64,000 bases of DNA from Gemmatimonadales bacterium (GTDB lineage Bacteria > Gemmatimonadota > Gemmatimonadetes > Gemmatimonadales > Gemmatimonadaceae): the NCBI GenBank assembly GCA_038325515.1, contig JBBQJC010000011.1, positions 6,025 to 70,024 on the forward strand, written 5' to 3'. The translations under genes and the position numbers were made by a program. Under the pieces are notes generated by a model. The model ran no database searches and was not told the origin of the DNA. It saw nothing but the letters and a program-made list of their open reading frames with translations. Below, one piece after another: positions 1 through 64,000 of this stretch (within the stretch, counting starts at the first letter, position 1; every line of letters starts with the position of its first letter).

Positions 1-54
1 TCGTCAGGCAAGCCGGTCGTCGCGTGAACCCCTGCCGGTTCCCGGAGCATTTCG

Positions 55-1581
55 TTGCTGACCCTGCTGCTCGCCGCCGCCAGCCTCCTCACTCCGCCCG
101 TCCACCCGGTCAGGCCGGCCAGCGATGGCCTGCCCGTCAAGGCGCCAGCGGCCGTGGGGATGTCCGCCGCCCGCCTCGCCACGATCGACCGCGTGATCGA
201 GCGCGGCATCTCGGCAGGCGGGTATCCGGGCGCCGCGGTCGTCGTCGGCCGGAAAGGGGCGACGGTGTGGGAGAAGGGGTTCGGCAAGCTGGGGTGGACG
301 AGCGACGCGGCGAACGTCGTCGCCGAACGCACCATCTATGATCTGGCGAGCCTCACGAAGGTCATCGGTACGACGACCGCCGTGATGATCCTGTTCGACG
401 AGGGGAAGATCCGCCTCGACGATCCGGTCGTGCGCTACATCCCCGAGTTCACCGGGGGGGGCAGGGAGCGCGTCACCATCCGGCTGCTGCTGGAGCACCG
501 TTCCGGGCTGCCCGCGGGCCGCGACCTCTGGCGCATCGCGCACACCCCGGACGAGGCACGCGCCGCGGTCATCGCCACCCCGCTGTTCGCCCCCCCCGGC
601 CAGTACTACGAGTACTCCGACCTCGGCGCCGACATGCTCGGCTTCGTCGTCGAGGCGGCGAGCGGCGAGAAGCTCGACCGCTTCCTCGCCGAGCGGGTGT
701 TCACGCCGCTGGGAATGGGGGACACGCGCTTCCGTCCCGACGCCTCGCTGCGCGGCCGCATCGCGCCCACCGAGATCGACCCGCCGCGCGGCTATCCCAT
801 CCGCGGCGAGGTGCACGACGAGAACGCCTACGCGCTGGGCGGCGTGGCGGGACATGCGGGGCTGTTCAGCACGGCGAGCGATCTCTCGATCTTCGCGCAG
901 ATGCTGCTCAACCACGGCACGTACAACGGCACGCGCATCGTCGCCGATTCCACCGTTTCGCTGTTCACCAAGCGGGCGGCGGGGACGCGGGCGCTGGGGT
1001 GGGACACCTGCGCCGGCCACGGCGGCTGCGGCACCTACATGGGGCCCAACGCCTACGGCCACACCGGCTTCACGGGCACCTCGCTCTGGATCGATCCGGA
1101 CCGCGACATGTTCGTCGTGCTGCTCACCAACCGTGTGCACGCCGCGAAGGCGCGCCGGCCGGCCAAGGTGATCAGCGACGTGCGCGCCGACCTGGCCGAC
1201 GCGGCGGCCCTCGCGGTCACCGATTACGGCAGCGGTCTGCTCTCCATGCCGAACTCCTTCCGCGCCGACCGCGCGGTGGGGTGGAACAAGCCGGAGCACG
1301 TGGCGCGGAGCAAGCGCGGCCGCTCGTCGCGCTCGTCGGCGAAGTCGTCGCGCGCGTCGAAGTCGTCGAGGAGCTCGCACTCCTCCAAGTCGAAGAGCTC
1401 GAAGTCGAAGAGCTCAGCGGCCAGGTCGAAGTCCGCGAAGGGGAGCTCGGCCAAGAGCTCGACACACAAGTCGGGCGCGACGAGCGCGGCGCGGTCGTCG
1501 GCCTCGAAGAGCACGGCGAAGAGCACGGCGAAGAGCACGGCGAAGAAGACGTCCAGCAAGGCCTCGCACAAGCGACGCTGA
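55..1581 (+). CDS. Serine hydrolase of the beta-lactamase/PBP (class C-like esterase) family with a ~90-aa Ser/Lys-rich C-terminal tail
   Basis: 508-aa ORF. SxxK nucleophile motif in 'YDLASLTKVIGTT', then 'YEYSDLG' and 'GHTGFTGTS' (KTG-box equivalent) in the expected order. Hydrophobic N-terminus. TTG at 55 is the first start after an in-frame TGA at 25..27, so the start is uncertain. Confidence 0.8.
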   Translation: MLTLLLAAASLLTPPVHPVRPASDGLPVKAPAAVGMSAARLATIDRVIERGISAGGYPGAAVVVGRKGATVWEKGFGKLGWTSDAANVVAERTIYDLASLTKVIGTTTAVMILFDEGKIRLDDPVVRYIPEFTGGGRERVTIRLLLEHRSGLPAGRDLWRIAHTPDEARAAVIATPLFAPPGQYYEYSDLGADMLGFVVEAASGEKLDRFLAERVFTPLGMGDTRFRPDASLRGRIAPTEIDPPRGYPIRGEVHDENAYALGGVAGHAGLFSTASDLSIFAQMLLNHGTYNGTRIVADSTVSLFTKRAAGTRALGWDTCAGHGGCGTYMGPNAYGHTGFTGTSLWIDPDRDMFVVLLTNRVHAAKARRPAKVISDVRADLADAAALAVTDYGSGLLSMPNSFRADRAVGWNKPEHVARSKRGRSSRSSAKSSRASKSSRSSHSSKSKSSKSKSSAARSKSAKGSSAKSSTHKSGATSAARSSASKSTAKSTAKSTAKKTSSKASHKRR

Positions 1582-1612
1582 TTGCGGTGAGGGCCCGGAC
1601 CGGTGATACTCC

Positions 1613-2050
1613 ATGTATCCCGTACCGAGTGCCGCACCGATGTCCGACGAACCCAACGACAGCTACGCCGCCGCCGAGCCGGCAGCCCCCTCCCCCTCCC
1701 CCGCCGCGGCGCCCGCTGCTGCTCCTCCAGGCAGCGCCGCCGCCTTCTCCGAGTTCAGCCTCGAGCGGGCGAAGCTCGCCCTGCGCAAGGTGAAGGACCC
1801 CGACCTGAACCTGAACATCGTCGACCTCGGCCTCGTCTACGACGTGCGCGTCGTGAACGGGAACGACGTCGAGGTCGACATGTCGCTCACCTCGCCCGGC
1901 TGCCCGAGCGGCCCGGAGATCATGGGCGACGCCGAGCAGATGCTGAAGTCGATTCCCGGCGTGGGAACGGTGACGGTGAACCTCGTCTGGAGCCCGTTCT
2001 GGACTCCCGACCGGATCGAGCCGCGGGTGCGCGCGTACATGGGGCTGTAG
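1613..2050 (+). CDS. DUF59 / SufT-like metal-sulfur cluster assembly factor with Pro/Ala-rich N-terminal extension
   Basis: 'LRKVKDPDLNLNIVDLGLVYDV' and 'MSLTSPGCPSGPEI' are the hallmark DUF59 segments. The start could also be the internal Met at 1640. Confidence 0.8.
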   Translation: MYPVPSAAPMSDEPNDSYAAAEPAAPSPSPAAAPAAAPPGSAAAFSEFSLERAKLALRKVKDPDLNLNIVDLGLVYDVRVVNGNDVEVDMSLTSPGCPSGPEIMGDAEQMLKSIPGVGTVTVNLVWSPFWTPDRIEPRVRAYMGL

Positions 2051-2143
2051 CGGTCCAGCCGCGCTCCTGGATCCGGGCACGCTGGACGCGGGACCGTCGC
2101 CCCTCCACATTGGGCGACCCAACCCGCCCCGTGGAGCGCTCCA

Positions 2144-3340
2144 ATGCAGCGTGCTCTCGCCCTGCTGCTGACCAGCCTCGCCCTCGTTCAGGGCGCCGGT
2201 GCGCAAGCGCCCTCGCGCCCCCTGCGCGTGCGCGTGCTCGATGAGGGTGCGCTGCCGGTGTCAGGTGCCGAGGTCGTGGTGCTCGAGGGGCTGCGGAAGA
2301 TCGTGGCGCAGGGCAGCACCGATGCGGCGGGAGGACGCACCCTGCTCCTCCCCGCGCCTGAGGACACGGGACGAGGTTTCGAGCTCACCGTGCGCAAGCT
2401 CGGCTTCGACCGCCTCACGCGATACGTGCGTCCCCGGATGGGAGATACCGTTTCGCTCATCGTGAAGCTCGCCCGGTCGGCGCAGTCGCTCGACACGGTG
2501 CGCGTGTCGGAGCGCGCCGACATCAGGAAGCGTCTCTATCACGTGAGCGCCGAGCAGATCGCCAACAGCGCGCGCTACCTCGGAGACGGCACCGACATCG
2601 TCGCGAAGCTGCGCCCCGACGTGCTCGGCGGCACCAGGGGGCCGCCGAAGCCGGCGCGCATGATATCGGTGACGGGAAGCCGCCCCGGGCGCCGCACGAA
2701 CTTCCCCGATCCCACGTCGCGGCCGGTCATGACCTCGAGCTACGGCACGCAGTGCACGGAGCCGATCGACGACATCTGGATCAACGGCAAGCGGGTGGTG
2801 TTCGCCCTGGACGACGCCACCTCGCTGGCGGCGCGCGATCCCAGCTCGATCCTGGGCAGGGTGTCGGGGAAGATCCTGAGCACGCTCGCCCTGATCCGCG
2901 CCGAGCACGTGTCGGAGCTCACCTACAAGGAGTGTGGCGACTTCTCGGTGGAGAAGGCCCGCGGCGACAATGCGCTCTTCGTCACGCTCAAGCCGGGAGT
3001 GCGGTTCGACCGCCGGCGTGGCACGTACGTCGTCCCATCCGACGACGACGACTCGCTCGTCGTGAGCTCCGCCGCCATGGCGTACCGGCGGCGCGTGCTC
3101 GAGATCGTCGACGCATCCACCGGGGAGCCGCTGCAGGGCGTGTCGGTGAACCGCATCGGGGGAGAGGAGACTGTGACGACCTCTCCGTCCGGGCGCACCG
3201 TGCTCTCCTTCCTCCCCGACGGCCGCTGGGTGCTGTGGATCGAGCGGACGGGCTACGAGCCCGTCCAGCTCGACATCACGATCGGGCCGGCGGAAGGGGG
3301 CTCCGTCACCGTGCCGCTCACGCGGAAGCCGGCGCAGTAG
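2144..3340 (+). CDS. Secreted protein with carboxypeptidase-regulatory-like (CarboxypepD_reg) domains at both ends
   Basis: Signal peptide 'MQRALALLLTSLALVQGAGAQA'. 'LRVRVLDEGALPVSGAEVVV' and 'LEIVDASTGEPLQGVSVN' resemble CarboxypepD_reg beta-sandwich starts. No catalytic motif seen. Confidence 0.55.
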   Translation: MQRALALLLTSLALVQGAGAQAPSRPLRVRVLDEGALPVSGAEVVVLEGLRKIVAQGSTDAAGGRTLLLPAPEDTGRGFELTVRKLGFDRLTRYVRPRMGDTVSLIVKLARSAQSLDTVRVSERADIRKRLYHVSAEQIANSARYLGDGTDIVAKLRPDVLGGTRGPPKPARMISVTGSRPGRRTNFPDPTSRPVMTSSYGTQCTEPIDDIWINGKRVVFALDDATSLAARDPSSILGRVSGKILSTLALIRAEHVSELTYKECGDFSVEKARGDNALFVTLKPGVRFDRRRGTYVVPSDDDDSLVVSSAAMAYRRRVLEIVDASTGEPLQGVSVNRIGGEETVTTSPSGRTVLSFLPDGRWVLWIERTGYEPVQLDITIGPAEGGSVTVPLTRKPAQ

Positions 3341-3365
3341 GGACGCGCGCCGGCATCTGGATGAG

Positions 3366-3779
3366 CTACGCCGGCACCGCTCCTGCCGGCCGCTTCACGA
3401 GCCGCGCCGCTCCCATCGCCAGCAGGCCGATCACCACACCGGAGAGGACGCCGATCACCGGGCCGGTAAGCAGCATCATGAGCCGGGGATGCGTCGGCAG
3501 GGGCATCGTGGTCATCGTCGCCATCTCGCGCCCGTGCCGCGCCGCGTACGAGGAGAAGAGGAAAACGTGGCAGGCAGTGACCCAGACACTGTTCGCGACG
3601 CCGGTGACGACGCCGTGCAGGAAGTGCGAGCCAGACGTTCGTGTCGCGATGTAGTACGCCGACACGAGCATGATGGCGAGCCAGAAGAAGGGCTCGACTG
3701 TAGACGGGATGACGAAGACAGTGGCGATCCCCATCACGAGCCCGAACAGCGACAGCTGAACGATCAGCTTCCAGTTCAT
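3366..3779 (-). CDS. Small integral membrane protein (4 predicted TM segments)
   Basis: The frame of ORF 3366..3887 was trimmed to the internal Met 'MNWKLIVQLSLFGLVMGIATVFVI'. The sequence is hydrophobic throughout. The upstream 36 codons are Arg-rich and non-membrane-like. Confidence 0.6.
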   Translation of the reverse strand: MNWKLIVQLSLFGLVMGIATVFVIPSTVEPFFWLAIMLVSAYYIATRTSGSHFLHGVVTGVANSVWVTACHVFLFSSYAARHGREMATMTTMPLPTHPRLMMLLTGPVIGVLSGVVIGLLAMGAARLVKRPAGAVPA

Positions 3780-4001
3780 GACAGCCTCCCTGGCGGTGGG
3801 ACGACGTCGGCGCTGCTGTAGTGGCGCCAGTGTACAACGGCCGTCGGGCCGGAGCAACAACGGCGTTCCCCACTCTTTGCACGCCATCCGGTTACCGCCG
3901 CGCGCGCCGGTAAGGTCGAGGCGACGCTGAGCTGCTCGGCGGTGCTGGGGTGCAGCCGTAGGGGAGGCGGTGCCGGACCGGCCACTGGCGCGAGTCGAGA
4001 G

Positions 4002-4036
4002 GATCCCGACAGGCGCTCGCGCGCCTGCGGGATGAC
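4002..4036 (-). repeat. REP-like palindromic element (family member 1)
   Basis: 'gatcccgacaggcgctcgcgcgcctgcgggatgac'. Its reverse complement matches the GTCATCCCGC...GTCGGGATC elements at 45514 and 57034. The internal ~13-bp stem is atcccgcaggcgc / gcgcctgtcgggat. Confidence 0.6.
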
Positions 4037-4049
4037 AACGTTACCGGCG

Positions 4050-4571
4050 CTATTCCACCCTGCTGATCGTCTCCGACAGCCGCGCCACGGGAATCCCCAG
4101 CACTCGCACCGTCGCGCGGTTGAGGGCGGTGCGGCCGTCGGGCTGAAGGTAGATCCACTGCTCCATCGTCACCGCTGGCCGCCGGACCGTGTACCGCACG
4201 TGGAAGCCATTCCCCTCGGCGCGAGCCGACACCGGTCCCGACGCGCCGGTGAGCGTGCCGGTGTACTCGTGCTCGTCCAGCGGACGCACGCGGAACGAGC
4301 GCGTCTCGACGGCCCCGTCGGCGTAGCGGATCGTCTGATCGAGCACGAAGGTGCCGTCGCTCTCCGTATGTCCTGCGCCGCTCACGGTGAAGGGACGATC
4401 GGCCTTGCCGCGCACGGCGAGGACTCCCTCACCGTGCGTGGCCCCGTCGAAGAAACGCTCGGGCCGGAACGCCGGCGCCGACGCCGGCGTCTCGGCCACG
4501 CGAAAGCCGCCGAGACAGCCGGAGAGGGCGAGCAGCGCAGGCAGTGCGAGCAGTGCGCGCGATGTGCGCAT
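4050..4571 (-). CDS. DUF3833-family lipoprotein
   Basis: Internal Met start 'MRTSRALLALPALLALSGC' with an LSGC lipobox. 'FFDGATHGEGVLAVRGK...TLTGASGPVSARAEGNGFHVRY...MEQWIYLQPDG...NRATV' follows the DUF3833 pattern. The start is 2 nt from the stop of the upstream gene. Confidence 0.7.
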   Translation of the reverse strand: MRTSRALLALPALLALSGCLGGFRVAETPASAPAFRPERFFDGATHGEGVLAVRGKADRPFTVSGAGHTESDGTFVLDQTIRYADGAVETRSFRVRPLDEHEYTGTLTGASGPVSARAEGNGFHVRYTVRRPAVTMEQWIYLQPDGRTALNRATVRVLGIPVARLSETISRVE

Positions 4572-4573
4572 CA

Positions 4574-6088
4574 CTACTTCAGCACGAAGCCGGGGTCGGC
4601 CGCCGGCCGCGTCGCCGCGTTGGCGGCGAGCCAGCCCGTCATGTACATCCAGCGCGTCATGCGCGTGAGCTTGGGGTAGTCTATCCGCGACGGCTCGTCG
4701 CGCGGCGTGTGGTAGTCGCCGTGGAGGTTCGTCGTGAAGAAGAGCGAGGGAACGCCACGCTCGGCGTACGGCACATGATCGCTGCGGAAATACCAGCCCT
4801 CGGGATGGGCCGGCCGGTCCCACGTGGAATCGATGACGAAGCGGCCGGTGGCGCGGTTCGCGGCCAGCGCCATCTGCACGAGCGCGCTGGAGTTGCGGTG
4901 CGGGGGCTGCGAGCCGAGCAGGGCGGCCGTATCGGGATTGTTGCGGCCGACCATGTCGCCATTGATCACCGCCGCGATGCTCGCCAGCGGCACGACCGGA
5001 TGCGCGACATGATAGCGCGACCCGAGCAGCCCGCGCTCTTCGGCACCGTGGAAGATGAACAGCGCCGAACGCCGGCCCGGCTGCTTCTTGAACGCGCGGG
5101 CGATGGCGAGGATCGCCGCGCTGGTCGACGCGTTGTCGTCGGCGCCATTCCAGATCGAGTCGCCATTCACGGTGTAGCGGACGCCGTCGTGGTCCTGGTG
5201 CGAGCTGAAGACGACGTACTCGTCGCGCAGCTTCGGGTCGGTGCCGCGGATCTCGCCGATCACGTTCACCGATGGGCTCTCGAAGCTCTCGGCGCGCAGC
5301 TTGATGTCCACGCTCTGGCCATTCGCGCGCCAGTCGCCGAGCGCGGCGCGGTGGACGAGCAGCACGGGGACGGGCGATGCCGGGGCCGCGGGGGGACGGG
5401 CCGGGTTGGCGGGAGCGCGCGTGAAGCGCGGCACGCCGCCGACCACGTCGTACGCGCCGCGCGACTGCGTCTTCACCACGCCGTCGAAGGCGGCGTCGGC
5501 GATGGAGTCGGCCACGAGCACGACGGCCAGCGCACCGCGACGGGTGAGCGCGCCGCCGATCTGACCGAGCGCGGCGCGCGTGTAGTTGTAGTCCGGGGTG
5601 TTGGTGGTGCTCCGAATCATCGCGGCCGGGGGCGCGGCGATCCGTGCGACGACGATCATGCCGCGCACGTTGCGCGTGCTGTCGAGGGGATCATCGAGGA
5701 AGACAGTCTGGCCGGCCACGTCCACCGCCGCGTTGCTCGCCGGCGCGATGTCGCTCCAGAGGGCCAGCGCCCGCCCGCCGAGATAGACGGAGCTGTTCGG
5801 AGTGGAGAGGCGCGTGCGGCGCATGTTCCACCACTGGTAGTAGCTGCCCATGTCGCCCTTGGGGGCCAGGCCGATGTGCCGCATCTCGTCGGCGATCCAG
5901 ACCGACGCACGCAGCTCGTCGAGGGTGCCGGCCTCGCGGCCGCGGAGCGCGTCGCCGGCCAGGGCGTAGAGATCGTGTTTGATGTCGGCCTCGCGGATGG
6001 CCGACATCGCCGCCGGAGGGCGCGGCGAGGACTGTGCGGCGAGCGGGGCCGCCGAGAGCACGAGGAGGGAGAGGAAGCGTCGGTTCAT
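4574..6088 (-). CDS. M28-family secreted aminopeptidase
   Basis: Start at 'MNRRFLSLLVLSAAPLAAQS' (signal peptide). 'FIFHGAEERGLLGSRYHVAHP' and 'NGDMVGR' are M28 metal-ligand regions. Confidence 0.8.
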   Translation of the reverse strand: MNRRFLSLLVLSAAPLAAQSSPRPPAAMSAIREADIKHDLYALAGDALRGREAGTLDELRASVWIADEMRHIGLAPKGDMGSYYQWWNMRRTRLSTPNSSVYLGGRALALWSDIAPASNAAVDVAGQTVFLDDPLDSTRNVRGMIVVARIAAPPAAMIRSTTNTPDYNYTRAALGQIGGALTRRGALAVVLVADSIADAAFDGVVKTQSRGAYDVVGGVPRFTRAPANPARPPAAPASPVPVLLVHRAALGDWRANGQSVDIKLRAESFESPSVNVIGEIRGTDPKLRDEYVVFSSHQDHDGVRYTVNGDSIWNGADDNASTSAAILAIARAFKKQPGRRSALFIFHGAEERGLLGSRYHVAHPVVPLASIAAVINGDMVGRNNPDTAALLGSQPPHRNSSALVQMALAANRATGRFVIDSTWDRPAHPEGWYFRSDHVPYAERGVPSLFFTTNLHGDYHTPRDEPSRIDYPKLTRMTRWMYMTGWLAANAATRPAADPGFVLK

Positions 6089-6126
6089 CGGGTTGGTGAT
6101 GGGATGGTGTGCTCTCGACGTGGATC

Positions 6127-6220
6127 GTGAGAGGTTCCAGGTGAGAGGTGAGAAGTCGGACCTCGGGACGCATTGGCTCCCCGAGGCCCCACCTCTCACT
6201 TCGTACCTCTCACTTCTCAC
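6127..6220. terminator. Nested long hairpin built from GTGAGAGGT/GTGAGAAGT 9-mers and their complements, downstream of the S51 peptidase gene
   Basis: Left arm 'gtgagaggtgagaagt' (6141..6156). Inner hairpin cctcggg/cccgagg. Right arm 'acctctcacttcgtacctctcacttctcac' (6191..6220). It lies directly after the stop at 6226 of a minus-strand gene. Confidence 0.5.
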
Positions 6221-6225
6221 GCCGT

Positions 6226-7056
6226 CTACCCTGCAGGGAGCAAGTCCGGCTCCAGCGTCTTCTCCACGACGGCGCCGTTCACGACGCTGACGTAGTAGAC
6301 CTTCGCCTCGCGCCGCGTGCTGACGACGCGCTTCACTGCGTCGTTCTCAAAATAGATGCCGGCGTCGTTGTCGCACGCGTAGCCGGGCTTCATCTGGCCC
6401 GACCCGATCAGCGTGTGGTACAGCGGCCGGCGTCCCGCCTCCGCGTCGTAGTGCGGGCTGTGGCTCCCCTGGAGGAAGCCGAGGCACTTCACGATGGAGA
6501 GCTCCTTCGGACGCGAGTCGGTGGTGCCCTCCTCGAACCAGCAGAGCGAGCCGGCGCTCGCCCCGCCGAGGACGATCCCCTTGTCCCATGCCTGGCGGAG
6601 CACGGTGTCGATCCCCTGCGCCTTCCAGATCGCCTGCTGGTTGAGGGTGTTTCCCCCCGAGGCGACGATCCCGTCCACCGCGAGGAGCACCTCGTCCCAG
6701 CCGCGCTTCTGCGACAGGCTCTCGATGAAGCTCGTCTGCACCTGCGGCTCGACGTCGAGGCGCGAGCACTCGTGGTAGAAGCGGATGATCCCTCCCTGGT
6801 CGTCGGCCGACGCCGTCGGCAGGTAGAGGATCTTCGGGCGCTGCTTGCCCGTGAGCTCGGCCATGTAGCGGATGAACGCTGCGTTGAAGCCTCCGCCGGC
6901 GATGAGGATCTTGCGCGTGGCGGAGGGTCTTGTGTCGGTCGGAAGCATGTGGGCGAACAGGTCGGGGTTCGTGACGTCGGCGGGAATGGGCAGCCGGGCG
7001 GCACCGAGCGCGACGGCGCTCATGGCCGAGGAGGCGAGGAAGTCTCTGCGCTTCAT
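6226..7056 (-). CDS. S51-family peptidase (peptidase E / cyanophycinase-like) with Tat signal
   Basis: 'MKRRDFLASSAMSAVALGAA' has a twin-arginine motif. 'VASGGNTLNQ' and 'LGGASAGSLCW' are S51 signature regions. An alternative start lies at 7074. Confidence 0.75.
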   Translation of the reverse strand: MKRRDFLASSAMSAVALGAARLPIPADVTNPDLFAHMLPTDTRPSATRKILIAGGGFNAAFIRYMAELTGKQRPKILYLPTASADDQGGIIRFYHECSRLDVEPQVQTSFIESLSQKRGWDEVLLAVDGIVASGGNTLNQQAIWKAQGIDTVLRQAWDKGIVLGGASAGSLCWFEEGTTDSRPKELSIVKCLGFLQGSHSPHYDAEAGRRPLYHTLIGSGQMKPGYACDNDAGIYFENDAVKRVVSTRREAKVYYVSVVNGAVVEKTLEPDLLPAG

Positions 7057-7198
7057 GGGGTGGGCTCGACGCATCGGGTGAACGAGAGGTGCCGGCAGGG
7101 GCATCTCCGCGGCCCGACATTCGCGTCGGGACCGGCTTTTCGCCATCATGCAGCCACGAAATCTGGACCGAACATCCGCGAAAGAGGAGTACCGAACG

Positions 7199-9124
7199 AT
7201 GTTGAGCCATCTGCCTGCCTGGGCCGGGTCCGCCGCCGCGAGAAGCTGGCTGCTCGCTCTCGTCAGCGTCCCCCTGCTCGCCCAATCGGCGCCGGAGCGG
7301 CTGTACATGCCGCGCAACGTGGCCCAGGCATACCGCAAGGGGACGAGGAGCCCGGACGGACGGCCCGGCGCGAAGTACTGGCAGAACCGGGCGCGCTACT
7401 CCATCACGGTCATGACGCAGCCCCCCGACCGGACCGTGCGCGGTACCGAGCAGATCACCTATCTCAACAACAGCCCGGACAGTCTCCGGCGGATCGTGAT
7501 CAAGCTCTTCGGCAACATCCACAAGGCCGGCGCGCCGCGCAACGAGGCCGCCGGTGATGCCTACCTCACTTCTGGGGTGCACATCGATGCCTTTGCGGTG
7601 AACGGGCAGCCCGTACCGTGGAAGGAGAGCGCTGGCTTGTTCACCTGGATGCCGGTCACCCTCCCCAGCGCCGTGCTGCCGCGCGATTCGGTGAAGCTCT
7701 CCTTCGACTGGCACTACGACGTCTCGCGGGAGAGCAACCGCGAGGGAGCGATCGACTCGACGACCTTCTTCCTGGCGTACTTCTACCCGCGCGTCGCCGT
7801 GTACGACGACACGAATGGGTGGGACACCATGGATTTCACCGACCAGCAGGAATTCTACAGCGACTTCAACGACTACGACGTGACGGTCAAGGCGCCGGCC
7901 AACTTCGTGGTGTGGGGCACCGGCACGCTGCTGAATCCCTCCGCCGTGCTGCAGCCCGAGCCGCTGCGCCGGTTCCAGGCCTCGCTGGCGTCCGACAGCA
8001 CGATCCACGTGGCGACGCGGGCCGAGCTCGCCGGCCGGAGCGTCACCGTGCAGGCGCCGCTCAACGCGTGGCACTTCCGGTCCAGCGACATACCCGACGT
8101 GGCCTTCGCCGTGAGCGACCACTACGTCTGGGACGCGGCGAGCGTGGTCGTCGACGACGCGACACGGCGCCGAGCGAGCGTGCAGGCGGCGTTCAACGAC
8201 AGCGCGGCCGACTACCACCACATGGTGGAGTTCGGCCGGCACGCCCTCGACTGGCTCTCGCATCAGTGGCCCGGCGTCCCCTACCCGTACGAGAAGACGA
8301 CAGTCGTGCAGGGGCCGGCGGGGATGGAATACCCGATGATGGCGAACGACGAATCGTACCCCGATCCCGCCTTCGCGCGCTTCGTCGCCGAGCACGAGAT
8401 CGCCCACACCTACATGCCTTTCTACATGGGGATCGACGAGTCGCGCTACGCCTTCATGGACGAGGGGTGGGCGACGACCTTCGAGTATCTCATCGGGCAG
8501 AGCGACCTCGGCAGGGCGAAAGCCGACGCGGCGTTCAAGCAGTTCCGTGTGCAGCGCTGGATCGGCGATCCGTCGCCGGGCCAGGACCTGCCGATCATCA
8601 CCCCGGCGGACTTCCTGAAGGGGAGCGCCTACGGGAACAGCGCCTACGGCAAGGCGGCGCTGGGCTATCTCGCGGCAAAGGAGCTGCTCGGCGATGCGCT
8701 CTTCCGGAAGGGGCTGCACGAGTACATGGCGCGGTGGCACGGCAGGCATCCTCTGCCCTGGGACTTCTTCAACACCTTCAACGACGCGACGGGCCGGAAC
8801 CTCGACTGGTTCTGGAAGAGCTGGTACTTCCAGAACGGCTACATCGATGTCGGGGTGGCGTCGGTGAAGCGGTCGGGCGCCGGCTACTCGGTGACGCTCG
8901 ACAACGTGGGCGGGATGCCCGCCCCCGTGGATCTCGTGGTGCGCTACGCGGGAGGGAGCGCCGACACGCTGCACCAGACGCCGGCGATCTGGGCGGCGAA
9001 CCAGAAGCGCGCGACGGTGTCGGTGAAGACGCGCAAGACCGTGCAGTCGGTGGAGCTGGACGGCGGGATCTGGATGGACGCGGACAGCACGAACGACAAG
9101 CTTCGAGTGCAGGGTCCGAAGTGA
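7199..9124 (+). CDS. M1-family (gluzincin) metallopeptidase, secreted
   Basis: 'FVAEHEIAHTYMPFYMG...AFMDEGWATTFEY' gives HExxH plus the downstream Glu. Signal-like 'MLSHLPAWAGSAAARSWLLALVSVPLLAQS' was chosen as the start. Confidence 0.8.
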   Translation: MLSHLPAWAGSAAARSWLLALVSVPLLAQSAPERLYMPRNVAQAYRKGTRSPDGRPGAKYWQNRARYSITVMTQPPDRTVRGTEQITYLNNSPDSLRRIVIKLFGNIHKAGAPRNEAAGDAYLTSGVHIDAFAVNGQPVPWKESAGLFTWMPVTLPSAVLPRDSVKLSFDWHYDVSRESNREGAIDSTTFFLAYFYPRVAVYDDTNGWDTMDFTDQQEFYSDFNDYDVTVKAPANFVVWGTGTLLNPSAVLQPEPLRRFQASLASDSTIHVATRAELAGRSVTVQAPLNAWHFRSSDIPDVAFAVSDHYVWDAASVVVDDATRRRASVQAAFNDSAADYHHMVEFGRHALDWLSHQWPGVPYPYEKTTVVQGPAGMEYPMMANDESYPDPAFARFVAEHEIAHTYMPFYMGIDESRYAFMDEGWATTFEYLIGQSDLGRAKADAAFKQFRVQRWIGDPSPGQDLPIITPADFLKGSAYGNSAYGKAALGYLAAKELLGDALFRKGLHEYMARWHGRHPLPWDFFNTFNDATGRNLDWFWKSWYFQNGYIDVGVASVKRSGAGYSVTLDNVGGMPAPVDLVVRYAGGSADTLHQTPAIWAANQKRATVSVKTRKTVQSVELDGGIWMDADSTNDKLRVQGPK

Positions 9125-9272
9125 GAAGTCCAGCGTGAACGGTGAACGGTGAACTTCAACAGCGTGAGGGGTCTGGAGTCTGGGGTGTGGGGTGACGGCG
9201 TTCGACCCGCGGTAACTCCACACTCCGAACCCCCAACCCCTCACGTCGTCAGCAGGGGCCGTGCACCGTTCA
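9121..9272. terminator. Composite hairpin region between convergent genes, same short-mer style as 6127..6220
   Basis: 'gtgagaagt' at 9121. 'gtgaacggtgaacggtgaac' (9135..9154) has the complement 'caccgttcac' at about 9263. 'gtgaggggt...ggggtgtgg' pairs with 'ccacactcc...aacccctcac' (9164..9244). Confidence 0.45.
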
Positions 9273-9288
9273 CAGATCAGATTCCCGC

Positions 9289-10554
9289 TCAGTCTTTCAG
9301 TCGTAGCGCTTTGGTAGTGAGGTAGTCCCGCTCGGGCGCGCTCGTCGTCTTGGCGGCGGCGGCGCGGTAGAGCGCGGCGGCCTCGTCACGGCGGCCGAGC
9401 CGCTCGAGGAGATGCGCGCGCACGGCGTCGAGGCGGTGGTGGCCGCCCAGCCGCGGATCGGCGTCGAGGGGGACGAGCATCTCCAGCCCCGCCTCGGGAC
9501 CATGCACCATCGCGCCCGCGACCGCCCGGTTGAGCGCCACCATCGGGTTGTCGGAGAGCGTGAGCAGCAGACCGTACAGCGCGAAGATCTGCGGCCAGTC
9601 GGTCTCCTCCACGCGCGACGCCTCGTCGTGCACCGCCGCGACCGCCGCCTGGAGCTGGTAGGCGCCTATCGCCCCGCGCGACATCGCCTCCGACACGAGC
9701 GCGATCCCCTCGGCGATCATCGCCCGGTCCCAGAGTGCGCGGTCCTGCTCGTCGAGCGGGATCAGCTCCCCATCGGGACCGACGCGCGCCGCACGGCGCG
9801 CGTCGGTCAGCAGCATGAGGGCAAGGAGCCCGGCCACTTCGCCATCCGACGGCAGCAGGGCGTGGACGGCGCGCGCGAGCCGGATCGCCTCGCTCGAGAG
9901 ATCGGTGCGCTGCAGCGAGTCGCCGGCGCTGCTCGAGTATCCCTCGCTGAAGACGAGATACAGCACGTGCAGCACGGAGCCGAGCCGCTCGGCGCGCTCC
10001 GCCGCATCGGGCATCGCGAAGGGGATGCCCGATGACCTGATGCTCTGCTTCGCGCGGCTGATCCGCTGCGCCATCGTCGCCTCGGGGACGAGGAAGGCGC
10101 TCGCGATCTCCGCCGTGGTGAGCCCGCCCACGGCGCGCAGCGTCAGCGCGATCGCCGACGACGGCGTCAGCGCGCGGTGGCAGCACATGAAGAGGAGCAC
10201 GAGGGTATCGTCTTTCTCCATCCCGATTGCCGAGTCGGGCGGGGGGACGAAGGGGACGTCGGCGGCGAGCTCGCCAGCGACGACCGCTTCGCGCCGGCGG
10301 CGCGACTGCTCGCTGCGCCGGTGGTCGGCCAGGCGGCGCAGCGCCACCTGGTAGAGCCATCCCGCCGGATTGGTTGGTGCGCCCACGACCGGCCACTGCT
10401 CCGCCGCGGCGATGAGCGCCTCCTGCACGGCGTCTTCAGCCTCGGCGAAGTCGCCGGAACGGCGCGCGACGGCGCCCAGCACCCGCGGCGCGAGATCGCG
10501 CAGCAGGTGCAGGGCGCTGTCGTCCGTGGATGCCGCCACGGCGCGCTGGGTCAT
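9289..10554 (-). CDS. ECF42-type sigma-70 family factor with long C-terminal TPR-like extension (copy 1)
   Basis: 421 aa. Sigma region 2 'AEDAVQEALIAAAEQWP...NPAGWLYQVALRRLADHRR'. Region 4 'GGLTTAEIASAFLVPEATMAQRISRAK'. A ~230-aa helical C-terminal extension follows. The start overlaps the stop of the upstream DGPF gene by 4 nt. Confidence 0.8.
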   Translation of the reverse strand: MTQRAVAASTDDSALHLLRDLAPRVLGAVARRSGDFAEAEDAVQEALIAAAEQWPVVGAPTNPAGWLYQVALRRLADHRRSEQSRRRREAVVAGELAADVPFVPPPDSAIGMEKDDTLVLLFMCCHRALTPSSAIALTLRAVGGLTTAEIASAFLVPEATMAQRISRAKQSIRSSGIPFAMPDAAERAERLGSVLHVLYLVFSEGYSSSAGDSLQRTDLSSEAIRLARAVHALLPSDGEVAGLLALMLLTDARRAARVGPDGELIPLDEQDRALWDRAMIAEGIALVSEAMSRGAIGAYQLQAAVAAVHDEASRVEETDWPQIFALYGLLLTLSDNPMVALNRAVAGAMVHGPEAGLEMLVPLDADPRLGGHHRLDAVRAHLLERLGRRDEAAALYRAAAAKTTSAPERDYLTTKALRLKD

Positions 10555-10946
10555 TCGTCCTTGGGGGGCCCGCTCAGCACCTGCCGCACCTCGATCGACA
10601 TGTTGAGCGGCGCGCCGCCCGGGCCGGGAGCAACCGAGGCCTGCGCCGCGAGCTCGTAGGCCCGCTCGGCGCTGTCCACCTCGATGATCCAGTAGCCGAC
10701 GAGGAACTCCTTCGTCTCGGGAAAGACCCCGTCGGTGATGGGGACGCCGTCCTTCCCCGCGCGAACCAGCTTCGCCTGCCCGGGGGCGGCGAGCCCCTGG
10801 GCATCCACCCGCTCACCCGCCGCGGCGAGTTGCTCGTTGAACCGGTGCATGAAGGCGATGTGCGCCTTGAAGTCCTCCGGAGCCCAGTCGGACACCGCGT
10901 AGACGCCGGTGCCGTGCGGGGCGTGCATCATCATCATGTAGCGCAT
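10551..10946 (-). CDS. YciI-like / DGPF-domain protein (copy 1)
   Basis: 'MRYMMMMHAP...' and 'ITDGVFPETKEFLVGYWIIEVDSAERAYELA' (DGPF-type motif). Translationally coupled to the sigma gene. Confidence 0.75.
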   Translation of the reverse strand: MRYMMMMHAPHGTGVYAVSDWAPEDFKAHIAFMHRFNEQLAAAGERVDAQGLAAPGQAKLVRAGKDGVPITDGVFPETKEFLVGYWIIEVDSAERAYELAAQASVAPGPGGAPLNMSIEVRQVLSGPPKDE

Positions 10947-11117
10947 GTCTCTCTCCTCGATCGTGGGGGCGGCTGGTGCGCCTCGTGGCGCGTTCACCGA
11001 CTAGTCGGAGCCGCCGGCCAGTTCTCGACATCGCCGCCGCGGTCGGGGTAATCTGGAGCCGGGAGCTATCTTTGCGTCAGACGGCCAGGCAAACCCGGAC
11101 GGGATTGGAGAACGAGC

Positions 11118-11390
11118 ATGTCACGCGCATTCCTCAGAGACGATGCGGAAGGGGAGATGCCCCGCCGCCACTACGACCTCCCCGAGCGGGACGACCCGGG
11201 CTACGACCGGGCGGCGGCGCGGGCGCTGCTCGAGGCGGCCCGCGTCAACGAGACCCAGCTCGCCGAGCGCGCGACCGGCTACTACTGGGGCGAGCCCCTG
11301 CTCCGGCCGTACGTGGAGGAGATTCGGGCGGAGGCCGAGCGGGCGGGCGATGACCGGTTGGAGCAGGTCGCGCGGCGGTACCTGCGGTGA
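11118..11390 (+). CDS. Hypothetical small protein (90 aa)
   Basis: Clean ATG ORF with coding-like composition. No recognisable motif. Confidence 0.4.
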   Translation: MSRAFLRDDAEGEMPRRHYDLPERDDPGYDRAAARALLEAARVNETQLAERATGYYWGEPLLRPYVEEIRAEAERAGDDRLEQVARRYLR

Positions 11391-11601
11391 ATGGACGAGA
11401 TGGGTCGTCATGGATGGCTGAGGACTGTCGACTGAGGACGTAAGACAGCAGACGGCGTTGGCCGTCATCTATCCTCTGCCATCGGCAGTCAGGCCTGAGT
11501 GGGGCACGGGCTACGCTCCGGCAGCGCAGTCCCGGCTGTCCGCCAATACCCGATAGCCCCGACTGCTCAACCATTGGAGCATCCAGTCATCCTTATCACT
11601 G

Positions 11602-12690
11602 GTGACTCCAATTCCCGGGCTCCTCCGCCGCACCCGCGCCCTGCTCGCCTCGGCCCTCCTGCTCGGCGCGTGCAGCGCGCGAGCCGCCTCCGCGCAGTGG
11701 GCCCCCGCCCGCTTCGACGTGACGCGCGATCCCTTCGCCGACCTGTGGTACCACGGCATGGCGGCGATCAACGGCACGAGCTATGGCCCGCTTCCGCTGT
11801 ACGACGCGGGGTATCCAGGCGACGTCCGTGAGACGAAGCGGCGGCGCGCCCTCGTCACACCGCTCGATTCGTCGGTGGCGGCGCTGCGCGCCGCCTTCTC
11901 GTCAGACAGCGCCTTCGACGTCCTGCACTTCGTCCCGGCGTACTTCGTAGGCGAGGATCCGGTCGCGGTGCTCGCATCGCTGCGGTCAGCGTTCACGGGG
12001 CACGGGGCCACATCCGGCCGCGCGCCGCCTTCGGGACTCGATGCGCGCGCCGCCGTGGTGGCGCGGTCGTTCGCCTCGTCTCGACAACGCCAGACCGTCG
12101 TTGTCCTCCTCGATGCTCTCGCCGCCGAGTGGCGGGCCTTCGTCCGCGACGATCGCGTCGAGCGCGGCCCTTCGCCCCGCGCCCTCGAGGCGCTCCGCCG
12201 CGACTGGGACGTGCGGTTCGCCGCCCCGCTTGGCGAGTATCTCGCCGACGCCGGCCACGCGCGCGGCGTGATCGTGGTGTCGCCGGCGGTGGGAGCGGAG
12301 GGACGCATCGTCGCACCGCGCGGGGGCCGCGTCGTCGTGATCGTCGGGGCGCACCGCGACGCCGGGGTCACCGGTGCGCCGCTGCTCGCCGCGGTGCGAG
12401 AGCTCGCCTTCCCCCTGCTCGACCGTGTGCCGCCGCTCGCCGAGAGCGCGGGGGGGGATCGTCTCGCCGCCGAGCGGCGCCGCGAGATCGCGGCCGTGCG
12501 GGGAGGAGCGATGCTGCTGGAGTCCGTCGCACCGGCGCTGGTGCCCTCGTACGAGCGCCTCTACCTGGCCGTCGCCGGCGGACGGCCGACGCGCGATTTC
12601 GCGCGAGCATTTCCACTGGACATCGAGACGGAGACCGCGCTGCGCGCGGCGACCGCTCGCTACTCGCAGCACGGAGGAATCGGACGATGA
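11602..12690 (+). CDS. Hypothetical secreted protein
   Basis: GTG start. Signal-like 'LLRRTRALLASALLLGACSARAASAQ'. The stop overlaps the start of the next gene (ATGA). Confidence 0.5.
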   Translation: MTPIPGLLRRTRALLASALLLGACSARAASAQWAPARFDVTRDPFADLWYHGMAAINGTSYGPLPLYDAGYPGDVRETKRRRALVTPLDSSVAALRAAFSSDSAFDVLHFVPAYFVGEDPVAVLASLRSAFTGHGATSGRAPPSGLDARAAVVARSFASSRQRQTVVVLLDALAAEWRAFVRDDRVERGPSPRALEALRRDWDVRFAAPLGEYLADAGHARGVIVVSPAVGAEGRIVAPRGGRVVVIVGAHRDAGVTGAPLLAAVRELAFPLLDRVPPLAESAGGDRLAAERRREIAAVRGGAMLLESVAPALVPSYERLYLAVAGGRPTRDFARAFPLDIETETALRAATARYSQHGGIGR

Positions 12691-14024
12691 CGCATAGACA
12701 GCTGCCTTCTGTCGTGGCGCTTCTCGCACTGCTGGCGGTTCCGCGGTCGGCGGCGCTCGCCACCGACGGCCACTTCCTCCATGGCGTCGGCGCGATCAAC
12801 TCGTCGATGGGGGGCGTCGGGGTGGCGTCGCCGAGCAGCATCCTCGGCGCGTTCTACCTCAACCCCGCCGGACTGCTCGCCTTTCACGGTACGGCCATCG
12901 AGCTCGGCTTCGAGCTGTTCAAGCCCGACCGCACCCTCTCGAGCACCGCGGGACCGAACAGCGGCTCGACGCGCAGCACCAGCCAGTTCGTCCCCGTTCC
13001 CGCGTTCGGGTGGAGTCGCGAGGTGATCGACGAGAAGCTCGTCGTCGGGGTGGGCGGGCTGGGCATCGGCGGGTTCGGCGTCGACTATCCAGTGGATCCG
13101 ACCAATCCCGTCCTCGCGCCGCGGCCGTTCGGCTTCGGGGAGATCTTCAGCAACTTCTCGCTTATGAAGATCATTCCCGGCGCCGCCTGGCAGGCGACCG
13201 ACAAGCTGCGGCTCGGTGGCGCGATCAATCTGGACTGGGCGTCGCTGGCCGTCGATCCGATGCCGGTTGCCGCGCCGGCGGTGGACCCGGGGCCTGACCG
13301 CGTGCCCGGCACCGCGGACGACCGTGCCTACTACTCTCGCGCCACCGACGCCTACGGGGCCTTCGGCATCGGCGCGCAGCTCGGCCTGCAGTACGCGTTC
13401 GACCCCGACATCGCGATCGGTCTCGCGTACACCACGCCGCAGCGGTTCCACCAGTTCGAGTACAACGCCGTCTATGAGAACCCCAACCTCCCGAACTTCA
13501 ACACGCCGCGCGTGATCAGGTTCGCGATGGACGTTCCCGCGGTGTACGCGGCCGGCGTCGCCTTCAGCATGGGCGACGAGCTCACGCTGGGGCTCGACGC
13601 GAAGTATCTGACCTACGCGAGCACGCGCGGCTTCAAGGAGTCGGGCTTCGCGGCCGACGGCTCGGTCAAGGGGTTCGGGTGGAAGGACATCTGGAGCGTC
13701 GCGACCGGGGCGCAGCTCCGCCCCACGAGCCGGACGGCGCTCCGCGTCGGCTACAACTACTCGGGCAACCCCATTCCGCCCGAGCTCTCGATGTTCAACA
13801 CGGCGGCACCGGCGATCATCAAGCATCACGTCACGTTCGGCGCGGGCTACCTGTTCGACGGCTTCGGCGTCGACGTCGGCTACTACCACGCCTTCCGCAA
13901 CAGCATCACCGGCCCCTTCCAGACGCTGGGCGGCCCGGCGCCAGGCACCTCGGTCACGAGCGCGATGTCGGAGAACTCGTTCCAGATCGGGGTCACGTAC
14001 AACCCGAAGCGCGGCGCGCGCTGA
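12687..14024 (+). CDS. Outer-membrane transport protein, OMPP1/FadL/TodX family
   Basis: Only the part from the internal Met 'MTHRQLPSVVALLALLAVPRSAALA' of ORF 12129..14024 is used. 'GHFLHGVGAINSSMGGVGVASPSSILGAFYLNPAGL' is a typical FadL-family N-terminus. Alternating beta-strand pattern runs to the C-terminus. Confidence 0.75.
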   Translation: MTHRQLPSVVALLALLAVPRSAALATDGHFLHGVGAINSSMGGVGVASPSSILGAFYLNPAGLLAFHGTAIELGFELFKPDRTLSSTAGPNSGSTRSTSQFVPVPAFGWSREVIDEKLVVGVGGLGIGGFGVDYPVDPTNPVLAPRPFGFGEIFSNFSLMKIIPGAAWQATDKLRLGGAINLDWASLAVDPMPVAAPAVDPGPDRVPGTADDRAYYSRATDAYGAFGIGAQLGLQYAFDPDIAIGLAYTTPQRFHQFEYNAVYENPNLPNFNTPRVIRFAMDVPAVYAAGVAFSMGDELTLGLDAKYLTYASTRGFKESGFAADGSVKGFGWKDIWSVATGAQLRPTSRTALRVGYNYSGNPIPPELSMFNTAAPAIIKHHVTFGAGYLFDGFGVDVGYYHAFRNSITGPFQTLGGPAPGTSVTSAMSENSFQIGVTYNPKRGAR

Positions 14025-14298
14025 GCTCGTTCGCGGCGGGCAACAGCGGGAGAGCGAATCACACGACTTCAACGAAGCAGTGCCGAATACTCCAGCCGTG
14101 CGCACCAGCCCATTCGGCAGCTTTCGGTTCATTCGCTGGATTCGTTCTCACGCTGTGGTTCAGCAACAGCAACCGCGAGGAGCTGGATCCGCCGCACATG
14201 TCCCCCTTTGCCGGACAGCAAGGCCGCCGTCGGGCCGATAGTATATCACCATCCGTTCATATGGTAGCACCACTGGAGCAAGCACGGGAAGGTGACCG

Positions 14299-15615
14299 AT
14301 GACGAAGATCGTGATCCTCGGGGCCGGCACCGCCGGCACCATCATGGCCAACCGGCTCCGCCGGATCTTCTCACGGCAGATCCGCGAGGGACGCACCGGG
14401 ATCGTCGTGGTCGACACCGACGAGAGGCACATCTACCAGCCGGGACTCCTCTTCCTCCCCTTCGGCCTGTACGAGCCGACGCAGCTCGTGAAGCAGAAGC
14501 GGCGGCAGGTGCATCCCGACGTGACCTATCTGGCCGCGACGGTCGAGCGCGTCGATGCCAAGCTCCGCGAGGTGCACCTCGGCCAGGAGGTCGTGCTTCA
14601 GTACGACGTCCTGATCATCGCGACGGGGGCGCGTATCGCGCCGAACGAGACCGAGGGACTCACCGGACCGGGCTGGGGGGAGCGGATGCACGAGTTCTAT
14701 TCCCTCGAGGGGGCGACCAGGCTGCGCGACGCGCTCGCCCGCTTCGAGGGGGGGAGCCTGGTGATCGACATCGTCGAGATGCCGATCAAGTGTCCCGTCG
14801 CGCCCCTCGAATTCGCCTTCCTCGCCGACTGGTACTTCACCCAGCGCGGCATCCGCGACCGCGTCGACATCACCTACGTCACCCCGCTCGACGGCGCCTT
14901 CACGAAGGCGACCTGCTCCAGGGCGCTCACTCATCTGCTCGCCGAGAAGCGGATCAACCTCGAGACGGAGTTCAGTGCCGGGCGCGCCGACGGCGTGGCG
15001 GGGGTGCTCCACTCCTGGGACGAGCGCGAGATCCCCTTCGACCTCCTCGTGACGGTCCCGCTGCACATGGGGGCGGAGTTCGTCGCGCGCTCGCCGGGCC
15101 TGGGCGACGACATGGGGTTCGTGCGCACCGATCCCCACACGCTGCAGTCGCTGGTGTCGCCCGACATCTTCGCCATCGGCGACGCGACGAACGTCCCCGC
15201 CTCGAAGGCGGGATCCGTCGCGCACTTCGAAGCCGAGGTGCTGGCGGACAACGTGCGCCGCTTCGTGAGCGGACTGCCGCTGGAGGCAGGCTACGACGGT
15301 CACGCCAACTGCTTCATCGAGACGGGGTTCGACAAGGCGCTGCTCATCGACTTCAACTACGACGTGGAGCCGCTGGCCGGCACCTTCCCCATCCCGGGGA
15401 TCGGCCCGATGCACCTGCTCGAGGAGTCCCGGCTCAACCATCTGGGCAAGCTCGCCTTCCGGTGGGTCTACTGGAACGTGCTGCTGCCCGGCCACGACAT
15501 CCCCGGCGTCGGCGCGCGCATGTCGATGCGCGGCAAGCGCGGGGGTGCTGCACCGCCGTCCCTCACCACACCAACCGGGAGCCGGCCGCGCGAAGTGGCC
15601 GGGAGCACGCCATGA
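14299..15615 (+). CDS. FAD-dependent sulfide:quinone oxidoreductase-like flavoprotein
   Basis: Rossmann start 'KIVILGAGTAGTIMA'. 'MPIKCPVAPLEFAF' and 'IFAIGDATNVPASKAGSVAHFEA' are typical of SQR-family enzymes. Confidence 0.8.
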   Translation: MTKIVILGAGTAGTIMANRLRRIFSRQIREGRTGIVVVDTDERHIYQPGLLFLPFGLYEPTQLVKQKRRQVHPDVTYLAATVERVDAKLREVHLGQEVVLQYDVLIIATGARIAPNETEGLTGPGWGERMHEFYSLEGATRLRDALARFEGGSLVIDIVEMPIKCPVAPLEFAFLADWYFTQRGIRDRVDITYVTPLDGAFTKATCSRALTHLLAEKRINLETEFSAGRADGVAGVLHSWDEREIPFDLLVTVPLHMGAEFVARSPGLGDDMGFVRTDPHTLQSLVSPDIFAIGDATNVPASKAGSVAHFEAEVLADNVRRFVSGLPLEAGYDGHANCFIETGFDKALLIDFNYDVEPLAGTFPIPGIGPMHLLEESRLNHLGKLAFRWVYWNVLLPGHDIPGVGARMSMRGKRGGAAPPSLTTPTGSRPREVAGSTP

Positions 15616-15926
15616 CGACGACCATCACGGGCGAGCCACTCGTCCTCGATCCTGAAGGATTCCTGCAGAAGCCCGAACAATGGACGACGGAGATCGGCGA
15701 GGAGTTCGCGCGCGCCGCCGGCGTCTGGCCGCTGAGCGACCGGCACTGGCAGGTGATCCGCTTCATGCGCAGCCGCTTCCTCGAGACGGGCCAGGCGCCC
15801 TCCATCCGCACCCTCGGGAAGGAGTCGGGAGTGCCGGTGAAGGAGCTCTACCAACTCTTCCCCAAGGGTCCCGCCAAGCTCGCGGCGAAGATCGGCGGGA
15901 TCCCGAAGCCCCACGGCTGCATCTGA
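15612..15926 (+). CDS. TusE/DsrC-family sulfur-relay protein (single C-terminal Cys type)
   Basis: Frame of ORF 14292..15926 taken from 'MTTTITGEPLVLDPEGFL'. 'WPLSDRHWQVIRFMRSRFLETGQAPSIR' and C-terminal 'IPKPHGCI'. ATGA overlap with the SQR-like gene. Confidence 0.8.
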   Translation: MTTTITGEPLVLDPEGFLQKPEQWTTEIGEEFARAAGVWPLSDRHWQVIRFMRSRFLETGQAPSIRTLGKESGVPVKELYQLFPKGPAKLAAKIGGIPKPHGCI

Positions 15927-15936
15927 CGGAGGCACC

Positions 15937-16404
15937 ATGACGGACACGATCGAGAAGGTCTCCATCATCGTCTCGAAGGGCTCCTTCGAGGGGATCTATC
16001 CCGCGCTCATCCTCGCCAACGGCGCGCGCATGGAAGGGATCGAGGCCAATGTCTTCTTCACCTTCTTCGGGATGGACGCGATCAACAAGAAGCACTACGA
16101 GCACCTGAAGGTCGCGACGGTGGGCAATCCCGGGCTCCACATCCCGACGATGCTCGGGGGGCTGCCGGGGATGTCGTCGTTCGTGACGCATCAGATGGAG
16201 AAGAAGATGGCGGAGCTGGACATCCCCCCGGTGCCCGAGTTCGTGACGCTCATCGCCGATTCGGGGGCGAAGCTCTACGCGTGCAAGGTGTCCGTCGACA
16301 TGTTCGACCTGTCGCGCGACGACATGATCGAGGAGGTGGAGGGGATCATCACCGTCGGGGAGTTCTATCAGCTCGCCGCGGGGGGACAGATCATCTTCAC
16401 CTAG
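15937..16404 (+). CDS. DsrE/DsrF-like (COG2210-type) sulfur-carrier family protein
   Basis: 'KVSIIVSKGSFEGIYPALILANGARMEGIEANVFFTFFGMDAI' and 'GAKLYACKVSVDMF'. Confidence 0.7.
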   Translation: MTDTIEKVSIIVSKGSFEGIYPALILANGARMEGIEANVFFTFFGMDAINKKHYEHLKVATVGNPGLHIPTMLGGLPGMSSFVTHQMEKKMAELDIPPVPEFVTLIADSGAKLYACKVSVDMFDLSRDDMIEEVEGIITVGEFYQLAAGGQIIFT

Positions 16405-16442
16405 ATCGGTGACCGCAGGCGCGGGACGTCGGCCAGCGATCG

Positions 16443-16937
16443 CTACACGATGCGTGTCGTGACCGAGAGCTGGCCGACGTGCCGCATCGCGTGCTCGGCG
16501 CCGTGCACGAGGCAGCCGATGACGGTCGACGGAAGCTGCGCGCGCCCCACGCCGCGAAAGTCGCCGAGCGTGGCGACATCGGTGGCACGAAGCTGGGCGA
16601 GGGCTGTGTCGACCCGCGCATCGAGGGCGCCGAGCGCCGCCGCGACGTCGGCAGCGGGCATCGGCTCGCCCTCGGTGCCGAGCTCGGCGAACTGCGCCGG
16701 CGACAGCGCCTCGCCGCGCGCGTATGTGAAGAGCCGGTCGATCACCCCGGTGATGTGCCGCACGTGAAACGCCGCGGAGGCGACGCCGCGAGGGCGCGCG
16801 TTCCACTGGGTCTCGGTCAGCGGCGCAACGAGCGCGCCGACGCTCTCGCGCACCTGCAGAAGGATGTGCGCCACGGGCTGCAGCAGGTCCGGGATCCCAT
16901 CGACCGGCCCGCGCTGCCACCATTCGGTCTTCGCCAT
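16443..16937 (-). CDS. DinB-family protein
   Basis: His triad context 'AFHVRHITGVIDRL' ... 'LVHGAEHAMRHVGQL'. Confidence 0.75.
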   Translation of the reverse strand: MAKTEWWQRGPVDGIPDLLQPVAHILLQVRESVGALVAPLTETQWNARPRGVASAAFHVRHITGVIDRLFTYARGEALSPAQFAELGTEGEPMPAADVAAALGALDARVDTALAQLRATDVATLGDFRGVGRAQLPSTVIGCLVHGAEHAMRHVGQLSVTTRIV

Positions 16938-17027
16938 GTCGTCTCCGTCGTGGATGCATCTGGGTTGAAGTCATGAGTACGGCGAAGCTCTGGGTCCGTC
17001 AATCCTGGCGGTCCGCGGTGGAGAGTG

Positions 17028-17061
17028 GATCCACCCAGGCGCTTGTCGCCTGCGGGATGAC
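17028..17061 (-). repeat. REP-like palindromic element (family member 2, degenerate)
   Basis: 'gatccacccaggcgcttgtcgcctgcgggatgac' aligns with the 4002..4036 copy. Confidence 0.5.
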
Positions 17062-17102
17062 ACGACAGGGTAGGGCGCAAGGCTGGTTGGACACGCAGGG
17101 GT

Positions 17103-17200
17103 CACGAACCGATTCACCACGAAGGGCACGGAGGACTGCGCCGTTCCTCCGTGCCCTCCGTGCCCTCCGTCTCCTCCGTGGTGGATTCGGTTTCACCCCG
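17103..17200. terminator. Hairpin/tandem region built from CACGGAGGA units and complements
   Basis: Perfect 10-bp stem gcacggagga (17126..17135) / tcctccgtgc (17145..17154) with a 9-nt loop. Flanked by ccctccgtg repeats and the outer arms gattcaccacg / cgtggtggattc. Lies after the stop (17267) of a minus-strand gene. Confidence 0.5.
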
Positions 17201-17266
17201 CATACCGCACGATGGACGGCGCCGTTCCTCCGTCCTGCCTGCTCCATGTGATCGTGCATCGGTGAC

Positions 17267-18076
17267 TCAGCCTCGCGGCATCGCCCGCTGGACGCTTACC
17301 GGCGCGCCGGAGCTGGAGCTGGAGCTCGTTCCCTCCGGACAGTAGCCGAGCAGGCACCTTATCACTTCCCCGGTGCTCCGGGTGCTCCGCTGCGGTGTCG
17401 CCCCCTGCAGCCGCTGCGCCGGCACCGTCCTCGCCTCGCTCGCACGGCGGCCGCGCTGCAGCGTGACGGCCGGCACGAAGATGACGTTGCGCTGCCGCAA
17501 TCCGAGCGCCGGCCGGTCGTAGTAGATCCCGAGCTCGGGGCGCACGGTGAATGAGGCGTCGCCGAACTGGAAGCCGCCGAAGGCGCCGAGGGTCGGCGAA
17601 TCGCGCACCGCCGTCGTCGTGATGGGAACGACGTGCATGGCGCGCAGCCCGCCGAAGGGCGTCATCGAGCTCGACTCGTCGCCCGACGCGATGAGCGTCG
17701 CCTCGAAATGCAGATGCTCGCCCCCGTTCACGATCCCGCTCCCGACCATCCAGGCCACGGCGGGCTTGCCGGCGGGGGCGTCGCCGACGCGGTGCTTGTA
17801 GTTCAGCACGACGCCGGCCGGGGTGAGCCTGACGCCGACGTCGCTCCGCGCGTCCACCCCGTGGCGCCACTCGTTGTCAACGCCGTACATCGGCGCGGCC
17901 AGGGTGTCCTCGGGGCGTGCGAAGGCGTTCGGGACGAAGTACCACGAGGTCGTGTGCGTCGTCTGGCCGTCGGGGACGGTCTGGGCCGTGGAGCCCACCG
18001 TGTAGGGGATGCAGGCGGTGGCGCCGAGGAGGACGGGCAGGGCGACGAGGGCGAGACGGACGATGGCGGTGCGCAT
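17267..18076 (-). CDS. Hypothetical lipoprotein / outer-membrane-associated protein
   Basis: 'MRTAIVRLALVALPVLLGATAC' (signal plus Cys). Beta-rich composition. Confidence 0.55.
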   Translation of the reverse strand: MRTAIVRLALVALPVLLGATACIPYTVGSTAQTVPDGQTTHTTSWYFVPNAFARPEDTLAAPMYGVDNEWRHGVDARSDVGVRLTPAGVVLNYKHRVGDAPAGKPAVAWMVGSGIVNGGEHLHFEATLIASGDESSSMTPFGGLRAMHVVPITTTAVRDSPTLGAFGGFQFGDASFTVRPELGIYYDRPALGLRQRNVIFVPAVTLQRGRRASEARTVPAQRLQGATPQRSTRSTGEVIRCLLGYCPEGTSSSSSSGAPVSVQRAMPRG

Positions 18077-18157
18077 GAGAAGCTCCCGTTGGGGTGACGG
18101 AAGCAGGGTACGGCCGCCGGGCAGGGCGCTCCATACGTAGGATGACGTAGTGGGCCC

Positions 18158-21157
18158 CTACGTCTCCCCCCACCCCCGCACCAGATCGGTCAGCTCCCCT
18201 CGGGTCCCCACCCCGAGCTTCCCGAAGATGTTCGACAGGTGGGTGCTCACCGTCCGATCCGAGATTGCCAGCGCCGAGCCGATCTCCTTGTTCGACTTCC
18301 GCGCCGCGACGAGCCGGGCGATCTCGGCCTCGCGCGCACTCAGTCCGCCGGCCGCCGCGTTGCGCACGCGCGGGGTCGGGAGGCGCTCGCCGAGGAGGCG
18401 CAGCTCCTCGCGCGTCTGCCCGATCTCGCGGCGCGCGCCGAGCCTCACGAAGATCGCGTGCGCTTCGCGCAGCTCGTGCGCCGCCCCCGCCGCGTCGCCG
18501 GCGTCGGCGAGGGCGCGCGCGATGAAGCGGCGCAGCCGCGCGGCATCGAACACGAAGGGGACGCTCTCGAGCGCCGCACGCGCGGCCCGCAGCAGCGGGA
18601 CGGCGCGCGCCGGCTCGCCGGTGAGATACGCCAGCAACGCGTCGGTCGTGTCCGCCCAGGCGAGACCGAGGGCGTGGCCGAGCCCCTCGGAGTCGCGCCG
18701 CAGCCGTGCGTTGTGCCGCGCCGCCCGCTCGAAGTCCTCCAGGTACAGCGAGGTCTCGATGATGAACGGCAGCAGCCGGTAGATCGCCCACGCGACGTAG
18801 CCGGCACGGTCGGCGATCGCGAGCCCCGCTTCGCCGACGGCGAGCGCCCGCGCGTGCTCGCTGTTCGCCATCAGCCAGCCGGCCATCCCCGTGTACGCCG
18901 GCACGACCGCATGCACATCGCTCGTCGCCGCTGCTGCGCGCTCGCCGGCGCCGGTGAGCCTCCACGCCTCCTCGATCAGCTCGCGCGCGCGGTCCATGTC
19001 GCCGAGGGCGCGGTGCACGAGCCCCGTCCACACGAGCAGCCGCGGCAGCAGGGTGCGCTGCCCGAGCGCGCGCGCGAGGGGGATCGCGCGGTCCGAGGCC
19101 GCGAGCGCGCCTTGCCAGTCGCCGACGCCGGCGAGGTACTCGATGGTGACGTCGGCGGTCCAGAGGCGCAGCACCGGCGACCGGATCTCCTCGGCGAGCC
19201 GCTCGCTCTCGCGCGCGTGGCGCGCCGTCGACTCCGCGTCGCCGGTGAGGCCGGCGTGCACGGCCATCGCCCAGTGCGCCGACCACTCCACCTCCTTCTC
19301 CCCCGAGGCGGCGGCGTGCAGCGCCGCCTGCTCACCATGCGCGCGCGCCGCGTCCGACGGCCCCGTCCAGGCGTAGAGCAGCAGCAGCCCGCGATGCGCC
19401 CGCGCGAGCAGCGCCCGGTCCCCCAGCGCCGACGCCGCGCGCAGCGCGGCGCCGGCGTCGTCGAGCGCCTCGGCCGAGCGGCCGAGCGCGTGCAGCGAGG
19501 TGGCGCGTGCGAGTCGCAGCCGCGCCTCGAGCGCTGGCTGATCGCCCACCCCGATCGCGGCGAGCCCGGCATCGAAGTGCCCGATGGCCTCGGCGTGCTC
19601 GCCAGCCGACGCCGACATCAGCCCCATCCGCCGCTCCACCGCCGCCACTCTGGCGGCGTCGCCGGCCGCCACCGCGCCATCGCGCGCGCGCCGCCACAGG
19701 TCGCGCGCCGCGTCCAGCTCTCCGAGGCGCTGCCGGACGCGGGCCAGCGCCTCGACGATGCGCCAGCGCTCGTCGTTCGAGAGCGTTCCGGCGGCGGAAG
19801 CATCGAGCGCCGCCTGCAGGTACGACGCCGCGGCGCTGTCGGCGTAGCGCGCGAGCGCCTGCCGCCCCGCAGCGGCGAGATAGCGCACGGCGCCGGCGCT
19901 CGCGTCACCCGAGCTGCCATGGGTGAAGTGGAACGCCAGCTCGTCCGCGTGACTGAGCGCGTCGTCGCCGTACGCGCGCTCAAGCGATTCGGCGACGCCG
20001 TCGTGCATCCCCTGCGCCCTGGCACGGCCGAGCGAGGCGTAGACCGCATCGCGCACCAGCGGGTGCGCGAAGTCGTACGCCGCGTCGTGGCCCGGCACCT
20101 CGACCAGGAAGTTGGCGCGACGGAGCTCGTCCAGGTCGTCGAGCAGCGCGGGCTCCGCGATCGGGCTCACGGCGCGCAGCGTGGCGAGCCGGATGCGCGC
20201 GCCCAGCACGGCGCACAGGTCGAGCAGCTCGCGCGCGCCCGCGCCGAGGCGCGCCACCCGCTCGAGCACGACGTCGCGCACGGAGCGGGAGGGAACGAGC
20301 GACTCGGTGCTCCATCCCTCCCACCGACCGCCGCGGTGCGCGAGCTGGCGGGACTCGACGAGCGACTTCAGCGTCTCGTCGACGAAAAAGGGGTTCCCGC
20401 GAGTCCACGCGTGCAGCGAGAGGGCGAACTCGCGGACCGCCGCCGCCGGCTCGCCGAAGGTGCGCTGCACGAGCTCGATCGTCTGCTCCGCGCTCAGCGG
20501 CGCGAGGCGCACCGTGCGCGCCGCGCCGATCGAGGCGAGCGACTGCTCGACCGAGCGCAGCACCGGAGCGTCGTCGCGCTCCGCGTCGGCGTACGTCGCG
20601 AGAATGAATAGATGTCCATCGATCGCGCCCGCGTGCGCCTGCCGCGCCAGGAAGTGCAGCAGCTCCAACGACGCGTCGTCGGCCCAGTGCACGTTGTCGA
20701 GCACGAGCAGCAGCGGCCGCCGCTCGGCGAGCCGGCCGACGAGCTGCGCGAAGCTCCAGTGCATGCGCGCCTTCCCCTCGGCCGGGCTCTCACCGGCGCG
20801 GCCGGCAGGCGTGAAGAGCGCGGGAAGGATCGGCGCGAGGTCACTCCCCGCGCCCCGCGTGAGGACGGTGAGCGCGCCGGGCTCGAGCCCGCGCAGCAGG
20901 GGGAGCAGCGCGTCGGTGAAGATCGCGTAGGGGACTCCCGTCTCCACGGCGAAGGCGCGTCCCTCCGCGACCGCCAGCCCCTGCTCCCTCGCGAGGTCGG
21001 CGATCTGCCGCGCGAGGCGCGTCTTGCCGGCGCCCCCCTCGCCGGCGAGGAAGACGGTCTGCGCGCGACCCAACACCGCGTCCCGCAACGTCGCGGTGAG
21101 CGAGGCGAGCTCCGCGTCGCGACCGACGAGGGGGACGGGGGGAAGAGTGTGCCGCAT
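18158..21157 (-). CDS. LAL-type transcriptional regulator (N-terminal AAA+/STAND ATPase, TPR-like middle, C-terminal LuxR HTH)
   Basis: 999 aa. Walker A 'LAGEGGAGKTRL'. Walker B-like 'LLLVLDNVHWAD'. C-terminal 'LSAREAEIARLVAARKSNKEIGSALAISDRTVSTHLSNIFGKLGV'. Confidence 0.85.
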   Translation of the reverse strand: MRHTLPPVPLVGRDAELASLTATLRDAVLGRAQTVFLAGEGGAGKTRLARQIADLAREQGLAVAEGRAFAVETGVPYAIFTDALLPLLRGLEPGALTVLTRGAGSDLAPILPALFTPAGRAGESPAEGKARMHWSFAQLVGRLAERRPLLLVLDNVHWADDASLELLHFLARQAHAGAIDGHLFILATYADAERDDAPVLRSVEQSLASIGAARTVRLAPLSAEQTIELVQRTFGEPAAAVREFALSLHAWTRGNPFFVDETLKSLVESRQLAHRGGRWEGWSTESLVPSRSVRDVVLERVARLGAGARELLDLCAVLGARIRLATLRAVSPIAEPALLDDLDELRRANFLVEVPGHDAAYDFAHPLVRDAVYASLGRARAQGMHDGVAESLERAYGDDALSHADELAFHFTHGSSGDASAGAVRYLAAAGRQALARYADSAAASYLQAALDASAAGTLSNDERWRIVEALARVRQRLGELDAARDLWRRARDGAVAAGDAARVAAVERRMGLMSASAGEHAEAIGHFDAGLAAIGVGDQPALEARLRLARATSLHALGRSAEALDDAGAALRAASALGDRALLARAHRGLLLLYAWTGPSDAARAHGEQAALHAAASGEKEVEWSAHWAMAVHAGLTGDAESTARHARESERLAEEIRSPVLRLWTADVTIEYLAGVGDWQGALAASDRAIPLARALGQRTLLPRLLVWTGLVHRALGDMDRARELIEEAWRLTGAGERAAAATSDVHAVVPAYTGMAGWLMANSEHARALAVGEAGLAIADRAGYVAWAIYRLLPFIIETSLYLEDFERAARHNARLRRDSEGLGHALGLAWADTTDALLAYLTGEPARAVPLLRAARAALESVPFVFDAARLRRFIARALADAGDAAGAAHELREAHAIFVRLGARREIGQTREELRLLGERLPTPRVRNAAAGGLSAREAEIARLVAARKSNKEIGSALAISDRTVSTHLSNIFGKLGVGTRGELTDLVRGWGET

Positions 21158-21246
21158 CGGAATTGCCGGAAGCTAGCAGGGCGCAAGCGGGCGACTGGCG
21201 GCACCCGGCGTGTCCTCGGTGCACACCATACCGCGCCAAGGTCCCA

Positions 21247-22227
21247 CTAGAACAGCTGGAGGTCCCGCGCCGAGACGACGGTGCCCTTGTAACGGCTCCG
21301 CACCTCGCGGAGGAGGATGTCGTCCGTGGCGCCGCCGAAATAGAGCTGATGGTAGAGGACGAGCAGGGCCGGGCGCGCCCTCGTCGCGAGGTCGCCGAGC
21401 TCGTACGTGGACGTGTGCGCCGCGGCATGGTAGCTCTGCCGCTGGGCCGGTATCCTCTTGAATCCCTCGGCAGCATACACCTCGTGGACGAGCACGTCGC
21501 ATCCCGCGCACGCCGTCACCACCGCGTCGCTGGCCCGGGTATCGCCCGAGATGACGATCGCACGATCGGCGGTCTCGACGCGGTAGCCGAAAGCGTGCGG
21601 CCAGATGGAGTGCGGCACCTCGAACGCCTTCACGACGACGTTGGCGTCGCGGTAGACGATGCCGGGTGACGCGATGTCGGTGGTGCGCGCGGTCCACGAC
21701 GGCGAGGGCTCGTCGCGGTTGCGCGCGCGCACGTCGCGATCGGGCGCCCATGCGGCGAGGATGTGCCCCATCATGTCGTGCGTGCCCGGCGGCCCGATCA
21801 CCGTGAGGGGACCGCCGCTGCCGAAGGCGGCATCGGGGCCGTGATCGTACAACAGCGCCGGCAGGCCGAGCGTGTGATCGGAGTGCAGGTGCGTGATGAA
21901 CACCGCGGGGATCGTGTCGAAGTGAATCCCCTTCGCGACCCCCTCCAGCATGCGCCGCTCCACGCCCGGCCCGGCATCGAACAGGTACAGCGCGCCGTGC
22001 ACGAGCACGCCGACGCTGTTGCCGGAATGCTCCGCGGTGATGATCGGCGTGCCGGTGCCGTACATCACGACCCGGGTGCGCGCGGAATCCGCGGGGGCTC
22101 CGGCCACGCCCTGAGCGAGACACGTGGAAGCGAGATTCGCCAGCAGGGAGGCGAATCCGGCGACCCGGACGATGCGGCGAGCGCGAGCGCGGTCCATGGC
22201 GGCGGGGGCGGTCATCACGGGGTTCAT
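21247..22227 (-). CDS. MBL-fold metallo-hydrolase (RNase Z/ElaC-like subgroup), secreted
   Basis: 'AVFITHLHSDHTLGLPALL' (HxHxDH) and a later 'VLVHEV'. N-terminal signal-like region. Confidence 0.8.
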   Translation of the reverse strand: MNPVMTAPAAMDRARARRIVRVAGFASLLANLASTCLAQGVAGAPADSARTRVVMYGTGTPIITAEHSGNSVGVLVHGALYLFDAGPGVERRMLEGVAKGIHFDTIPAVFITHLHSDHTLGLPALLYDHGPDAAFGSGGPLTVIGPPGTHDMMGHILAAWAPDRDVRARNRDEPSPSWTARTTDIASPGIVYRDANVVVKAFEVPHSIWPHAFGYRVETADRAIVISGDTRASDAVVTACAGCDVLVHEVYAAEGFKRIPAQRQSYHAAAHTSTYELGDLATRARPALLVLYHQLYFGGATDDILLREVRSRYKGTVVSARDLQLF

Positions 22228-22363
22228 GCCGGCGAGCCGCTAGTATGCGTCGCGGGTCACCGGGTCGCCAGACGAGGCACAGTCGCCGCGAGGAAGGGGC
22301 TTCACTGACGAGGGGGCACGAGGGGGCACGAGCCGGCGAGGCTGCAGACGCCGGAAGGTCGTC

Positions 22364-22700
22364 TCAGCCCTGTACGGCGCCCGAATCCATCCAGAACACC
22401 TCCCGGTGGTAGCCGTCCAGATCGCGGCCCCACCAGCATGCAGGTCACCGTCGCGTCGGTGAACTGGGTGTTGAAGGTGAAGCCGCGCGCCTCGAAAGAG
22501 ACGTTGGAGCGCTGGCGGTCGTCCACCGGGAGGTTCTTCGTCGCGGCGGCTCCAGCGCGCGTTTGCTGGTGACAGGGGCGGGAGATTGTGGGCCCTGGAG
22601 GTGTGTCCGGATCGCGGGCGTAGCTTTCCCTCGGTCGCGAGGAATGTCCGGCCGAGCGCCGCTCGCGCGTCGTAGAGATGAACAGGGCGGCGTCGGGTCG
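22364..22700 (-). pseudogene. Decayed VOC/glyoxalase-family gene (at least two frameshifts)
   Basis: Three successive frames carry VOC-like pieces: 'VHLYDARAALGRTF', 'VSFEARGFTFNTQFTDATVTCMLV' and the terminal 'WGRDLDGYHREVFWMDSGAVQG*' (stop 22364..22366). Confidence 0.35.
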
Positions 22701-22737
22701 TCCTCCCCATATTTCGTCAGAGCAAAGGAGCCGGATC

Positions 22738-23094
22738 GTGAGCGAGTTCATCTATCTCTACCGCACGAACCCCGAGTCGCGCCGCGCCGCGATGGGCACC
22801 CCGGAGCAGGCGCAGAAGAGCATGCAGGCCTGGCTGGCCTGGATGCGCGGCCTCGAGGCGAAGGGGCACATCAAGGACAACGGCCAGCCGCTGGACATGA
22901 CCGGCAAGGTGGTGCGCGGCAAGCAGCGGCAGGTCACCGACGGTCCGTTCGTCGAAGCGAAGGATCTCATCGCCGGATTCACGATCGTGCTGGCGAAGGA
23001 CATCGAGGAGGCGACGGCGCTGGCGTCGGGCTGTCCGATCCTCGACGGCGAGGGCTCGGTCGAGGTACGTCCGATCGCCTCGATGGCGCCGTAG
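22738..23094 (+). CDS. YciI-like / DGPF-domain protein (copy 2)
   Basis: GTG start 8 nt after 'aaggag' (22724..22729). 'VTDGPFVEAKDLIAGFTIVLAKDIEEATALA'. Confidence 0.75.
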   Translation: MSEFIYLYRTNPESRRAAMGTPEQAQKSMQAWLAWMRGLEAKGHIKDNGQPLDMTGKVVRGKQRQVTDGPFVEAKDLIAGFTIVLAKDIEEATALASGCPILDGEGSVEVRPIASMAP

Positions 23095-23107
23095 GCGTCG
23101 CGACAAG

Positions 23108-24370
23108 GTGAGCCTCGACGAGCTTCTCTTCCGTCGCGAGTCGGGGCGCATCGTCGCCGCGCTCACGCGCATCTTCGGCGTGCACAATCTCGCGCTGGCC
23201 GAAGATGTCGTGCAGGACGCCTTCTGCCGGGCGCTCGAGCTGTGGCCGGCGCACGGCGTGCCGGAGAATCCGTCGGCCTGGCTGATGACCGCCGCGCGCA
23301 ATCGGGCGCTCGACGTGCTGCGTCGCGAGCGGACGGCGCGCACCTTGGCCCCCGCGATCGGGCGACTCCTCGACAGCGAGTGGACCCTTGCCCCACTCGT
23401 GGACGAGGCGTTCGGCGCGCACACCATCCGCGACGAGCAGCTCCGGATGATGTTCTCCTGCTGCGAGCCGCGCCTCCCCGAGGAGGTGCAGGTGGCGCTC
23501 GTCCTCAACATCCTCTGCGGCTTCGGCGCCGGCGAGATCGCCAGCGCCTTCCTTGTCGGCCGCGCGGCGATGGAGAAGCGCATCGCCCGCGGCAAGAGGA
23601 CGCTGGCCGCGTCGCAGACGCTGTTCGACCTCGGCGATGCCGAGTTCGCGCCACGTCTCGATGCGGTGCGCGGCGCGCTCTATCTCCTCTTCAATGAAGG
23701 GTACCACGGCGCGTCGGCGCGGTCGCCGGTGCGGGCCGAGCTGTGCGGCGAGGCGCTGCGGCTGGTCATGCTGCTGCTCGAGCTTCCCGCCGCCGCCACG
23801 CCGGAGACGCTCGCGCTCGCCGCGCTGATGCATCTGCATGCCGCGCGACTGCCGGGCCGGCTCGACTCGGCGGGCGAGCTCGCGCCGCTGCTCCGGCAGG
23901 ATCGATCATGTTGGGACGCGCGGTTGATCGCCGACGGGTTGGGGCTGCTCGATCGCTCGGCATCCGGCTCGCGGCTCAGCGCGTACCATCTGGAGGCGGC
24001 GATCGCGGCGGTGCACGCCGCGGCGCCGAGTGTCGAGGAGACCGACTGGCAAGACGTCGTGTCATTGTACGACCGCCTGCTGGCGCTATCGCCCTCGCCG
24101 GTGGTCGCGCTCAACCGGGCGATCGCCGTCGCGCAGCTCGACGGGCCGGAGCGGGGGTTGATCGAGCTGCATGGCATCGACGGGCGCGAGCGTCTGGCGG
24201 CATACCCCTTCTATCCGGCGGCGATCGCGGAGCTGGAGCTGCGGCGCGGCGATCGTGCGGCGGCGCGAGAGGGATTCCGCGTGGCGATCGGACTGGCGAG
24301 GAATGCCGCGGAGCGGCGCTTTCTCGAGCTGCGGCTGCGGAGCTGCGTGCGTGAGGGCTCCGGGGCGTGA
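23108..24370 (+). CDS. ECF42-type sigma-70 family factor with C-terminal TPR-like extension (copy 2)
   Basis: 420 aa. 'AEDVVQDAFCRALELWP...NPSAWLMTAARNRALDVLRRER'. 'FGAGEIASAFLVGRAAMEKRIARGK'. The extension is collinear with copy 1, including 'AYHLEAAIAAVHAAAPSVEETDW'. Confidence 0.8.
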   Translation: MSLDELLFRRESGRIVAALTRIFGVHNLALAEDVVQDAFCRALELWPAHGVPENPSAWLMTAARNRALDVLRRERTARTLAPAIGRLLDSEWTLAPLVDEAFGAHTIRDEQLRMMFSCCEPRLPEEVQVALVLNILCGFGAGEIASAFLVGRAAMEKRIARGKRTLAASQTLFDLGDAEFAPRLDAVRGALYLLFNEGYHGASARSPVRAELCGEALRLVMLLLELPAAATPETLALAALMHLHAARLPGRLDSAGELAPLLRQDRSCWDARLIADGLGLLDRSASGSRLSAYHLEAAIAAVHAAAPSVEETDWQDVVSLYDRLLALSPSPVVALNRAIAVAQLDGPERGLIELHGIDGRERLAAYPFYPAAIAELELRRGDRAAAREGFRVAIGLARNAAERRFLELRLRSCVREGSGA

Positions 24371-24823
24371 TCACGGCAGCGGGTGCACCCCACTCGCGAA
24401 CGTCGTCCCGCTCGCGTCCGGCGGACCGTTGGTCCCGAACTGCGTCGGATAGTCCAGCGCCGGATCGTAGCTGATGTCGTGCAGCGCGCCTGCTGCCGCC
24501 GCGGCGCTCGCGCGCGCGAAGAGTGAATCGACCGTCGGCCACTGCGCGGCCGGCCCTGGCGCCGGCTGCCCCGTGGTGACGTCGGTGGCAGACGTCACCA
24601 CGCCGCCGTCGACGACGAGATGGATGACGTGCCCCGCGTAGGAGATGAAGTAACCGGTGACGCGAAAGTCGTAGGCGTACCGCGCGAGGCCGTGCGACGT
24701 CCAGCGCGCGTGGTGGGACGCAATATCACCGGACTGTGAAGTGAGGACGGCGGCGGAGCAGCCGGCGGCGAGCAGTGCCGCCAGCGACAGGGCCGGCCGG
24801 AAGAAAAGAGGACGGTGGCGCAT
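24371..24823 (-). CDS. Hypothetical lipoprotein
   Basis: 'ALSLAALLAAGCSAAV' lipobox. 150 aa. Confidence 0.6.
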   Translation of the reverse strand: MRHRPLFFRPALSLAALLAAGCSAAVLTSQSGDIASHHARWTSHGLARYAYDFRVTGYFISYAGHVIHLVVDGGVVTSATDVTTGQPAPGPAAQWPTVDSLFARASAAAAAGALHDISYDPALDYPTQFGTNGPPDASGTTFASGVHPLP

Positions 24824-24896
24824 CGAAGCCTCGGACAGAGGGGTGTGTGCCTCGCTCTACCCCTTGGCGCGCCGAATGGTCACCGACGCGACGGCA

Positions 24897-25070
24897 TCAC
24901 GGCTCGCGTCGAGACTCGAGCGCCCCCTCGATCCGCTCGAGTCGGCTCGGGATCTCGGCCAGCGCACGCATCCCGCGGACGAAAGCGATCAACACCCAGA
25001 GGCAGAAGCAGAGCCAGGCGACCCAGAGGACCATCGTGAAGATTGCGCCACCAGCGGGATATCCCGGCAT
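24897..25070 (-). CDS. Small membrane protein (57 aa), absent from the ORF track (below its size cut-off)
   Basis: My own translation: MPGYPAGGAIFTMVLWVAWLCFCLWVLIAFVRGMRALAEIPSRLERIEGALESRREP*. It has one clear TM helix, high third-position GC, an ATG start and a TGA stop. Confidence 0.45.
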   Translation of the reverse strand: MPGYPAGGAIFTMVLWVAWLCFCLWVLIAFVRGMRALAEIPSRLERIEGALESRREP

Positions 25071-25147
25071 GGAACACGACTCCTGTCGTCGTGGGTGAGG
25101 TCGTCCATCGTGATGCCGGGGTCCGACGTCAACTCAACAGCAATCGA

Positions 25148-25183
25148 CCACGGAAGTCACGGAGGTCACGGAGGTCACGGAGG
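25148..25183. repeat. Tandem 9-mer array (CACGGARGT x4)
   Basis: cacggaagt cacggaggt cacggaggt cacggagga. The unit is related to the one in the 17103..17200 hairpin region. Confidence 0.6.
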
Positions 25184-25235
25184 AGAGCGGATCGGAGTCT
25201 GGTCTCCTACTCCTGTTCCCGCTCACGACCCCAAG

Positions 25236-25907
25236 CTACGGCGAGCTACGGCTCCACCGGAAGCTTCTCGCGCTGCGTGCGAGCTGGCAGGCTTTCTTCA
25301 TCGCCTGCGGCTCGTCGTCATCGAGCGAGTAAGTCACCGTAGCGATACGGCCCGGGCGCGAGAAGAAGAAGCTGTCGCTCAGGCAGTCGCCGCAGTCCAC
25401 CTCGAGCCGGATCCCCGACGCATACGGGGTGACGAAAGGTCGCGCCGGTGGCCGGTACTCATTGAACTGGCCCACCTTCGTCGCCGGATCGGCGTTGCTC
25501 GAATCGGTCACCAGCTCGGCACGCAGCAGTCTGGCGACGTACGCCGCGTGACCGCCGCCCGACGTGTCATCGAACACCATGACCGTGAGGCCGCATCCTC
25601 GCCGTCAGTCCACGGTATCGTTCGCGCTCAGCGCCCGTCGTCCCTGCGGATCGCGCGAAGAGTCGACTCTCGCCAGCAAGGGCACGTCGATGGTGAACTC
25701 ACGCGTCACGACAGTCTGCACCTGGAGCGCGGCGCACGAGTCAGGCGATGCGACCGGTGCGGTGACGCTCACTGGCGCAGCGCTCCGTTCCGGAATCGCC
25801 GTTGCATCGAGTCGGGAGCTCGCTCGCTGCCACCTCGGCAGGAGCGCGACGAGCGGCACCAGCAGCGCCGCCCCCGCGAGGATTAGCCCTCGTCGCCCGA
25901 GCGGCAC
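25236..25907 (-). pseudogene. Single 224-codon reading frame (membrane-anchored hypothetical protein) interrupted by one in-frame TGA at 25605..25607
   Basis: ORFs 25605..25907 (GTG start abutting the stop of the PQQ dehydrogenase gene) and 25236..25580 are in the same frame. They are separated only by '...DTVD * RRGCGLTV MVFDD...'. Confidence 0.45.
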
Positions 25908-27965
25908 CTATCGCTTCCGTGGCAGCGCGTAGACGACGAGCTCGTCCCCCTTCCCGAACACGTCGCCGTCTCCCCCCGCGGCGATGGCGACGAACTGCCT
26001 CCCCTTCACCGCGTACGTCATCGGCGTCGCCTTTCCGCCGGCGGGAAGAGTCGCGTGCCACAACTCGGCGCCTGTCTCCACGTCGTACGCGTGGAACTGG
26101 CGGTCGAGCGTCGCGCCGATGAACACCACTCCTCCCGCCGTGACGATCGGACCGCCGAGGTTCGGTGAGCCGAGCAGGCGCGTCGCTGCGGACTCCGCGC
26201 GCGCCGCGCCCCGCGCCGCGGACGCGAGCGGCGTGGCGACGGGCGCCGGCGCGGCCCCGCCGCGCCGCGGAGCCGATGCCTCGCCGACCGGACGCGGCGA
26301 ACCGAGGGGGACGCGCCAGGCAATGCTCCCCGTCTCCACGTTCATCGCGACGAGGGCACCGAAGGGAGGCGGGGTGCACGGCACGCCGGCGGGGGAAAGG
26401 AGGATCCGCCGGCGCATCATGTACGGCGTGCCGCGCATCGACGCATACTCCCAGCCGGCCTCCCCGTGGCCGTCGAACTTCTCGCGCGGGATGAGCTGCA
26501 CCACGGCAGCGACCTCGTTGACGGGAACGATGACGAGCTGCCGGTGCGGGTCGAAGGCCACGCCCCCCCAGTGCGCGCCGCCGATGTTCGAGGGGATGAC
26601 GAGCGTCCCGCGCACGCTCGGCGGGGTGAAGATCCCGTCGAAGTCCAGGCCGGCGATCATGGCCCGGCATGCCGCGCGGTCGGCGGAGTCGGCGCCGAAG
26701 ATCTGCGCGCGGTCGAGAGTCCGCGGGACGAGCGAGGGAAGCGTCGAGAAGGGCTGCGTCGGCGACGCGATCTCGCCGGCGACGGTGCTCGCCGGTACCG
26801 CGCGCTCCTCGACCGGCACGATCGGGACGCCGGTGTCGCGGTGCAGCAGGTACAGCATCCCGGTCTTCGTGGCCTGCGCCACCGCCGGGATCATCCGCCC
26901 CCCGCGGCGCACCATCACCAGCGCGGGCGGGGAGGCGTTGTCGTAGTCCCAGAGGTCGTGGTGCACCGTCTGGAACGACCAGACCACGGCTCCCGTCGCG
27001 GCGCGAAGGGCGACGACGGAGTTCGCGTAGCGGTTGTCGCCGAGCCGCTCGCCGCCGTAGTAGTCGGGGCTCGGACTCGAGGTCGGCACGAACACCATCC
27101 CGCGCGCCGTGTCCGCCGCGATCACGCTCCACGCGTTCGCGGCGCCGGTGCGGTGCGCGTTGGTGCCCTTCCAGCTCGCGAACGCCGGATCGTCCGCGCT
27201 CTGCGGCACGGGGTCGAAGGTCCATCGCAGCGCGCCGGTGCGGACATCGTAGCCGCGCACCTCGCCGCTCGCCGCATCGGTGCGGTTGTTGTCGGCCACC
27301 GCCGAGCCGACGACGATGACGCCGCCGACGATCGCGGGGGGTGAGGTGACCTCGTACTCCTCGAATTCCGAGGGGGCATTGCGCAAGCGGCGGCGCAGGT
27401 CGACGGTGCCTCCCTCCCCGAAGCCGGCGCAGGTGCCACCGTCGCGCGCGTCGAGCGCAATGAGGCGCGCGTCGACCGTGGTTAGGAGGATGCGCTTTCC
27501 GCATCGCGCCCCTCGCGCCGCGCGCGGGTCGCTCCAGTAGCTGACGCCGCGATTGGCGAAGTCGCCGAACTTCGCGACGTGCGGCACACCGGCGCTGAAT
27601 CGCCACCGCTCGGCACCAGTCTCGGCATCCAGCGCGAAGACGCGGCCGAGGGCTGTGCTGAGGTACAGCGTTCCGTCGATGACGAGCGGTGTCGCTTCGA
27701 ACGAGGTGCGGCGTCCCGTGGTGTAGTCGGGACCTGCCTCGCCGGTGCTGAACTTCCACGCGACCTCGAGCTTGGCGACGTTGTCACGCGAGATCTGCGC
27801 GAGCGACGAATAGCGCGCGCCACCGGGGTCGCCGCCGTAGCTCGGCCAGTCACGTCCCGACGCGGCGGTGCCGCGCACGACGCTCGGTTGGGCGAGGGCG
27901 ACAGCGGCAGCGCAGGTGAGGAGCGCGGCGGCGAACGTCAGTGTCCGACACGACATCGGCGTCAT
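25908..27965 (-). CDS. PQQ-dependent quinoprotein dehydrogenase (glucose/quinate/alcohol dehydrogenase superfamily), periplasmic
   Basis: Start at 'MTPMSCRTLTFAAALLTCAAAVALAQ' (signal). 'DWPSYGGDPGGARYSSLAQI' plus repeated W-containing propeller blades ('LYLSTALGRVFALDAETG', 'GGVVFIGATLDRQFHAYDVETG'). The upstream 98 codons of the tracked ORF only translate the octamer repeat. Confidence 0.85.
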   Translation of the reverse strand: MTPMSCRTLTFAAALLTCAAAVALAQPSVVRGTAASGRDWPSYGGDPGGARYSSLAQISRDNVAKLEVAWKFSTGEAGPDYTTGRRTSFEATPLVIDGTLYLSTALGRVFALDAETGAERWRFSAGVPHVAKFGDFANRGVSYWSDPRAARGARCGKRILLTTVDARLIALDARDGGTCAGFGEGGTVDLRRRLRNAPSEFEEYEVTSPPAIVGGVIVVGSAVADNNRTDAASGEVRGYDVRTGALRWTFDPVPQSADDPAFASWKGTNAHRTGAANAWSVIAADTARGMVFVPTSSPSPDYYGGERLGDNRYANSVVALRAATGAVVWSFQTVHHDLWDYDNASPPALVMVRRGGRMIPAVAQATKTGMLYLLHRDTGVPIVPVEERAVPASTVAGEIASPTQPFSTLPSLVPRTLDRAQIFGADSADRAACRAMIAGLDFDGIFTPPSVRGTLVIPSNIGGAHWGGVAFDPHRQLVIVPVNEVAAVVQLIPREKFDGHGEAGWEYASMRGTPYMMRRRILLSPAGVPCTPPPFGALVAMNVETGSIAWRVPLGSPRPVGEASAPRRGGAAPAPVATPLASAARGAARAESAATRLLGSPNLGGPIVTAGGVVFIGATLDRQFHAYDVETGAELWHATLPAGGKATPMTYAVKGRQFVAIAAGGDGDVFGKGDELVVYALPRKR

Positions 27966-28039
27966 CGCGGCACTCCTTCTAGCGGCGGTCCGGACGGGAT
28001 ACGCGAAGCTGGCAACACGGAGCGGCGGGCATGGGGGCG

Positions 28040-28214
28040 CGGCAACGGCGGCAACACGGAAACGGCAACCCGGCAACCCGGCAACCCGGCAACCCGGCAA
28101 CCCGGCAACCCGGCAACCCGGCAACCCGGCAACCCGGCAACCCGGCAACCCGGCAACCCGGCAACACGGCAACACGGCAACACGGCAACACGGCAACACG
28201 GAAACGGCGGAAAC
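28040..28214. repeat. Octamer tandem array: 12 x CGGCAACC (28063..28158) + 5 x CGGCAACA (28159..28198) with degenerate flanking units
   Basis: Units counted base by base from the sequence lines. Confidence 0.95.
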
Positions 28215-28375
28215 GGCACATCCGGCGCAATGACTTTCCGGCTCCGTGCGCCTCATCAACCTCTCATTGCCCTGCTGTTCGCGCCAGCTCCCCCGCCGCG
28301 CGCCGAGCTCAGAGCGATCCCGGGGGATATGCCCCTTCCGCCTCTTCCGCCCTTTCCGTGTCGCCCCTCACCCAC

Positions 28376-28466
28376 CACGCCATCTACCCATCACGCCCTC
28401 TACCCGCCACGCCTCACCCACCACGCCCTTACCCACCACGCCCTTACCCACCACGCCCTTACCCAC
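28376..28466. repeat. 15-mer tandem array CACGCCCTTACCCAC (3 exact copies 28422..28466, about 3 degenerate copies upstream)
   Basis: Counted from the sequence. The last copies overlap the 3' end and supply the TAA stop (28459..28461) of the GxxExxY gene. Confidence 0.85.
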
Positions 28467-28884
28467 CGTCCAACTCCTCACCCACTACCTCCCGACTCGC
28501 CGGCCGCACGGCCTCCCCCATCACCACCCGGATCACTTCCGGCACTGGGCCGAAGAACAACACCAGCCCCACCCGCAGTCCCGACGCCTTGAGGTAGCTG
28601 AGCACCTGCGCGCGACAGCCCGGCGGCAGCGCGGAGCCCGCCTTCAACTCCACGACGACGCAGTCATTCACGATCAGATCGGCGCGCAGCACCCCAAGTC
28701 GCTCACCGTGAAAGAACACCTCGTACGGCTGCTGACTCCGCACCGGCACGCCACGCTCCCGCAGCACGATCTCCAGCGCCTTCTCGTACAGATGCTCGCG
28801 GAATCCGTACCCCAGCTCATTGTAGACCTTGAAGAACGCGTCGATCGCCGGCTTCGTGAGCTCGGCGTTCCGCAGGACCGCCAT
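28459..28884 (-). CDS. GxxExxY protein (PD-(D/E)XK nuclease-fold family)
   Basis: 'FFKVYNELGYGFREHLYEKAL' (GxxExxY), 'LRADLIVNDCVVVELKA' and 'QVLSYLKASGLRVGLVLFFG'. Internal Met 'MAVLRNAELT' was chosen as the start. Confidence 0.75.
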   Translation of the reverse strand: MAVLRNAELTKPAIDAFFKVYNELGYGFREHLYEKALEIVLRERGVPVRSQQPYEVFFHGERLGVLRADLIVNDCVVVELKAGSALPPGCRAQVLSYLKASGLRVGLVLFFGPVPEVIRVVMGEAVRPASREVVGEELDGG

Positions 28885-28974
28885 CAGATCCGCCACAGAA
28901 AAGAGGGAGCCCTCTATCCACCGAGAGCTCCCTCCGTGCAACACCGAACCACCGCCCCCCTAACCGATTTCCCG

Positions 28975-30435
28975 CTATTGCCCGATCCAGTACGTCGCCT
29001 TCACCAGGAACACGTTCGTCGGCACCGTCCGGAAGATCGCTCCAACGTCGCGCCGACCGTCGCAATCGCCGAGCGGCGCGAAACCGCTCCGCCGCTGCTG
29101 CCAGACGAAATACAGCGACGAGCCGGGCCGGAAGTCCCACCGCACCACCGCATTCCCGCGCAGCGACCGCACGTTGAAGTTCGGCTGCGTCACGGTGAAG
29201 CTCGGCGCGGCGCCGCTCCCGTCCGGATCGACGACATAGCGGGCATTTGCGGCATCATAGCTGATCGTCCCGCGATCGGTGCCATACTGCGCAAACGAAT
29301 ACGTGCCCGGCGCGAGGAGCTCCTTGTACCCCTCGTACCGCCCCGCTGACACGAATGGCTGCGCATACATCACGAAGCTCAGCGTCGGCGAGATCGTGAC
29401 GTCCATCCGCGTGTCGAGCGACAGGGTCGTCTGCGTGAGGGTGGCGAGCGCGTAGCGGCGGCCGTACGTCGCCGTCGCCAGCGGGTCGTTCACCGTGCGG
29501 ACGAGCTGCTCGGTGTCGTGCAGCCGGCTCCACGATGGGGAGAAGTTGCGATGCACGGTGGCGCTCGGCCGCACGTCGACGGAGAAGCTCGCCTGCGGGA
29601 GGTCGCCGCCGAGATCGTCGCGCGTGTACGCGCCGTTCATGCCGAGCACGATCGGCCGTCGGGAATCCGTCGATACGCTGGCGCTGACCTGCCTCGTCGC
29701 CGGCCGCCGGCCCTCGGGTCCGCCGCGCAGGAGCTGGTCGTCGAAGAACGCCGGTGTGTAGATCACGCCGAGGGCCGTGCTCCACAGGTTGAGGAAGGTC
29801 GCGTTGACGTGCCCCGCGTAGCCCTCGAAGATCGTCCGTCCCCCGTAGTTGACCGCGAGGTTCTGGTAGGCAAATGTGTGCCAGCTCCGCAGGTGCGCCC
29901 CCGCCTTGAAGTCCTGGTGGCCGAGCAGTGTGGAGAAGGCGCGATAGCCGGTGCGACTCTGGAAGCCGAGATCGTTCAGCTCGAGACCCGGGCTCGTGGC
30001 CTTCACCGCGACCGAGCCGAAGTTCGCCCCCTGCTTCTGCAGCGCGAGCTCGCCGATGTATCCGGTGAGCGACGTCCGCGTCGTGTCGTGGCTCACCCCC
30101 AGCGCCCCCGCGTCGGGCCGCTGGAAGTAGTGGTTGCTCGCCCGCTGCGTCAGCGCGATCGCCTGCCGGCTTCCCTGCACCGCGCTCCCCGCGACGAAGC
30201 CGCTCGCGATCCAGTTGCGGTTGTCCATGTCGTGCTCGAAGTCGACGCCGCCGAAGGTCGCCGCCGACCGCAGCACCGGGGCGAATACGGTGTCCGCCGC
30301 CGCTCGGCTCGTCCGCTCGAGCACCGGCGTTCGCGAAAGGGTTGAGATTCCAGCAGTCGAGCCACTCTGCCATCCCGCGTACGCGTTGTCATCCCGCCGT
30401 CGCGGAGCGGCTGTCGGGATCCACTTTCGCGACAC
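28975..30435 (-). pseudogene. 5'-truncated DUF5916-family outer-membrane beta-barrel gene (C-terminal ~480 codons only)
   Basis: 'HYFQRPDAGALGVSHDTTRTSLTGY', 'SPGLELNDLGFQSRTGY', 'LLRGGPEG' and the terminal 'NVFLVKATYWIGQ' fit my recollection of the DUF5916 barrel. No signal peptide or carbohydrate-binding N-domain is present. A REP array lies immediately 5'. Confidence 0.5.
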
Positions 30436-30463
30436 CGGAAGCGGCCACGCCGCTGGGAGGACA

Positions 30464-30551
30464 GATCCCGACGCTCACTTCGTTCGCGCGGGATGACGGG
30501 ATTCCTTCGTTCGCGCGGGATGACAGGACTCCTTCGTTCGCGCGGGATGAC
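30464..30551 (-). repeat. REP-like element expanded into an array: one full unit (30464..30497) plus two 27-nt half-units (to 30524 and to 30551)
   Basis: 'gatcccgacgctcacttcgttcgcgcgggatgac' is followed by 'gggattccttcgttcgcgcgggatgac' and 'aggactccttcgttcgcgcgggatgac'. Confidence 0.8.
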
Positions 30552-30566
30552 AGGTCGCGCACCCCC

Positions 30567-30896
30567 TCAATCCACGATGAACAGCGTCGCCCCCCTCGGC
30601 GAGATCGAGCGGTGCGCCTCGGCACCGTCGGACACCTGATAGCTCATCCCCGGCGTCAGGATGAAGCGCCGGCCGTCGGCAAGCTCCGTCTCCAGCTCGC
30701 CGGTGAGACAGAGCAGGATGTGCCCCTTCTCGCACCAGTGATCGGCCACATAGCCTGGGGAATAGTCGACGAGCCGCACGCGGACCTCCCCGAAGCTGCG
30801 CGTGCGCCAGGTGGCATGGCCCGTCTCGCCCGGATGCGTCGTCGGCTCGACCGCCGTCCAGTCGGTGGTGCCGAAGGGGATGTCGGTGAGGCGCAC
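30567..30896 (-). CDS. Cupin-fold protein (DHCW-motif type)
   Basis: GTG start 2 nt after the upstream stop. 'VDYSPGYVADHWCEKGHILLCLTGELETELADGRRFILTPGMSYQV'. Confidence 0.7.
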   Translation of the reverse strand: MRLTDIPFGTTDWTAVEPTTHPGETGHATWRTRSFGEVRVRLVDYSPGYVADHWCEKGHILLCLTGELETELADGRRFILTPGMSYQVSDGAEAHRSISPRGATLFIVD

Positions 30897-30898
30897 GC

Positions 30899-31453
30899 TC
30901 AGCGCCGGGCCGAGTGGCGCCCCAGCCACGCTGCGGCGATGCAGGCGTTGCCGGTGAACGCGACCCACGACGCCGAGTCCTTGACGCTCGGCGTGATGCC
31001 AGGCCGCATGAGGTGAACGGAAACGGCGTAGTCGAGCAACAGGCCGATGACCGCCAACCCCGCGAGGATGATGAGCGCGATGCGCGGCTGCGGCTGGAGC
31101 AGGCGGTAGGCGCTGATCGCCAGGATGATGATGATGCCGAGAACGACGTCGGAGCCGATCGTCTCCCGGTGCGGGGGGATCGGCATGCTCAGGATCATCA
31201 GCAGCGAGAGCAGCGTGGCGATGACGAGCGCCAGCCGCGCGGGGCCGAGCGTGCGCCCGGGAGTGCGGACGACGCCCAGCGCCAGCATCCCGGTGAGCGA
31301 CGGCACGAGGGCGAGCAACACCTGAGGACGCGACAGCGGACCAGGGTGCGAGTTCACCACCGCGAACCAGGCGAGGGCGCCGAGCACCACGCCGGCGATG
31401 CCGAGGAAGGGACGCAGGAGTCGCTCGCGACGGGTACTCAGAACGGTGTTCAA
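30899..31453 (-). CDS. Integral membrane protein (5-6 TM)
   Basis: Hydrophobic throughout, e.g. 'FLGIAGVVLGALAWFAVV' and 'VVLGIIIILAISAYRLL'. Confidence 0.6.
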   Translation of the reverse strand: MNTVLSTRRERLLRPFLGIAGVVLGALAWFAVVNSHPGPLSRPQVLLALVPSLTGMLALGVVRTPGRTLGPARLALVIATLLSLLMILSMPIPPHRETIGSDVVLGIIIILAISAYRLLQPQPRIALIILAGLAVIGLLLDYAVSVHLMRPGITPSVKDSASWVAFTGNACIAAAWLGRHSARR

Positions 31454-31486
31454 TGTGTTCTGCCGGAAGAGAGGGGCCCGCTCACA

Positions 31487-32077
31487 TCACGATGGCGCGA
31501 TGACCTCGCCCGTCGCCGACCCTTCCACGCTCGCGACGTACGACTTCGCGACCGTGGCAGCAGGCAGGCCGTACTGGGGATCCTGTCCCATCGCCGCGAG
31601 CGTCTCGCTCACCCATGGGGGACTGACGACGTTGACGCGGATCCCGCGTGGCGCCTCGAGCGCCGCCGCCCGGGCGAACCCCTCGAGGCCGGCGTTCACC
31701 AGGCTGATCGCCGCGCTGTTGGCCATCGGCTTCTGCGCGAGCACGCCGCTCGTCAGCGTGATGGAGCCGCCGTCGGAGAGCGACGCGAAGCCGTAGCGCG
31801 CGACGTTGACCTGGCCCATCAGCTTGTTCTTCAGGCTCGCCGCGAAGTCCTCGTCGGTGAGCTCGGCGAGCGGCTTCCACGCGCCACTTCCCGCGGCGCT
31901 GACGATCGCGTCGACGCGCCCGACGCGAGTGAGGAGCGCCTTCACCGAGGCCGGGTCCGTGAGGTCGACGTGCTCCGGCGCTTTCGTGTGGCTGGCCAGA
32001 ATGAGGTCGTGGCTGGAGAGGGCGGCGGCGACCGCGCGCCCGATGGTGCCGGTGGCACCGATGAGGAGGATTCGCAT
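31487..32077 (-). CDS. Short-chain dehydrogenase/reductase (atypical short SDR)
   Basis: 'MRILLIGATGTIGRAV' and 'IRVNVVSPPWV'. Confidence 0.8.
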   Translation of the reverse strand: MRILLIGATGTIGRAVAAALSSHDLILASHTKAPEHVDLTDPASVKALLTRVGRVDAIVSAAGSGAWKPLAELTDEDFAASLKNKLMGQVNVARYGFASLSDGGSITLTSGVLAQKPMANSAAISLVNAGLEGFARAAALEAPRGIRVNVVSPPWVSETLAAMGQDPQYGLPAATVAKSYVASVEGSATGEVIAPS

Positions 32078-32249
32078 GGAGAAGGGAATCGGGCGGTGGG
32101 CGAGAAGGTTCGCGCGGATGGACCGCACGGAAGAGGTGATCGCGTTCCCGTCAGCGCACGTGGATGACGTGGAACATCCCGAGCTCCGCTCAGCATGTGG
32201 GCCGAGCCGAGGAGGATGGCGATGGCGCTGGCGCCCAGCCGAAGCTGTC

Positions 32250-32735
32250 TCATCCCCCCCGCGCCGCCTCGATCGCCGCGACGTCGATCTTCTTCATCTG
32301 CATCATCGCCTCGAACACGCGCTTGGCGACGGCCGGATCGGGATCGGTGACTCCCCGCGTGAGGGCGACCGGCGTGATCTGCCACGACAACCCCCATCGG
32401 TCCTTGCACCAGCCACACTCGCTCTCCTGCCCGCCGTTGCCGACGATCGCGTTCCAGTAGCGATCCGTCTCGGCCTGGTCGTCGGTGGCGACCTGAAACG
32501 AGAATGCCTCGTCATGCTTGAACATCGGGCCGCCGTTGAGACCGAGACAGGGAATGCCCATCACCGTGAACTCGACGGTGAGCACGTCCTCCTGCTTCCC
32601 AGAGGGATAGTCCCCCGGCGCGCGGTGCACGGCGTTCACGGAAGAGTCGGGAAAGGTCTCGGCGTAGAACCGCGCCGCGTCCTCGGCGCCGCCATCGTAC
32701 CAGAGGCAGATCGTGTTCTTTGCTGGCTTCACCAT
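32250..32735 (-). CDS. VOC-superfamily protein of the PhnB / 3-demethylubiquinone-9 3-methyltransferase-domain type
   Basis: 'ICLWYDGGAEDAARFYAETFPDS', 'FTVMGIPCLGLNGGP', 'CGWCKDRWGLSWQI'. Confidence 0.75.
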   Translation of the reverse strand: MVKPAKNTICLWYDGGAEDAARFYAETFPDSSVNAVHRAPGDYPSGKQEDVLTVEFTVMGIPCLGLNGGPMFKHDEAFSFQVATDDQAETDRYWNAIVGNGGQESECGWCKDRWGLSWQITPVALTRGVTDPDPAVAKRVFEAMMQMKKIDVAAIEAARGG

Positions 32736-32900
32736 GTCAGTGCTCGATGAAGAGGAATAGCCGAGGCTGGACCGAGGACATGCTCGCGGTCGAAGAGCAT
32801 TGGCACTACGATACTTCCCGATCGTCATCCGGCAAGACCACGGCGGTCGCGGCGCCCGTGCCCCGCCTCTCCGCACGCAACAGCTGTTTCGCTTGGCGCC

Positions 32901-33425
32901 TCACTGGGCGCCGCCGTGGAGCTCGATCAGCTCCTGCACCTCTCCTCGCATCGCCTCGTCCAGCCGGAAGATCGCGACGTGATCGACGATCGCATCCATG
33001 GTCAGCGGCAGCGCCAGCCTCGCCTCGGTCGCGGCCTCGCGCAACTCGGCCGGATCGGTTGCGCGCCCGATCGTGATGTGCGGTCGATACACGTGCGTCG
33101 GGGAGCGATGGGACGCGAGCACGCCCCGGTATGACCGCTCGTGCAGCTCGCTGAACGTATCCGCACCCACGGCGAGGTCCAGGAAGAGATACTCTCCATC
33201 GACCTGCGGTGCGCTCGCTATGCCGTCGCGGAACGGGACGGTGCCCGCTATCGCTGCCACAACGTGAACCCTCAGCTCGTCCGCGGCGATCGTGCTCGCG
33301 AACGGAAACACCATGGTGACGTGCGCGGCAATGAACGCCGCAAGGGGATCGAAGCGAGCTCTGACTGCCTCGATCTCCTCCTGCGCCTCGGTTCGTGGAA
33401 AGGCGACGACAGCGAACTGAGTCAT
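32901..33425 (-). CDS. 2H-phosphoesterase (LigT-like 2'-5' RNA ligase superfamily)
   Basis: Two HxT/S motifs, 'AAHVTMVFPF' and 'RPHITIGRA'. Confidence 0.65.
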   Translation of the reverse strand: MTQFAVVAFPRTEAQEEIEAVRARFDPLAAFIAAHVTMVFPFASTIAADELRVHVVAAIAGTVPFRDGIASAPQVDGEYLFLDLAVGADTFSELHERSYRGVLASHRSPTHVYRPHITIGRATDPAELREAATEARLALPLTMDAIVDHVAIFRLDEAMRGEVQELIELHGGAQ

Positions 33426-33477
33426 CCAGGGACATCCGTCGTGCACCCGCTACACACCTCGACCCCGCTGCCGGTCG

Positions 33478-33693
33478 TCACCCGACGGCCGGACTGTCGA
33501 GCAGGGCCCTTGCCCTCGCGACATCCTCGCCGCGGACGATGAGTGATGTGCGTCCAGCCAGCGTCGTGTGAAAACCGAATCCGGAATTCGCCGATCGCGT
33601 CGCGGCCTCGCTCCCGTTCGCTCCGAGTATCGCGGCGCCGAGGCTCGCCTCCCCTTCGCTCACGTACGCACGGACGATCTCTTCAGGACTCAT
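33478..33693 (-). CDS. Small hypothetical protein (71 aa)
   Basis: Only the C-terminal part of ORF 33478..34041 from 'MSPEEIVRAYV' looks coding. Weak call. Confidence 0.3.
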   Translation of the reverse strand: MSPEEIVRAYVSEGEASLGAAILGANGSEAATRSANSGFGFHTTLAGRTSLIVRGEDVARARALLDSPAVG

Positions 33694-33820
33694 GACGGAT
33701 CTCCTCGGGAAGTATCGGACGCGGCCATGACGCCCCAGCAACGCTGCGGCCTCCCCATGCGGAAGGTCCAGTGGCCAGCGCGCGATGACATCGCGCCCGT
33801 GCCCCCTTCTTCCGCTCTCG

Positions 33821-34465
33821 TCATCTGCAACGCTCACTCGTTGGTGCCGCGCGCGACACGTCGAAGGCGCCCTCCGGAATGCTTCCCCCCATCCAGATCT
33901 CCAGACGTCGATCTGCGCCGGCGGAATCGGATGCGGCGAGAGCCAGCTCCTGCCCATCCGTGCCGAGCAGCCAGATCGAGTCGTAGGAGCCGCCTCCACC
34001 GGGCCGCGATCGGTGCTGTCCGACGAGAAGGCAGCCTGCAAGAGGGCCCCGCGGAATGATCATGAGACTGTTGCCAGGAGCCACGAACCATTCTCGGCCC
34101 GTCGCGACGTCCACGGCATGGACTGCGTCCGACGTGACCCACGCGTCACTCAGGAAATAGATACGGCCGCCGTCCGGTGAGAACTGCGGAGAGGACAGCG
34201 CGGCGAGCGTCCGCTGGACGCTGTCTGCGGCGCGGCCTGTGACGAGACGCCGAGCGTCGGTCCCATCGGAGCTCGCGATCCAGAGCTCCGTGGCCTGCTC
34301 CTCACCGAGCGCCGTCTGGACGACACGTCCGGGCGTGGCGCGAATGAAGGCCACCCGCCCGTTCGACGCATGGATGACGCCCCCGTCGGGAAGCTGGATC
34401 CGGCTGGCGGTCCTGCATGCTGCGAGCGCGATGGCGACGACGACGACGACGATGAACCTTCTCAT
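33821..34465 (-). CDS. Lipoprotein with TolB/beta-propeller-like repeats
   Basis: 'VVVVAIALAAC' lipobox. 'LWIASSDGTDARRL' and 'FSPDGGRIYFLSD' are typical propeller-blade motifs. Confidence 0.55.
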   Translation of the reverse strand: MRRFIVVVVVAIALAACRTASRIQLPDGGVIHASNGRVAFIRATPGRVVQTALGEEQATELWIASSDGTDARRLVTGRAADSVQRTLAALSSPQFSPDGGRIYFLSDAWVTSDAVHAVDVATGREWFVAPGNSLMIIPRGPLAGCLLVGQHRSRPGGGGSYDSIWLLGTDGQELALAASDSAGADRRLEIWMGGSIPEGAFDVSRAAPTSERCR

Positions 34466-34472
34466 TCTCTCC

Positions 34473-35216
34473 TCACGAAGAGGGAGCCTCCGCCTGGCGT
34501 CCGAGCTCGTCAGCCTGCTGCGGTCGCGTCCATATCGCCGAGTATCGCCAATCCGCGTGCTGCTCGAGCTTGACGCCCGGCAGCAGCTCCGGATATGTCC
34601 GCCGGACCTCGGCAGGCGTCAGATACACCTCCCCCGCCCCGTGCCGGTCGTACAGCCGCCCGACCTCGTGCGATCCGCGACGGTTCAGCAGCCGCCGGGC
34701 GCGTTGCTGAACCGCCCCGACGATATTCGGCAGGAGGTAGCGAAGTCCGGGTCTCGTCACCACGTCCTGCAGCAGGAGTACGCCAAGTGGTGCCACGAGC
34801 TCGGCAAGGCGCGCGACGATGGCGCGCACGGCGAAGTGGTGAACCACATTGACGGAGACCACTACATCGAAGCCTCGCGGCGGGAGCGACTCCGCCATCA
34901 CATCCCCGACCAGGTAACGCACGCTCAACTCTGGCGGCGTGCGCGCGGATGCCAGCGCGATCATCTGCGGAGCGATATCGAGAGCTGTCACGCGCAGTCC
35001 ACGTCCCGCGAGCGCGCGTGCCACCACTCCATCCCCGCAGCCGACATCGATTGCATTTCGCGCATGAACTGGCACATGGCGCAGGAGAGCTCGCTCCGCA
35101 GGCGTCAGCCGAGCTCGCGCCTTGCTGCCTGCCAGCGCGGCGGCTATCGCATCGAAGTCGGCGATGATCTCACGATTCGTCTTCATCCATTGCGCTTCGC
35201 GAGACGTGATGGCCAT
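34473..35216 (-). CDS. Class I SAM-dependent methyltransferase
   Basis: Motif I 'AIDVGCGDGVVARALAGRG' and motif post-I 'VTALDIAPQMI'. Confidence 0.8.
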   Translation of the reverse strand: MAITSREAQWMKTNREIIADFDAIAAALAGSKARARLTPAERALLRHVPVHARNAIDVGCGDGVVARALAGRGLRVTALDIAPQMIALASARTPPELSVRYLVGDVMAESLPPRGFDVVVSVNVVHHFAVRAIVARLAELVAPLGVLLLQDVVTRPGLRYLLPNIVGAVQQRARRLLNRRGSHEVGRLYDRHGAGEVYLTPAEVRRTYPELLPGVKLEQHADWRYSAIWTRPQQADELGRQAEAPSS

Positions 35217-35240
35217 CCAGGGAGCGTCGCCAGAACACTC

Positions 35241-35897
35241 TCACGTGCCGGGCATCCAGGCGCAGCCGGCGTTCTGCGCGCGGATGAGTGCATAGATGCC
35301 CGATGGGACGAGGATCGCGCCCGGTATGAGATTGTTGCGCCACTCCGTCTTCACGGCCTCCGGATCCCGCTGCCGCTTCTCGGCCATGCCGGTTGCCCAG
35401 TTGCCGAGAGCCACGTCGCAGACCAGGCAGATCAACCCTCGCCGTTGCAGGGGCTCGAGCGCATGCTGGGTCTCCCAGCCCTTGGCTCCGTCGCGCGCCT
35501 TCCAGTACACGTTGCGAGTCGCCGCCACGCCGGTGTTCGGGTCCTTGATCTTTTGATCCTCGCCGATGGCGTAGCGTTCCCACAGCGCGTCGTTGAGAGC
35601 CATCGGCGTTCCCATGCGCCGAAAGACGATGACCGGGCGCATCTGCTGGTCGCTCGTCCCGTGAACGGCATGGAAGTCGTCGAGAAACGAGCTTACGTAG
35701 CTGAGAACGCTGCCGTCGCTCACCTCACTCGTGTTGAACACGACACGGTGCTGCGCTGGCGCCAGGCGATCGAGCCATGACGTATCCCACGGACCGCCGT
35801 CGCGCCGGGACGCGGCGTGCAGCTCATCAACGTCGACCGTGAGGCTCGCAGCAAGCGCGCCGAGCTGCCCGATGAACTCTCGCCGAGCGATTGTCAT
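35241..35897 (-). CDS. Tat-exported hypothetical protein
   Basis: 'MTIARREFIGQLGALAASL' twin-arginine signal. Confidence 0.6.
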   Translation of the reverse strand: MTIARREFIGQLGALAASLTVDVDELHAASRRDGGPWDTSWLDRLAPAQHRVVFNTSEVSDGSVLSYVSSFLDDFHAVHGTSDQQMRPVIVFRRMGTPMALNDALWERYAIGEDQKIKDPNTGVAATRNVYWKARDGAKGWETQHALEPLQRRGLICLVCDVALGNWATGMAEKRQRDPEAVKTEWRNNLIPGAILVPSGIYALIRAQNAGCAWMPGT

Positions 35898-36048
35898 CCT
35901 GACCTCCCCATTGAGGAATCTCGTTGCCAGAGGCGGCCTTCCCAGCTCCCCGCGACCATACAGTCACGTTAGTGAGCGAACCGCGAAGCCTCCCTCGCGC
36001 AGCTCGCATCCCCGCCCGGCGCCTCGGCTCGATCGCGGGCGACTCCAA

Positions 36049-36618
36049 TCATTGCGAAGGCAGCGCGGCTCCGCCAGCCGTCCGTCCCATTCGGCGCTCC
36101 GCCGCGATCGCCGCCCCCACGAGCAGCATCACCCCCAGGCTCATCGTCCCGAGCACGAACGGGATCGCCATCAGGTTCGCGCAGCAGCGCGCGCAGTGCA
36201 CACCGTAGCGCAGTCCCCGCCACCACGCCGCACGCGCATCGGCATCGGCATCGCGCGCACCCGGACACGCGAGCATCTGCCGGCAGCACGCGAGATCCCG
36301 CGCCTTCCGCGGCGCCAACTGGTAGGCGATGGCGACTGCCACGATTACCCAAGCGGTGGCGGGATCCAGGCGGCCGACGAGCCCCGAGACCGGATAGGCC
36401 AGCAGCCCGATCCCGATCCACACCACGAAGTATCCGGCGGCAACCATCACCGTGAGGATACCGGCGCGCAGTGCGCCGGCACCCACCACGTACCGCCGGT
36501 AGCGCACCAGCAGCGGGAGCAGCGACGGCAGCATCATCGCCGCCGTCATCACTGTCCACATGCCGACGAACGCCGCGACCGCGGCGGTCCCCGTCTGGCC
36601 CGGCATCTCCATGTCCAT
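36049..36618 (-). CDS. DUF2182-family putative metal-binding membrane protein
   Basis: 'FVGMWTVMTAAMMLPSLLPLL' and 'CARCCANLMAI'. Confidence 0.7.
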   Translation of the reverse strand: MDMEMPGQTGTAAVAAFVGMWTVMTAAMMLPSLLPLLVRYRRYVVGAGALRAGILTVMVAAGYFVVWIGIGLLAYPVSGLVGRLDPATAWVIVAVAIAYQLAPRKARDLACCRQMLACPGARDADADARAAWWRGLRYGVHCARCCANLMAIPFVLGTMSLGVMLLVGAAIAAERRMGRTAGGAALPSQ

Positions 36619-36621
36619 CGC

Positions 36622-37332
36622 TCAGACCGGATACTCGTCGCGCCGACGCCACCAGAAGTCCTGCTCGTTCCGGCCCAGCGGCGCGCGGTCGAGCCACTGG
36701 TAGGCGCCCCACAGCCCATCCAGTCCGCGGCCATAGGCGGAGTACGTGTGGAACAGCTCGCCGTCCTGCAGCACGAAGGCGCTGATGCCGGGCCGATCGA
36801 TGGTCCCCCCCTTCACCGGTGCGCTCGGCGCCGGCTCACGACGGTAGTTGTACTCGACGCCGGCCTCGCGCTGCTCCTTCGTGAACGTCACGCCGAAGTC
36901 GGCGTTGAAGTCAGTGCCGAACGACGACACGAACGGGTAGCGCCACCCCATCCGCTCCCGGTAGGACTCCAGCTGCGCGAACGGCGCCCTCGCCACAGCC
37001 GTCACCATGACGTCATGGTTGGCGAGATGCGTGGCGAACCCGTCCAGCCCGTCCGCGATCGCCGAGCATGCGGGACATCCCGCCTCCGCGTCGGGTCCCA
37101 GCATGAAGTGCTGGACGAGGAGCTGCGACCGGCCGCGAAAGAGATCGGCCAGCGTCACACTCCCCTCACCGGTCTCGAAGCTGTAGCTTTTTTCCACCTT
37201 CACCCAGGGCAGCTCCATCCGCTTGCGCGCCAGCTCGTCCCCCTGCCGCGTGTGCGCCTTCTCTTCCGCGAGCAGCTCGCGCCGCGCGGCCAGCCACTCT
37301 TCCCGGTTACCTGTTGCATGCATCGTCATCAT
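36622..37332 (-). CDS. DUF899 thioredoxin-like protein
   Basis: Start 'MMTMHATGNREEWLAARRELLAEEKAHTR'. 'SQLLVQHFMLGPDAEAGCPACS' and 'FVLQDGELFHTYSAYGRGLD'. The upstream 180 codons of the tracked ORF are rejected. Confidence 0.8.
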   Translation of the reverse strand: MMTMHATGNREEWLAARRELLAEEKAHTRQGDELARKRMELPWVKVEKSYSFETGEGSVTLADLFRGRSQLLVQHFMLGPDAEAGCPACSAIADGLDGFATHLANHDVMVTAVARAPFAQLESYRERMGWRYPFVSSFGTDFNADFGVTFTKEQREAGVEYNYRREPAPSAPVKGGTIDRPGISAFVLQDGELFHTYSAYGRGLDGLWGAYQWLDRAPLGRNEQDFWWRRRDEYPV

Positions 37333-37440
37333 CGCTGTGTCTCCTCGCGTTGGGTGTGATCTTCCGTGCGACGGAGAGATAGATCGCGATGACTGCAACG
37401 TGAGAGTTACAAGTGTGACGGGATTCCGCGCGGCGCGCTC

Positions 37441-38661
37441 ATGGATTCGCTGATCACCGCCGCGGCGCGCGCGCTGGCCGTCGGCGACCCGCTCGGCGCC
37501 CTCAAGCGGGTGGCCCTGCGCGACGACCCGCCAGCACTCGCCCTCCGTGGCATCGCGATGGCGCAGCTCGGCGATCTCGCGCGGGCGAAGATCCTGCTGC
37601 GGAGCGCCGCCCGCGCTTTCGGGCCCAGGGAAACCGTCGCGCGCGCGCGCTGCATCGTCGCCGAGGCGGAGATCGCGTTCGCGGCCCGCGACCTGGGGTG
37701 GTCGGCAACGGCGCTCTACACGGCCCGCGCGACGCTCGAGGCGCACGGCGACCGGGTGAACGCCGCGCACGCACGCTACCTCGAGATCAGGCGCCAGCTG
37801 CTGCTCGGCCGCACCGACGACGCGGAACGCGCCCTCGCCGCGCTCGATCCCGTCACCCTTCCCCCCGCGACGCGCGCGGTGCACGAGCTCATCCTCGCCG
37901 GCATCGCCATGCGACGGATCCGTGCGGCTGACGTGCGCCTGGCGCTGTCACGCGCCGCGCGCGCCGCGAGCGACGCCGGCATCCCGGCGCTCGTCGCCGA
38001 GGTCGAGCAGGCGACGCGCCTGTTCGGCGCTCCCGCGGCCAGGCTCGTCGCGCAGGGCGAGGAGCGCGTGCTGGGGCTCGAGGGGGTGGAGGCCGTCCTG
38101 GCATCCGACGCCCTGGTGGTGGATGCCTGCCAGCGAGTGGTCCGCGGCGGTGGCCGCGTCGTCTCCCTCGCCACTCGGCCCGTGCTGTTCGCCCTCGTGC
38201 GTACGCTCGCCGAGTCGTGGCCGGCGGATGCCCCGCGCGACATGTTGATCGCGCGCGCCTTCGGCTCGCGGTTCGTGGATGAGTCGCATCGCGCGCGGCT
38301 CCGTGTCGAGATGGTGCGCCTGCGCGCGGCGCTTCGCGACCTGACCGGCGTGAGCGCCACGAAGCGCGGCTTCGCCCTCTCGCCCGATGGCGCACGCGAG
38401 GTAGTCGTCCTGGCGCATCCGGTCGAGGACGAGAACGCCGGCGTCCTCGCCCTCCTCGCCGACGGAGAATCGTGGTCGAGCTCCGCGCTGGCGCTTGCGC
38501 TCGGCACGAGTCAACGCACAGTTCAGCGCGCGCTGGAGGCGCTGGAGGCGAGCGGCAAGGCCCAGTCTTTCGGGAGAGGGCGCGCGCGCCGGTGGGTCAC
38601 GCCACCCCTTCCCGGATTCGCGACAACCTTGTTACTCCCCGATGCGCTGCCGATCCCGTAG
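37441..38661 (+). CDS. Hypothetical regulator: helical (TPR-like) N-terminal region with C-terminal winged-helix-like segment
   Basis: 'WSSSALALALGTSQRTVQRALEALEASGKA' resembles an HTH. The rest is Ala/Leu/Arg-rich and helical. Confidence 0.5.
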   Translation: MDSLITAAARALAVGDPLGALKRVALRDDPPALALRGIAMAQLGDLARAKILLRSAARAFGPRETVARARCIVAEAEIAFAARDLGWSATALYTARATLEAHGDRVNAAHARYLEIRRQLLLGRTDDAERALAALDPVTLPPATRAVHELILAGIAMRRIRAADVRLALSRAARAASDAGIPALVAEVEQATRLFGAPAARLVAQGEERVLGLEGVEAVLASDALVVDACQRVVRGGGRVVSLATRPVLFALVRTLAESWPADAPRDMLIARAFGSRFVDESHRARLRVEMVRLRAALRDLTGVSATKRGFALSPDGAREVVVLAHPVEDENAGVLALLADGESWSSSALALALGTSQRTVQRALEALEASGKAQSFGRGRARRWVTPPLPGFATTLLLPDALPIP

Positions 38662-38670
38662 ACTCCGGGC

Positions 38671-39315
38671 ATGACCACGACCAACACGACCCGCGCCGAG
38701 ATCGTCGGCGAGTACGGCCCCTTCCCCGGCGTCGCGCAGGTGGCCGGCGTCACTTGCGACGGACACCATGTGTGGTTCGCGTCGGGCGGCGCGCTGAACG
38801 AGCTCGATCCGGAGAGCGGAGCGCTCGTGCGCACCCTCGACGTTGCCGCGCACGCCGGCACCGCCTTCGACGGCACGCACCTCTACCAGATCGCCGAGGA
38901 CCGCATCCAGAAGATCGATCCGGCGAGCGGCAGCGTGCTCTCGAGCATTCCCGCCCCGGCGGGCGGATGCTCCGGCCTCACCTGGGCCGAGGGGTCGCTG
39001 TGGATCGGGGAGTATCGCGCCCGCAAGATCCACCAGATCGATCCCGACACCGGCGCCGTACGGCGCACCATCACGTCCGACCGCTTCGTTACCGGTGTCA
39101 CCTGGGTGGACGGCGAGCTGTGGCACGGCACGTGGGAAGAGGAGGCCAGCGACGTGCGCAGAGTGGACGCGACGACCGGCGCCGTGCTCGAGCGCCTCGA
39201 GCTCCCTGAGGGAGTGAAGGTCTCCGGGCTCGAATCGGATGGCGGCGAGCGGTTCTACTGCGGCGGCGGTCCCACCGGAAAGGTGCGGGCCATCAGGCGC
39301 CCGAAGAAGGGCTGA
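38671..39315 (+). CDS. Beta-propeller protein, glutamine-cyclotransferase-like
   Basis: Repeated 'xxIDPxxGxVxxxI' blades ('IQKIDPASGSVLSSI', 'IHQIDPDTGAVRRTI', 'VRRVDATTGAVLERL'). The family assignment is tentative. Confidence 0.5.
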   Translation: MTTTNTTRAEIVGEYGPFPGVAQVAGVTCDGHHVWFASGGALNELDPESGALVRTLDVAAHAGTAFDGTHLYQIAEDRIQKIDPASGSVLSSIPAPAGGCSGLTWAEGSLWIGEYRARKIHQIDPDTGAVRRTITSDRFVTGVTWVDGELWHGTWEEEASDVRRVDATTGAVLERLELPEGVKVSGLESDGGERFYCGGGPTGKVRAIRRPKKG

Positions 39316-39461
39316 CGCCGCCGTGTGGTGTGGGACGCGTGGCTCTACTCGCATGACTGGTGGCGTGGAGGCAGGGCGAGCCTGCCTCCGCGACGACTCG
39401 CATCGCGCGCAGACACCGATCATCACCGCCGCGTCGGAGCGACACGCGGCGGCGTCCTGAC

Positions 39462-39842
39462 TCAGGGCGTGCCGCCGAGAGTCATCGCGAACGTGCCCAA
39501 GACCCCGGGGGCTGATTCGGGATATCCGTTGGTGAAATAGCCGGCACCGGTGCCAGTGCTGAAGTTGCAGGACCCGCAATACACCACCGCGAAGCCCGAT
39601 GGGGCGGACGGATCGGGAGGTGACGCGGGCGGCGGCGGATACGTCGAGAACGGGGCCTGGAGGATGAAGGCGACCGGCAAAGCCGAGTTTCCGGACAAGC
39701 CCACCGTGTAGCTCATGGGGATGCCTGAGCTCACCGCCGTTCCATCCGCATTGAACGAGACAGCCATCGCGAGGGCTGCGTCACCATTCGGCACGAACGT
39801 CCAGTCGACCGAATCCTGCCCCGCACCGAGCATGCTTGCCAT
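39462..39842 (-). CDS. Hypothetical protein
   Basis: ORF from 'MASMLGAGQDSVDWTF'. No motif recognised. Confidence 0.35.
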   Translation of the reverse strand: MASMLGAGQDSVDWTFVPNGDAALAMAVSFNADGTAVSSGIPMSYTVGLSGNSALPVAFILQAPFSTYPPPPASPPDPSAPSGFAVVYCGSCNFSTGTGAGYFTNGYPESAPGVLGTFAMTLGGTP

Positions 39843-40046
39843 TTGATCGTGTCTCCGGTTTCCGGGTTTTCCTCGAGCTGCTGAGTTCGGCGAGGGCACC
39901 ATCGTAGCGCTCGGACCCGGTGTGCACCAGCCTCGATTGATCGGCAGGGGGGTGGACAGCTCGCTCCGCCTCTGCTGGCCGGGCCGGCTCGCGCGGTCTC
40001 CGACTCGCTGCAGGGGACTGACGCTCGTCCTCGGGTGACCTCTTCC

Positions 40047-41666
40047 TCAGGCCAACACCGCGCGACGCGCGCGATCCTCCTCCCACTCCACGAACGGGCC
40101 GTCGAAGTCGGCGAGCCGTGTCCCGTCGAACCACCAGACGCGCGTCGCGACCTCCCGCAGGAAGGCGCGGTCGTGGCTCACCAGCAGCACCGTGCCGTCG
40201 TACTCGTCGAGCGCGTCCTCGAGCACCTCGATGTTCTCGACATCGAGATGGTTCGTCGGCTCGTCGAGCACCAGGAGGTTGGCATGCGCGAGCGTCATGC
40301 GCGCGAGCGCCATCCGCGCGCGCTCGCCACCGCTCAGCGTGCCGATCTCGCGGAGGACCTCGTCGCCGCTGAAGCCGAAGGCGCCGAGGTGGTTCTGCAC
40401 CTGGCCGCGGTTCCAGAGCGGACGCTCGTCCTGGATCGCGTCGAACATCGACTTGCGCAGCGGCAGGTCGGCCAGGTCCTGCCGGAACCAGGCAGCGGTG
40501 ATCGAGCCGCCGACCCGCGCCTGGCCGGCCGCGGGCGCGCGATCGCCGAGGATCGTCGAGATGAACGACGACTTGCCGGCGCCGTTCGGGCCGACGAGCG
40601 CGACGAAGTCGTTCCGTCGCAGCACTGCCGTGAAGCCGTCCACGAGCACGCGGTCGGGCACCTCCACGCGGAGCCCGTCGATCGCGACCACCTGGTCGCC
40701 GCCGCGCTCGGACGTCTCGAACTGGAGGCTCATCGCCGCCGGATCGCCGGGCGGCGGCGCCAGCCTCGGCAGTCGCTCCAGCCGCTTGCGCTTGCCCTTA
40801 GCCTGGAAGGAGTTCACGCCGGCGATGTTGCGGCGGATGTACTCCTCCTCCTTCTTCACGTACGCGCGCTGCTTCTCCATCTCGCGCTCGCGCGTGAGCC
40901 GCCGCTCCGCCCGCTGCGGCACGAACTGGCTGTAGTTCCCCTTGTACGTCTCGCTCGAGCGGGCCTCGACGTGCAGGATGTTCGTGCAGATCGCGTCCAT
41001 GAAGGCGCGATCGTGCGACACCACGATCACCGTCTCGTCGGCCTCGTTCAGCCAGTCCTGCAGCCAGGTCGTGGTGTCGAGGTCGAGATGGTTGGTCGGC
41101 TCGTCGAGGAGGAGCAGGTCGGCGGGGGCGATGAGCTGCGCGGCAAGCCCCACGCGCCCGCGCTCCCCCCCCGACAGCGACGACACGAGCCGTGTCTTCG
41201 ACTCCTCGGCATCGAAGCCGAGTCCCTGCAGCACCGCGTCGACGCGTGCGTGATAGACGTAGCCGCCGAGATCGGCGAACCGCTCCTGGTCGCGTCCGAA
41301 CCGTTCGAGGAACTCGCCGGTGACGCGCTCGCCCAGCTCACCGAGCTCGATCGCCTGCCCGGCGATGCGCTGTTCCAGGGCCATGACGTCGCGCCAGGCG
41401 GCGGCGCCCGCCTCCCAGACCGTGGTGGCGCCCTCGAAGGCGCGGTGCTGGTCCAGCAGGGCGTGCCGGAGTCCCGGCTTGCGCGAGACGCTCCCCACCG
41501 TGGGCTTGAGATCCCCGGTGATGATCCTGAAGATCGAGGTCTTGCCGGCGCCGTTGCGCCCGATGATCCCCCACCGCTCGCCGTCGGCGACGGTGAAGGT
41601 GATGTTCTTGAACAGTTCGGTCGCGCCGAAGGAGACGCCGACGTTGGAGACGGAGAGGAGGGTCAC
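40047..41666 (-). CDS. ABC-F family ATPase (two ABC domains, no TM domain)
   Basis: Two Walker A sites ('GRNGAGKTS', 'GPNGAGKSS'). Two signatures ('LSGGERGRV', 'LSGGERARM'). Two Walker B sites ('LLLLDEPTNHLD', 'LLVLDEPTNHLD'). Confidence 0.9.
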   Translation of the reverse strand: MTLLSVSNVGVSFGATELFKNITFTVADGERWGIIGRNGAGKTSIFRIITGDLKPTVGSVSRKPGLRHALLDQHRAFEGATTVWEAGAAAWRDVMALEQRIAGQAIELGELGERVTGEFLERFGRDQERFADLGGYVYHARVDAVLQGLGFDAEESKTRLVSSLSGGERGRVGLAAQLIAPADLLLLDEPTNHLDLDTTTWLQDWLNEADETVIVVSHDRAFMDAICTNILHVEARSSETYKGNYSQFVPQRAERRLTREREMEKQRAYVKKEEEYIRRNIAGVNSFQAKGKRKRLERLPRLAPPPGDPAAMSLQFETSERGGDQVVAIDGLRVEVPDRVLVDGFTAVLRRNDFVALVGPNGAGKSSFISTILGDRAPAAGQARVGGSITAAWFRQDLADLPLRKSMFDAIQDERPLWNRGQVQNHLGAFGFSGDEVLREIGTLSGGERARMALARMTLAHANLLVLDEPTNHLDVENIEVLEDALDEYDGTVLLVSHDRAFLREVATRVWWFDGTRLADFDGPFVEWEEDRARRAVLA

Positions 41667-41942
41667 GCAACAGATGGGAGAGGAGCCAGGCGAAGCGGCA
41701 GCGGCGCGCGGGAGGGGCGCTGCGAGGTACGATGATCAGCCTGCGAAAGCTAAGCCCTTGCCGTCGTCAGGGGCGCCTGGGCGGTCGCTGGGCGCTCGCT
41801 TCACCAGCTCACCCGACAGCTGCAGCGGGTCGATGGCGACTTGACGACTCTCAGCTCCAGCTACTGGCGACGGGCCCTGTCGGAGAGCTTGGATGGACCC
41901 CGCCGACGCCGGCCGTGCCCTCGGTCATCGACAGAGCCCCGA

Positions 41943-42449
41943 ATGCGCAATCAGCTCACCCTGCTGGCCGCCGTCTCCATCGTCGTCATCACGACTGCCT
42001 GCGCGTCATCCGGCGGCGGTGCCCCATCCGCCCGATCGAGCTGCGCGCTCCTGCCGGGCGACTCCGTCTTCGCCGCCCACGCTCCGGTCTTCCGCGACTG
42101 CGCCGTGACGACGAAGGCCAGGGTGCTCTCCACGAGCGTCCATGCCGAGTTCACCCCGACCGGCGCGGCGAGCTGCGACAGCGCCGAGTACGAGTTCGTC
42201 GTGACTCCCGGCGGGTTGGTCGACGTCGAGACCGCGCGCCTGGTGAAGTCGAACGACCAGCAGTTCGCCGATGCGGTACGCCTGGTGCGAGCGCGCCTCA
42301 AGTACGAGCCCGCCACGCGCGACGGCGCCCCGGTCGCGCAGATCGCAGACTTCAAGCAGGCCATGCAGCGAATGACGGTAGTCGTGCCCGCCGGCACCTC
42401 GCCGTCATCGGTGCGGCCACGTGGTATGAGCAGCCGGCCGACCTGCTGA
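41943..42449 (+). CDS. Lipoprotein with TonB-C-terminal-like domain
   Basis: 'LLAAVSIVVITTAC' lipobox. 'EYEFVVTPGGLVDVETARLVKSNDQQFADAVRLVRARLKYEPATRDGAPV'. Confidence 0.5.
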   Translation: MRNQLTLLAAVSIVVITTACASSGGGAPSARSSCALLPGDSVFAAHAPVFRDCAVTTKARVLSTSVHAEFTPTGAASCDSAEYEFVVTPGGLVDVETARLVKSNDQQFADAVRLVRARLKYEPATRDGAPVAQIADFKQAMQRMTVVVPAGTSPSSVRPRGMSSRPTC

Positions 42450-42494
42450 TCGTCTCACGGGTCATGAGAGCCGGCCGAAGGTCCTGGCCAATCG

Positions 42495-42917
42495 TCAGCG
42501 CCTTTCCAGGCTTCCCGGATTCAGCGTGATGAAGACGAGCACCGTGACGACCGCGACGGCGACCGCCGTAATGGAGTGCGTGCGCGCCGAGAGGTAGACG
42601 GCGAGCAGGCTCCCCGCCTCGAGCGGCGCCCACGCCATCATCGCCCGCGGCGTCGCCGCGACCCAGTACGCGTCGGCCGGCTCGGCATTCGTCTTCCTGG
42701 GAACGCGCCGCCGAAGCAGGAGCGACAGCGCACACGTGCCGAGGGAGAGCGCCAGCAGCGCGGCGATCAGGCGTGGCGTGAGCTCGATCGACGAGGGATC
42801 GGACGGCTTGAAGACGAAGAAGCCGACGACGGCGAACAGAAGGACGCCCGTCACCATCGCGCCGTGCATGATGCGCGCTGCCTGGAAGGGCGGAAGCGTT
42901 GTCTGGGGTTCAGTCAT
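42495..42917 (-). CDS. Integral membrane protein (4 TM)
   Basis: Start 'MTEPQTTLPPF'. Hydrophobic segments throughout. Confidence 0.55.
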   Translation of the reverse strand: MTEPQTTLPPFQAARIMHGAMVTGVLLFAVVGFFVFKPSDPSSIELTPRLIAALLALSLGTCALSLLLRRRVPRKTNAEPADAYWVAATPRAMMAWAPLEAGSLLAVYLSARTHSITAVAVAVVTVLVFITLNPGSLERR

Positions 42918-43061
42918 GCGCGAGAAGATGCACCGCGGATGGCGCAACGGCGACGGGCAGCCTCCGGAGCAGAGACAATTCTCAGCTAGGCGTCCGGCTG
43001 GCTGATCGCGTGAGGGCGCCGCGACCGAACAGCGCGGCCACGAGCACGACGACTGTTGCGA

Positions 43062-43490
43062 TCAGTCCGGATCGCAGACCGTGGCGGCGGCCTCGGTCGC
43101 GTAACCGCGCCCCCACGCCGGCACCGCCACCCAGTAGCCCAGCTCCGCGCTGGCGCTCGCCGGCGCGAGCACGAGGCTCACCGCTCCCAGCCGCGTTCCG
43201 TGCTCTTCCTCGACGATGGCGTAGGTGAGCCGCTGTCGCGCATTCCACGCCGCCCTGTGCGTGGCGATCCACGTCTCGGCGGCGCCGAGTGGATAGGGAT
43301 GCGGGATCGTGAGCGTGGTATCGGCGATCTCCCAAGCGCCTGCGAGCGCCCGTACCTCAGCCGCGTCGGCGAGGGTGAAGGGGCGGACACGAAGGCGCTC
43401 GGTCGCGAGAGTGGGTTGGTCGGCGGACGCTGTCAATTCTCGAATGTCCGGTTTGACGCATGACGCCGCGCGGAAGGGAACGCGCCCCAA
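43062..43490 (-). CDS. GNAT (RimJ/RimL-like) N-acetyltransferase, apparently 3'-truncated
   Basis: 'TERLRVRPFTLADAAEV' and 'ELGYWVAVPAWGRGYATEAAATV', then a stop. The usual ~60 further residues were not found in any frame downstream. Confidence 0.55.
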   Translation of the reverse strand: MGRVPFRAASCVKPDIRELTASADQPTLATERLRVRPFTLADAAEVRALAGAWEIADTTLTIPHPYPLGAAETWIATHRAAWNARQRLTYAIVEEEHGTRLGAVSLVLAPASASAELGYWVAVPAWGRGYATEAAATVCDPD

Positions 43491-43561
43491 CCTGCGATCC
43501 CACCCGGTCCCGCGCGAACCCCGCCCCGAAACATCTCCGTCCCTCGCCTCGTCTTCCCAGC

Positions 43562-45496
43562 ATGACGCACCCCTCCCCCGACTTCCTCGACCTCCAGACG
43601 GCCCTGGCCGGCGAGTACTCCCTCCAGCGCGAGCTCGGCCGGGGCGGCATGGGGATCGTCTACCTCGCCCGCGACGTCCAGCTCGACCGCGACGTCGCCA
43701 TCAAGGTCCTCCCCACCCACCTCGCCCGCACCGCCGCGGCCCGCGAGCGGTTCGTCCGCGAGGCCCGCATGGCGGCGAGCCTCTCGCACCCGCACATCGT
43801 CCCGATCCACCGCGTCGGCGAGGCCGGCGGCTTCGTCTTCTTCGTCATGAGCTACGTCGAGGGCGAGACGCTCGGCGAGCGGCTCCGCGCGCACGGCCCC
43901 CTTCCCCCCGTCCAGGCGACGCGCGTCCTCCGTGAGGTCGCCTGGGCGCTCGCCTATGCCCACGGCCGCGGCATCGTCCACCGCGACGTCAAGCCCGACA
44001 ACATCCTCCTCGAGGCGGGCACGGGCCGAGCCCTCGTCACCGACTTCGGCATCGCCCACGGCGGCGAGGATGCGGCCCCCGACACCGACCCGGGCAGGAT
44101 CATGGGGACCGCCCACTTCATGAGCCCCGAGCAGGGGGCGAGCGAACAGGTGGACGGACGCAGTGACATCTACTCGCTCGGCGTCGTCGGCTACCTCGCC
44201 GTGAGCGGGCGTCTTCCGTTCGAGTCGCCGAACCTCCCCGCCCTTCTCGTCCGCCAGGCGACGGAGGCGCCGCCGAGCGTGATGACGGCAGCGCCCGGTC
44301 TCCCCCCGGCGCTCGCCGCCGCGATCGACCGGTGCCTCGCGCGCGACCCCGACGGCCGATTCGCCGACGGCGAGGCGCTCGCCGCCGCGCTCGTCCCCGC
44401 CGTGGACACGCGCCCCTCGCTCCCCGCGACGCTGCGCGCCTGGCTCGGGTCGAGCAACCCCGCCACCGCCGCCTACCTCGCGGCGTCCGGCGGCTTCACC
44501 TTGATGACGCTCGGCAACATCGCCAACACGATCGACAACGGGAATCTCTGGACGAACAAGCAGATCCTCGACGTCGCCATCCTCTCGACCCTCGCGGTAT
44601 CGGCGCTCGTTCCCATCGTCGGCTTCCAGCTGGTCCGGACCCGCCGCCTCTTTCGCGCGGGGTACACCCTCGCCGACCTCCGCACCGCGCTCGACGTCGC
44701 CGCACGCGAGCGCTCGGAGGGCGAGGCCCTCGCCGAGGTGGGACCCGAGACGACCAGGGCGCGGCTCCTGCGCGCCGGCTTCTTCGGCGGCGCGACCTGG
44801 GGCGCCGTCACGATCTTCCTCGTCCAGACCGGCGCGTTCGATGAGCGCACTGTCGGTCCCTTGCCCTTCGTGCTGCCGCTGGTGACCACCGCGCTGCTCG
44901 GCGTCGTCTGCAACATGCTCGACATCCAGCTCATTCCCGACGTGATCCGCAACCGGCTCAAGCCGGGGCTCCGCGACCGCCTCTGGCGCAGCCGGCTCGG
45001 CGCCTGGGTCGCGCGCCGGCTCGGCGCCCCGGAGCGCACGCGTCTCGCGGGCGCGGCGGCCTTCCGCGCCACCGAGGCGGCGCTCGGCGTCGCCGCGTCG
45101 GAGCTCTTCGCCGCGCTGCCGAAGGCGTACCGCGAGCAGCTGGCCGAGCTCCCCGCGACGGTTGCCGCGCTCGAGGCCCGCGCCGTGAAGGCGCGCGCCG
45201 AGGTCGATTCGCTCGCCGCCCTCGCGCCGTCGGGCTCGGTCGACGCGGCCCTCCTCGCCGCACGGCGCGAGCGGGCCGCGGCGCATCTTGGCGAGTGCGT
45301 CGCCGCGTTGGAGGGGATCCGGCTGGACCTGCTGCGCCTGCACGCCGGGGCGGGCGACCTCGCCCCCCTCACCACCCTGCTCGACGCGGCGCGCGTGCTC
45401 GGCGAGGACGTGAGCCGTCTGGCCGAGGCGCGTGACGAGGCCGAGGATGGCACGCGGCGGAGGCTCGGCGCGGGGCGGATACCGACGCCGGTGTAG
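43562..45496 (+). CDS. Hanks-type Ser/Thr protein kinase with C-terminal multi-TM and coiled region
   Basis: 'LGRGGMGIVYLARD...VAIKVL', 'HRDVKPDNILL', 'DFGIA', 'MSPEQ'. TM segments follow after residue ~330. Confidence 0.85.
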   Translation: MTHPSPDFLDLQTALAGEYSLQRELGRGGMGIVYLARDVQLDRDVAIKVLPTHLARTAAARERFVREARMAASLSHPHIVPIHRVGEAGGFVFFVMSYVEGETLGERLRAHGPLPPVQATRVLREVAWALAYAHGRGIVHRDVKPDNILLEAGTGRALVTDFGIAHGGEDAAPDTDPGRIMGTAHFMSPEQGASEQVDGRSDIYSLGVVGYLAVSGRLPFESPNLPALLVRQATEAPPSVMTAAPGLPPALAAAIDRCLARDPDGRFADGEALAAALVPAVDTRPSLPATLRAWLGSSNPATAAYLAASGGFTLMTLGNIANTIDNGNLWTNKQILDVAILSTLAVSALVPIVGFQLVRTRRLFRAGYTLADLRTALDVAARERSEGEALAEVGPETTRARLLRAGFFGGATWGAVTIFLVQTGAFDERTVGPLPFVLPLVTTALLGVVCNMLDIQLIPDVIRNRLKPGLRDRLWRSRLGAWVARRLGAPERTRLAGAAAFRATEAALGVAASELFAALPKAYREQLAELPATVAALEARAVKARAEVDSLAALAPSGSVDAALLAARRERAAAHLGECVAALEGIRLDLLRLHAGAGDLAPLTTLLDAARVLGEDVSRLAEARDEAEDGTRRRLGAGRIPTPV

Positions 45497-45513
45497 AGAT
45501 TCGGCGCAGGGAT

Positions 45514-45548
45514 GTCATCCCGCACGAGCGTCAGCGAGTGTCGGGATC
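45514..45548 (+). repeat. REP-like palindromic element (family member, between convergent genes)
   Basis: 'gtcatcccgcacgagcgtcagcgagtgtcgggatc'. Confidence 0.6.
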
Positions 45549-45555
45549 TACCGTG

Positions 45556-46638
45556 TCACGAGTGTGGAGGGCGCCTCGCCGCGCTCAGGAACGCGATGAC
45601 GTCCGACGCAAATCGCCCAGGCTGCTCGGCCCACATGAAGTGTCCGCCGTCCGGGTACTCCACGATCCGCCCATTCGGGAGCGTGGCGGCAAACGCTCGC
45701 TGCGGCTCGACGTTCGCCTGGTGGTCTTCGCGGCCGGCCACCACGAGGACTGGCATGACCAGCCGCTGCGCATCACGAAAGCGGTAGCCCAGGAGCCCTG
45801 CCTTGATGAGCGCGGTCGACAGCTCGCCGGTGTTCCGCAGGCCGGCTGCATTGTCTGCCCGATTGACGAGGCGCTCCGTCGCCGGATCCGGGAACATGTT
45901 GCCATTCACGAAAGCCTGCAGGCCCCCGTCCTCGAAGACGTGGTCCGCGTAGACGTTGCACTTGAGGTCGGAGCCGGCCACCGCAGCCGCCAGCGCGCGC
46001 GCGTAGACGGCCGGGTTGGCCTGCGCGAGGCGGTCGCATTGGATGTTGAACGTGGCCGGGATGTCGGGCCCGGCGGCGGCGAGGACCATCCCCGACACAT
46101 GCTCCGGATACTTCGCACCGTATTCCATGGCCACGATGCTGCCCACGCTATGGCCGATCAGCGCGATCCGAGGTACCCCCCAGCCACGGCGCAGACGTTC
46201 CAGGTCGTCGACCAGCAGGGCCAGGGAGTACGCCCGGTTCCACGGTCGCTCCGATCGGCCGCTGCCACGCTGATCGAGATAGACCATGCGCAGCGATCTC
46301 TCGAGCGCGGGGCCCGCCAGCGTGGCGAAGCTCTGGCTCCCTTCGCCAGGGCCGCCGTGGAGAAACACGACTGGCGGGGCGGCAGTCGCCGAGCTGCCGG
46401 CGACGCAGTACCAGAGCCGCACGCCGTTGACCACGGCGGTGTGGGGTCCTGGCCGCAGATCGGGTGACACCGCGTCCGGAACCCTGGCCGAGTCGGCGAC
46501 GCCGCAGGCCGGTTCCGCCCGCGCCACCGGCTTCAGGCGGGTGCCCCAGTGCACGACGCTCGCGGGCCGTGCGGCGGCAAGTGCGAGCACCATCAGCGGC
46601 CAGTACATCATCGCGGATCCTCTGAATAGCCGGGCCAT
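45556..46638 (-). CDS. Alpha/beta hydrolase (proline iminopeptidase-like), secreted
   Basis: 'VVFLHGGPGEGS' and nucleophile elbow 'LIGHSVGS'. N-terminal signal. Confidence 0.8.
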   Translation of the reverse strand: MARLFRGSAMMYWPLMVLALAAARPASVVHWGTRLKPVARAEPACGVADSARVPDAVSPDLRPGPHTAVVNGVRLWYCVAGSSATAAPPVVFLHGGPGEGSQSFATLAGPALERSLRMVYLDQRGSGRSERPWNRAYSLALLVDDLERLRRGWGVPRIALIGHSVGSIVAMEYGAKYPEHVSGMVLAAAGPDIPATFNIQCDRLAQANPAVYARALAAAVAGSDLKCNVYADHVFEDGGLQAFVNGNMFPDPATERLVNRADNAAGLRNTGELSTALIKAGLLGYRFRDAQRLVMPVLVVAGREDHQANVEPQRAFAATLPNGRIVEYPDGGHFMWAEQPGRFASDVIAFLSAARRPPHS

Positions 46639-46767
46639 CGTTGCAGCCCCCTATCGAGCGCTCGGCGGAAGGTGGAGGCAATCCGGTCGGGGCGCCAGCT
46701 CGACGTCGCCTCGGTGGCGGACGCCGTTCGTCGGCCGTGACTGGCGGGCGAGCCACGCGGCGGCAAC

Positions 46768-47274
46768 TCAGCTCCGGAGACGCACCTTTGGAGCTTCGAA
46801 TCGTGCTGGTGCGTCGCGCGCCTCCGTAAGCTGCAACGGCCCGTGGGGCGACGCCGGCGCCGTTGCGGTTGGTTCGCCAGGCGCAGGCGCCGCCGCGGTC
46901 GACGCCTGCGTCTCCCTCACCACGCGGCGCCAGGCCCACGCGCTGGCGGCGGCCCATGTCACCACCGCACCGGCCGACGTCCACCAGAAGAGCGGTCCCG
47001 CGTGGAAGGTCGCCCCGACGCCGCCCACGCCCCCGACTGCCGCCGCCGTCCAGAGCGCAACCCAGCGCGCCGCGCGAGCCGGCGACCCGTCGCGCAGGGC
47101 TCGCGCGCTCCGCGCCGCGGCGAAGGTGTACACGGCGGCGATCGGGGCGAGCAGTGCCGCGCGCGCGTCCACCCATGCCAGCGCCACGAGCGCGGCGGTT
47201 TGCGCCGCGCCGATCAGGGTGAACGAAGTCAGCGCGCTCGTGGCGCGGCGCGTCCAGGGGCCGAGAGGGGACAT
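46768..47274 (-). CDS. Hypothetical membrane protein
   Basis: From 'MSPLGPWTRRATSALTSFTLIGAAQTAALVALAWV'. 3-4 hydrophobic segments. Weak call. Confidence 0.45.
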   Translation of the reverse strand: MSPLGPWTRRATSALTSFTLIGAAQTAALVALAWVDARAALLAPIAAVYTFAAARSARALRDGSPARAARWVALWTAAAVGGVGGVGATFHAGPLFWWTSAGAVVTWAAASAWAWRRVVRETQASTAAAPAPGEPTATAPASPHGPLQLTEARDAPARFEAPKVRLRS

Positions 47275-47349
47275 GGTACCGATACGGATCGGCGGGGACT
47301 CCGGTGTCACCTCACGCCTCGAAGGAGATGCTGGCCGCAAGCCCTGGCG

Positions 47350-48321
47350 TCAGCGATGCTGCACGAGGTCCCAACGATTGCCGTAGAGGTCTTCGAAGAC
47401 CGCGACGCGGCCATAGGGCTCGTCGCGAGGGGTCTCGATGAACTGTACGCCACGCGCTCGCATCGCCAGGTAGTCGCGATCGAAGTCGTCGGTGGCGAGG
47501 AAGAAGACGACGCGACCGCCACCCTGCTTTCCGATCGCCGCGCTCTGCTCCGGCGTCGCGGCGCGCGCGAGGAGCAGCGCGGCTTCGTGTGAGCCCCGTG
47601 GCGCGACCCGCACCCATCGCTTGTCGGGCGTGAGCGGACTGTCCTCGAGGACGCGGAAGCCCAGGCTTTCCGTGAAATACAGGAGCGCCTCGTCGTACTC
47701 CCGCACGAGAAACGCGACGTTCGCGAGGTGGGGCACGACGTCTCCGCTCCGTGGGAGATCGCCATGATCGGCGCTTCGGCGCGCCGTGACCTGAGTTTCC
47801 CGCTCGAGGATCGGGAGATAGGCGCGCCACGGACCGACTGCGTCCCGGTACTGCTTTGCCATGACGCGGCCGATCTGGGCGAGATGTCCGAGATCGTGCG
47901 CCACCCAGGTTGCCAGCAGCTGGCGCAGCGTCACGCGCCCGAAGTCGGGATGCTCGCCTTCGAGTTCGAGCTCGGCCTCGCCGAGTCGCCACGACTCCAG
48001 CGTGGCGAGGTTCTCGGTGCGCAGTGTCTCGAACTCCTCGAGCAGCGTATCGAGCGACTTCCCCTCGCTCTCCCGGGCCTGGGCGAACCGGTCGAACGGC
48101 GCGAAGCGCCGGTCATCGCCGCGGGCGAGAATCATCCGCGCCCGGGGAATCCAGTCGGTGCGCTCCCCGTGACCGAGGTGGCCGAGGATGTCGAAGACGC
48201 TCCACGTCTCCGGTCCCTCGTTCGGCGTCGTCCACGCCGCGGGCAGGCCGGCGAGCAGGGCGCGGAGTGCATGTGGCGTTCGCGCGAGGACCGCCGTTCC
48301 ATCCCGCAGCTCGAAGTTCAT
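47350..48321 (-). CDS. DinB-domain / VOC (glyoxalase)-domain fusion protein
   Basis: N-terminal half: 'ILGHLGHGERTDW' ... 'WVAHDLGHLAQIGRV' (DinB). C-terminal half: 'HLANVAFLVREYDEALLYFTESLGF' ... 'FEDLYGNRWDLVQ' (VOC). There is no stop between the halves. Confidence 0.7.
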   Translation of the reverse strand: MNFELRDGTAVLARTPHALRALLAGLPAAWTTPNEGPETWSVFDILGHLGHGERTDWIPRARMILARGDDRRFAPFDRFAQARESEGKSLDTLLEEFETLRTENLATLESWRLGEAELELEGEHPDFGRVTLRQLLATWVAHDLGHLAQIGRVMAKQYRDAVGPWRAYLPILERETQVTARRSADHGDLPRSGDVVPHLANVAFLVREYDEALLYFTESLGFRVLEDSPLTPDKRWVRVAPRGSHEAALLLARAATPEQSAAIGKQGGGRVVFFLATDDFDRDYLAMRARGVQFIETPRDEPYGRVAVFEDLYGNRWDLVQHR

Positions 48322-48557
48322 GGGGCGGGCATTGGGGGAGGGGGAGATCGCATGATCGGCGATGACTGTTGCGCGCCGGGTTCGAGCGAGTGAGCGGAAG
48401 TTATGACACGCGGACGATGGGATCCAGCATGACTCCACCGGCGGTCTCCTTCGTTGCCATGCCGGTGATCACCTGGCACATCGTTCCTTCCCGAGATTGG
48501 TTCGTGTCCGTTGGCGCGCCAGTAGACGTTCCCGGCCAGAGTATGGCCGCACGACCA

Positions 48558-49262
48558 TCACACGTCGACGTCGACAATTACCGGAGCATGGTCGCTCCAC
48601 GGCCGCCATTCGCCGTACGCACCGACCTGGACTGCGGTGATCCGGCTCGCCCACTCACCGGGAACAAAGCAGTAGTCGAGATGGAACGGCGCCGACTCCT
48701 TGCCGAGAAAGAAATGCGTCGGGCGTGTCTCCTCGCCGAACGGCTCGGCGAAGTGATGGTGATACGCGCTCACGAGTCCGAGGTCGTCCGTGAGCGTCAT
48801 CAGGTCGGGCCAGGTCCTGCTCCTGAAGGAAGCATTCGCGTTGAAGTCTCCCAGGACGACAGTCGGCCGCGTGCGGAGCCATTCTGCATGTCGCGTCAGA
48901 CCGGCGTGGAGCTGCCGATAGGCGGCGCTCGCCGGCTTGGCGGCGGATGTCCACACCGCCACGACATTGAACTGCAGTGCGCCACGCGCCGCCTCGTATC
49001 GCTGGAATCCGGCGATCTCCGACTCGCCCGTGAGACGCGACATCGCGACGTCAGAATAGGAAAGCATGGCGATGCCGCGCCGAGGGACCTCCTCACGCGA
49101 CGGGCGATCGCGAAATCCCGGCTGGCACTCGCCGTCGAGAAACAGCTCGTCGTCGAGCGGCTCGCACTCCTGCACCGCGAGCACGTCCGGACGGAAGGGT
49201 GCGATGAGGCGTGCCTTCTTGCGGAAGCCGCCGACGCGGCAGTTCCAGGTGGCGAGCCTCAT
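48558..49262 (-). CDS. Endonuclease/exonuclease/phosphatase (EEP) family protein
   Basis: 'MRLATWNCRVGG', 'PDVLAVQECE', 'VLGDFN', 'SDHAPVIVDVDV'. Confidence 0.8.
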   Translation of the reverse strand: MRLATWNCRVGGFRKKARLIAPFRPDVLAVQECEPLDDELFLDGECQPGFRDRPSREEVPRRGIAMLSYSDVAMSRLTGESEIAGFQRYEAARGALQFNVVAVWTSAAKPASAAYRQLHAGLTRHAEWLRTRPTVVLGDFNANASFRSRTWPDLMTLTDDLGLVSAYHHHFAEPFGEETRPTHFFLGKESAPFHLDYCFVPGEWASRITAVQVGAYGEWRPWSDHAPVIVDVDV

Positions 49263-49297
49263 GGATGCTGGTCCTCCGACTCATGCAACTAGATAGA

Positions 49298-49332
49298 ATG
49301 GCTGCCGCCTTCCCGGAGAAGACGGCAGCCAT
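49298..49332 (-). terminator. Stem-loop downstream of hicB-like gene
   Basis: Perfect 10-bp stem atggctgccg / cggcagccat with a 15-nt loop. A T-containing tract follows on the minus strand. Confidence 0.4.
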
Positions 49333-49376
49333 GTGCAGCCAGTTGGGGAACGAAGTCGATATGCTTCACGCGTCGA

Positions 49377-49595
49377 TCAGGCGATCAGGCGCTCGCGAAT
49401 CACCTCGGCACCGGCCAAGTCCTCTTCGGACAGCGCGCGGTTGGCCTCGAGCACCAGCTCTACCGCCTCGCGGAGATTCACGCGCGCTTCCTCGAGCGTC
49501 TCACCCTGGGTATTCGCGCCTGGAAGCTCCTCGACGAACGCGACGTATCCACCTTCGGGTGCCTTGCGGAACACGGCAGTCAATTCGAGCGGCAT
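49377..49595 (-). CDS. hicB: HicB-family (UPF0150) antitoxin-like protein, no HicA partner found
   Basis: 'FRKAPEGGYVAFVEELPGANTQGETLEEARVNLREAVELVLE'. GGAGG lies 5 nt upstream of the ATG. Confidence 0.75.
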   Translation of the reverse strand: MPLELTAVFRKAPEGGYVAFVEELPGANTQGETLEEARVNLREAVELVLEANRALSEEDLAGAEVIRERLIA

Positions 49596-49619
49596 TGATT
49601 CCTCCCTGGGACACTCAAT

Positions 49620-50040
49620 CTAAACTCGCGTTTGGCGAACACCTACGTCAATTACAGAGCACGCCGAGGCGAGCCCGCGCGCGCGGCGTCGCGTCGACCA
49701 TCTCGCCGCTGACGCCAGCGCCTTGGAAGCTGGCTCGCTCGCGTGGCTGCGGACGTCGGCGCCCAGGGCGCGCACGGGGCTGCGCACGACTGTCTCGTCC
49801 GCGCAGAGCACGAGATCGCGGATGTCCTTGCGGTTGGTCAGCCGGTCGTAGCGCGGGAAGGAGTTGCTGTGCTCCTCGAGCACGAGCTGCACTCCAGACA
49901 CCACCACTCGGCGGACGTCGACCCTGGCGCCCTCCTCGCTCTCGTAGTCGGCCTCGTTGTCGAAGAGCGCCTTGCCGAGCGGCTAGGAGGAAGTGGTGAC
50001 GTAGAGGGAGCTGTTCGCTCCGCGCACGCCCGTCACGCCA
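49620..50040 (-). pseudogene. Unclassified gene remnant with in-frame TAG (49983..49985)
   Basis: One frame reads '...GVRGANSSLYVTTSS*PLGKALFDNEADYESEEGARVDVRRVVVSGVQLVLEEHSNSFPRYDRLTNRKDIRDLVLCADETVV...'. It is protein-like but lacks a start and is interrupted. Confidence 0.3.
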
Positions 50041-50238
50041 GTTCGACACGCACGAATGTATGGCTAGGTTGCGCCGCGACACCATTCATCGGCACGCATC
50101 ACTGGTGGCTGAAACGCAGGGCGCGCGGTTCTAACTCGTCGGTGTACTTGTGCAGCCTTCGTGGCCCGGATCGCGCCACCCGTGACCCGCCGCTCGCGCG
50201 AGAAGGAAGTTTACAAGAAAGCGTTGCAAGCCCCCATC

Positions 50239-50709
50239 CTAGTAGCGCCAACCCTTACGACGTAGCAGGTCTTCGATGTTACAATAGTCAATGCCGAAAT
50301 GCTGGCAAACATTCGGAATCTTAGCCGCGTTCGGCTTATGTTTCTCCTCCGTCAGGACACAGCCCCCTCGGGCCTTGGCGCGTGCGATAAGCCATGGATC
50401 GGCGACGAATCCGCCTCGAAGGATTGCGTCCTCGCTAACTAACTGTCGAAAATGCGCGATCTGAAAAAGTTCGGCGACGAAAGCCATCTCGTCTTCCGTC
50501 GGCGGTGAGAAGATCGACTTGTTGCGCTCGATCCATTCGTTGAGATGGGTGGAGTCTACCCGGCGCTGCGATTCGTGATATACCTCCTCTGCCGAGATTA
50601 GCTCCCCGTTCAGAACCAGTTGGTCGATCTCGTGCCAGAGCGTGGCGAACGTGCCTGGATAGTAGTTCTTTAGCACTCCGAGCGAATTCGTATCGATAAC
50701 AAACGTCAT
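50239..50709 (-). CDS. DUF4411-family protein (PIN-like nuclease fold)
   Basis: 'MTFVIDTNSL', 'VADPWLIARAKARGGCVLTEEKHKPNAAKIPNVCQHFGIDYCNIEDLL' matches the DUF4411 pattern as I recall it. GC about 50%. Confidence 0.85.
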   Translation of the reverse strand: MTFVIDTNSLGVLKNYYPGTFATLWHEIDQLVLNGELISAEEVYHESQRRVDSTHLNEWIERNKSIFSPPTEDEMAFVAELFQIAHFRQLVSEDAILRGGFVADPWLIARAKARGGCVLTEEKHKPNAAKIPNVCQHFGIDYCNIEDLLRRKGWRY

Positions 50710-51875
50710 TCCGCCCGCCCTCGCGAGAGCAAGAATGATTCAAATCGGTCGAGATTTCGAGCCTTCATTCGAAGGTGATCCGCTGCGTCACCGATGCCGA
50801 TTCGCCCGCTGTGGTACTGAAAAAACACCGCGCGCGCATAGGTATCGCTAAGATACGTGCCTACGTTCGCGTAGTACGAACCACCGCCCGTTCTTTCATC
50901 TTGGCGTAGGTAGTCCTCTCGCCAATGCTCGACCAAGCTGGTATAAGCTTCCGAATCAACTCGACCGGCATCAAGGAGCCGCCGGAGGACGACCTCGCGA
51001 CTGACTTTTAGGGCGCGTGCTGCACCGCTGATTCTCTCGCCAATCTGTGCGCCGCTGATTTCATCCAGATCGATGCTGCCCGGAGGAACAAGTGCCTCGG
51101 CTGCAAACCGATTGCAGGCAATCTCAATGCGCCGATCGGAGAGGGAAAGCGAGCCAAGATCGTCTTCATCCCGTGTCGTCACGCCCGAGACACCGTACGC
51201 AAGATGACCAAGTTCGTGAAGCAGCGTGAAGATCTGCCGTGTGTGGGAGGTCGCGTTGTTAATCACGACAACCGGGTATTGCGGGTCATCTAGGCAAAAC
51301 CCAGATACAGACTCCTGATCAAACGGGCGCTTGAAGACGAGAATTGCAAATCGCTCAATCGCGAAACGCCAAGCCTTGAGTGCCTCATCGGCGTTCCGCC
51401 ACTGCAGTTGCTCAGCGAGCGAAATCCCGAGGAGACTGCGAACGCGATGTGCAAGGCTCGTAGGTGTTTCACGGTGCTTTGCGCGAAGATCGGCGACTGT
51501 CCCACGAAACGACTCATCGGTTCCAGCGAACACGTCCTTGGCCGAGAGTTGCCACGCGCGTGCGTCTCGCAACGCGAACAGTGTATCTGGCTCGAGCCGC
51601 TCACGTTCAGAGTCCGGAAGCGTCCGAAATTCTGACGCGATCGATTCTTCGGTGGGTGGGGAAGGGAAAAAGAAGACGGCAAGCGGCCGCCTATAGACGC
51701 GCTGCGCCAAGTCCGCCAGCTGACGATACGTCGGCGTTTCCGATCCGTTTTCCCACGCTTCAAGGGCCTCCGCGCTTCGGCCGATAGCTTCAGCAGCATC
51801 GACCACGGTGAGACCCGCGCGAACGCGCGCCCACTGAAGCACCTTCGGATTTACGGAAGTCGCCCTGAGAACCAT
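50706..51875 (-). CDS. XRE-type HTH fused to ImmA/IrrE (DUF955/COG2856) zinc metallopeptidase
   Basis: HTH 'LQWARVRAGLTVVDAAEAIGRSAEALEAWENGSETPTYRQLADLA'. Zinc motif 'FTLLHELGHLAY'. The stop overlaps the DUF4411 start by 4 nt (ATGA). The Met at 51875 is preferred over 51959. Confidence 0.85.
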   Translation of the reverse strand: MVLRATSVNPKVLQWARVRAGLTVVDAAEAIGRSAEALEAWENGSETPTYRQLADLAQRVYRRPLAVFFFPSPPTEESIASEFRTLPDSERERLEPDTLFALRDARAWQLSAKDVFAGTDESFRGTVADLRAKHRETPTSLAHRVRSLLGISLAEQLQWRNADEALKAWRFAIERFAILVFKRPFDQESVSGFCLDDPQYPVVVINNATSHTRQIFTLLHELGHLAYGVSGVTTRDEDDLGSLSLSDRRIEIACNRFAAEALVPPGSIDLDEISGAQIGERISGAARALKVSREVVLRRLLDAGRVDSEAYTSLVEHWREDYLRQDERTGGGSYYANVGTYLSDTYARAVFFQYHSGRIGIGDAADHLRMKARNLDRFESFLLSRGRAE

Positions 51876-52069
51876 TACGCAATTTACCACGCCGGTCGCG
51901 TGGTCAATAGGTGTCAAATGGGCTCGCTGCGCGTTGATCGAGCTCAGCGACCCACCCACGGGCTATGGTCCGTTATCTGGCTTGCGCGTGCGCGCTGGCG
52001 CTCCAGAATCGCCCCAAGCTCTACCAATGCTTCCTCGATTCCGCTGATAAGCCCCTCAGCCCCCATAAC

Positions 52070-54031
52070 CTACGGCGACATCATCGGCGCCAATCGAATC
52101 CCTCGCAACGCACCCAAGCCCCTCACATCCACCGGCACCACCCCGCCCGGATCCGCCATCGTCCACGGCGCCGGCACCGGATCCACCCCCATCACGACAG
52201 CGCGCTGCCCGAACAACGCCGCCGTCAACGAATGCAGCGCCCGATGCCTCCACGCCGCCGCCTTCACCTCCATGGCCAGCAGCAGATACGCCGCATCCTC
52301 GAACGACGGCACAGTATCCGCCGGCGAGACACCACAGTAGCTCTGCGTCGACGCCCACGCGCACCCATGCCCCACCCCGAGCGTGTGCATCGCCTCGTGA
52401 ATCAACACGCTCTGCTGCAGCGCTCCGACGGCTGAAGGGTTGTACCCGATCACCTGCGCCTGCGACATCGTGTTGCTCACCGTGATGTGATCCACGGCCG
52501 ACCCGCGCCACCCGGTCACCACGAAGTCCTGCAGCATCAGCACAGCCGGCGACGTGATCCCGGTGCCGATCGCCCCGGTACCCCCACCTCCAGTTACCGC
52601 ACCGCGCAACAGCGAGTCGAACTGGAAGATCAACATCCGGTTGGGCGTCGTCCCCGACACGCGATCGGTCCTGTACCCATCCTGGTCGTTGACGGGCTTC
52701 CAGATCTGGAACCCCAGCGTGTTCTGTACAGTGGCCAGCGCCCGCATCACCTGCACCGAATCGTCCGCGGCCACCTTGCGCGCCGAGCAGCAGGCGCGAT
52801 GGATCGCCACGTTGATGGGAAAGCTGTCGGGCAGCCAGAACATCTCCGCCGCCGAATACGTGTTCTGCAGCTTCGGCGCCGCACCCCCTGACGTAATGGG
52901 GGCCTTCTGCACCCCGCTCGTGAACAGATACGACGGCCCGGTATGCGTCGACGCCGACATCGCGGCATCGAGGTTCACCGCAAGCGTTCGCCCCGCGTAG
53001 ATCCCGCGCGTCACGCGATACTGTGTCGGCACGAGGATGAAGCTGACGTCGGCGTTGATGTCGGAGCCGACACAGTTGGGCAGCGCGCGCACCGAGCAGT
53101 CGGTCGCCACGGGCATCAGCGCCGGAAACCACGCGCGCCCGCTCTTGCTCACTGCATCGATCAGCACCTCGCTCGCCCATCCTGTCGCGTGCGTGGTCAG
53201 CTTGAGCCGGTACGTTCCCGCGGCGCTCACGTCGGCGCTGTCGGTCACGCTCCCGTTGCGCGAGTACGCACGCAACGGCGGCAGGGCGGATCCGTCATAC
53301 GTCCACACCGCGCCGTGCAGCACGCGAAAGAACTCGACGCGCACTGAATCCTTGGGAATGTTGAGCGGACCGGTTGTCGCCACAGCCCACGTGGTGCCGT
53401 CTCCCCTGCCCACGAGCGCCCCGCTGGCGATCCGCACGGCGACCGCCGTGTCGCGCACGAGGAGGCTCGGCGATCCGGCCAGCACTGTCCCCTTGGTGTC
53501 CTTCACCGTTGCCGCCACGCTCACCGTGTCGCCCACGTACTGCTTGGTGGCGCTCGGCGCGAATGCGATCGACCCGATGGGCACAGTTCCGCTGAACGTC
53601 GCGGGCTTGGCGACACGCGCGCTGGTCACGGTGAGCTGCTGCGACTCGGTAGTTGGGCCGAGCGTCCACAGCGCGAACGCTCGGCCAAGGCTGTCGGTAC
53701 TGGCGGCGACGACCCTCACGCTCCCGCCCCCGGACGCGACGGTCCAGGTCACTGGCTCACCCTTTGCCGGCACGCCGAGCGAGTCGGCGAGCTTCACGAC
53801 CATCGCGTCGGTGGGCGTGTCCCCCGCCGGCAGCGACTGCGACACGGCGCTGAGGATAGTCATCGCCAGCGGCCCCGGCGCGGGTGGCGTCGGTGTGGTC
53901 GGGGTCGTCGGCGTGGTGGGGGTGGTCGGCGTGGCCGGGGTCGATGGCGTCGTCGGCCCCCCGCCCTCCCCGCCGCAGGCCGCGAGGGTGAGGGCTGCCG
54001 CGACTGCCCGCGCCGTGCTCGTGAGACGCAT
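52070..54031 (-). CDS. Lipoprotein with Pro/Thr linker, Big-like Ig domains and a C-terminal metzincin-type zinc protease motif
   Basis: 'AAALTLAACGG' lipobox. 'PTTPSTPATPTTPTTPTTPTTPTPP' linker. 'VTWTVASGGGSV' and 'QQLTVTSA' are Ig-like. 'VLIHEAMHTLGVGHG' gives HExxHxxGxxH. Confidence 0.75.
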   Translation of the reverse strand: MRLTSTARAVAAALTLAACGGEGGGPTTPSTPATPTTPTTPTTPTTPTPPAPGPLAMTILSAVSQSLPAGDTPTDAMVVKLADSLGVPAKGEPVTWTVASGGGSVRVVAASTDSLGRAFALWTLGPTTESQQLTVTSARVAKPATFSGTVPIGSIAFAPSATKQYVGDTVSVAATVKDTKGTVLAGSPSLLVRDTAVAVRIASGALVGRGDGTTWAVATTGPLNIPKDSVRVEFFRVLHGAVWTYDGSALPPLRAYSRNGSVTDSADVSAAGTYRLKLTTHATGWASEVLIDAVSKSGRAWFPALMPVATDCSVRALPNCVGSDINADVSFILVPTQYRVTRGIYAGRTLAVNLDAAMSASTHTGPSYLFTSGVQKAPITSGGAAPKLQNTYSAAEMFWLPDSFPINVAIHRACCSARKVAADDSVQVMRALATVQNTLGFQIWKPVNDQDGYRTDRVSGTTPNRMLIFQFDSLLRGAVTGGGGTGAIGTGITSPAVLMLQDFVVTGWRGSAVDHITVSNTMSQAQVIGYNPSAVGALQQSVLIHEAMHTLGVGHGCAWASTQSYCGVSPADTVPSFEDAAYLLLAMEVKAAAWRHRALHSLTAALFGQRAVVMGVDPVPAPWTMADPGGVVPVDVRGLGALRGIRLAPMMSP

Positions 54032-54175
54032 CCGCTGCTCCTTTCATATGAAGTGGTTGGCGGGGCCCATCGTAACCGGCGGGGGTTAGCCCCCTGTGAG
54101 CGGGCGGTAAACCGGGGGTAAACTGCGCCATCTTTCCCCTTGCGGAGGGCGACGGAACTCCCGTAACCTCTCCGC

Positions 54176-56944
54176 ATGGAGCCACTTGCCGCGGACGGTC
54201 CACGGGTCTCGTTTCTCGGCGGCGCGTCGATCCAGGTGGGCGGCGTCCCCATCGGCGGGCGGGCGACGCACCGGCATCCCCTCGCCCTGCTCGCCCTCCT
54301 CGCCGCGAGCCGGGGCCGCCCGCTCACGCGCGACAAGCTCATCGCCCTCCTCTGGCCGGAGCGCGACGCCGACGCCGCCCGCAACCTGCTCAAGGTCGCC
54401 GTCCACGAGCTCCGCAAAGCGCTCGGCGACGACGCGATCCGCACCACGGGCGACCAGCTCAGCGCCAACCTCGCCGCCCTCTCCTGCGACGTCTGCGACT
54501 TCGCCGCCGCGCTCGACCGTGGCGACGACGGCGCCGCCGCCGAGTGCTACGCCGGCCCCTTGCTCGACGGCTTCTTCCTCAAGGACGCGACGGACTTCGA
54601 GCGCTGGGCCGACGGCGAGCGCGCTCGGCTCGGCAACCTTTTCGCTGGCGCCCTCGAGCGGCTGGCTGTCGCGGTCGAGCAAGCCGGTGACGCCGACGCC
54701 GCGGTGCGCTGGCGACGGGCGCATGCGGCGCACGAGCCGTACAGGCCCGACGTGGCCGACCGCCTCATCCGTGCCCTCGCCGCCGCCGGCGACCGCGCCG
54801 GCGCGATACGGGCTGCCGAGTCGTTCGCGGCACGTCGGCGCGCCGACCTGGAGATCACCGACGACCACGACATCGTCGCGATGGCGCGCGGGCTGGCGAG
54901 CGGGTATGTGCCGCCTCCCCCCGCCCCTTCACGCGAGCGTGACGCGAGCACTTCTGCGCGGAACTCTTCACAGCCCCGCGAGGCGCAGCCTTCGCGCGCA
55001 GGGGCAGTGTCAGTCGCCACAGCCGTTCCGCGCCGCAGACGCAACTCGCGCTGGCTCGCCGGCGTTGCAACGGTCGTCGCGCTCGCCGCCGTGGCTCTCG
55101 TCGCCGCTCGGCGCGCGCGGACTCCCGCCGGCGATCGTGTCGTCGTCGCGCCATTCCACGTCGTCGGCCGCGACTCCTCGCTCGGCGACGCGCTCGTCAC
55201 ACTCCTCTCGGCACGCTTCTCCGGCGACGACGCGCCAGGTGCCGGTGCAGCGAGTCGCGTGGCCGGCGAGATAGTCAGCGCCGCCGACTCGGTCGTCGTC
55301 ACCGCGCGCCTGTACTCCGCGAGCGACTCCGTTCCCATCGCCAGCGCGCGCGTCGACGCTGCAAGTGGCGCGTCCCCCGCGCGCATCGCCGACCGGCTGG
55401 CGATCGAGCTGATGGCACGCGCCGCCGGCGAGCCGGACGATCACGTCGCGATGCTCCTCGCGCGCCCCCTGCTGCCGGCGCGCACCTTCATCGCCGCGCA
55501 GCTCGCGTACCGCGCGGCGCGCTACGCGCGCGCCGAGAGCCTCTACGTGCGCGCGCTCGACGCCGACTCGGCGTTCGCCGCGGCGGGGCTCGGGCTCGCG
55601 CTGGCGAACAGCTGGACAGGGATCAGCGGCAACTATGGCGTCGGCCGCGATGCGGTGCTCCATCATCTCGGCGCGCTGAGCCAGCGCGACCGCGCCTTCG
55701 CCCGCGCCTTCTTCGGCCCCGATCCCGCGCTCGGTCCGCCCCGTCCCGCCCCCGTGTATCTCGCCGCGTGGGAGGATGTCGTAGAGCGCTGGCCCGACTG
55801 GACCGAGGCCTGGTACCAGCTGGGCGACCGCTACTATCACCTTGGCGGCGTGTCGGGGCTTGCCGACGCGGGCGACCGCGCGCGCCTCGCCTTCCGTCGC
55901 GCGCTGCAGCGCGACCCGAGCTTCGCCGCGCCGCTGCACCATCTCGTGGAGCTGTACGCGGCGCGGCGTGAGCTGCCCGAGCTGCGCGACGCGGGCGCTC
56001 GCTACTTCGCCGCCAACCCGTCGGTCGCGCGCGACAGCTCGGCCATCGGCTGGGAGATGGCCGCGGCACTCGGCGACGCTGCCTGGCTGGCGCGGCTGCG
56101 GGCGGCGTTCGACGCGATGCCGCGCGAGGACCTCGCACGCATCGCCTGGGTGACCGACGCCAACGGCTGGCCGCGCGGAGATGCCGAGCGATCGGCATCC
56201 CTTCTCGAGCGAAGGGCGAGCGTGACGAGCGAGCGGGAGCGGGCGTTGATGCTGGAGTGCGCGCTGCGGCTCAATGGAGGGCAGCCGTTAAGGGCACGGG
56301 AGGCGGCATCGCGGCTCGGGGCGCTGTTTCCGGGCAGGCCTGTGGCGGCGCTGTGGGATCTGTTCGCGGCGCTGTTCGGCGATGGAGATCCGGTGCTGGC
56401 CCAGTCGGCCGCGTCGGGGCTGGCGGTCTTCGCGCGGGGGAGTGTGCCGCGCGATCATGTGGCGCGGGACCAGCATCATCTGGCGGCGTGTCTGTATGGG
56501 TACTGGAGCGCCTCGCGTGGCGATCTTGCTACAGCTGGTGTCGTGGTTTCTCGCCTGCGGGAGGCGATGCGTGCCGAAGACAACAACTTCGCGCGGCGGA
56601 ATGGCGAAGTGTGCCTGGCGATGCTCTCGGCGTCGGTCGCGGTGCGCTCGCGCGCTCCCGATGCGCCGGTGCTCGTCGCGCGGCTGGATACGCTGCTGCT
56701 GCGCGAGCGGGTGCCGCCACACGCGATCCTCGAGGCGGGGACCATCGTAGCGGCGCGGCTGCATGCGTCGCTCGGCGATACGGCGGCGGCTCTGGTCGCG
56801 GCGAGAAGGCGGGAGCATCTCACCGGGGAGCCGTTCTTTCTGGCGACGCAGTTGCGGGAGGAGGCTCTTTATGCGCGCGCCCTCGGCGATGCGGATGGGG
56901 CGGCGCGAGCGCAGGCGCATCTGAGGGCGTTGCGGGGGCGGTGA
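54176..56944 (+). CDS. SARP/AfsR-like regulator: OmpR-type winged helix + BTAD domain, one TM segment, large TPR-like C-terminal region
   Basis: 'RHPLALLALLAASRGRPLTRDKLIALLWPERDADAARNLLKVAVHELRKALG' (winged helix). 'CDFAAALDRGD...AECYAGPLLDGF' (BTAD). TM segment 'WLAGVATVVALAAVALVAA'. Confidence 0.8.
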   Translation: MEPLAADGPRVSFLGGASIQVGGVPIGGRATHRHPLALLALLAASRGRPLTRDKLIALLWPERDADAARNLLKVAVHELRKALGDDAIRTTGDQLSANLAALSCDVCDFAAALDRGDDGAAAECYAGPLLDGFFLKDATDFERWADGERARLGNLFAGALERLAVAVEQAGDADAAVRWRRAHAAHEPYRPDVADRLIRALAAAGDRAGAIRAAESFAARRRADLEITDDHDIVAMARGLASGYVPPPPAPSRERDASTSARNSSQPREAQPSRAGAVSVATAVPRRRRNSRWLAGVATVVALAAVALVAARRARTPAGDRVVVAPFHVVGRDSSLGDALVTLLSARFSGDDAPGAGAASRVAGEIVSAADSVVVTARLYSASDSVPIASARVDAASGASPARIADRLAIELMARAAGEPDDHVAMLLARPLLPARTFIAAQLAYRAARYARAESLYVRALDADSAFAAAGLGLALANSWTGISGNYGVGRDAVLHHLGALSQRDRAFARAFFGPDPALGPPRPAPVYLAAWEDVVERWPDWTEAWYQLGDRYYHLGGVSGLADAGDRARLAFRRALQRDPSFAAPLHHLVELYAARRELPELRDAGARYFAANPSVARDSSAIGWEMAAALGDAAWLARLRAAFDAMPREDLARIAWVTDANGWPRGDAERSASLLERRASVTSERERALMLECALRLNGGQPLRAREAASRLGALFPGRPVAALWDLFAALFGDGDPVLAQSAASGLAVFARGSVPRDHVARDQHHLAACLYGYWSASRGDLATAGVVVSRLREAMRAEDNNFARRNGEVCLAMLSASVAVRSRAPDAPVLVARLDTLLLRERVPPHAILEAGTIVAARLHASLGDTAAALVAARRREHLTGEPFFLATQLREEALYARALGDADGAARAQAHLRALRGR

Positions 56945-56952
56945 GCGGCCTC

Positions 56953-57068
56953 TGTCATCCCGCGTGAGCGCAGCGCCCCTGTCATCCCGCGCGAGCGCAG
57001 CGCCCCTCTCATCCGGCGCGAGCGCAGCGCCCCTGTCATCCCGCGCCAGCGCAGCGAGCGTCGGGATC
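56953..57068 (+). repeat. REP-like element expanded into an array: three 27-nt half-units plus one full palindromic unit (57034..57068)
   Basis: Units are tgtcatcccgcgtgagcgcagcgcccc / tgtcatcccgcgcgagcgcagcgcccc / tctcatccggcgcgagcgcagcgcccc / tgtcatcccgcgccagcgcagcgagcgtcgggatc. The array starts 9 nt after the regulator stop. Confidence 0.85.
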
Positions 57069-57318
57069 TCCCCGAACAACAACGTAGTCCGGGACCACGG
57101 AAGCACCTGGACATACGGCGCGAGCACCAATCGTTCAAGCGTGGCGCGATTCCGCCCGCTCCGGCGCGCAGCTCCGCGGCGACGACCGCGCTCAGATGTA
57201 GGCCGGCCGCGGCCTGAGACGAGAATGTTTCCAGAGCAGCTCGCCGCTCGGCGTCGTGTGTGGCGTCGATGAAGCAGCTCGTTTCCAGAATGTACTTTCT
57301 CAGCTTCCGGGCGGGCAC
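57069..57318 (-). pseudogene. VapC-like PIN toxin remnant (frameshifted, 3' end replaced by REP array)
   Basis: GTG at 57318, then 'RKYILETSCFIDATHDAERRAALETFSSQAAAGLHLSAVVAAELRAGA'. The continuation 'LERLVLAPYVQVLPW...' is only in another frame. The reading frame then runs into the REP units. Confidence 0.45.
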
Positions 57319-57326
57319 GCGAGCGC

Positions 57327-57479
57327 TCAGTCGAGGCGGGTCAGCGCGAGGCCGCGAAGGGCGCGCGCGCCGGCGGCCAGGTCGCGCCGGAACGCCACGA
57401 GCTCGAGGGCGACTTCCACAGTCTCGCGCTCGGTGGCCGTTCCGAGAAACGCCTGCGCCGCGCCGTCCAGTCCGTACGG
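57327..57479 (-). pseudogene. VapB-like (DUF2191-type) antitoxin remnant preceded by in-frame TAG
   Basis: 'PYGLDGAAQAFLGTATERETVEVALELVAFRRDLAAGARALRGLALTRLD*'. TAG at 57480..57482 removes the N-terminus, and there is no start codon. Confidence 0.4.
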
Positions 57480-57649
57480 CTACAACGTCAGCCCGTCGTC
57501 GGCGGCGTCCCTTTTTCGCCAGCACCTGCGTAAACGGAGCCGCGATTCGCGGCGCTCGGCCGGCGAGCCGAAGCGGTTGGCGCGCCGCCCGCTCGCGATC
57601 GCATGCGCTGCGCGCCGGGACTGGCCCCCAGGCCAGCCCCGGCGTGCGT

Positions 57650-58003
57650 CTAAAGGCCCGCCGTCTTCTTGAGCTGCATGATCGCCATGCCGACGGCGCT
57701 GGAGGCGGTCGCGAAGCCGCTGCCCAGTGCGAGCATCGCCTCGGCGTCGTCGTACCGCTTGGCATTGATCGCCGATGCCACCTTGCCCGCTTCGGCGTGG
57801 AACGCGGCGTGCTTCGCCAGGCACTCGGCATGGCTCGCCGTCTGGCCGTACTTCGTCTTCGCCTCGCCGTGCAGCCACTGGCCGAGCTCGCAGGCGTTGT
57901 CCTTCGCGATGGTTGCGGCGTCCATCGTCTCCTTCTTCGTGATCGCCGCACGCAGCTTCACCTTCCACTCGGCGTGCTTGCCGATCGCATTGTCGAGATC
58001 CAT
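57650..58003 (-). CDS. Stand-alone CZB (chemoreceptor zinc-binding) domain protein
   Basis: 'HAEWKVKLRAAI', 'CELGQWLHG' and 'HAECLAKHAAFHAEAG' give the His/Cys zinc-ligand pattern of CZB. Confidence 0.75.
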   Translation of the reverse strand: MDLDNAIGKHAEWKVKLRAAITKKETMDAATIAKDNACELGQWLHGEAKTKYGQTASHAECLAKHAAFHAEAGKVASAINAKRYDDAEAMLALGSGFATASSAVGMAIMQLKKTAGL

Positions 58004-58348
58004 GGGTCGCTCCTGGCGTGAGTTGTCGATGCGCTTTACAGGAAGATCGGCCGCCAGGTGCGCGCGCTAAGTAGGGAGGATTACTGAAGTCGTGTGGGGA
58101 AGATCGCCCGGCGTGGATGAACAGCGCTCCCAGCAGCAGGTAACGCGCGCATGAGGCTCACGCATGGGCACGTCGTGCGAGAGCTGCGACGCCGCCCGGA
58201 GCAGCGACAGAACGACGGTCTCCTTCCGCAGACACCAGATCGCGAGCGACCAGGGCGAGGCGGGCGATCCACGAATTTGCTTGCACCCTGGCGAGCGCCG
58301 CTCCACCTTCGTCGGGCTATTTCCGATGTGGAGCACTTACGCCCGCGC

Positions 58349-58354
58349 AAGGAG
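58349..58354 (+). promoter_or_regulatory. Shine-Dalgarno sequence (AAGGAG) for the long form of lanA
   Basis: AAGGAG, then an 8-nt spacer (cagaacaa), then the ATG at 58363. Confidence 0.5.
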
Positions 58355-58362
58355 CAGAACAA

Positions 58363-58848
58363 ATGCCTGCAATGGACGAGGAGGAGGGACGGCCTGCTGC
58401 TGCTGAACCGATCGCCGACGAAAGTGATACGAGGCGCGAGGCGCTGAAGCGAGTCGGACTCGCGGCCGCGGGTCTGGCGGCCGCATCGCTGTTGCCGTTC
58501 GGATCGAGCGCTCACGGCGCGAGCCTGCCGACGGGCATGGCTGACGACGAGGACTTCGAGGAGAGGGTCGTCATGCGCGCATTCAAGGACGACGCATTCC
58601 GCAAGCGGCTCCTCGCCGATCCGCGGCGGGCCGTCGCCGAAGTGCTGGGCAAGGATTTCCCCGCTGGCATCGACATCAAGGTCGTTCAGGAGTCGCCGAC
58701 CACGGTCTACCTCGTGCTGCCCGCTGCCGAGCCGGCCACGCGGGTGAGGCCAGGCGGCACAGGCGCCCCCGGGCTCCCCTTCCACAGCCGGTGGCGCTGT
58801 TGCAATCACGACCTCACCTGCACGAGGAAGGGCAGGCCGGCGGGATGA
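58363..58848 (+). CDS. lanA: Lanthipeptide precursor with NHLP (nitrile hydratase-like) leader domain; the long form has an N-terminal Tat-like signal
   Basis: 'FEERVVMRAFKDDAFRKRLLADPRRAVAEVLGKDFPAGIDIKVVQESPTTVYLVLPAAEP' matches the NHLP leader pattern. 'RPGG' is followed by the Cys/Ser/Thr-containing tail 'TGAPGLPFHSRWRCCNHDLTCTRKGRPAG'. lanM lies 81 nt downstream. An alternative start is Met59 at 58537. Confidence 0.8.
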   Translation: MPAMDEEEGRPAAAEPIADESDTRREALKRVGLAAAGLAAASLLPFGSSAHGASLPTGMADDEDFEERVVMRAFKDDAFRKRLLADPRRAVAEVLGKDFPAGIDIKVVQESPTTVYLVLPAAEPATRVRPGGTGAPGLPFHSRWRCCNHDLTCTRKGRPAG

Positions 58849-58929
58849 GTTGACACCGGTATCTCTCGGCGGCGCCGCCGCGTTCGTCGGCCGCCGAGGA
58901 TACTGCCGGTCAGCGCGAGACGCCTGTCC

Positions 58930-61900
58930 ATGACGTCTCCTCGGACCGACGCGGATCTCCGCGCGCTCGTCGAACGCGCCAGCTCGCGCGGAGAGCGGCT
59001 CGATCCCCTCTTCGGCACGAGCGACGCACCGCTCCCCGCTTGGACGAGCACCCTCCTCGGAGCCCTCGATGTGGCGGCAGCGCTCGCGAATCCCTCCGGC
59101 GCCACGGCAGATCGTGCCCTCGCTTCCGGCGAAGTGCTGCCGTTCGAGGAGATCGTGCTCCCGTTCGTGATACAGGCGCGCGCGATGCTGCCCTCCAGAG
59201 TGGTCGAGACCCACCTTTCGCCCGCCGCGTGGGCCACGCTCGAGCGCGCGTTGCTACGACAGCTCGTAGGTCTGTTCATGCGCCCGCTCTACGCGGAATT
59301 CGCGGCGCTGCGCGCTACGCGGCGGTCGGCATTCTCCCGGCTGCTGGCGCGTGAGGGCTCGGACAGCGAGTATCGCGCGTTCGTGGCGCGGATGCACTCC
59401 GGCGGTCTGGCCCTGCTCCTCGCTGAGCTCCCCGTCCTGGCGCGCGCCGCCGCGCAGGCGACCGACCAGTGGCTCGAGACCACCGTCGAATTTCTCGGTC
59501 GGCTCGCCGCCGATCGCACCGCGATCGCGGCGGCGTGCTCGCCCCACGCCCACCCCGGTGAGGTCGTCGCCGTCATGACTGGGTTGTCGGACGCCCATCA
59601 TGGCGGCAGGACCGTGGCCGAAGTGCGGTTCGCCTCGGGGCTGCGCGTCATCTACAAGTCGAGAGATGTCGGAATCGAGCAGGCCTTCTTCGCCCTGCTC
59701 GCCTGGCTGAACGGGCACAGCGGCCTGCTCCCCCTGCGCGAGCTGCTCGTGCTCGAGCGCCCGGGCTATGGCTGGCTGGAGTTCGTCGATCATCTGCCCT
59801 GCACCAGCGAGGCAGAGGCCGATCGCTACTTCCGGCGCGCCGGGATGCTCCTCGCCCTCGTCTACGCGCTGGGCGGCGATGACTGCCATGGCGAGAACGT
59901 CATCGCGTCGGGTGAGCATCCCGTCCTGGTCGATCTCGAGACGATCATGCGCCCCATTCCCCCCGATGCGTCGAGCCCCCCGCCCGGCGCGGATGCGCAG
60001 TTTCTTGCTCGGCTGCGCTTTCAGGACAGCGTCCTCGGCACGGGCTTCCTGCCGCGCTGGGAGACCGACAACGAGAGCGGCAGCATCGACGTCAGCGGAC
60101 TTGGCGGTGAGGTGGAGCAGACGAGCATCGACCACTTTCCCCGCTGGGCCAACGTCAATACCGATCGCATGAGCCTGGAGTACGCGCTCGGAGACGTGTC
60201 CCCGGCCGAGAACGTTCTTCGACTCGGGGACCGCCCGCTGCCGGTGGCATCGTACGCGGACTCCCTCATCGAGGGCTTTCGCTCGATGTACTCGCTCATC
60301 CTGTCGCAACGCGACGCGATGCTCGCGCCGGATGGCCCGCTGGGCGCGTTCGCCAACCACACCGTCCGCTTCGTGCTTCGCTCGACGCACGTCTACGCCA
60401 GGACCCTCGAGGCCAGCCTCGATCCCGCGGTGTTGCACGACGGTGCGCGGCGGAGCATGGAGCTCGACGTCCTGCGCCGCTCGCTCGGCCCGGACCTCGA
60501 CCCGCGGGCGCTGGCCACGCTTCACAGGGCCGAGCAGGCGGCGCTCGAGTCGTTCGACGTCCCGCACTTCTCCACCTCGGCTGCTTCCCGGTCGCTCACC
60601 CTCGGCGATGGCCTCACGCTCGTCGATTACCTGGAGCAGTCACCATTCGACCGCTCCATCGCGCGAATCCGTGGACTCGATCGCGATGACCTCGACGTGC
60701 AGGTCGCCTTCATCCGTGCCGCGCTGCTTGCCTCCGTTGCCGTGGATGCCGGGATGGAGGGAAGTGACGATATGCTCGACGACGATACGCCGATGTCGCG
60801 CGAGGACTTGATCTCGGCAGTCCGCGCGATCGCCACCCAGCTCCACGCGACGGCGATCCGCTCTCCCAACGGGAGCGCGAGCTGGATCGGCCTGGGATTC
60901 CTTCCCCTGGCGCAACGGTTCCAGCTTCAGCCCATTCGCGGCGATCTCTATAGCGGCGTCGCGGGTATCGCGGTCTTTCTCGCCGCGCTGGAACAGGTGA
61001 CGGGAGAGGCCGGGCACGCGCTCGCGCTGAGCGCGCTGCTGCCCCTGCGACGGGATGTCTCGCACCACGGTGACGACCTCGCCCGGAGCGTGGGGATCGG
61101 AGGCGCGACGGGACTCGGGTCGATCGTGTACGGATTCGTTCACACCGCGAGACTCCTTCGCGACCCCTCTCTGCTCGAAGACGCGCGAAGCGCCGCCGCG
61201 CTGATCTCGCTCGACCTGATCGCCAGCGACGTGGCGCTCGACGTCATCGCCGGCGCCGCGGGAGCTCTGCTCGGCCTGTTGGCGCTGCACGACGCGACGC
61301 CGGAGCCGTGGGTGCTGGAGCGCGCCATCGCCTGTGGAGAGCATCTCGTTCGGCAGCGGATCGAGATGCCCGACGGCCGGCGCGTGTGGCAAACGATACC
61401 TGAGGAATCGCCGCTGACCGGCTTCGCGCACGGCGCCGCGGGAATTGCCTACGCGCTGCTTCGCCTGTCGGCGCAGGCCGGCCCCTCCGAGTCATCTGCA
61501 TTCGAGGCTGCCGCGATCGATGGGATCGCCTACGAGCAGAGCCTGTTCGTGCAGGGCTCGCGCAATTGGCCCGATGTGAGAGAGCCCCTCGGCGCCGATG
61601 GACAGCCCGTCTGCCGCACCGCCTGGTGTCACGGTGCGCCGGGCATCGCTCTCGCACGTCTCGGTGGACTGGCGTCGCTCGACACACCCGGCGTGCGAGC
61701 CGACGTGGACGCCGGACTGGAGACGACGCTGCGGTTCGGTGTGGGAGCCTTCGATCATCTCTGCTGCGGCGGGGCGGGCCGCATCGACGCACTCATCGAA
61801 GGCGCGCGCCGGCTGCACCGCCCCGAGCTGCTCGACGCCGCCAATCGACTGGCCGCACGCATGGTGCGTCGGGCGCGGCGAGCCAGCGGCTATGCCACAC

Positions 61901-62016
61901 AGGGCGGCAATGGTTCCGTCTCGCCCGGGCTCTTTCACGGCACAGCGGGGATCGGCTACACGCTGCTGCGTCTCATCGCCCCCGACGCGCTGCCCTCGGT
62001 CCTGCTCTGGGAGTGA
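58930..62016 (+). CDS. lanM: Class II lanthipeptide synthetase LanM (DUF4135 dehydratase domain + LanC-like cyclase domain)
   Basis: 1028 aa. 'GLSDAHHGGRTVAEVRFASGLRVIYKSRD', 'YGWLEFVDH', 'DCHGENVIASGEHPVLVDLE' (dehydratase/kinase-like region). Cyclase motifs 'SGVAGIAVFL', 'GFAHGAAGIAYAL', 'AWCHGAPGIALARL', 'HLCCGGAGRID', 'GLFHGTAGIGYTLLRL'. Confidence 0.92.
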   Translation: MTSPRTDADLRALVERASSRGERLDPLFGTSDAPLPAWTSTLLGALDVAAALANPSGATADRALASGEVLPFEEIVLPFVIQARAMLPSRVVETHLSPAAWATLERALLRQLVGLFMRPLYAEFAALRATRRSAFSRLLAREGSDSEYRAFVARMHSGGLALLLAELPVLARAAAQATDQWLETTVEFLGRLAADRTAIAAACSPHAHPGEVVAVMTGLSDAHHGGRTVAEVRFASGLRVIYKSRDVGIEQAFFALLAWLNGHSGLLPLRELLVLERPGYGWLEFVDHLPCTSEAEADRYFRRAGMLLALVYALGGDDCHGENVIASGEHPVLVDLETIMRPIPPDASSPPPGADAQFLARLRFQDSVLGTGFLPRWETDNESGSIDVSGLGGEVEQTSIDHFPRWANVNTDRMSLEYALGDVSPAENVLRLGDRPLPVASYADSLIEGFRSMYSLILSQRDAMLAPDGPLGAFANHTVRFVLRSTHVYARTLEASLDPAVLHDGARRSMELDVLRRSLGPDLDPRALATLHRAEQAALESFDVPHFSTSAASRSLTLGDGLTLVDYLEQSPFDRSIARIRGLDRDDLDVQVAFIRAALLASVAVDAGMEGSDDMLDDDTPMSREDLISAVRAIATQLHATAIRSPNGSASWIGLGFLPLAQRFQLQPIRGDLYSGVAGIAVFLAALEQVTGEAGHALALSALLPLRRDVSHHGDDLARSVGIGGATGLGSIVYGFVHTARLLRDPSLLEDARSAAALISLDLIASDVALDVIAGAAGALLGLLALHDATPEPWVLERAIACGEHLVRQRIEMPDGRRVWQTIPEESPLTGFAHGAAGIAYALLRLSAQAGPSESSAFEAAAIDGIAYEQSLFVQGSRNWPDVREPLGADGQPVCRTAWCHGAPGIALARLGGLASLDTPGVRADVDAGLETTLRFGVGAFDHLCCGGAGRIDALIEGARRLHRPELLDAANRLAARMVRRARRASGYATQGGNGSVSPGLFHGTAGIGYTLLRLIAPDALPSVLLWE

Positions 62017-62354
62017 CCGCTCGGCGAAGGGTGCCCCTGGCGTGGAGAACACCGCAAGAGCTCCCGCTTTTCCCACCGTGCCAACACGCTCGCCCGCTCG
62101 GACGTTTGCGGACGTGCCCACTTCGAGGCCCCGAATTCCGGGTTGCATCCTGCGCTTGGCCTGACGCTGGTTCTGGCCGTTGAGGTATTCGCCCCGAGGA
62201 CGACGTGCACGAGTCGCTGCTGCACTCGCGGAGGATCGACATCTGCTTCCGGGGCAGCGACTTCCTGCAGCGGCTCGCGTGGGAGAAGCAGGGGGCTCCG
62301 GTGGCGGCAGCGGGCAGATAGGCGCTCGACAGGTCCGCGAGACGCCGGCGCGCG

Positions 62355-63275
62355 TCAGGCGCTCGCCCCCTCGGCAAGCTGCGCGGCACATTCCTCCCGG
62401 ACGCACCCGCGCAGCCACCGGTGCGCCGGATCGGCGTCCATGCGTGGATGCCAGAGCAGGGAGACCGTGATCTCCGGCAACGACACCGGAAGGGGAAAGC
62501 TGAACATCCCGACGCGCAGCTTCCCGGTATGCCGCTCGGGCACGCTGGCGATCAGGTCGGACGCGCGCGCCAGGGCCAGCGCCGCGGAGAACCCGCCGAC
62601 GATCGTGGCGATCCTCCGCTTGAGCCCGAGCGGCTTCAACAGCGCGTCGATCGGCCCCTCCTCCAGCCCGCGCCGAGAGGCGAGGACGTGCCGGCCGGCC
62701 GCGTAGCGGGCGGCGGTGATCCTCCCCCTGCTCAGCGGATTCCCCTGCCGCACGACGCCGACGAACCGGTCCCTGAACAGGCCGTGTGCGCGGATCTCGG
62801 GACTCATCGCCTCCCCTTTCCCCACGACCCCCACTTCCAGGTCGACGCGCCCGTCGCGCAGCGGCGCGCTCCCTCTGTCCCCCCTGCTCGTGAAGCGCAA
62901 CCGCACGCCCGGCGCCGCTCCGCCCACGCGCGCGATGAGCCCCGCTCCGAAGTTCTCCACGAAGCCCTCGCTCGCGCGCAGCGTGAACGTCCCGACGAGC
63001 CGATCCAGCTGGAGCCGCTCGGCGGGGCGCAGGATGGCGTGCGCCTCCTGCACCACCTGGCCAACCCGATCGCGGAGCTCGAGCGCCCGAGGGGTGGGCA
63101 CGAGACCGCGACCCGCCCTCACCAGCAGCGGATCGCCCGTCGTGTCGCGCAACCGCGCCAGCGCGCGGCTCATCGCCGAGGGGCTGAGCCGCAGCCGCCG
63201 CGCCGCGCGCGCGACGCTGCCTTCGGCGAGCAGCACGTCGAGAGTGGTGAGCAAGTTGAGGTCGTGCGTCGGCAT
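62355..63275 (-). CDS. LysR-family transcriptional regulator
   Basis: Start 'MPTHDLNLLTTLDVLLAEGSVARAARRLRLSPSAMSRALARLR' (LysR HTH). Divergent from the MFS gene. Confidence 0.85.
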   Translation of the reverse strand: MPTHDLNLLTTLDVLLAEGSVARAARRLRLSPSAMSRALARLRDTTGDPLLVRAGRGLVPTPRALELRDRVGQVVQEAHAILRPAERLQLDRLVGTFTLRASEGFVENFGAGLIARVGGAAPGVRLRFTSRGDRGSAPLRDGRVDLEVGVVGKGEAMSPEIRAHGLFRDRFVGVVRQGNPLSRGRITAARYAAGRHVLASRRGLEEGPIDALLKPLGLKRRIATIVGGFSAALALARASDLIASVPERHTGKLRVGMFSFPLPVSLPEITVSLLWHPRMDADPAHRWLRGCVREECAAQLAEGASA

Positions 63276-63414
63276 GAATCCCCCGCGGCGGGTGTGATCG
63301 GCATACATGGCGTTCGACGCACGAATACAATGCGTTCGGTGCGCGTTCCGCCATGGCTCGCGCGGCACTACCCTCGTACATGCTCCAATCCCGGAGCCAT
63401 CCCAGGGGGAGCCC

Positions 63415-64000
63415 ATGCCGACACGAATCATCGAACCAGCTGGCGGATCAGAGTCCGGCGAGGCGACGCTGTCGCCGCCGGTACGGTGGGCGCTGGCCAG
63501 CCTCTCGCTGTCCATGCTCATGCCGTCGCTCGACACGAGCATCGCCAACGTGGGCCTGCCGACGCTGGCCCAGGCGTTCGGCGCCTCCTTCCAGGCCGTG
63601 CAGTGGATCGTCCTCGCCTACCTCCTCGCGATCACCACCCTGATCGTCAGCGCCGGGCGACTCGGCGACATCGTCGGCCGCAGGCGGTTGCTGCTGTTCG
63701 GCATCGGCTTGTTCACGGCGGCCTCGCTGCTGTGCGGCGTCGCACCCACCCTCTCGCTGCTCGTCGCCGCGCGGGCGGCGCAGGGACTCGGCGCGGCGAT
63801 CATGATGGCCCTCACCATGGCCCTCGTCGGCGAGACCGTTCCCAGGGAGAGAACCGGCAGCGCGATGGGGCTCCTCGGGACGATGTCCGCCATCGGCACC
63901 ACGCTCGGCCCGTCGCTCGGCGGCGTCCTGATCGCCGCCTTCGGCTGGCGGATGATCTTCCTCGTCAACCTGCCGCTGGGTATCCTGAATCTCCTGCTCG
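63415..64000 (+). CDS. MFS transporter, DHA2 (EmrB/QacA-like) family; 3' end outside the window
   Basis: My own translation from the ATG at 63415: '...LSMLMPSLDTSIANVGLPTLAQAFGASFQAVQWIVLAYLLAITTLIVSAGRLGDIVGRRRLLLFG...AARAAQGLGAAIMMAL...'. It stays open to the window end. Confidence 0.85.
   Translation, partial: MPTRIIEPAGGSESGEATLSPPVRWALASLSLSMLMPSLDTSIANVGLPTLAQAFGASFQAVQWIVLAYLLAITTLIVSAGRLGDIVGRRRLLLFGIGLFTAASLLCGVAPTLSLLVAARAAQGLGAAIMMALTMALVGETVPRERTGSAMGLLGTMSAIGTTLGPSLGGVLIAAFGWRMIFLVNLPLGILNLLL

Follow-up and report, generated by a model that had tools for sequence, protein, structure and literature searches.

A Tat-type signal ahead of the NHLP leader in a class II lanthipeptide precursor of a Gemmatimonadales bacterium

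Introduction

How would a lanthipeptide leave the cytoplasm if its precursor carried a twin-arginine (Tat) signal in front of its leader? The question is raised by lanA, a gene in a 64-kb stretch of DNA (hereafter the window) with a GC content of 69.5%. RiPP precursors are generally thought to be signal-less and dependent on dedicated transporters. The 2010 work of Haft and colleagues and the prochlorosin literature reportedly describe NHLP (nitrile-hydratase-like) precursors as beginning with the leader and being cut at a Gly-Gly motif by a C39-peptidase ABC exporter. The lanA product departs from this usual architecture, in which the leader comes first and no signal is present, by 58 additional N-terminal residues with a Tat-type signal.

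Results and Discussion

Architecture of the lanA product

The protein encoded by lanA (Table 1), which is also on record in identical form (P0001), is matched by two curated NCBIfam HMMs above their cutoffs. TIGR01409 (TAT_signal_seq) covers residues 23-50 with 18.3 bits against a cutoff of 16.7, a margin of just 1.6 bits; this match falls within residues 1-58, for which the initial annotation had named a non-signal score as contrary evidence. The TRREALK motif lies where it had been placed. Likewise, the leader had been assigned to a position after the signal, from about Met59, and the TIGR03793 match begins at residue 63. The uncharged run behind the twin arginines has a mean Kyte-Doolittle (KD) value of 1.06, and the signal-peptidase site is ambiguous, lying either between SSA and H or between HGA and S. 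The acidic n-region is atypical of signal peptides, which counts against the Tat reading.

Table 1. Features of the lanA-lanM locus (positions are those of the window).
Feature	Position	Strand	Description
SARP-like regulator	54176..56944	+	Trans_reg_C + BTAD + C-terminal repeats (Pfam); tentative candidate for the pathway
Shine-Dalgarno AAGGAG	58349..58354	+	Read from the sequence; 8-nt spacer cagaacaa to the ATG of the long form
lanA	58363..58848 (stop codon included)	+	161-aa precursor: Tat-type signal, NHLP leader and Cys-rich core
Acidic n-region, residues 1-22	58363..58428	+	Net charge -7
Twin-arginine motif T-R-R-E-A-L-K, residues 23-29	58429..58449	+	R24 and R25 invariant in the alignment of 20 and in L036
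h-region VGLAAAGLAAASLLPF (residues 31-46) and c-region GSSAHGA (residues 47-53)	58453..58521	+	Probable signal-peptidase I site after SSA or HGA
NHLP leader domain, residues 63-123	58549..58731	+	TIGR03793 leader_NHLP, 62.8 bits, cutoff 50.9; PF02979
Conserved core SRWRCCNHDLTCTRKGRPAG, residues 142-161	58786..58845	+	3 Cys, 1 Ser and 2 Thr as putative thioether-ring residues
GC-rich inverted repeat between lanA and lanM	58857..58909	+	Possible attenuator, membership uncertain; RNA fold -43.9 kcal/mol
lanM	58930..62016	+	Class II lanthipeptide synthetase, 1028 aa; TIGR03897, 840 bits; DUF4135 (PF13575) + LANC_like (PF05147)

A strict Tat-like rule was passed by one of the 323 six-frame open reading frames of at least 80 aa in the window, namely lanA itself. 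Since, in addition, the extension is kept in orthologous loci of much lower GC content, chance is excluded, and the presence of a real, non-chance Tat-type signal ahead of the NHLP leader is confirmed at the level of sequence. Two other genes of the window had also been credited with clear Tat signals. Their motifs are indeed present, MKRRDFLASS in the Peptidase_S51 gene at 6226..7056 and MTIARREFIGQ in the gene at 35241..35897; however, neither protein reaches TIGR01409 at E<=0.01.

In the AlphaFold2 model the NHLP domain alone is confident (pLDDT 80-93), with three helices and a beta-hairpin, and the signal and core are of low confidence; the domain is therefore predicted to fold. The core of the window protein is near-identical to that of P0291, SRMRCCNHDLTCTHKGRPAG, the whole proteins being only 47% identical, and the core of P0132 reads SRWRCCDH. 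At the junction between leader and core, the RPGG of the window protein (residues 130-133) is out of register with the VAGG of the short, signal-less forms. In most long forms the Gly-Gly motif is replaced by A(V/I/A)G or ADG, the -2 position of the usual site having drifted to V, I, A or D.

Conservation of the extension among relatives

The Tat-type extension is shared by at least 21 distinct precursors encoded beside related LanM genes, counted as an alignment of 20 sequences plus L036. It places 58-90 residues ahead of the leader, and its frame remains open through indels of varying length in the 20-sequence alignment. The source genomes range from 55 to 69% GC, so the extension is not an artefact of high GC content. 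All loci examined at the DNA level are lanA-lanM pairs. The initial annotation had made its proposal depend on conservation of the extension in such orthologous loci, and the twin arginines prove to be invariant (21/21), lying at residues 23-28 within the pattern (S/T/A/P/D)RRx(F/M/I/V/A)(L/I)K; consensus-like motifs include SRRSFLRK (L036) and TRRSFIAK (P0147).

At E<=0.1, TIGR01409 is matched by 12 and TIGR02811 by 11 of the 20 aligned relatives, leaving eight that miss TIGR01409, and TIGR03793 is matched by all 20. The commonest non-NHLP families matched are Tat-signal families (MelC1 and tat_substr_1 also among them), and the remainder are single-member matches with E>=0.014.

In the LanM tree all long forms, including that of the window, make up one clade, which makes the signal an ancestral trait, retained while the LanM sequences diverged by 52-55%. 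The closest homologues of the window LanM are 52-65% identical to it and adjoin Tat-NHLP precursors. Signal-less precursors (P0002, P0292 and P0293) occur in the same LanM clade. In a separate LanM lineage, represented by L034, a double-NHLP precursor is headed by a GRRDFLK signal whose n-region is basic, which points to an independent acquisition of a Tat-type signal.

Scans with a narrower precursor alignment added one new long-form locus from genome contigs (L007, a Micropepsaceae MAG). From metagenomes the only long form was L018, which is on the same contig as L003. All other matches of both scans were signal-less NHLP genes. A single-protein scan of the genome contigs with the window LanM returned no relatives.

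The extension evolves faster than the remainder of the precursor, yet it is constrained (dN/dS of 0.3-1.0 versus 0.2-0.55, small counts on which we do not rely). Together with the lower GC3 at the start of lanA (see below), this suggests that the n-region and linker are only loosely constrained.

Nature of the signal

An n-h-c architecture with an A-x-A site would be equally compatible with a general (Sec or dual Sec/Tat) signal peptide, in which case the modified but flexible precursor would be threaded through SecYEG in a bufferin-like manner. The core is short and predicted by AlphaFold2 to be disordered, and RiPP precursors with Sec signals exist, the bufferins and oxazolins (PMC12452194). 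However, twin arginines without exception in 21 sequences, with flanks of Tat consensus, are not a Sec requirement, the HMMs matched are Tat-specific, and the NHLP domain is predicted to fold. In addition, the h-regions are uncharged runs of 16-30 residues, rich in Gly, Ala, Thr and Ser, whose mean KD of just 0.6-1.5 is low for Sec signals. We consider export through Sec unlikely.

The extension might instead be a signal-anchor that stays uncleaved and ties the precursor, or the product, to the inner membrane, either near LanM or with the modified C-terminus displayed on its periplasmic face. The uncharged run of the window protein reaches up to 30 residues, its cleavage site is ambiguous, and a precedent for membrane retention of the HalI type exists in a halocin precursor with a Tat signal (PMC3387779). 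Nevertheless, most members have a clear A-x-A site (ASA-Q, AFA-D or GMA-Q) at a fixed distance of about 23-28 residues beyond the twin arginines, and a stable transmembrane helix would call for a longer and more hydrophobic stretch than the h-regions provide, which makes permanent anchoring rather improbable.

A third reading concerns the n-region, which is acidic in all 21 clade members (charge -1 to -7) and kept within subgroups (ENGNGAE..AHEEEAN). Such an unusual feature is not needed for Tat targeting, and the extension could be a non-secretory recognition or regulatory element, bound for example by LanM or another partner, that merely looks Tat-like. This is very unlikely given that the conserved positions are the Tat-defining ones (the twin arginines, the hydrophobic residues at +2 and +3, the h-region and A-x-A), and that the independent L034 lineage has a different, classical signal with a basic n-region. 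Moreover, signal-less sister precursors pair with the same LanM clade, so LanM has no need of the extension.

Translation start

The start proposed for the long form is borne out by the sequence, with an ATG at 58363-58365 preceded at 8-nt spacing by AAGGAG at 58349-58354. The companion claim that Met59 (58537) has no ribosome-binding site also holds, there being no Shine-Dalgarno sequence in the preceding 18 nt, gcgagcctgccgacgggc. Among eight long-form loci, seven (L003, L005, L007, L032, L034, L035 and L036) have AAGGA or GGAG at 7-9 nt from an ATG ahead of the extension, and the eighth (L033) has GGGTG instead. Most orthologues have no ATG, GTG or TTG with a usable Shine-Dalgarno sequence near the NHLP domain. 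As the initiation context precedes the extension and most orthologues offer no alternative start, the long protein appears to be the product.

In the short forms L001, L030 and L031 the same Shine-Dalgarno context stands ahead of the NHLP Met. Upstream of these three, no signal remnants were found in any frame, and in-frame stop codons occur 8-35 codons upstream, so they are true short forms.

That the lanA product begins at Met59, the upstream frame being merely an untranslated, GC-biased open frame, is extremely unlikely. In its favour, GC3 is about 0.6 over the first 30 or so codons against 0.85 in the NHLP part, and Met59 falls in the same alignment column as the Met of two short-form homologues, P0002 and P0292. 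Against it, the strong Shine-Dalgarno sequence lies ahead of the long form and none ahead of Met59; protein-level conservation of the extension spans 21 sequences and reaches down to 55% GC, and most of these sequences have no internal start near the NHLP domain; and Tat-like shadow open reading frames are as rare as 1 in 323.

LanM, its surroundings and the search for an exporter

The lanM gene starts 82 nt past the lanA stop codon (an 81-nt intergenic gap). Its product matches no signal-peptide or transmembrane family and is presumably cytoplasmic. The inverted repeat in the gap folds no better than shuffled sequence (z = -1.17) and was rejected as a hairpin, and a promoter and terminator scan of 57950-59000 returned nothing, with no T-tract terminator. 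Genes with a BTAD domain, as in the SARP-like regulator of the window, are also found near the cassette in L036 and L031. A lipoprotein with an HExxHxxGxxH motif (52070..54031) was considered as a leader peptidase and rejected, as it is not conserved at the other loci.

The absence of LanT from the flanks, noted in the initial annotation, extends to the whole window, which encodes no C39/ABC exporter; its sole ABC protein is a soluble ABC-F (40047..41666), and no C39 domain was found in the window. No C39-ABC exporter was found within +-10 kb of eight related loci (less where contigs end). A nearby ABC exporter is likewise missing from both signal-less sister loci, L030 and L031, and from most of the other NHLP loci surveyed, so the lack of LanT is weak evidence and was discarded as a discriminator for the Tat route. 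No tatA, tatB or tatC gene was found within the 64-kb window. A FadL/Toluene_X protein encoded at 12129..14024 marks the host as a diderm with an outer membrane, so that export by Tat would end in the periplasm and not beyond the cell.

Proposed route of export

The analysis establishes the features of the precursor sequence, how well they are conserved, the context of the translation start and the pairing of lanA with lanM. On this basis we regard it as probable that the lanA product has three parts, a cleavable Tat signal peptide followed by the NHLP leader and by a Cys/Ser/Thr core, and that, once LanM has modified the core in the cytoplasm, Tat carries the product into the periplasm and signal peptidase cuts it. 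The initial annotation had already suggested that LanM acts in the cytoplasm and Tat exports, with no need of LanT, and the Tat HMM match, the conserved extension, the start context and the lack of a nearby C39-ABC exporter support it. Tat-dependent export, the order of events, the point of cleavage, and where and in what form the product ends up are what we infer from what is established about these protein families.

The Tat translocase accepts folded substrates. In the proposed route, the NHLP leader would recruit the presumably cytoplasmic, ATP-dependent and signal-less LanM, which would dehydrate Ser and Thr of the core and close the thioether rings. The NHLP domain, folded and bearing the cross-linked tail, would then be recognised by TatBC through the twin-arginine motif and moved over the inner membrane by the translocase. 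Signal peptidase I would cut after the A-x-A-type site, releasing an NHLP-core product of about 100 residues into the periplasm, where some protease may remove the leader. The general Tat pathway would thus replace the dedicated LanT (C39-peptidase ABC) exporter in the long-form clade. Counting against this mechanism, preliminary attempts to engineer the export of lanthipeptide precursors through Tat reportedly did not succeed (PMC5686179).

A bolder version of the proposal can be offered only tentatively, and we think it rather doubtful as a whole. It holds that a natural class II lanthipeptide family uses Tat and not a peptidase-ABC exporter, that the exported species may be a periplasmic 'lanthi-protein' of about 100 residues, in which the folded NHLP domain is still joined to the thioether-cross-linked tail, and not a small secreted antibiotic, and that the conserved acidic n-region would then act as a hold-back delaying Tat until LanM has finished.

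Comparison with known systems

The locus resembles the prochlorosin-type ProcA/ProcM systems (TIGR03793) in its NHLP leader and Cys/Ser/Thr-rich C-terminal core, with LanM encoded directly downstream here. It differs from them in the signal that precedes the leader, in the drift of the -2 Gly in most long forms and in having no C39-peptidase ABC exporter nearby. From classical Tat signals (TIGR01409; formate dehydrogenase TIGR02811 and MelC1), with which it shares the S/T-R-R-x-F-L-K motif, a weakly hydrophobic h-region, A-x-A and the HMM matches, it is set apart by its acidic n-region and by its passenger, a RiPP precursor rather than a cofactor-containing enzyme.

The lanA route has its closest analogues in the bufferins, which carry Sec signals, and the microhalocins, which carry Tat signals. 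Bufferins and oxazolins, like the proposal made here, combine cytoplasmic modification with general secretion via an N-terminal signal peptide and end in the periplasm. However, their signal is of Sec type and stands in place of a leader, and their enzymes are MNIO (DUF692) and DUF2063 proteins; in lanA a twin-arginine signal is added ahead of a complete NHLP leader and the enzyme is LanM, so lanA does not qualify as a bufferin. The microhalocins (HalS8 and HalC8) and HalH4 carry Tat signals in haloarchaea, which export most of their secretome via Tat, but have no LanM, thioether modification or NHLP domain. The initial annotation knew of no Tat-routed lanthipeptide or NHLP precursor; our literature search on Tat or Sec signals in lanthipeptide, NHLP or RiPP precursors likewise found no natural Tat-routed RiPP and no signal-bearing lanthipeptide or NHLP example.

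Implications

These observations suggest that bacteria may export a ring-closed peptide via the general secretion pathway for folded proteins, a route so far undescribed. In the case of bufferins, Sec export in the natural host was shown only recently and was termed highly unusual (PMC12452194); a conserved Tat signal placed before an intact NHLP leader would give RiPPs two general-secretion routes. The natural signal/leader combinations are on offer for engineered Tat export or display of lanthipeptides. Genome-mining tools would mis-call such genes if they assume that precursors are short and have no signal, or if they cut the protein back to the Met nearest the leader. The Tat route logically suits peptides that need prior modification in the cytoplasm, and it raises the testable question of what prevents premature export. 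It also suggests that some lanthipeptides of diderm bacteria may have periplasmic rather than extracellular roles.

The Tat-type signal and NHLP leader of LanA

The lanA precursor matches two NCBIfam models above their cutoffs, the Tat signal model TIGR01409 at residues 23-50 (18.3 bits vs 16.7) and the NHLP leader model TIGR03793 at residues 63-123 (62.8 bits vs 50.9). The leader match thus begins after the signal, as the initial annotation had proposed. The Shine-Dalgarno motif, its spacing, the start codon and the Tat motif of that annotation are as read in the sequence, and no Shine-Dalgarno motif is found in the 18 nt (gcgagcctgccgacgggc) ahead of Met59 (58537), which follows the 58-residue extension. 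Because Ala/Arg/Gly-rich open frames can mimic signals in a genome of 69.5% GC, a strict Tat-like rule was used as a control, and lanA was the sole ORF to pass it among 323 six-frame window ORFs of at least 80 aa. The GC3 of lanA rises from ~0.6 in the first ~30 codons to 0.8-0.87 in the h-region and beyond. Two other Tat signals had been proposed in the window, in a Peptidase_S51 protein (N-terminus MKRRDFLASSAMSAVALGAA) and in a protein with a weak thiosulfate-dehydrogenase-like match (MTIARREFIGQLGALAASL); both are Tat-like by eye, but neither reaches TIGR01409 at E≤0.01.

Features of the lanA-lanM locus, its surroundings and related loci (unprefixed positions refer to the window)
Feature	Position	Size	Remarks
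Shine-Dalgarno AAGGAG	58349-58354		8-nt spacer cagaacaa before ATG; sequence read
lanA ORF	ATG 58363, end 58848	161 codons	sequence read
lanA n-region	58363-58428		acidic
Tat motif T-R-R-E-A-L-K	residues 23-29		then uncharged Ala/Gly/Leu-rich stretch, then GSSAHGA
Inverted repeat	58857-58909		lanA-lanM gap
lanM, full-length	58930..62016	1028 aa	TIGR03897 840 bits; DUF4135 and LANC_like domains
Peptidase_S51 protein	6226-7056 (-)
Protein with weak thiosulfate-dehydrogenase-like match	35241-35897 (-)
FadL/Toluene_X-family protein	12129-14024 (+)		outer-membrane beta-barrel
ABC-F protein	40047..41666		soluble
Predicted lipoprotein	52070-54031 (-)	653 aa	…LTLAAC lipobox; 4.3 kb upstream of lanA
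SARP-like regulator	54176-56944 (+)	922 aa	Trans_reg_C, BTAD, long C-terminal repeat region
CZB protein	57650-58003 (-)	117 aa	divergent from lanA, 359-bp gap
L003 precursor		159 aa	directly upstream of LanM, same N-terminal module
L005/L006 precursor		172 aa	as L003
L032 precursor		169 aa	as L003
L033 precursor		187 aa	as L003
L036 precursor		168 aa	as L003
Short-form precursors	L030:4590-4916, L031:9580-9909, L001:3175-3501	108-109 aa	same core (…CRCSSLSVC)
P0159 precursor	L034:1742-2536	264 aa	classical GRRDFLK signal, basic n-region, two NHLP domains, Cys-rich tail
L034 LanM	L034:2655-5903		adjoins P0159
Phage-type integrase genes	L030:8343-9278, L032:13458-14709, L033:15068-15451		L032 also reverse transcriptase
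BTAD-domain genes near cassette	L036:693-2663, L031:2230-5529

Conservation and translation of the extension

The closest precursor in the first search, P0002, lacks the extension. Long-form relatives, which carry it, were reached by examining the contigs of the closest homologues of the window LanM (Table); further members came from an exhaustive HMMER search and a profile search, and a genome scan added a long form in a Micropepsaceae (alphaproteobacterial) MAG, L007. Over the first 60 residues of the 20-sequence alignment A4, only Met1 and two arginines are invariant. With the L036 precursor, which bears the textbook motif S-R-R-S-F-L-R-K, as the 21st member, the arginine pair lies at residues 23-28 in all, within (S/T/A/P/D/N/L)-R-R-x-(F/M/I/V/A/L)-(L/I/M)-(K/A/T/R). 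In these 21 members the pair precedes an uncharged, Gly/Ala/Thr/Ser-rich run of 16-30 residues with a mean Kyte-Doolittle value of 0.6-1.5, and most have ASA|Q, AFA|D or GMA|Q ~23-28 residues past it. When 20 members were scanned singly, the NHLP model was matched by 20/20, TIGR01409 by 12/20 and TIGR02811 by 11/20 at E≤0.1; the commonest other matches were Tat substrate families (MelC1, tat_substr_1, MoCo_extend_TAT, PvdN, MsrP, Rieske QcrA), and the leftover families matched one member each at E≥0.014.

Composition cannot explain the signal, because the long-form genes with available DNA span 55% to 69% GC and the reading frame of the extension in A4 remains open across indels of differing length. 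The dN/dS ratio (Nei-Gojobori, small counts) is 0.3-1.0 for the extension vs 0.2-0.55 for the remainder, the looser constraint expected where the n-region and linker of a signal peptide are free to vary. Unusually for signal peptides, the n-region ahead of the arginines is acidic in all 21 members (net charge -1 to -7) and conserved within subgroups (ENGNGAE..AHEEEAN); speculatively, it might delay or hold back export, or bind a partner.

An artefact of start-site assignment, with Met59 the only start in use, would remove the signal from the product. The extension is, however, conserved in relatives and preceded by a conserved ribosome-binding context. It reads ...caa(g/c)aa(a)agga(a/c)caaacaa-ATG in L003, L005, L007 and L032, aaggagcagaacaa-ATG in the window, aaggagcagcgcc-ATG in L035 (the locus of P0291, the closest relative of the window protein), aaggaggaaaag-ATG in L034, ggagagagg...ATG in L036 and only GGGTG in L033, and short-form genes have a like context immediately ahead of the NHLP Met. 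Most long forms lack, between signal and NHLP domain, any ATG, GTG or TTG that a usable Shine-Dalgarno motif precedes, so that the long protein is their only possible product; in the window, where Met59 is present, a minor short product may arise from it. Such conservation implies that the extension is translated and selected, and we consider it very probable, from sequence comparison, that the Tat-type module is real and translated.

Genomic neighbourhood and exporters

At each related locus the lanA-lanM pair stands alone, in surroundings that differ from locus to locus, and integrase genes adjoin the pair in L030, L032 and L033, which suggests that the two-gene cassette is mobile. The window LanM, like P0023 (1025 aa), is ~55 residues shorter than its closest homologues (1082-1084 aa). 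Upstream of the window cassette lie genes for a SARP-like regulator and a stand-alone chemoreceptor zinc-binding (CZB) domain protein. The GC-rich inverted repeat that separates lanA from lanM, a possible attenuator, folds to -43.9 kcal/mol, no better than shuffles (z = -1.17), and has no T-tract. The lipoprotein encoded upstream combines a HEAMHTLGVGH motif of the metzincin type with a weak Big_1 domain and could be an extracytoplasmic protease; no counterpart is conserved at other lanA-lanM loci.

In the initial annotation, the Tat route would make the C39-peptidase exporter LanT unnecessary, and none was seen in the flanks. Among the window ORFs scanned (45 of 50 called gene-like ORFs vs Pfam and/or NCBIfam, all 50 by motif), the sole ABC protein is a soluble ABC-F, and neither a C39 peptidase nor tatA/B/C was found. 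Likewise, no ORF of 300 aa or longer combines an ABC signature with a Walker A motif within 10 kb on each side of the pair, or to the contig end, in L003, L005, L032, L033, L034, L036, L030 and L031. This absence tells little, because there is no ABC exporter near the signal-less L030 and L031 either, nor near most of the other NHLP loci fetched; NHLP precursors are frequently encoded apart from their transporter.

Core peptides and predicted fold

In an AlphaFold2 model from a 39-sequence alignment, only residues ~60-120 of LanA, the NHLP domain, are confident (pLDDT 80-93), forming three helices and a beta-hairpin; a low-confidence helix appears at residues 20-35, and the h/c-region and core are unstructured. 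Two core types occur among the members, the majority ending in (A/L)FTRSWFRxCPCRCSSLSVC. The window C-terminus (SRWRCCNHDLTCTRKGRPAG) is almost identical to that of P0291 (SRMRCCNHDLTCTHKGRPAG) despite 47% overall identity, and is partly shared by P0132; a core this well preserved speaks for a functional product. P0002 and P0166, both short forms, keep the usual Gly-Gly site intact (VAGG), whereas it reads AVG, AIG, AAG or ADG in most long forms, a drift that would fit, though it does not prove, relaxed selection for C39 cleavage.

Inferred gain and loss of the signal

In a neighbour-joining tree of LanM, the long-form loci, including the window, form one clade (L002 as its sister), within which the short-form loci L030 and L031 are nested. 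Upstream of short forms there are no signal remnants, and in-frame stops occur 8-35 codons upstream. Most simply, the module would be ancestral to this clade, retained while the LanM proteins diverged to 52-55% identity, and apparently lost now and then by precise deletion (L030, L031). A different LanM branch, from a marine metagenome (L034), pairs with P0159, in which a Tat signal seems to have been joined independently to an NHLP lanthipeptide precursor. N-terminal RR signals also occur in the NHLP or NHase-alpha-like proteins P0233 (150 aa), P0255 (244 aa) and P0007 (256 aa), the last of which bears GRRKFLSEAAAGAAGLAA and is homologous to NHase alpha over nearly the full length; such signals therefore also occur outside the LanM clade and, with P0159, indicate fusion to this fold more than once. 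In a search with the full 161-aa precursor, the strict Tat-like rule was passed by 10 of the best 150 cluster representatives. In one of them, P0222 (194 aa), the RR stretch (SRRQMLKTVGYAAGAAAVAAAGL) is internal, at residue 68 between two NHLP domains, and the gene may reflect fusion of, or read-through between, two genes, one for a short NHLP protein and the next for a Tat-NHLP precursor.

Proposed export route

LanM enzymes are cytoplasmic, require ATP and bind the leader; Tat translocates folded substrates bearing an RR signal, and signal peptidase I cleaves after A-x-A. As far as sequence analysis reaches, the Tat route of the initial annotation is supported, and the module probably serves the LanM-modified precursor as a Tat export signal that is cleaved off. 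A Sec or dual signal would also direct secretion, but the invariant arginine pair and weak hydrophobicity argue against it, as the conserved A-x-A sites do against an uncleaved membrane anchor. A non-secretory recognition element is disfavoured, since the residues conserved are exactly those that define Tat signals, and LanM proteins of the same clade are also found paired with short-form precursors.

LanA belongs to the NHLP family by HMM, and its pairing with LanM is that of class II lanthipeptide systems; unlike described NHLP precursors, it carries a secretion signal. Open-access papers and bioRxiv yielded no description of a lanthipeptide, NHLP precursor or other RiPP that takes the Tat route in nature. 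Engineered Tat export of lanthipeptide precursors has been speculated on only, with preliminary attempts reported as unsuccessful (Urban et al. 2017, PMC5686179). The microhalocins of haloarchaea arise from prepro-proteins with Tat signals but are not made by LanM (PMC3387779).

In the route that we favour, export by Tat, the core would be modified by LanM, the RR signal would engage TatBC, and the product would be translocated and its signal removed, releasing a ~100-residue NHLP-core species into the periplasm, with further trimming possible. Given the FadL/Toluene_X protein in the window and the alphaproteobacterial L007, the hosts are diderm, and Tat would therefore bring the product into the periplasm rather than the medium.

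Follow-up and report, generated by a model that had tools for sequence, protein, structure and literature searches.

A putative twin-arginine signal ahead of the NHLP leader in a minimal two-gene class II lanthipeptide locus

INTRODUCTION

To our knowledge, lanthipeptides, and RiPPs generally, are thought to require a dedicated exporter, and general-secretion signals on RiPP precursors, which are regarded as highly unusual, have so far been of the Sec type, as in the bufferins. Prochlorosin-type systems (ProcM and SyncM, with Nif11 or NHLP precursors) combine a bifunctional LanM of the CCG type with a long, protein-derived leader, and their biosynthetic genes often have no transporter next to them. 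The locus analysed here, which lies in a stretch of 64,000 nucleotides (the window), shares these traits. It departs from the prochlorosin-type systems in that one such enzyme serves many hypervariable precursors, whereas the window has a single precursor in 64 kb whose core is conserved across relatives, and in that their leaders end in a double glycine cut by a C39-ABC transporter, whereas the present family has a mostly degenerate x-G end together with a predicted N-terminal Tat signal. In the literature searched we found no report of an N-terminal Tat signal for the prochlorosin-type family, and no description of a Tat signal on any natural ribosomal peptide.

Pairs of the DprE/DprM and OspM/MppM type share with the window an NHLP leader of the same predicted fold (best match 9cjx, DprE2) and a class II LanM, but the dpr cluster also codes for additional tailoring enzymes and for four transporters, of which one includes a C39 peptidase domain (PMC12537861). 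All of these are missing from the window module, whose precursor carries a predicted signal peptide. Bufferins and oxazolins resemble the present module in carrying a general-secretion signal on a RiPP precursor in lieu of a dedicated exporter, in their small gene sets and in their conserved Cys motifs; they differ in that a Sec-type signal stands in place of the typical leader and an MNIO enzyme oxidises Cys (PMC12452194), whereas here a LanM does the chemistry and the NHLP leader is complete and would be preceded by a Tat-type signal. Engineered fusions of signal peptides to lanthipeptides (Kuipers 2006, as cited in PMC5686179) likewise join cytoplasmic modification to routing through general secretion, but as cited there they are laboratory constructs, and the window holds an apparently natural, conserved version. 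Urban et al. argue that cyclised lanthipeptides are poor cargo for the Sec pore, and they speculate that Tat could outdo Sec for modified lanthipeptides and would give these a longer time in the cytoplasm with the Lan enzymes (PMC5686179).

RESULTS

A two-gene module and its surroundings

The earlier note had described a minimal class II lanthipeptide locus of one NHLP-type lanA and one lanM, and this call is supported by the sequence in every test that we ran. The two genes, the gap of 81 nt and the 1028-aa LanM are as it had given them, the models TIGR03793 and TIGR03897 score above their cutoffs, and a six-frame hmmsearch of the 64 kb found a single NHLP gene. We regard lanA followed by lanM as a self-contained two-gene class II lanthipeptide module, and the genes are presumably co-transcribed. 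The main features are as follows.

40047-41666: ABC-F type protein, the only ABC protein found, without membrane domains
52070-54031, minus strand: predicted lipoprotein of 653 aa with an HExxH motif, 4.3 kb upstream
57650-58003, minus strand: CZB gene (PF13682), divergent, upstream of lanA
58363-58848, plus strand: lanA, 161-aa precursor with acidic N-terminal tail, putative Tat signal, NHLP leader and Cys-rich core
58849-58929: lanA-lanM spacer, 81 nt
58857-58905, plus strand: GC-rich stem-loop in the spacer, without a U-tract
58930-62016, plus strand: lanM, class II lanthipeptide synthetase, 1028 aa
338 nt downstream of lanM: non-coding stretch, best frame GC3 0.73 against about 0.83 in genes
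62355-63548, minus strand: LysR gene
from about 63300, plus strand: MFS gene, divergent

The divergent CZB gene upstream, and the downstream stretch without coding signal followed by LysR and a divergent MFS gene, had also been noted before and are borne out. The spacer stem-loop has a minimum free energy of -40.1 kcal/mol with z = -1.8, which alone is not significant; spacers of related loci also hold hairpins, including a perfect stem of 29 bp with z = -8.7 in L019, and the structure may stabilise or attenuate the transcript. Five of ten window proteins tried had an exact sequence in a collection of 15 billion proteins, each as the sole member of its 90%-identity cluster, which is consistent with the suggestion that the lineage is poorly explored.

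No C39-peptidase ABC, subtilisin or LanP, or LanFEG-type ABC gene had been seen within more than 4 kb on either side, and a Pfam scan extends this absence to the scanned ORFs of the whole 64 kb, namely those passing a GC3 filter and two ORFs from a lower-GC3 gap. The same scan of GC3-filtered ORFs found no Tat component genes in the window. C39-ABC, ABC and HlyD export genes (TIGR03794/6/7), with which NHLP precursors are associated (Haft 2010), were absent from the scanned ORFs of the window and from within 10 kb in the related loci L003, L005, L009, L010 and L019. The 653-aa HExxH lipoprotein is a caveat to the absence of a protease; its sequence gives no hit to a peptidase family, and the related loci lack an equivalent.

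The precursor carries a predicted Tat signal

The interpretation in the earlier note is incomplete rather than wrong, as it drew the ORF from 58363 but overlooked the Tat signal predicted in the first ~53 residues of the precursor; a conserved signal peptide at the lanA N-terminus changes the meaning of 'no transporter'. The parts of the precursor are listed here.

58349-58354, plus strand: Shine-Dalgarno sequence AAGGAG, 8 nt before the lanA ATG at 58363, read from the sequence
58363-58521, plus strand: signal region, aa 1-53, with acidic n-region, RR motif, uncharged stretch and cleavage region
aa 1-22: acidic n-region, net charge -7
58429-58449, plus strand: twin-arginine motif T23-R-R-E-A-L-K29 (TRREALK)
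from V31: uncharged Ala/Gly-rich stretch
aa 48-53: small-residue cleavage region SSA/HG/A
58549-58731, plus strand: NHLP leader domain, aa 63-123 (TIGR03793, 62.8 bits, cutoff 50.9)
58783-58845, plus strand: conserved core segment HSRWRCCNHDLTCTRKGRPAG, aa 141-161

We place the Tat signal peptide at residues 23-53 of the lanA ORF, an assignment that draws on HMM scores near threshold and on pattern rules. TIGR01409 (TAT_signal_seq) matches aa 23-50 marginally, with 18.3 bits against a cutoff of 16.7, and in the alignment of 21 family members, which include the 17 long ones, TIGR02811 matches ten, TIGR01409 three and MelC1 one; all three are Tat-signal models. The four-part architecture is common to the 17 long relatives (metagenomic, 153-173 aa), in every one of which the RR pair is kept, within motifs of the form xRRx[LMVI][LM]K or the near-canonical [STN]RRSFIAK, and also RRDFLK and RRTFLR. 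At the level of pattern, 17-30 uncharged residues with a mean Kyte-Doolittle value of 0.8-1.55 follow the RR motif in the relatives, and cleavage-type sites of small residues come after, such as ASA or ALA in the relatives and SSA/HG/A in the window precursor.

The NHLP leader that comes next is probably folded. The product of lanA also matches Pfam NHase_alpha, and an AlphaFold2 model, in which the mean pLDDT per 10-residue block is 79-93 across aa 61-120, has three helices and a hairpin. Two NHLP leaders solved by NMR, 9cjx and 8tb1, are its best structural matches (probability 1.00, TM 0.6). One NHLP leader, DprE2, melts at 67 C (PMC12537861).

The architecture recurs. In L003, L005, L009 and L010 a Tat-NHLP lanA is followed after ~85-95 nt by lanM while the flanking genes are unrelated, and in each of the longer contigs the relative lies ~90 nt upstream of a CCG-type LanM as a two-gene module. 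P0236, a distant marine precursor, combines a Tat signal with two NHLP domains, and the LanM encoded after it is of the CCG type and shares 42% identity with the window enzyme. Sister precursors without the Tat region (P0002, P0142 and P0143) adjoin close LanM relatives and have their own Shine-Dalgarno sequences, and none has a transporter nearby. Hence the missing linked transporter is not specific to Tat-bearing genes, and an unlinked exporter is possible for the Tat-bearing precursors as well.

These sister loci, which are just as minimal, speak for an ordinary ProcM-like NHLP pair whose transporter and protease are encoded elsewhere, with the N-terminal extension acting as a leader element recognised by LanM or as a membrane tether. 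NHLP and Nif11 precursors are indeed often unlinked from ABC/HlyD export genes (Haft 2010; PMC10783134), the TIGR01409 score is barely over its cutoff, and the strongly acidic n-region of 22 residues looked, in our judgement, atypical for a signal peptide; in most family members this region has a net charge of -4 to -7. Nevertheless we find such a pair rather unlikely. The invariant RR pair, the consensus-like motifs of independent sublineages and the uncharged Ala/Gly-rich region with its small-residue sites are all Tat-defining and hard to explain as enzyme recognition. Moreover, the known recognition of NHLP precursors by LanM works through the NHLP nucleus together with its C-terminal tail (PMC12537861).

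The synthetase and a conserved core

The LanM models on which the earlier note had staked its call both match, TIGR03897 with 840.4 bits against a cutoff of 304 and LANC_like over aa 669-1026. The domains are the following.

~59431-60576, plus strand: dehydratase domain, DUF4135 (PF13575), aa 168-549
~60934-62007, plus strand: LanC-like cyclase, LANC_like (PF05147), aa 669-1026

The dehydratase and zinc-cyclase motifs reported before could be assigned to residues. By alignment to 5dzt, nine CylM residues map onto the window enzyme: D252/H254 are D221/H223, K274 is K243, D347/H349/N352/D364 are D318/H320/N323/D335, and R506/T512 are R480/T486; at each of them the residue is either invariant or shared by at least 90% of 33 relatives. 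The cyclase has the motifs FAHGAAG (H834), WCHG (C900) and HLCCGG (C945, C946). The nature of the zinc ligands, a point raised in the earlier note, comes out as a ProcM-like CCG site with three Cys (C900, C945 and C946; HLCCGG, against SLCHG in the CHG enzyme LicM2), and among the same relatives C945 is invariant and C946 at least 90% conserved. The CCG motif is a hallmark of ProcM-like enzymes (PMC10783134), and we predict that this LanM is such an enzyme and would dehydrate and cyclise LanA.

The core SRWRCCNHDLTCTRKGRPAG is identical to that of the closest relative, P0150, at 18 of 21 residues despite seven synonymous codon differences, whereas the leader is only ~50% identical, and therefore the core appears to be under purifying selection. 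The shared motif is S-R-[WM]-R-C-C-[ND]-H, which reads SRWRCCDH in P0241. In the window subfamily one Ser alone lies N-terminal to the conserved Cys pair, which we count against our main reading; the only conserved candidate ring would join Ser142 to either Cys146 or Cys147. A GG pair occurs at aa 131-132 of the window precursor, and the subfamily relatives P0150 (VEGG) and P0241 (PTGG) have one too. It lies off the aligned position of the family, at which A-x-G prevails among the relatives and VAGG is kept by P0002 and P0200 alone.

Two features would fit a decaying locus in which LanM was inactivated by deletion and lanA is a relic. The window LanM lacks, by a clean in-frame deletion, an N-terminal segment of ~55 aa kept by nearly all aligned relatives (P0023 lacks part of it, and its start may be mis-called), which we also count as a caveat to our main reading, and the leader-core linker of the precursor differs from that of the family. 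However, both ORFs are intact with GC3 of 0.80-0.83, all the catalytic residues are kept, the TIGR03897 core model, whose alignment starts at aa 74, does not include the deleted segment, and the 18 of 21 core residues shared with P0150 despite synonymous changes point to continued selection, so that decay seems improbable.

The N-terminal extension as translated sequence

A strong AAGGAG site stands before the long ORF of lanA, and in all seven aligned loci a purine-rich motif (AAGGA, AAAGG or GAGAGG) lies at an equal distance from the long-start ATG and this ATG is kept in register; together with a GC3 of 0.83 over 58429-58536, which matches that of genes, this argues that the extension is translated. 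A true start at Met59 (ATG 58537), which would make the Tat-like stretch an untranslated chance resemblance, would place Met59 directly before the NHLP domain of a precursor of typical size (103 aa) and suit the GC3 of only 0.5 in the first 22 codons, but is next to negligible, as 17 relatives keep the extension at the protein level, each with the RR pair, and ATG 58537 has no good Shine-Dalgarno sequence before it.

DISCUSSION

The reading that we prefer, and consider fairly probable, is that one precursor combines an acidic N-terminal tail, a Tat signal, an NHLP leader and a short Cys/Ser/Thr core, and that LanM modifies it in the cytoplasm and Tat then exports it with its leader folded. The sequence shows which genes are present, their domains and motifs, the conserved signal and core and the recurrent pairing of the two genes; what we infer from it is the sequence of steps, the reliance on Tat, where cleavage occurs, which rings form and what the product does. 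The cytoplasmic ProcM-like LanM, with its three Cys zinc ligands, would bind the NHLP leader, phosphorylate core Ser/Thr residues and eliminate the phosphate, and add Cys thiols to form (methyl)lanthionine rings. Tat exports proteins post-translationally and in a folded state, and thus the modified precursor with its folded leader would be handed to the general Tat translocon and not to a dedicated LanT; the Tat signal may in this way replace the missing dedicated transporter. Signal peptidase I would then cut near residues 50-53 and free the NHLP-core product outside the cytoplasmic membrane, which would mean the periplasm in a Gram-negative host, the type that its relatives point to. There an unlinked protease may remove the leader, or the leader may remain attached.

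NHLP leaders derive from NHase-alpha sequence. The full-length NHase alpha-like proteins P0007, P0177, P0178, P0182 and P0183 also have an RR signal followed by NHase-alpha sequence, but they keep the CTLCSC metal site and have neither a Cys-rich tail nor a known LanM context. The Tat-NHLP combination may have evolved from such Tat-bearing proteins.

More tentatively, and with somewhat less than even confidence, we suggest a previously undescribed natural class of RiPP precursors, in which a Tat signal before a folded NHLP leader gives export by the housekeeping Tat pathway after modification in the cytoplasm, without a dedicated transporter. The NHLP domain may stay on the mature product, a secreted 'lanthiprotein' of ~100 residues, whose conserved Cys/His/Arg-rich tail would then serve a specific function in the periplasm, for instance in signalling or in binding metal, and not that of a hypervariable antibiotic.

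Export signals can escape genome-mining tools that cut off or disregard the N-terminal extensions of precursors. If true, the natural routing of a lanthipeptide through Tat would reveal how modification can be guaranteed before export, because Tat acts post-translationally on folded cargo. It would also explain the recurring 'orphan' two-gene lanA-lanM loci, and engineers would gain a natural model for the secretion of cyclised peptides by Gram-negative hosts, a route on which phage-display work has speculated.

The lanA-lanM locus and its surroundings

Features of the lanA-lanM locus (positions in the window)
57650-58003, - strand: CZB-domain gene, divergent
58363-58848, + strand: lanA, 161 aa; TIGR03793 at residues 63-123, 62.8 bits (cutoff 50.9); Pfam NHase_alpha
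81 nt: spacer between lanA and lanM
58930-62016, + strand: lanM, 1028 aa; TIGR03897 end to end, 840 bits (cutoff 304); DUF4135 and LANC_like
3′ of lanM, - strand: LysR gene, then a divergent MFS gene

The locus is real and its first description was correct: the earlier note had reported an NHLP-type lanA followed after 81 nt by lanM, with a CZB gene upstream and a non-coding stretch and a LysR/MFS pair downstream, and both genes and all of these neighbours are borne out. That note had proposed to judge the claim by the LanM model and LANC_like matches; both are present, with TIGR03897 well over its cutoff. The 338 nt 3′ of lanM show no coding signal by GC3 analysis. Moreover, the reported lack of a nearby transporter or protease extends to the whole 64-kb window: no C39-peptidase ABC transporter, subtilisin or LanFEG-type ABC transporter, and no Tat component, was found among the window ORFs scanned with Pfam, a set that consists of the GC3-based gene list plus two ORFs from a lower-GC3 gap and covers short or low-GC3 ORFs only in part. 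The sole ABC protein in this set, at 40 kb, is of the ABC-F type and has no membrane domain. The precursor gene, described as single, is indeed the only NHLP gene in 64 kb by six-frame hmmsearch with the family profile, no further precursor being found in the window. Across the entire window there was no match to an Rfam family and no tRNA, and a scan of 57600-62500 around the locus gave no convincing promoter or terminator. Ten window proteins were looked up in the protein collection, and the five with an exact match are each the sole member of their 90%-identity cluster. We have little doubt that the two genes form a true lanthipeptide module of the NHLP/LanM kind.

A twin-arginine signal ahead of the NHLP domain

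The main feature absent from the earlier note is a twin-arginine signal in the lanA ORF ahead of the NHLP domain. The ORF starts 58 codons 5′ of this domain, and residues 23-50 match the twin-arginine signal model TIGR01409 with 18.3 bits (cutoff 16.7), the signal region reading ...ESD-T-R-R-E-A-L-K-R-VGLAAAGLAAASLLPFGSSAHGA-SLPTG-M59...; for the window protein the Tat assignment is HMM- and pattern-based, with a score barely over the cutoff. An AAGGAG lies 8 nt 5′ of ATG 58363, ATG 58537 (Met59) has no comparable site, and the signal-coding part has a GC3 of 0.83, equal to that of lanM. In an alignment of the DNA upstream of seven Tat-type lanA genes, the long-ORF ATG and a Shine-Dalgarno (SD)-like motif keep a conserved register.

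The closest LanM relatives are 51-65% identical to the window LanM; those whose contigs reach further upstream have a 159-172-aa precursor ahead of lanM, extended at the N-terminus in the same way. A profile search seeded with these neighbour precursors yielded ~20 metagenomic precursors. The arginine pair is invariant in all 17 long precursors (153-173 aa), where it stands in xRRx[LMVI][LM]K or the near-canonical [STN]RRSFIAK and is followed by 17-30 uncharged residues rich in Ala, Gly, Ser and Thr with small-residue sites (ASA, ALA). Tat-signal HMMs applied to 21 aligned members (17 of them long) matched 10 with the formate-dehydrogenase Tat-target model, three with TIGR01409 and one with MelC1. 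Searching 1.84 billion representative proteins with an HMM produced 6065 NHLP-like matches, and among the best 150 of these the match extends from the signal region onward in only about eleven, P0244, with an RRTFLR signal and an unrelated core, and P0236, in which RRDFLK precedes two tandem NHLP domains and a core rich in Cys, being among them. On these counts the Tat-NHLP combination is rare, yet several lineages have it. A metagenome contig search for more loci found only an already known contig and three weak NHLP matches, and a scan of genome contigs found one small MAG contig only, labelled Micropepsaceae; with the window copy included, the examples number ~20, all of them metagenomic and none belonging to a cultured organism. 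Lipoprotein anchoring was ruled out, as a lipobox-like GC occurs in two relatives only (P0145 and P0146) and is not conserved.

The main weakness of a Tat-export model is the existence of sister precursors that carry no signal. P0002, P0142 and P0143 have a true upstream stop, or an SD of their own, at the equivalent place, and they adjoin LanMs of the same clade, again with no transporter nearby. Hence the signal was gained or lost cleanly, and the lack of a linked transporter is not unique to Tat-bearing genes. At L015 (4590-4916) and L017 (6001-6330), two fetched loci, a sister lanA without the Tat signal has its own SD where the start of the long ORF would be, suggesting that the segment coding for the signal was cleanly lost or gained inside one LanM clade. 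These sisters favour an ordinary NHLP/LanM pair whose export is unlinked and whose N-terminal extension has some other role; the marginal HMM score of the window protein and its 22-residue acidic n-region, which looked atypical to us, point the same way. We consider this explanation unlikely, although it is the strongest of the alternatives.

The two-gene module in related loci

At L003/L004, L005/L006, L009 and L010 the order is always a Tat-NHLP lanA, ~85-95 nt and lanM; the flanking sequences are unrelated and hold no transporter or protease out to 10 kb. In the marine case, P0236, lanM likewise comes 119 nt after the precursor gene; its product is of the CCG type and has 42% identity to the window LanM. 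Thus, with the arrangement constant and the flanks unrelated, the conserved unit is a two-gene module. A conserved accessory gene beside it was ruled out, since tblastn with four window neighbours from within ~6 kb (a 653-aa lipoprotein, the SARP regulator, CZB and LysR) as queries found no homologue at any of the loci retrieved. The small ORFs flanking the other loci are also unrelated, the exception being one shared non-coding block in subfamily A: GGCCAAGGCT..GGACAATCACGAAG.TCTACC lies ~30-70 nt 5′ of lanA in L003, L005, L007 and L009 and is not in the window, and may be a promoter or regulator site. The locus of the closest LanM (L002, 65% identity) is on a contig cut at the lanM start, with a DrrA-like ABC pair downstream. 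One marine locus is organized as follows.

L019 (TARA marine metagenome), 1742-5903: 264-aa precursor with RRDFLK signal, two tandem NHLP domains and Cys-rich core, then CCG LanM

The 119 nt between its two genes include a perfect 29-bp hairpin (z = -8.7), and its upstream neighbours are a DDE transposase and a BlaR/BlaI-like pair.

The LanM enzyme

Catalytic residues were mapped by alignment to the CylM structure 5dzt. D252/H254, K274, D347/H349/N352/D364 and R506/T512 of CylM, which matter according to mutagenesis (PMC4550811), are all conserved, as D221/H223, K243, D318/H320/N323/D335 and R480/T486 of the window LanM. The cyclase domain has WCHG (C900), and HLCCGG in place of the SLCHG of LicM2 (6st5), therefore the third zinc ligand is Cys. 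The zinc-ligand check proposed in the earlier note thus gives a ProcM-like CCG site, a motif taken as the mark of ProcM-like enzymes (PMC10783134); in 33 relatives C945 never varies and C946 is at least 90% conserved. By every sequence criterion tested, the enzyme classifies as a LanM family member of the CCG subgroup.

The window LanM lacks ~55 residues near the N-terminus (58930-59100; consensus LLxxWRxLIAxGDxxxFxRRLAWDGLD), a segment that is N-terminal of the TIGR03897 core model and is kept by nearly all aligned relatives; P0023 also lacks part of it, its start being possibly mis-called. A frameshift was ruled out because tblastn finds the missing 55 aa in no frame, and as no remnant was found elsewhere the change is a clean in-frame deletion.

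Core peptide and leader

The closest precursor relative of the window lanA, P0150, is ~48% identical overall, and 18 of the last 21 residues are identical (HSRWRCCNHDLTCTRKGRPAG against RSRMRCCNHDLTCTHKGRPAG), seven of the identical core residues having different codons. A third member, P0241, has SRWRCCDH in common with them, and the core of the larger subfamily differs, with a conserved FTRSWFRxCPCRCSSLSVC. A conserved core with a diverging leader argues that the peptide has a specific function and that selection still acts on the window lanA. The deletion in LanM might instead indicate a decaying locus, but a core conserved through synonymous changes speaks for selection on the window gene, and we regard decay as improbable. 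Even less credible is a short ORF starting at Met59, which is ruled out by the conserved SD and ATG, the GC3 and the protein-level conservation of the extension. P0195, a close relative of P0150, has the same signal and leader and a Cys-free, Pro/Ser-rich tail, its core probably being frameshifted or decayed.

Ser142 is the only Ser N-terminal to the conserved Cys146/Cys147, therefore one lanthionine ring is the minimum expectation, and Thr152, Cys153 and Thr154 could give additional rings. It was ruled out that a frameshift conceals a canonical LSDxELExVAGG leader end or a different core: beyond VLP the other frames either stop or look unlike a peptide, and P0150 has this core in the frame used here. 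Most members, whether or not they carry the signal, have a degenerate A-x-G as their double-Gly leader end, and VAGG is kept only by P0002 and P0200. An AlphaFold2 model from the family alignment is confident for the NHLP domain only (residues 61-120, mean pLDDT 79-93 per 10-residue block; three helices and a hairpin), and within the PDB it best matches two NHLP leaders solved by NMR, DprE2 and SrpE (probability 1.00, TM ~0.6). DprE2 is reported to have a rigid structure that melts at 67 C (PMC12537861). The lanA leader is accordingly modelled as a folded domain.

Other features of the window

Directly 3′ of the stop codon of a 922-aa SARP/BTAD-TPR regulator gene (54176-56944), the 27-nt unit GCCCCTGTCATCCCGCGCGAGCGCAGC occurs in four tandem copies (91% match, 56948-57056). 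A frameshifted PIN-domain (VapC-like) remnant follows at ~57060-57340 on the - strand, the joined fragments scoring 26.2 bits on PF01850, with a possible small antitoxin-like reading frame just upstream on the same strand. A further gene lies 4.3 kb upstream of lanA.

52070-54031, - strand: predicted lipoprotein, 653 aa; LAAC lipobox, Pro/Thr-rich linker, weak Big_1 match

This protein has HEAMH (HExxH) near the C-terminus with no peptidase family match, and tblastn of the fetched loci found no counterpart in related lanA-lanM loci. The region 50000-52000 has a GC of 0.58 against ~0.70 elsewhere in the window, and contains an ORF (50706-51959, - strand) with HTH_31 and Peptidase_M78 (ImmA/IrrE-type); it is possibly a mobile-element or prophage remnant. 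ECF-type sigma factors, each with a C-terminal DUF6596 domain, are encoded at 9289-10554 (-) and 23108-24370 (+), and DinB-family proteins, a PQQ dehydrogenase (25908-28259), a DUF899 protein and a PpoB2 copper chaperone are also present, a set typical of the accessory content of soil bacteria.

Comparison with known systems and a proposed export route

ProcM systems have many hypervariable precursors, a feature that the window enzyme does not show within 64 kb, and prochlorosins have the opposite pattern to the conserved core and diverging leader seen here. The window precursor belongs to the NHLP leader family but is without the C39-ABC/HlyD export genes usually associated with it (Haft 2010). 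Signal peptides on bacterial RiPP precursors are ‘highly unusual’ and so far Sec-type, in bufferins and oxazolins (PMC12452194), whereas that of the window precursor is Tat-type; no natural Tat-signal RiPP precursor was found described in the literature searched. Full-length nitrile hydratase alpha-like proteins from metagenomes (P0007, P0177, P0178, P0182 and P0183) retain the CTLCSC metal site and bear N-terminal twin-arginine signals, and such proteins are a possible evolutionary source of the Tat-NHLP precursors.

The Tat pathway acts after translation, on folded proteins. The core would be modified in the cytoplasm by LanM while the NHLP leader is bound, and the modified precursor would then be exported via Tat and cut by signal peptidase near residues 50-53, leaving an NHLP-core product outside the cytoplasmic membrane, where the leader may be removed by an unlinked protease or retained. 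A similar rationale has already been put forward for engineered systems: in that view a cyclised lanthipeptide meets a Sec pore that is too narrow and too fast for it, and Tat ‘might present an alternative’ (PMC5686179). The sequence data establish which domains are present, what is conserved and how the genes are arranged; dependence on Tat, the sites of cleavage, the ring pattern and the function are inferred. We lean towards this Tat-export model. A plain lanA-lanM pair would be routine; a conserved Tat signal before an NHLP leader has a testable and practically useful implication.
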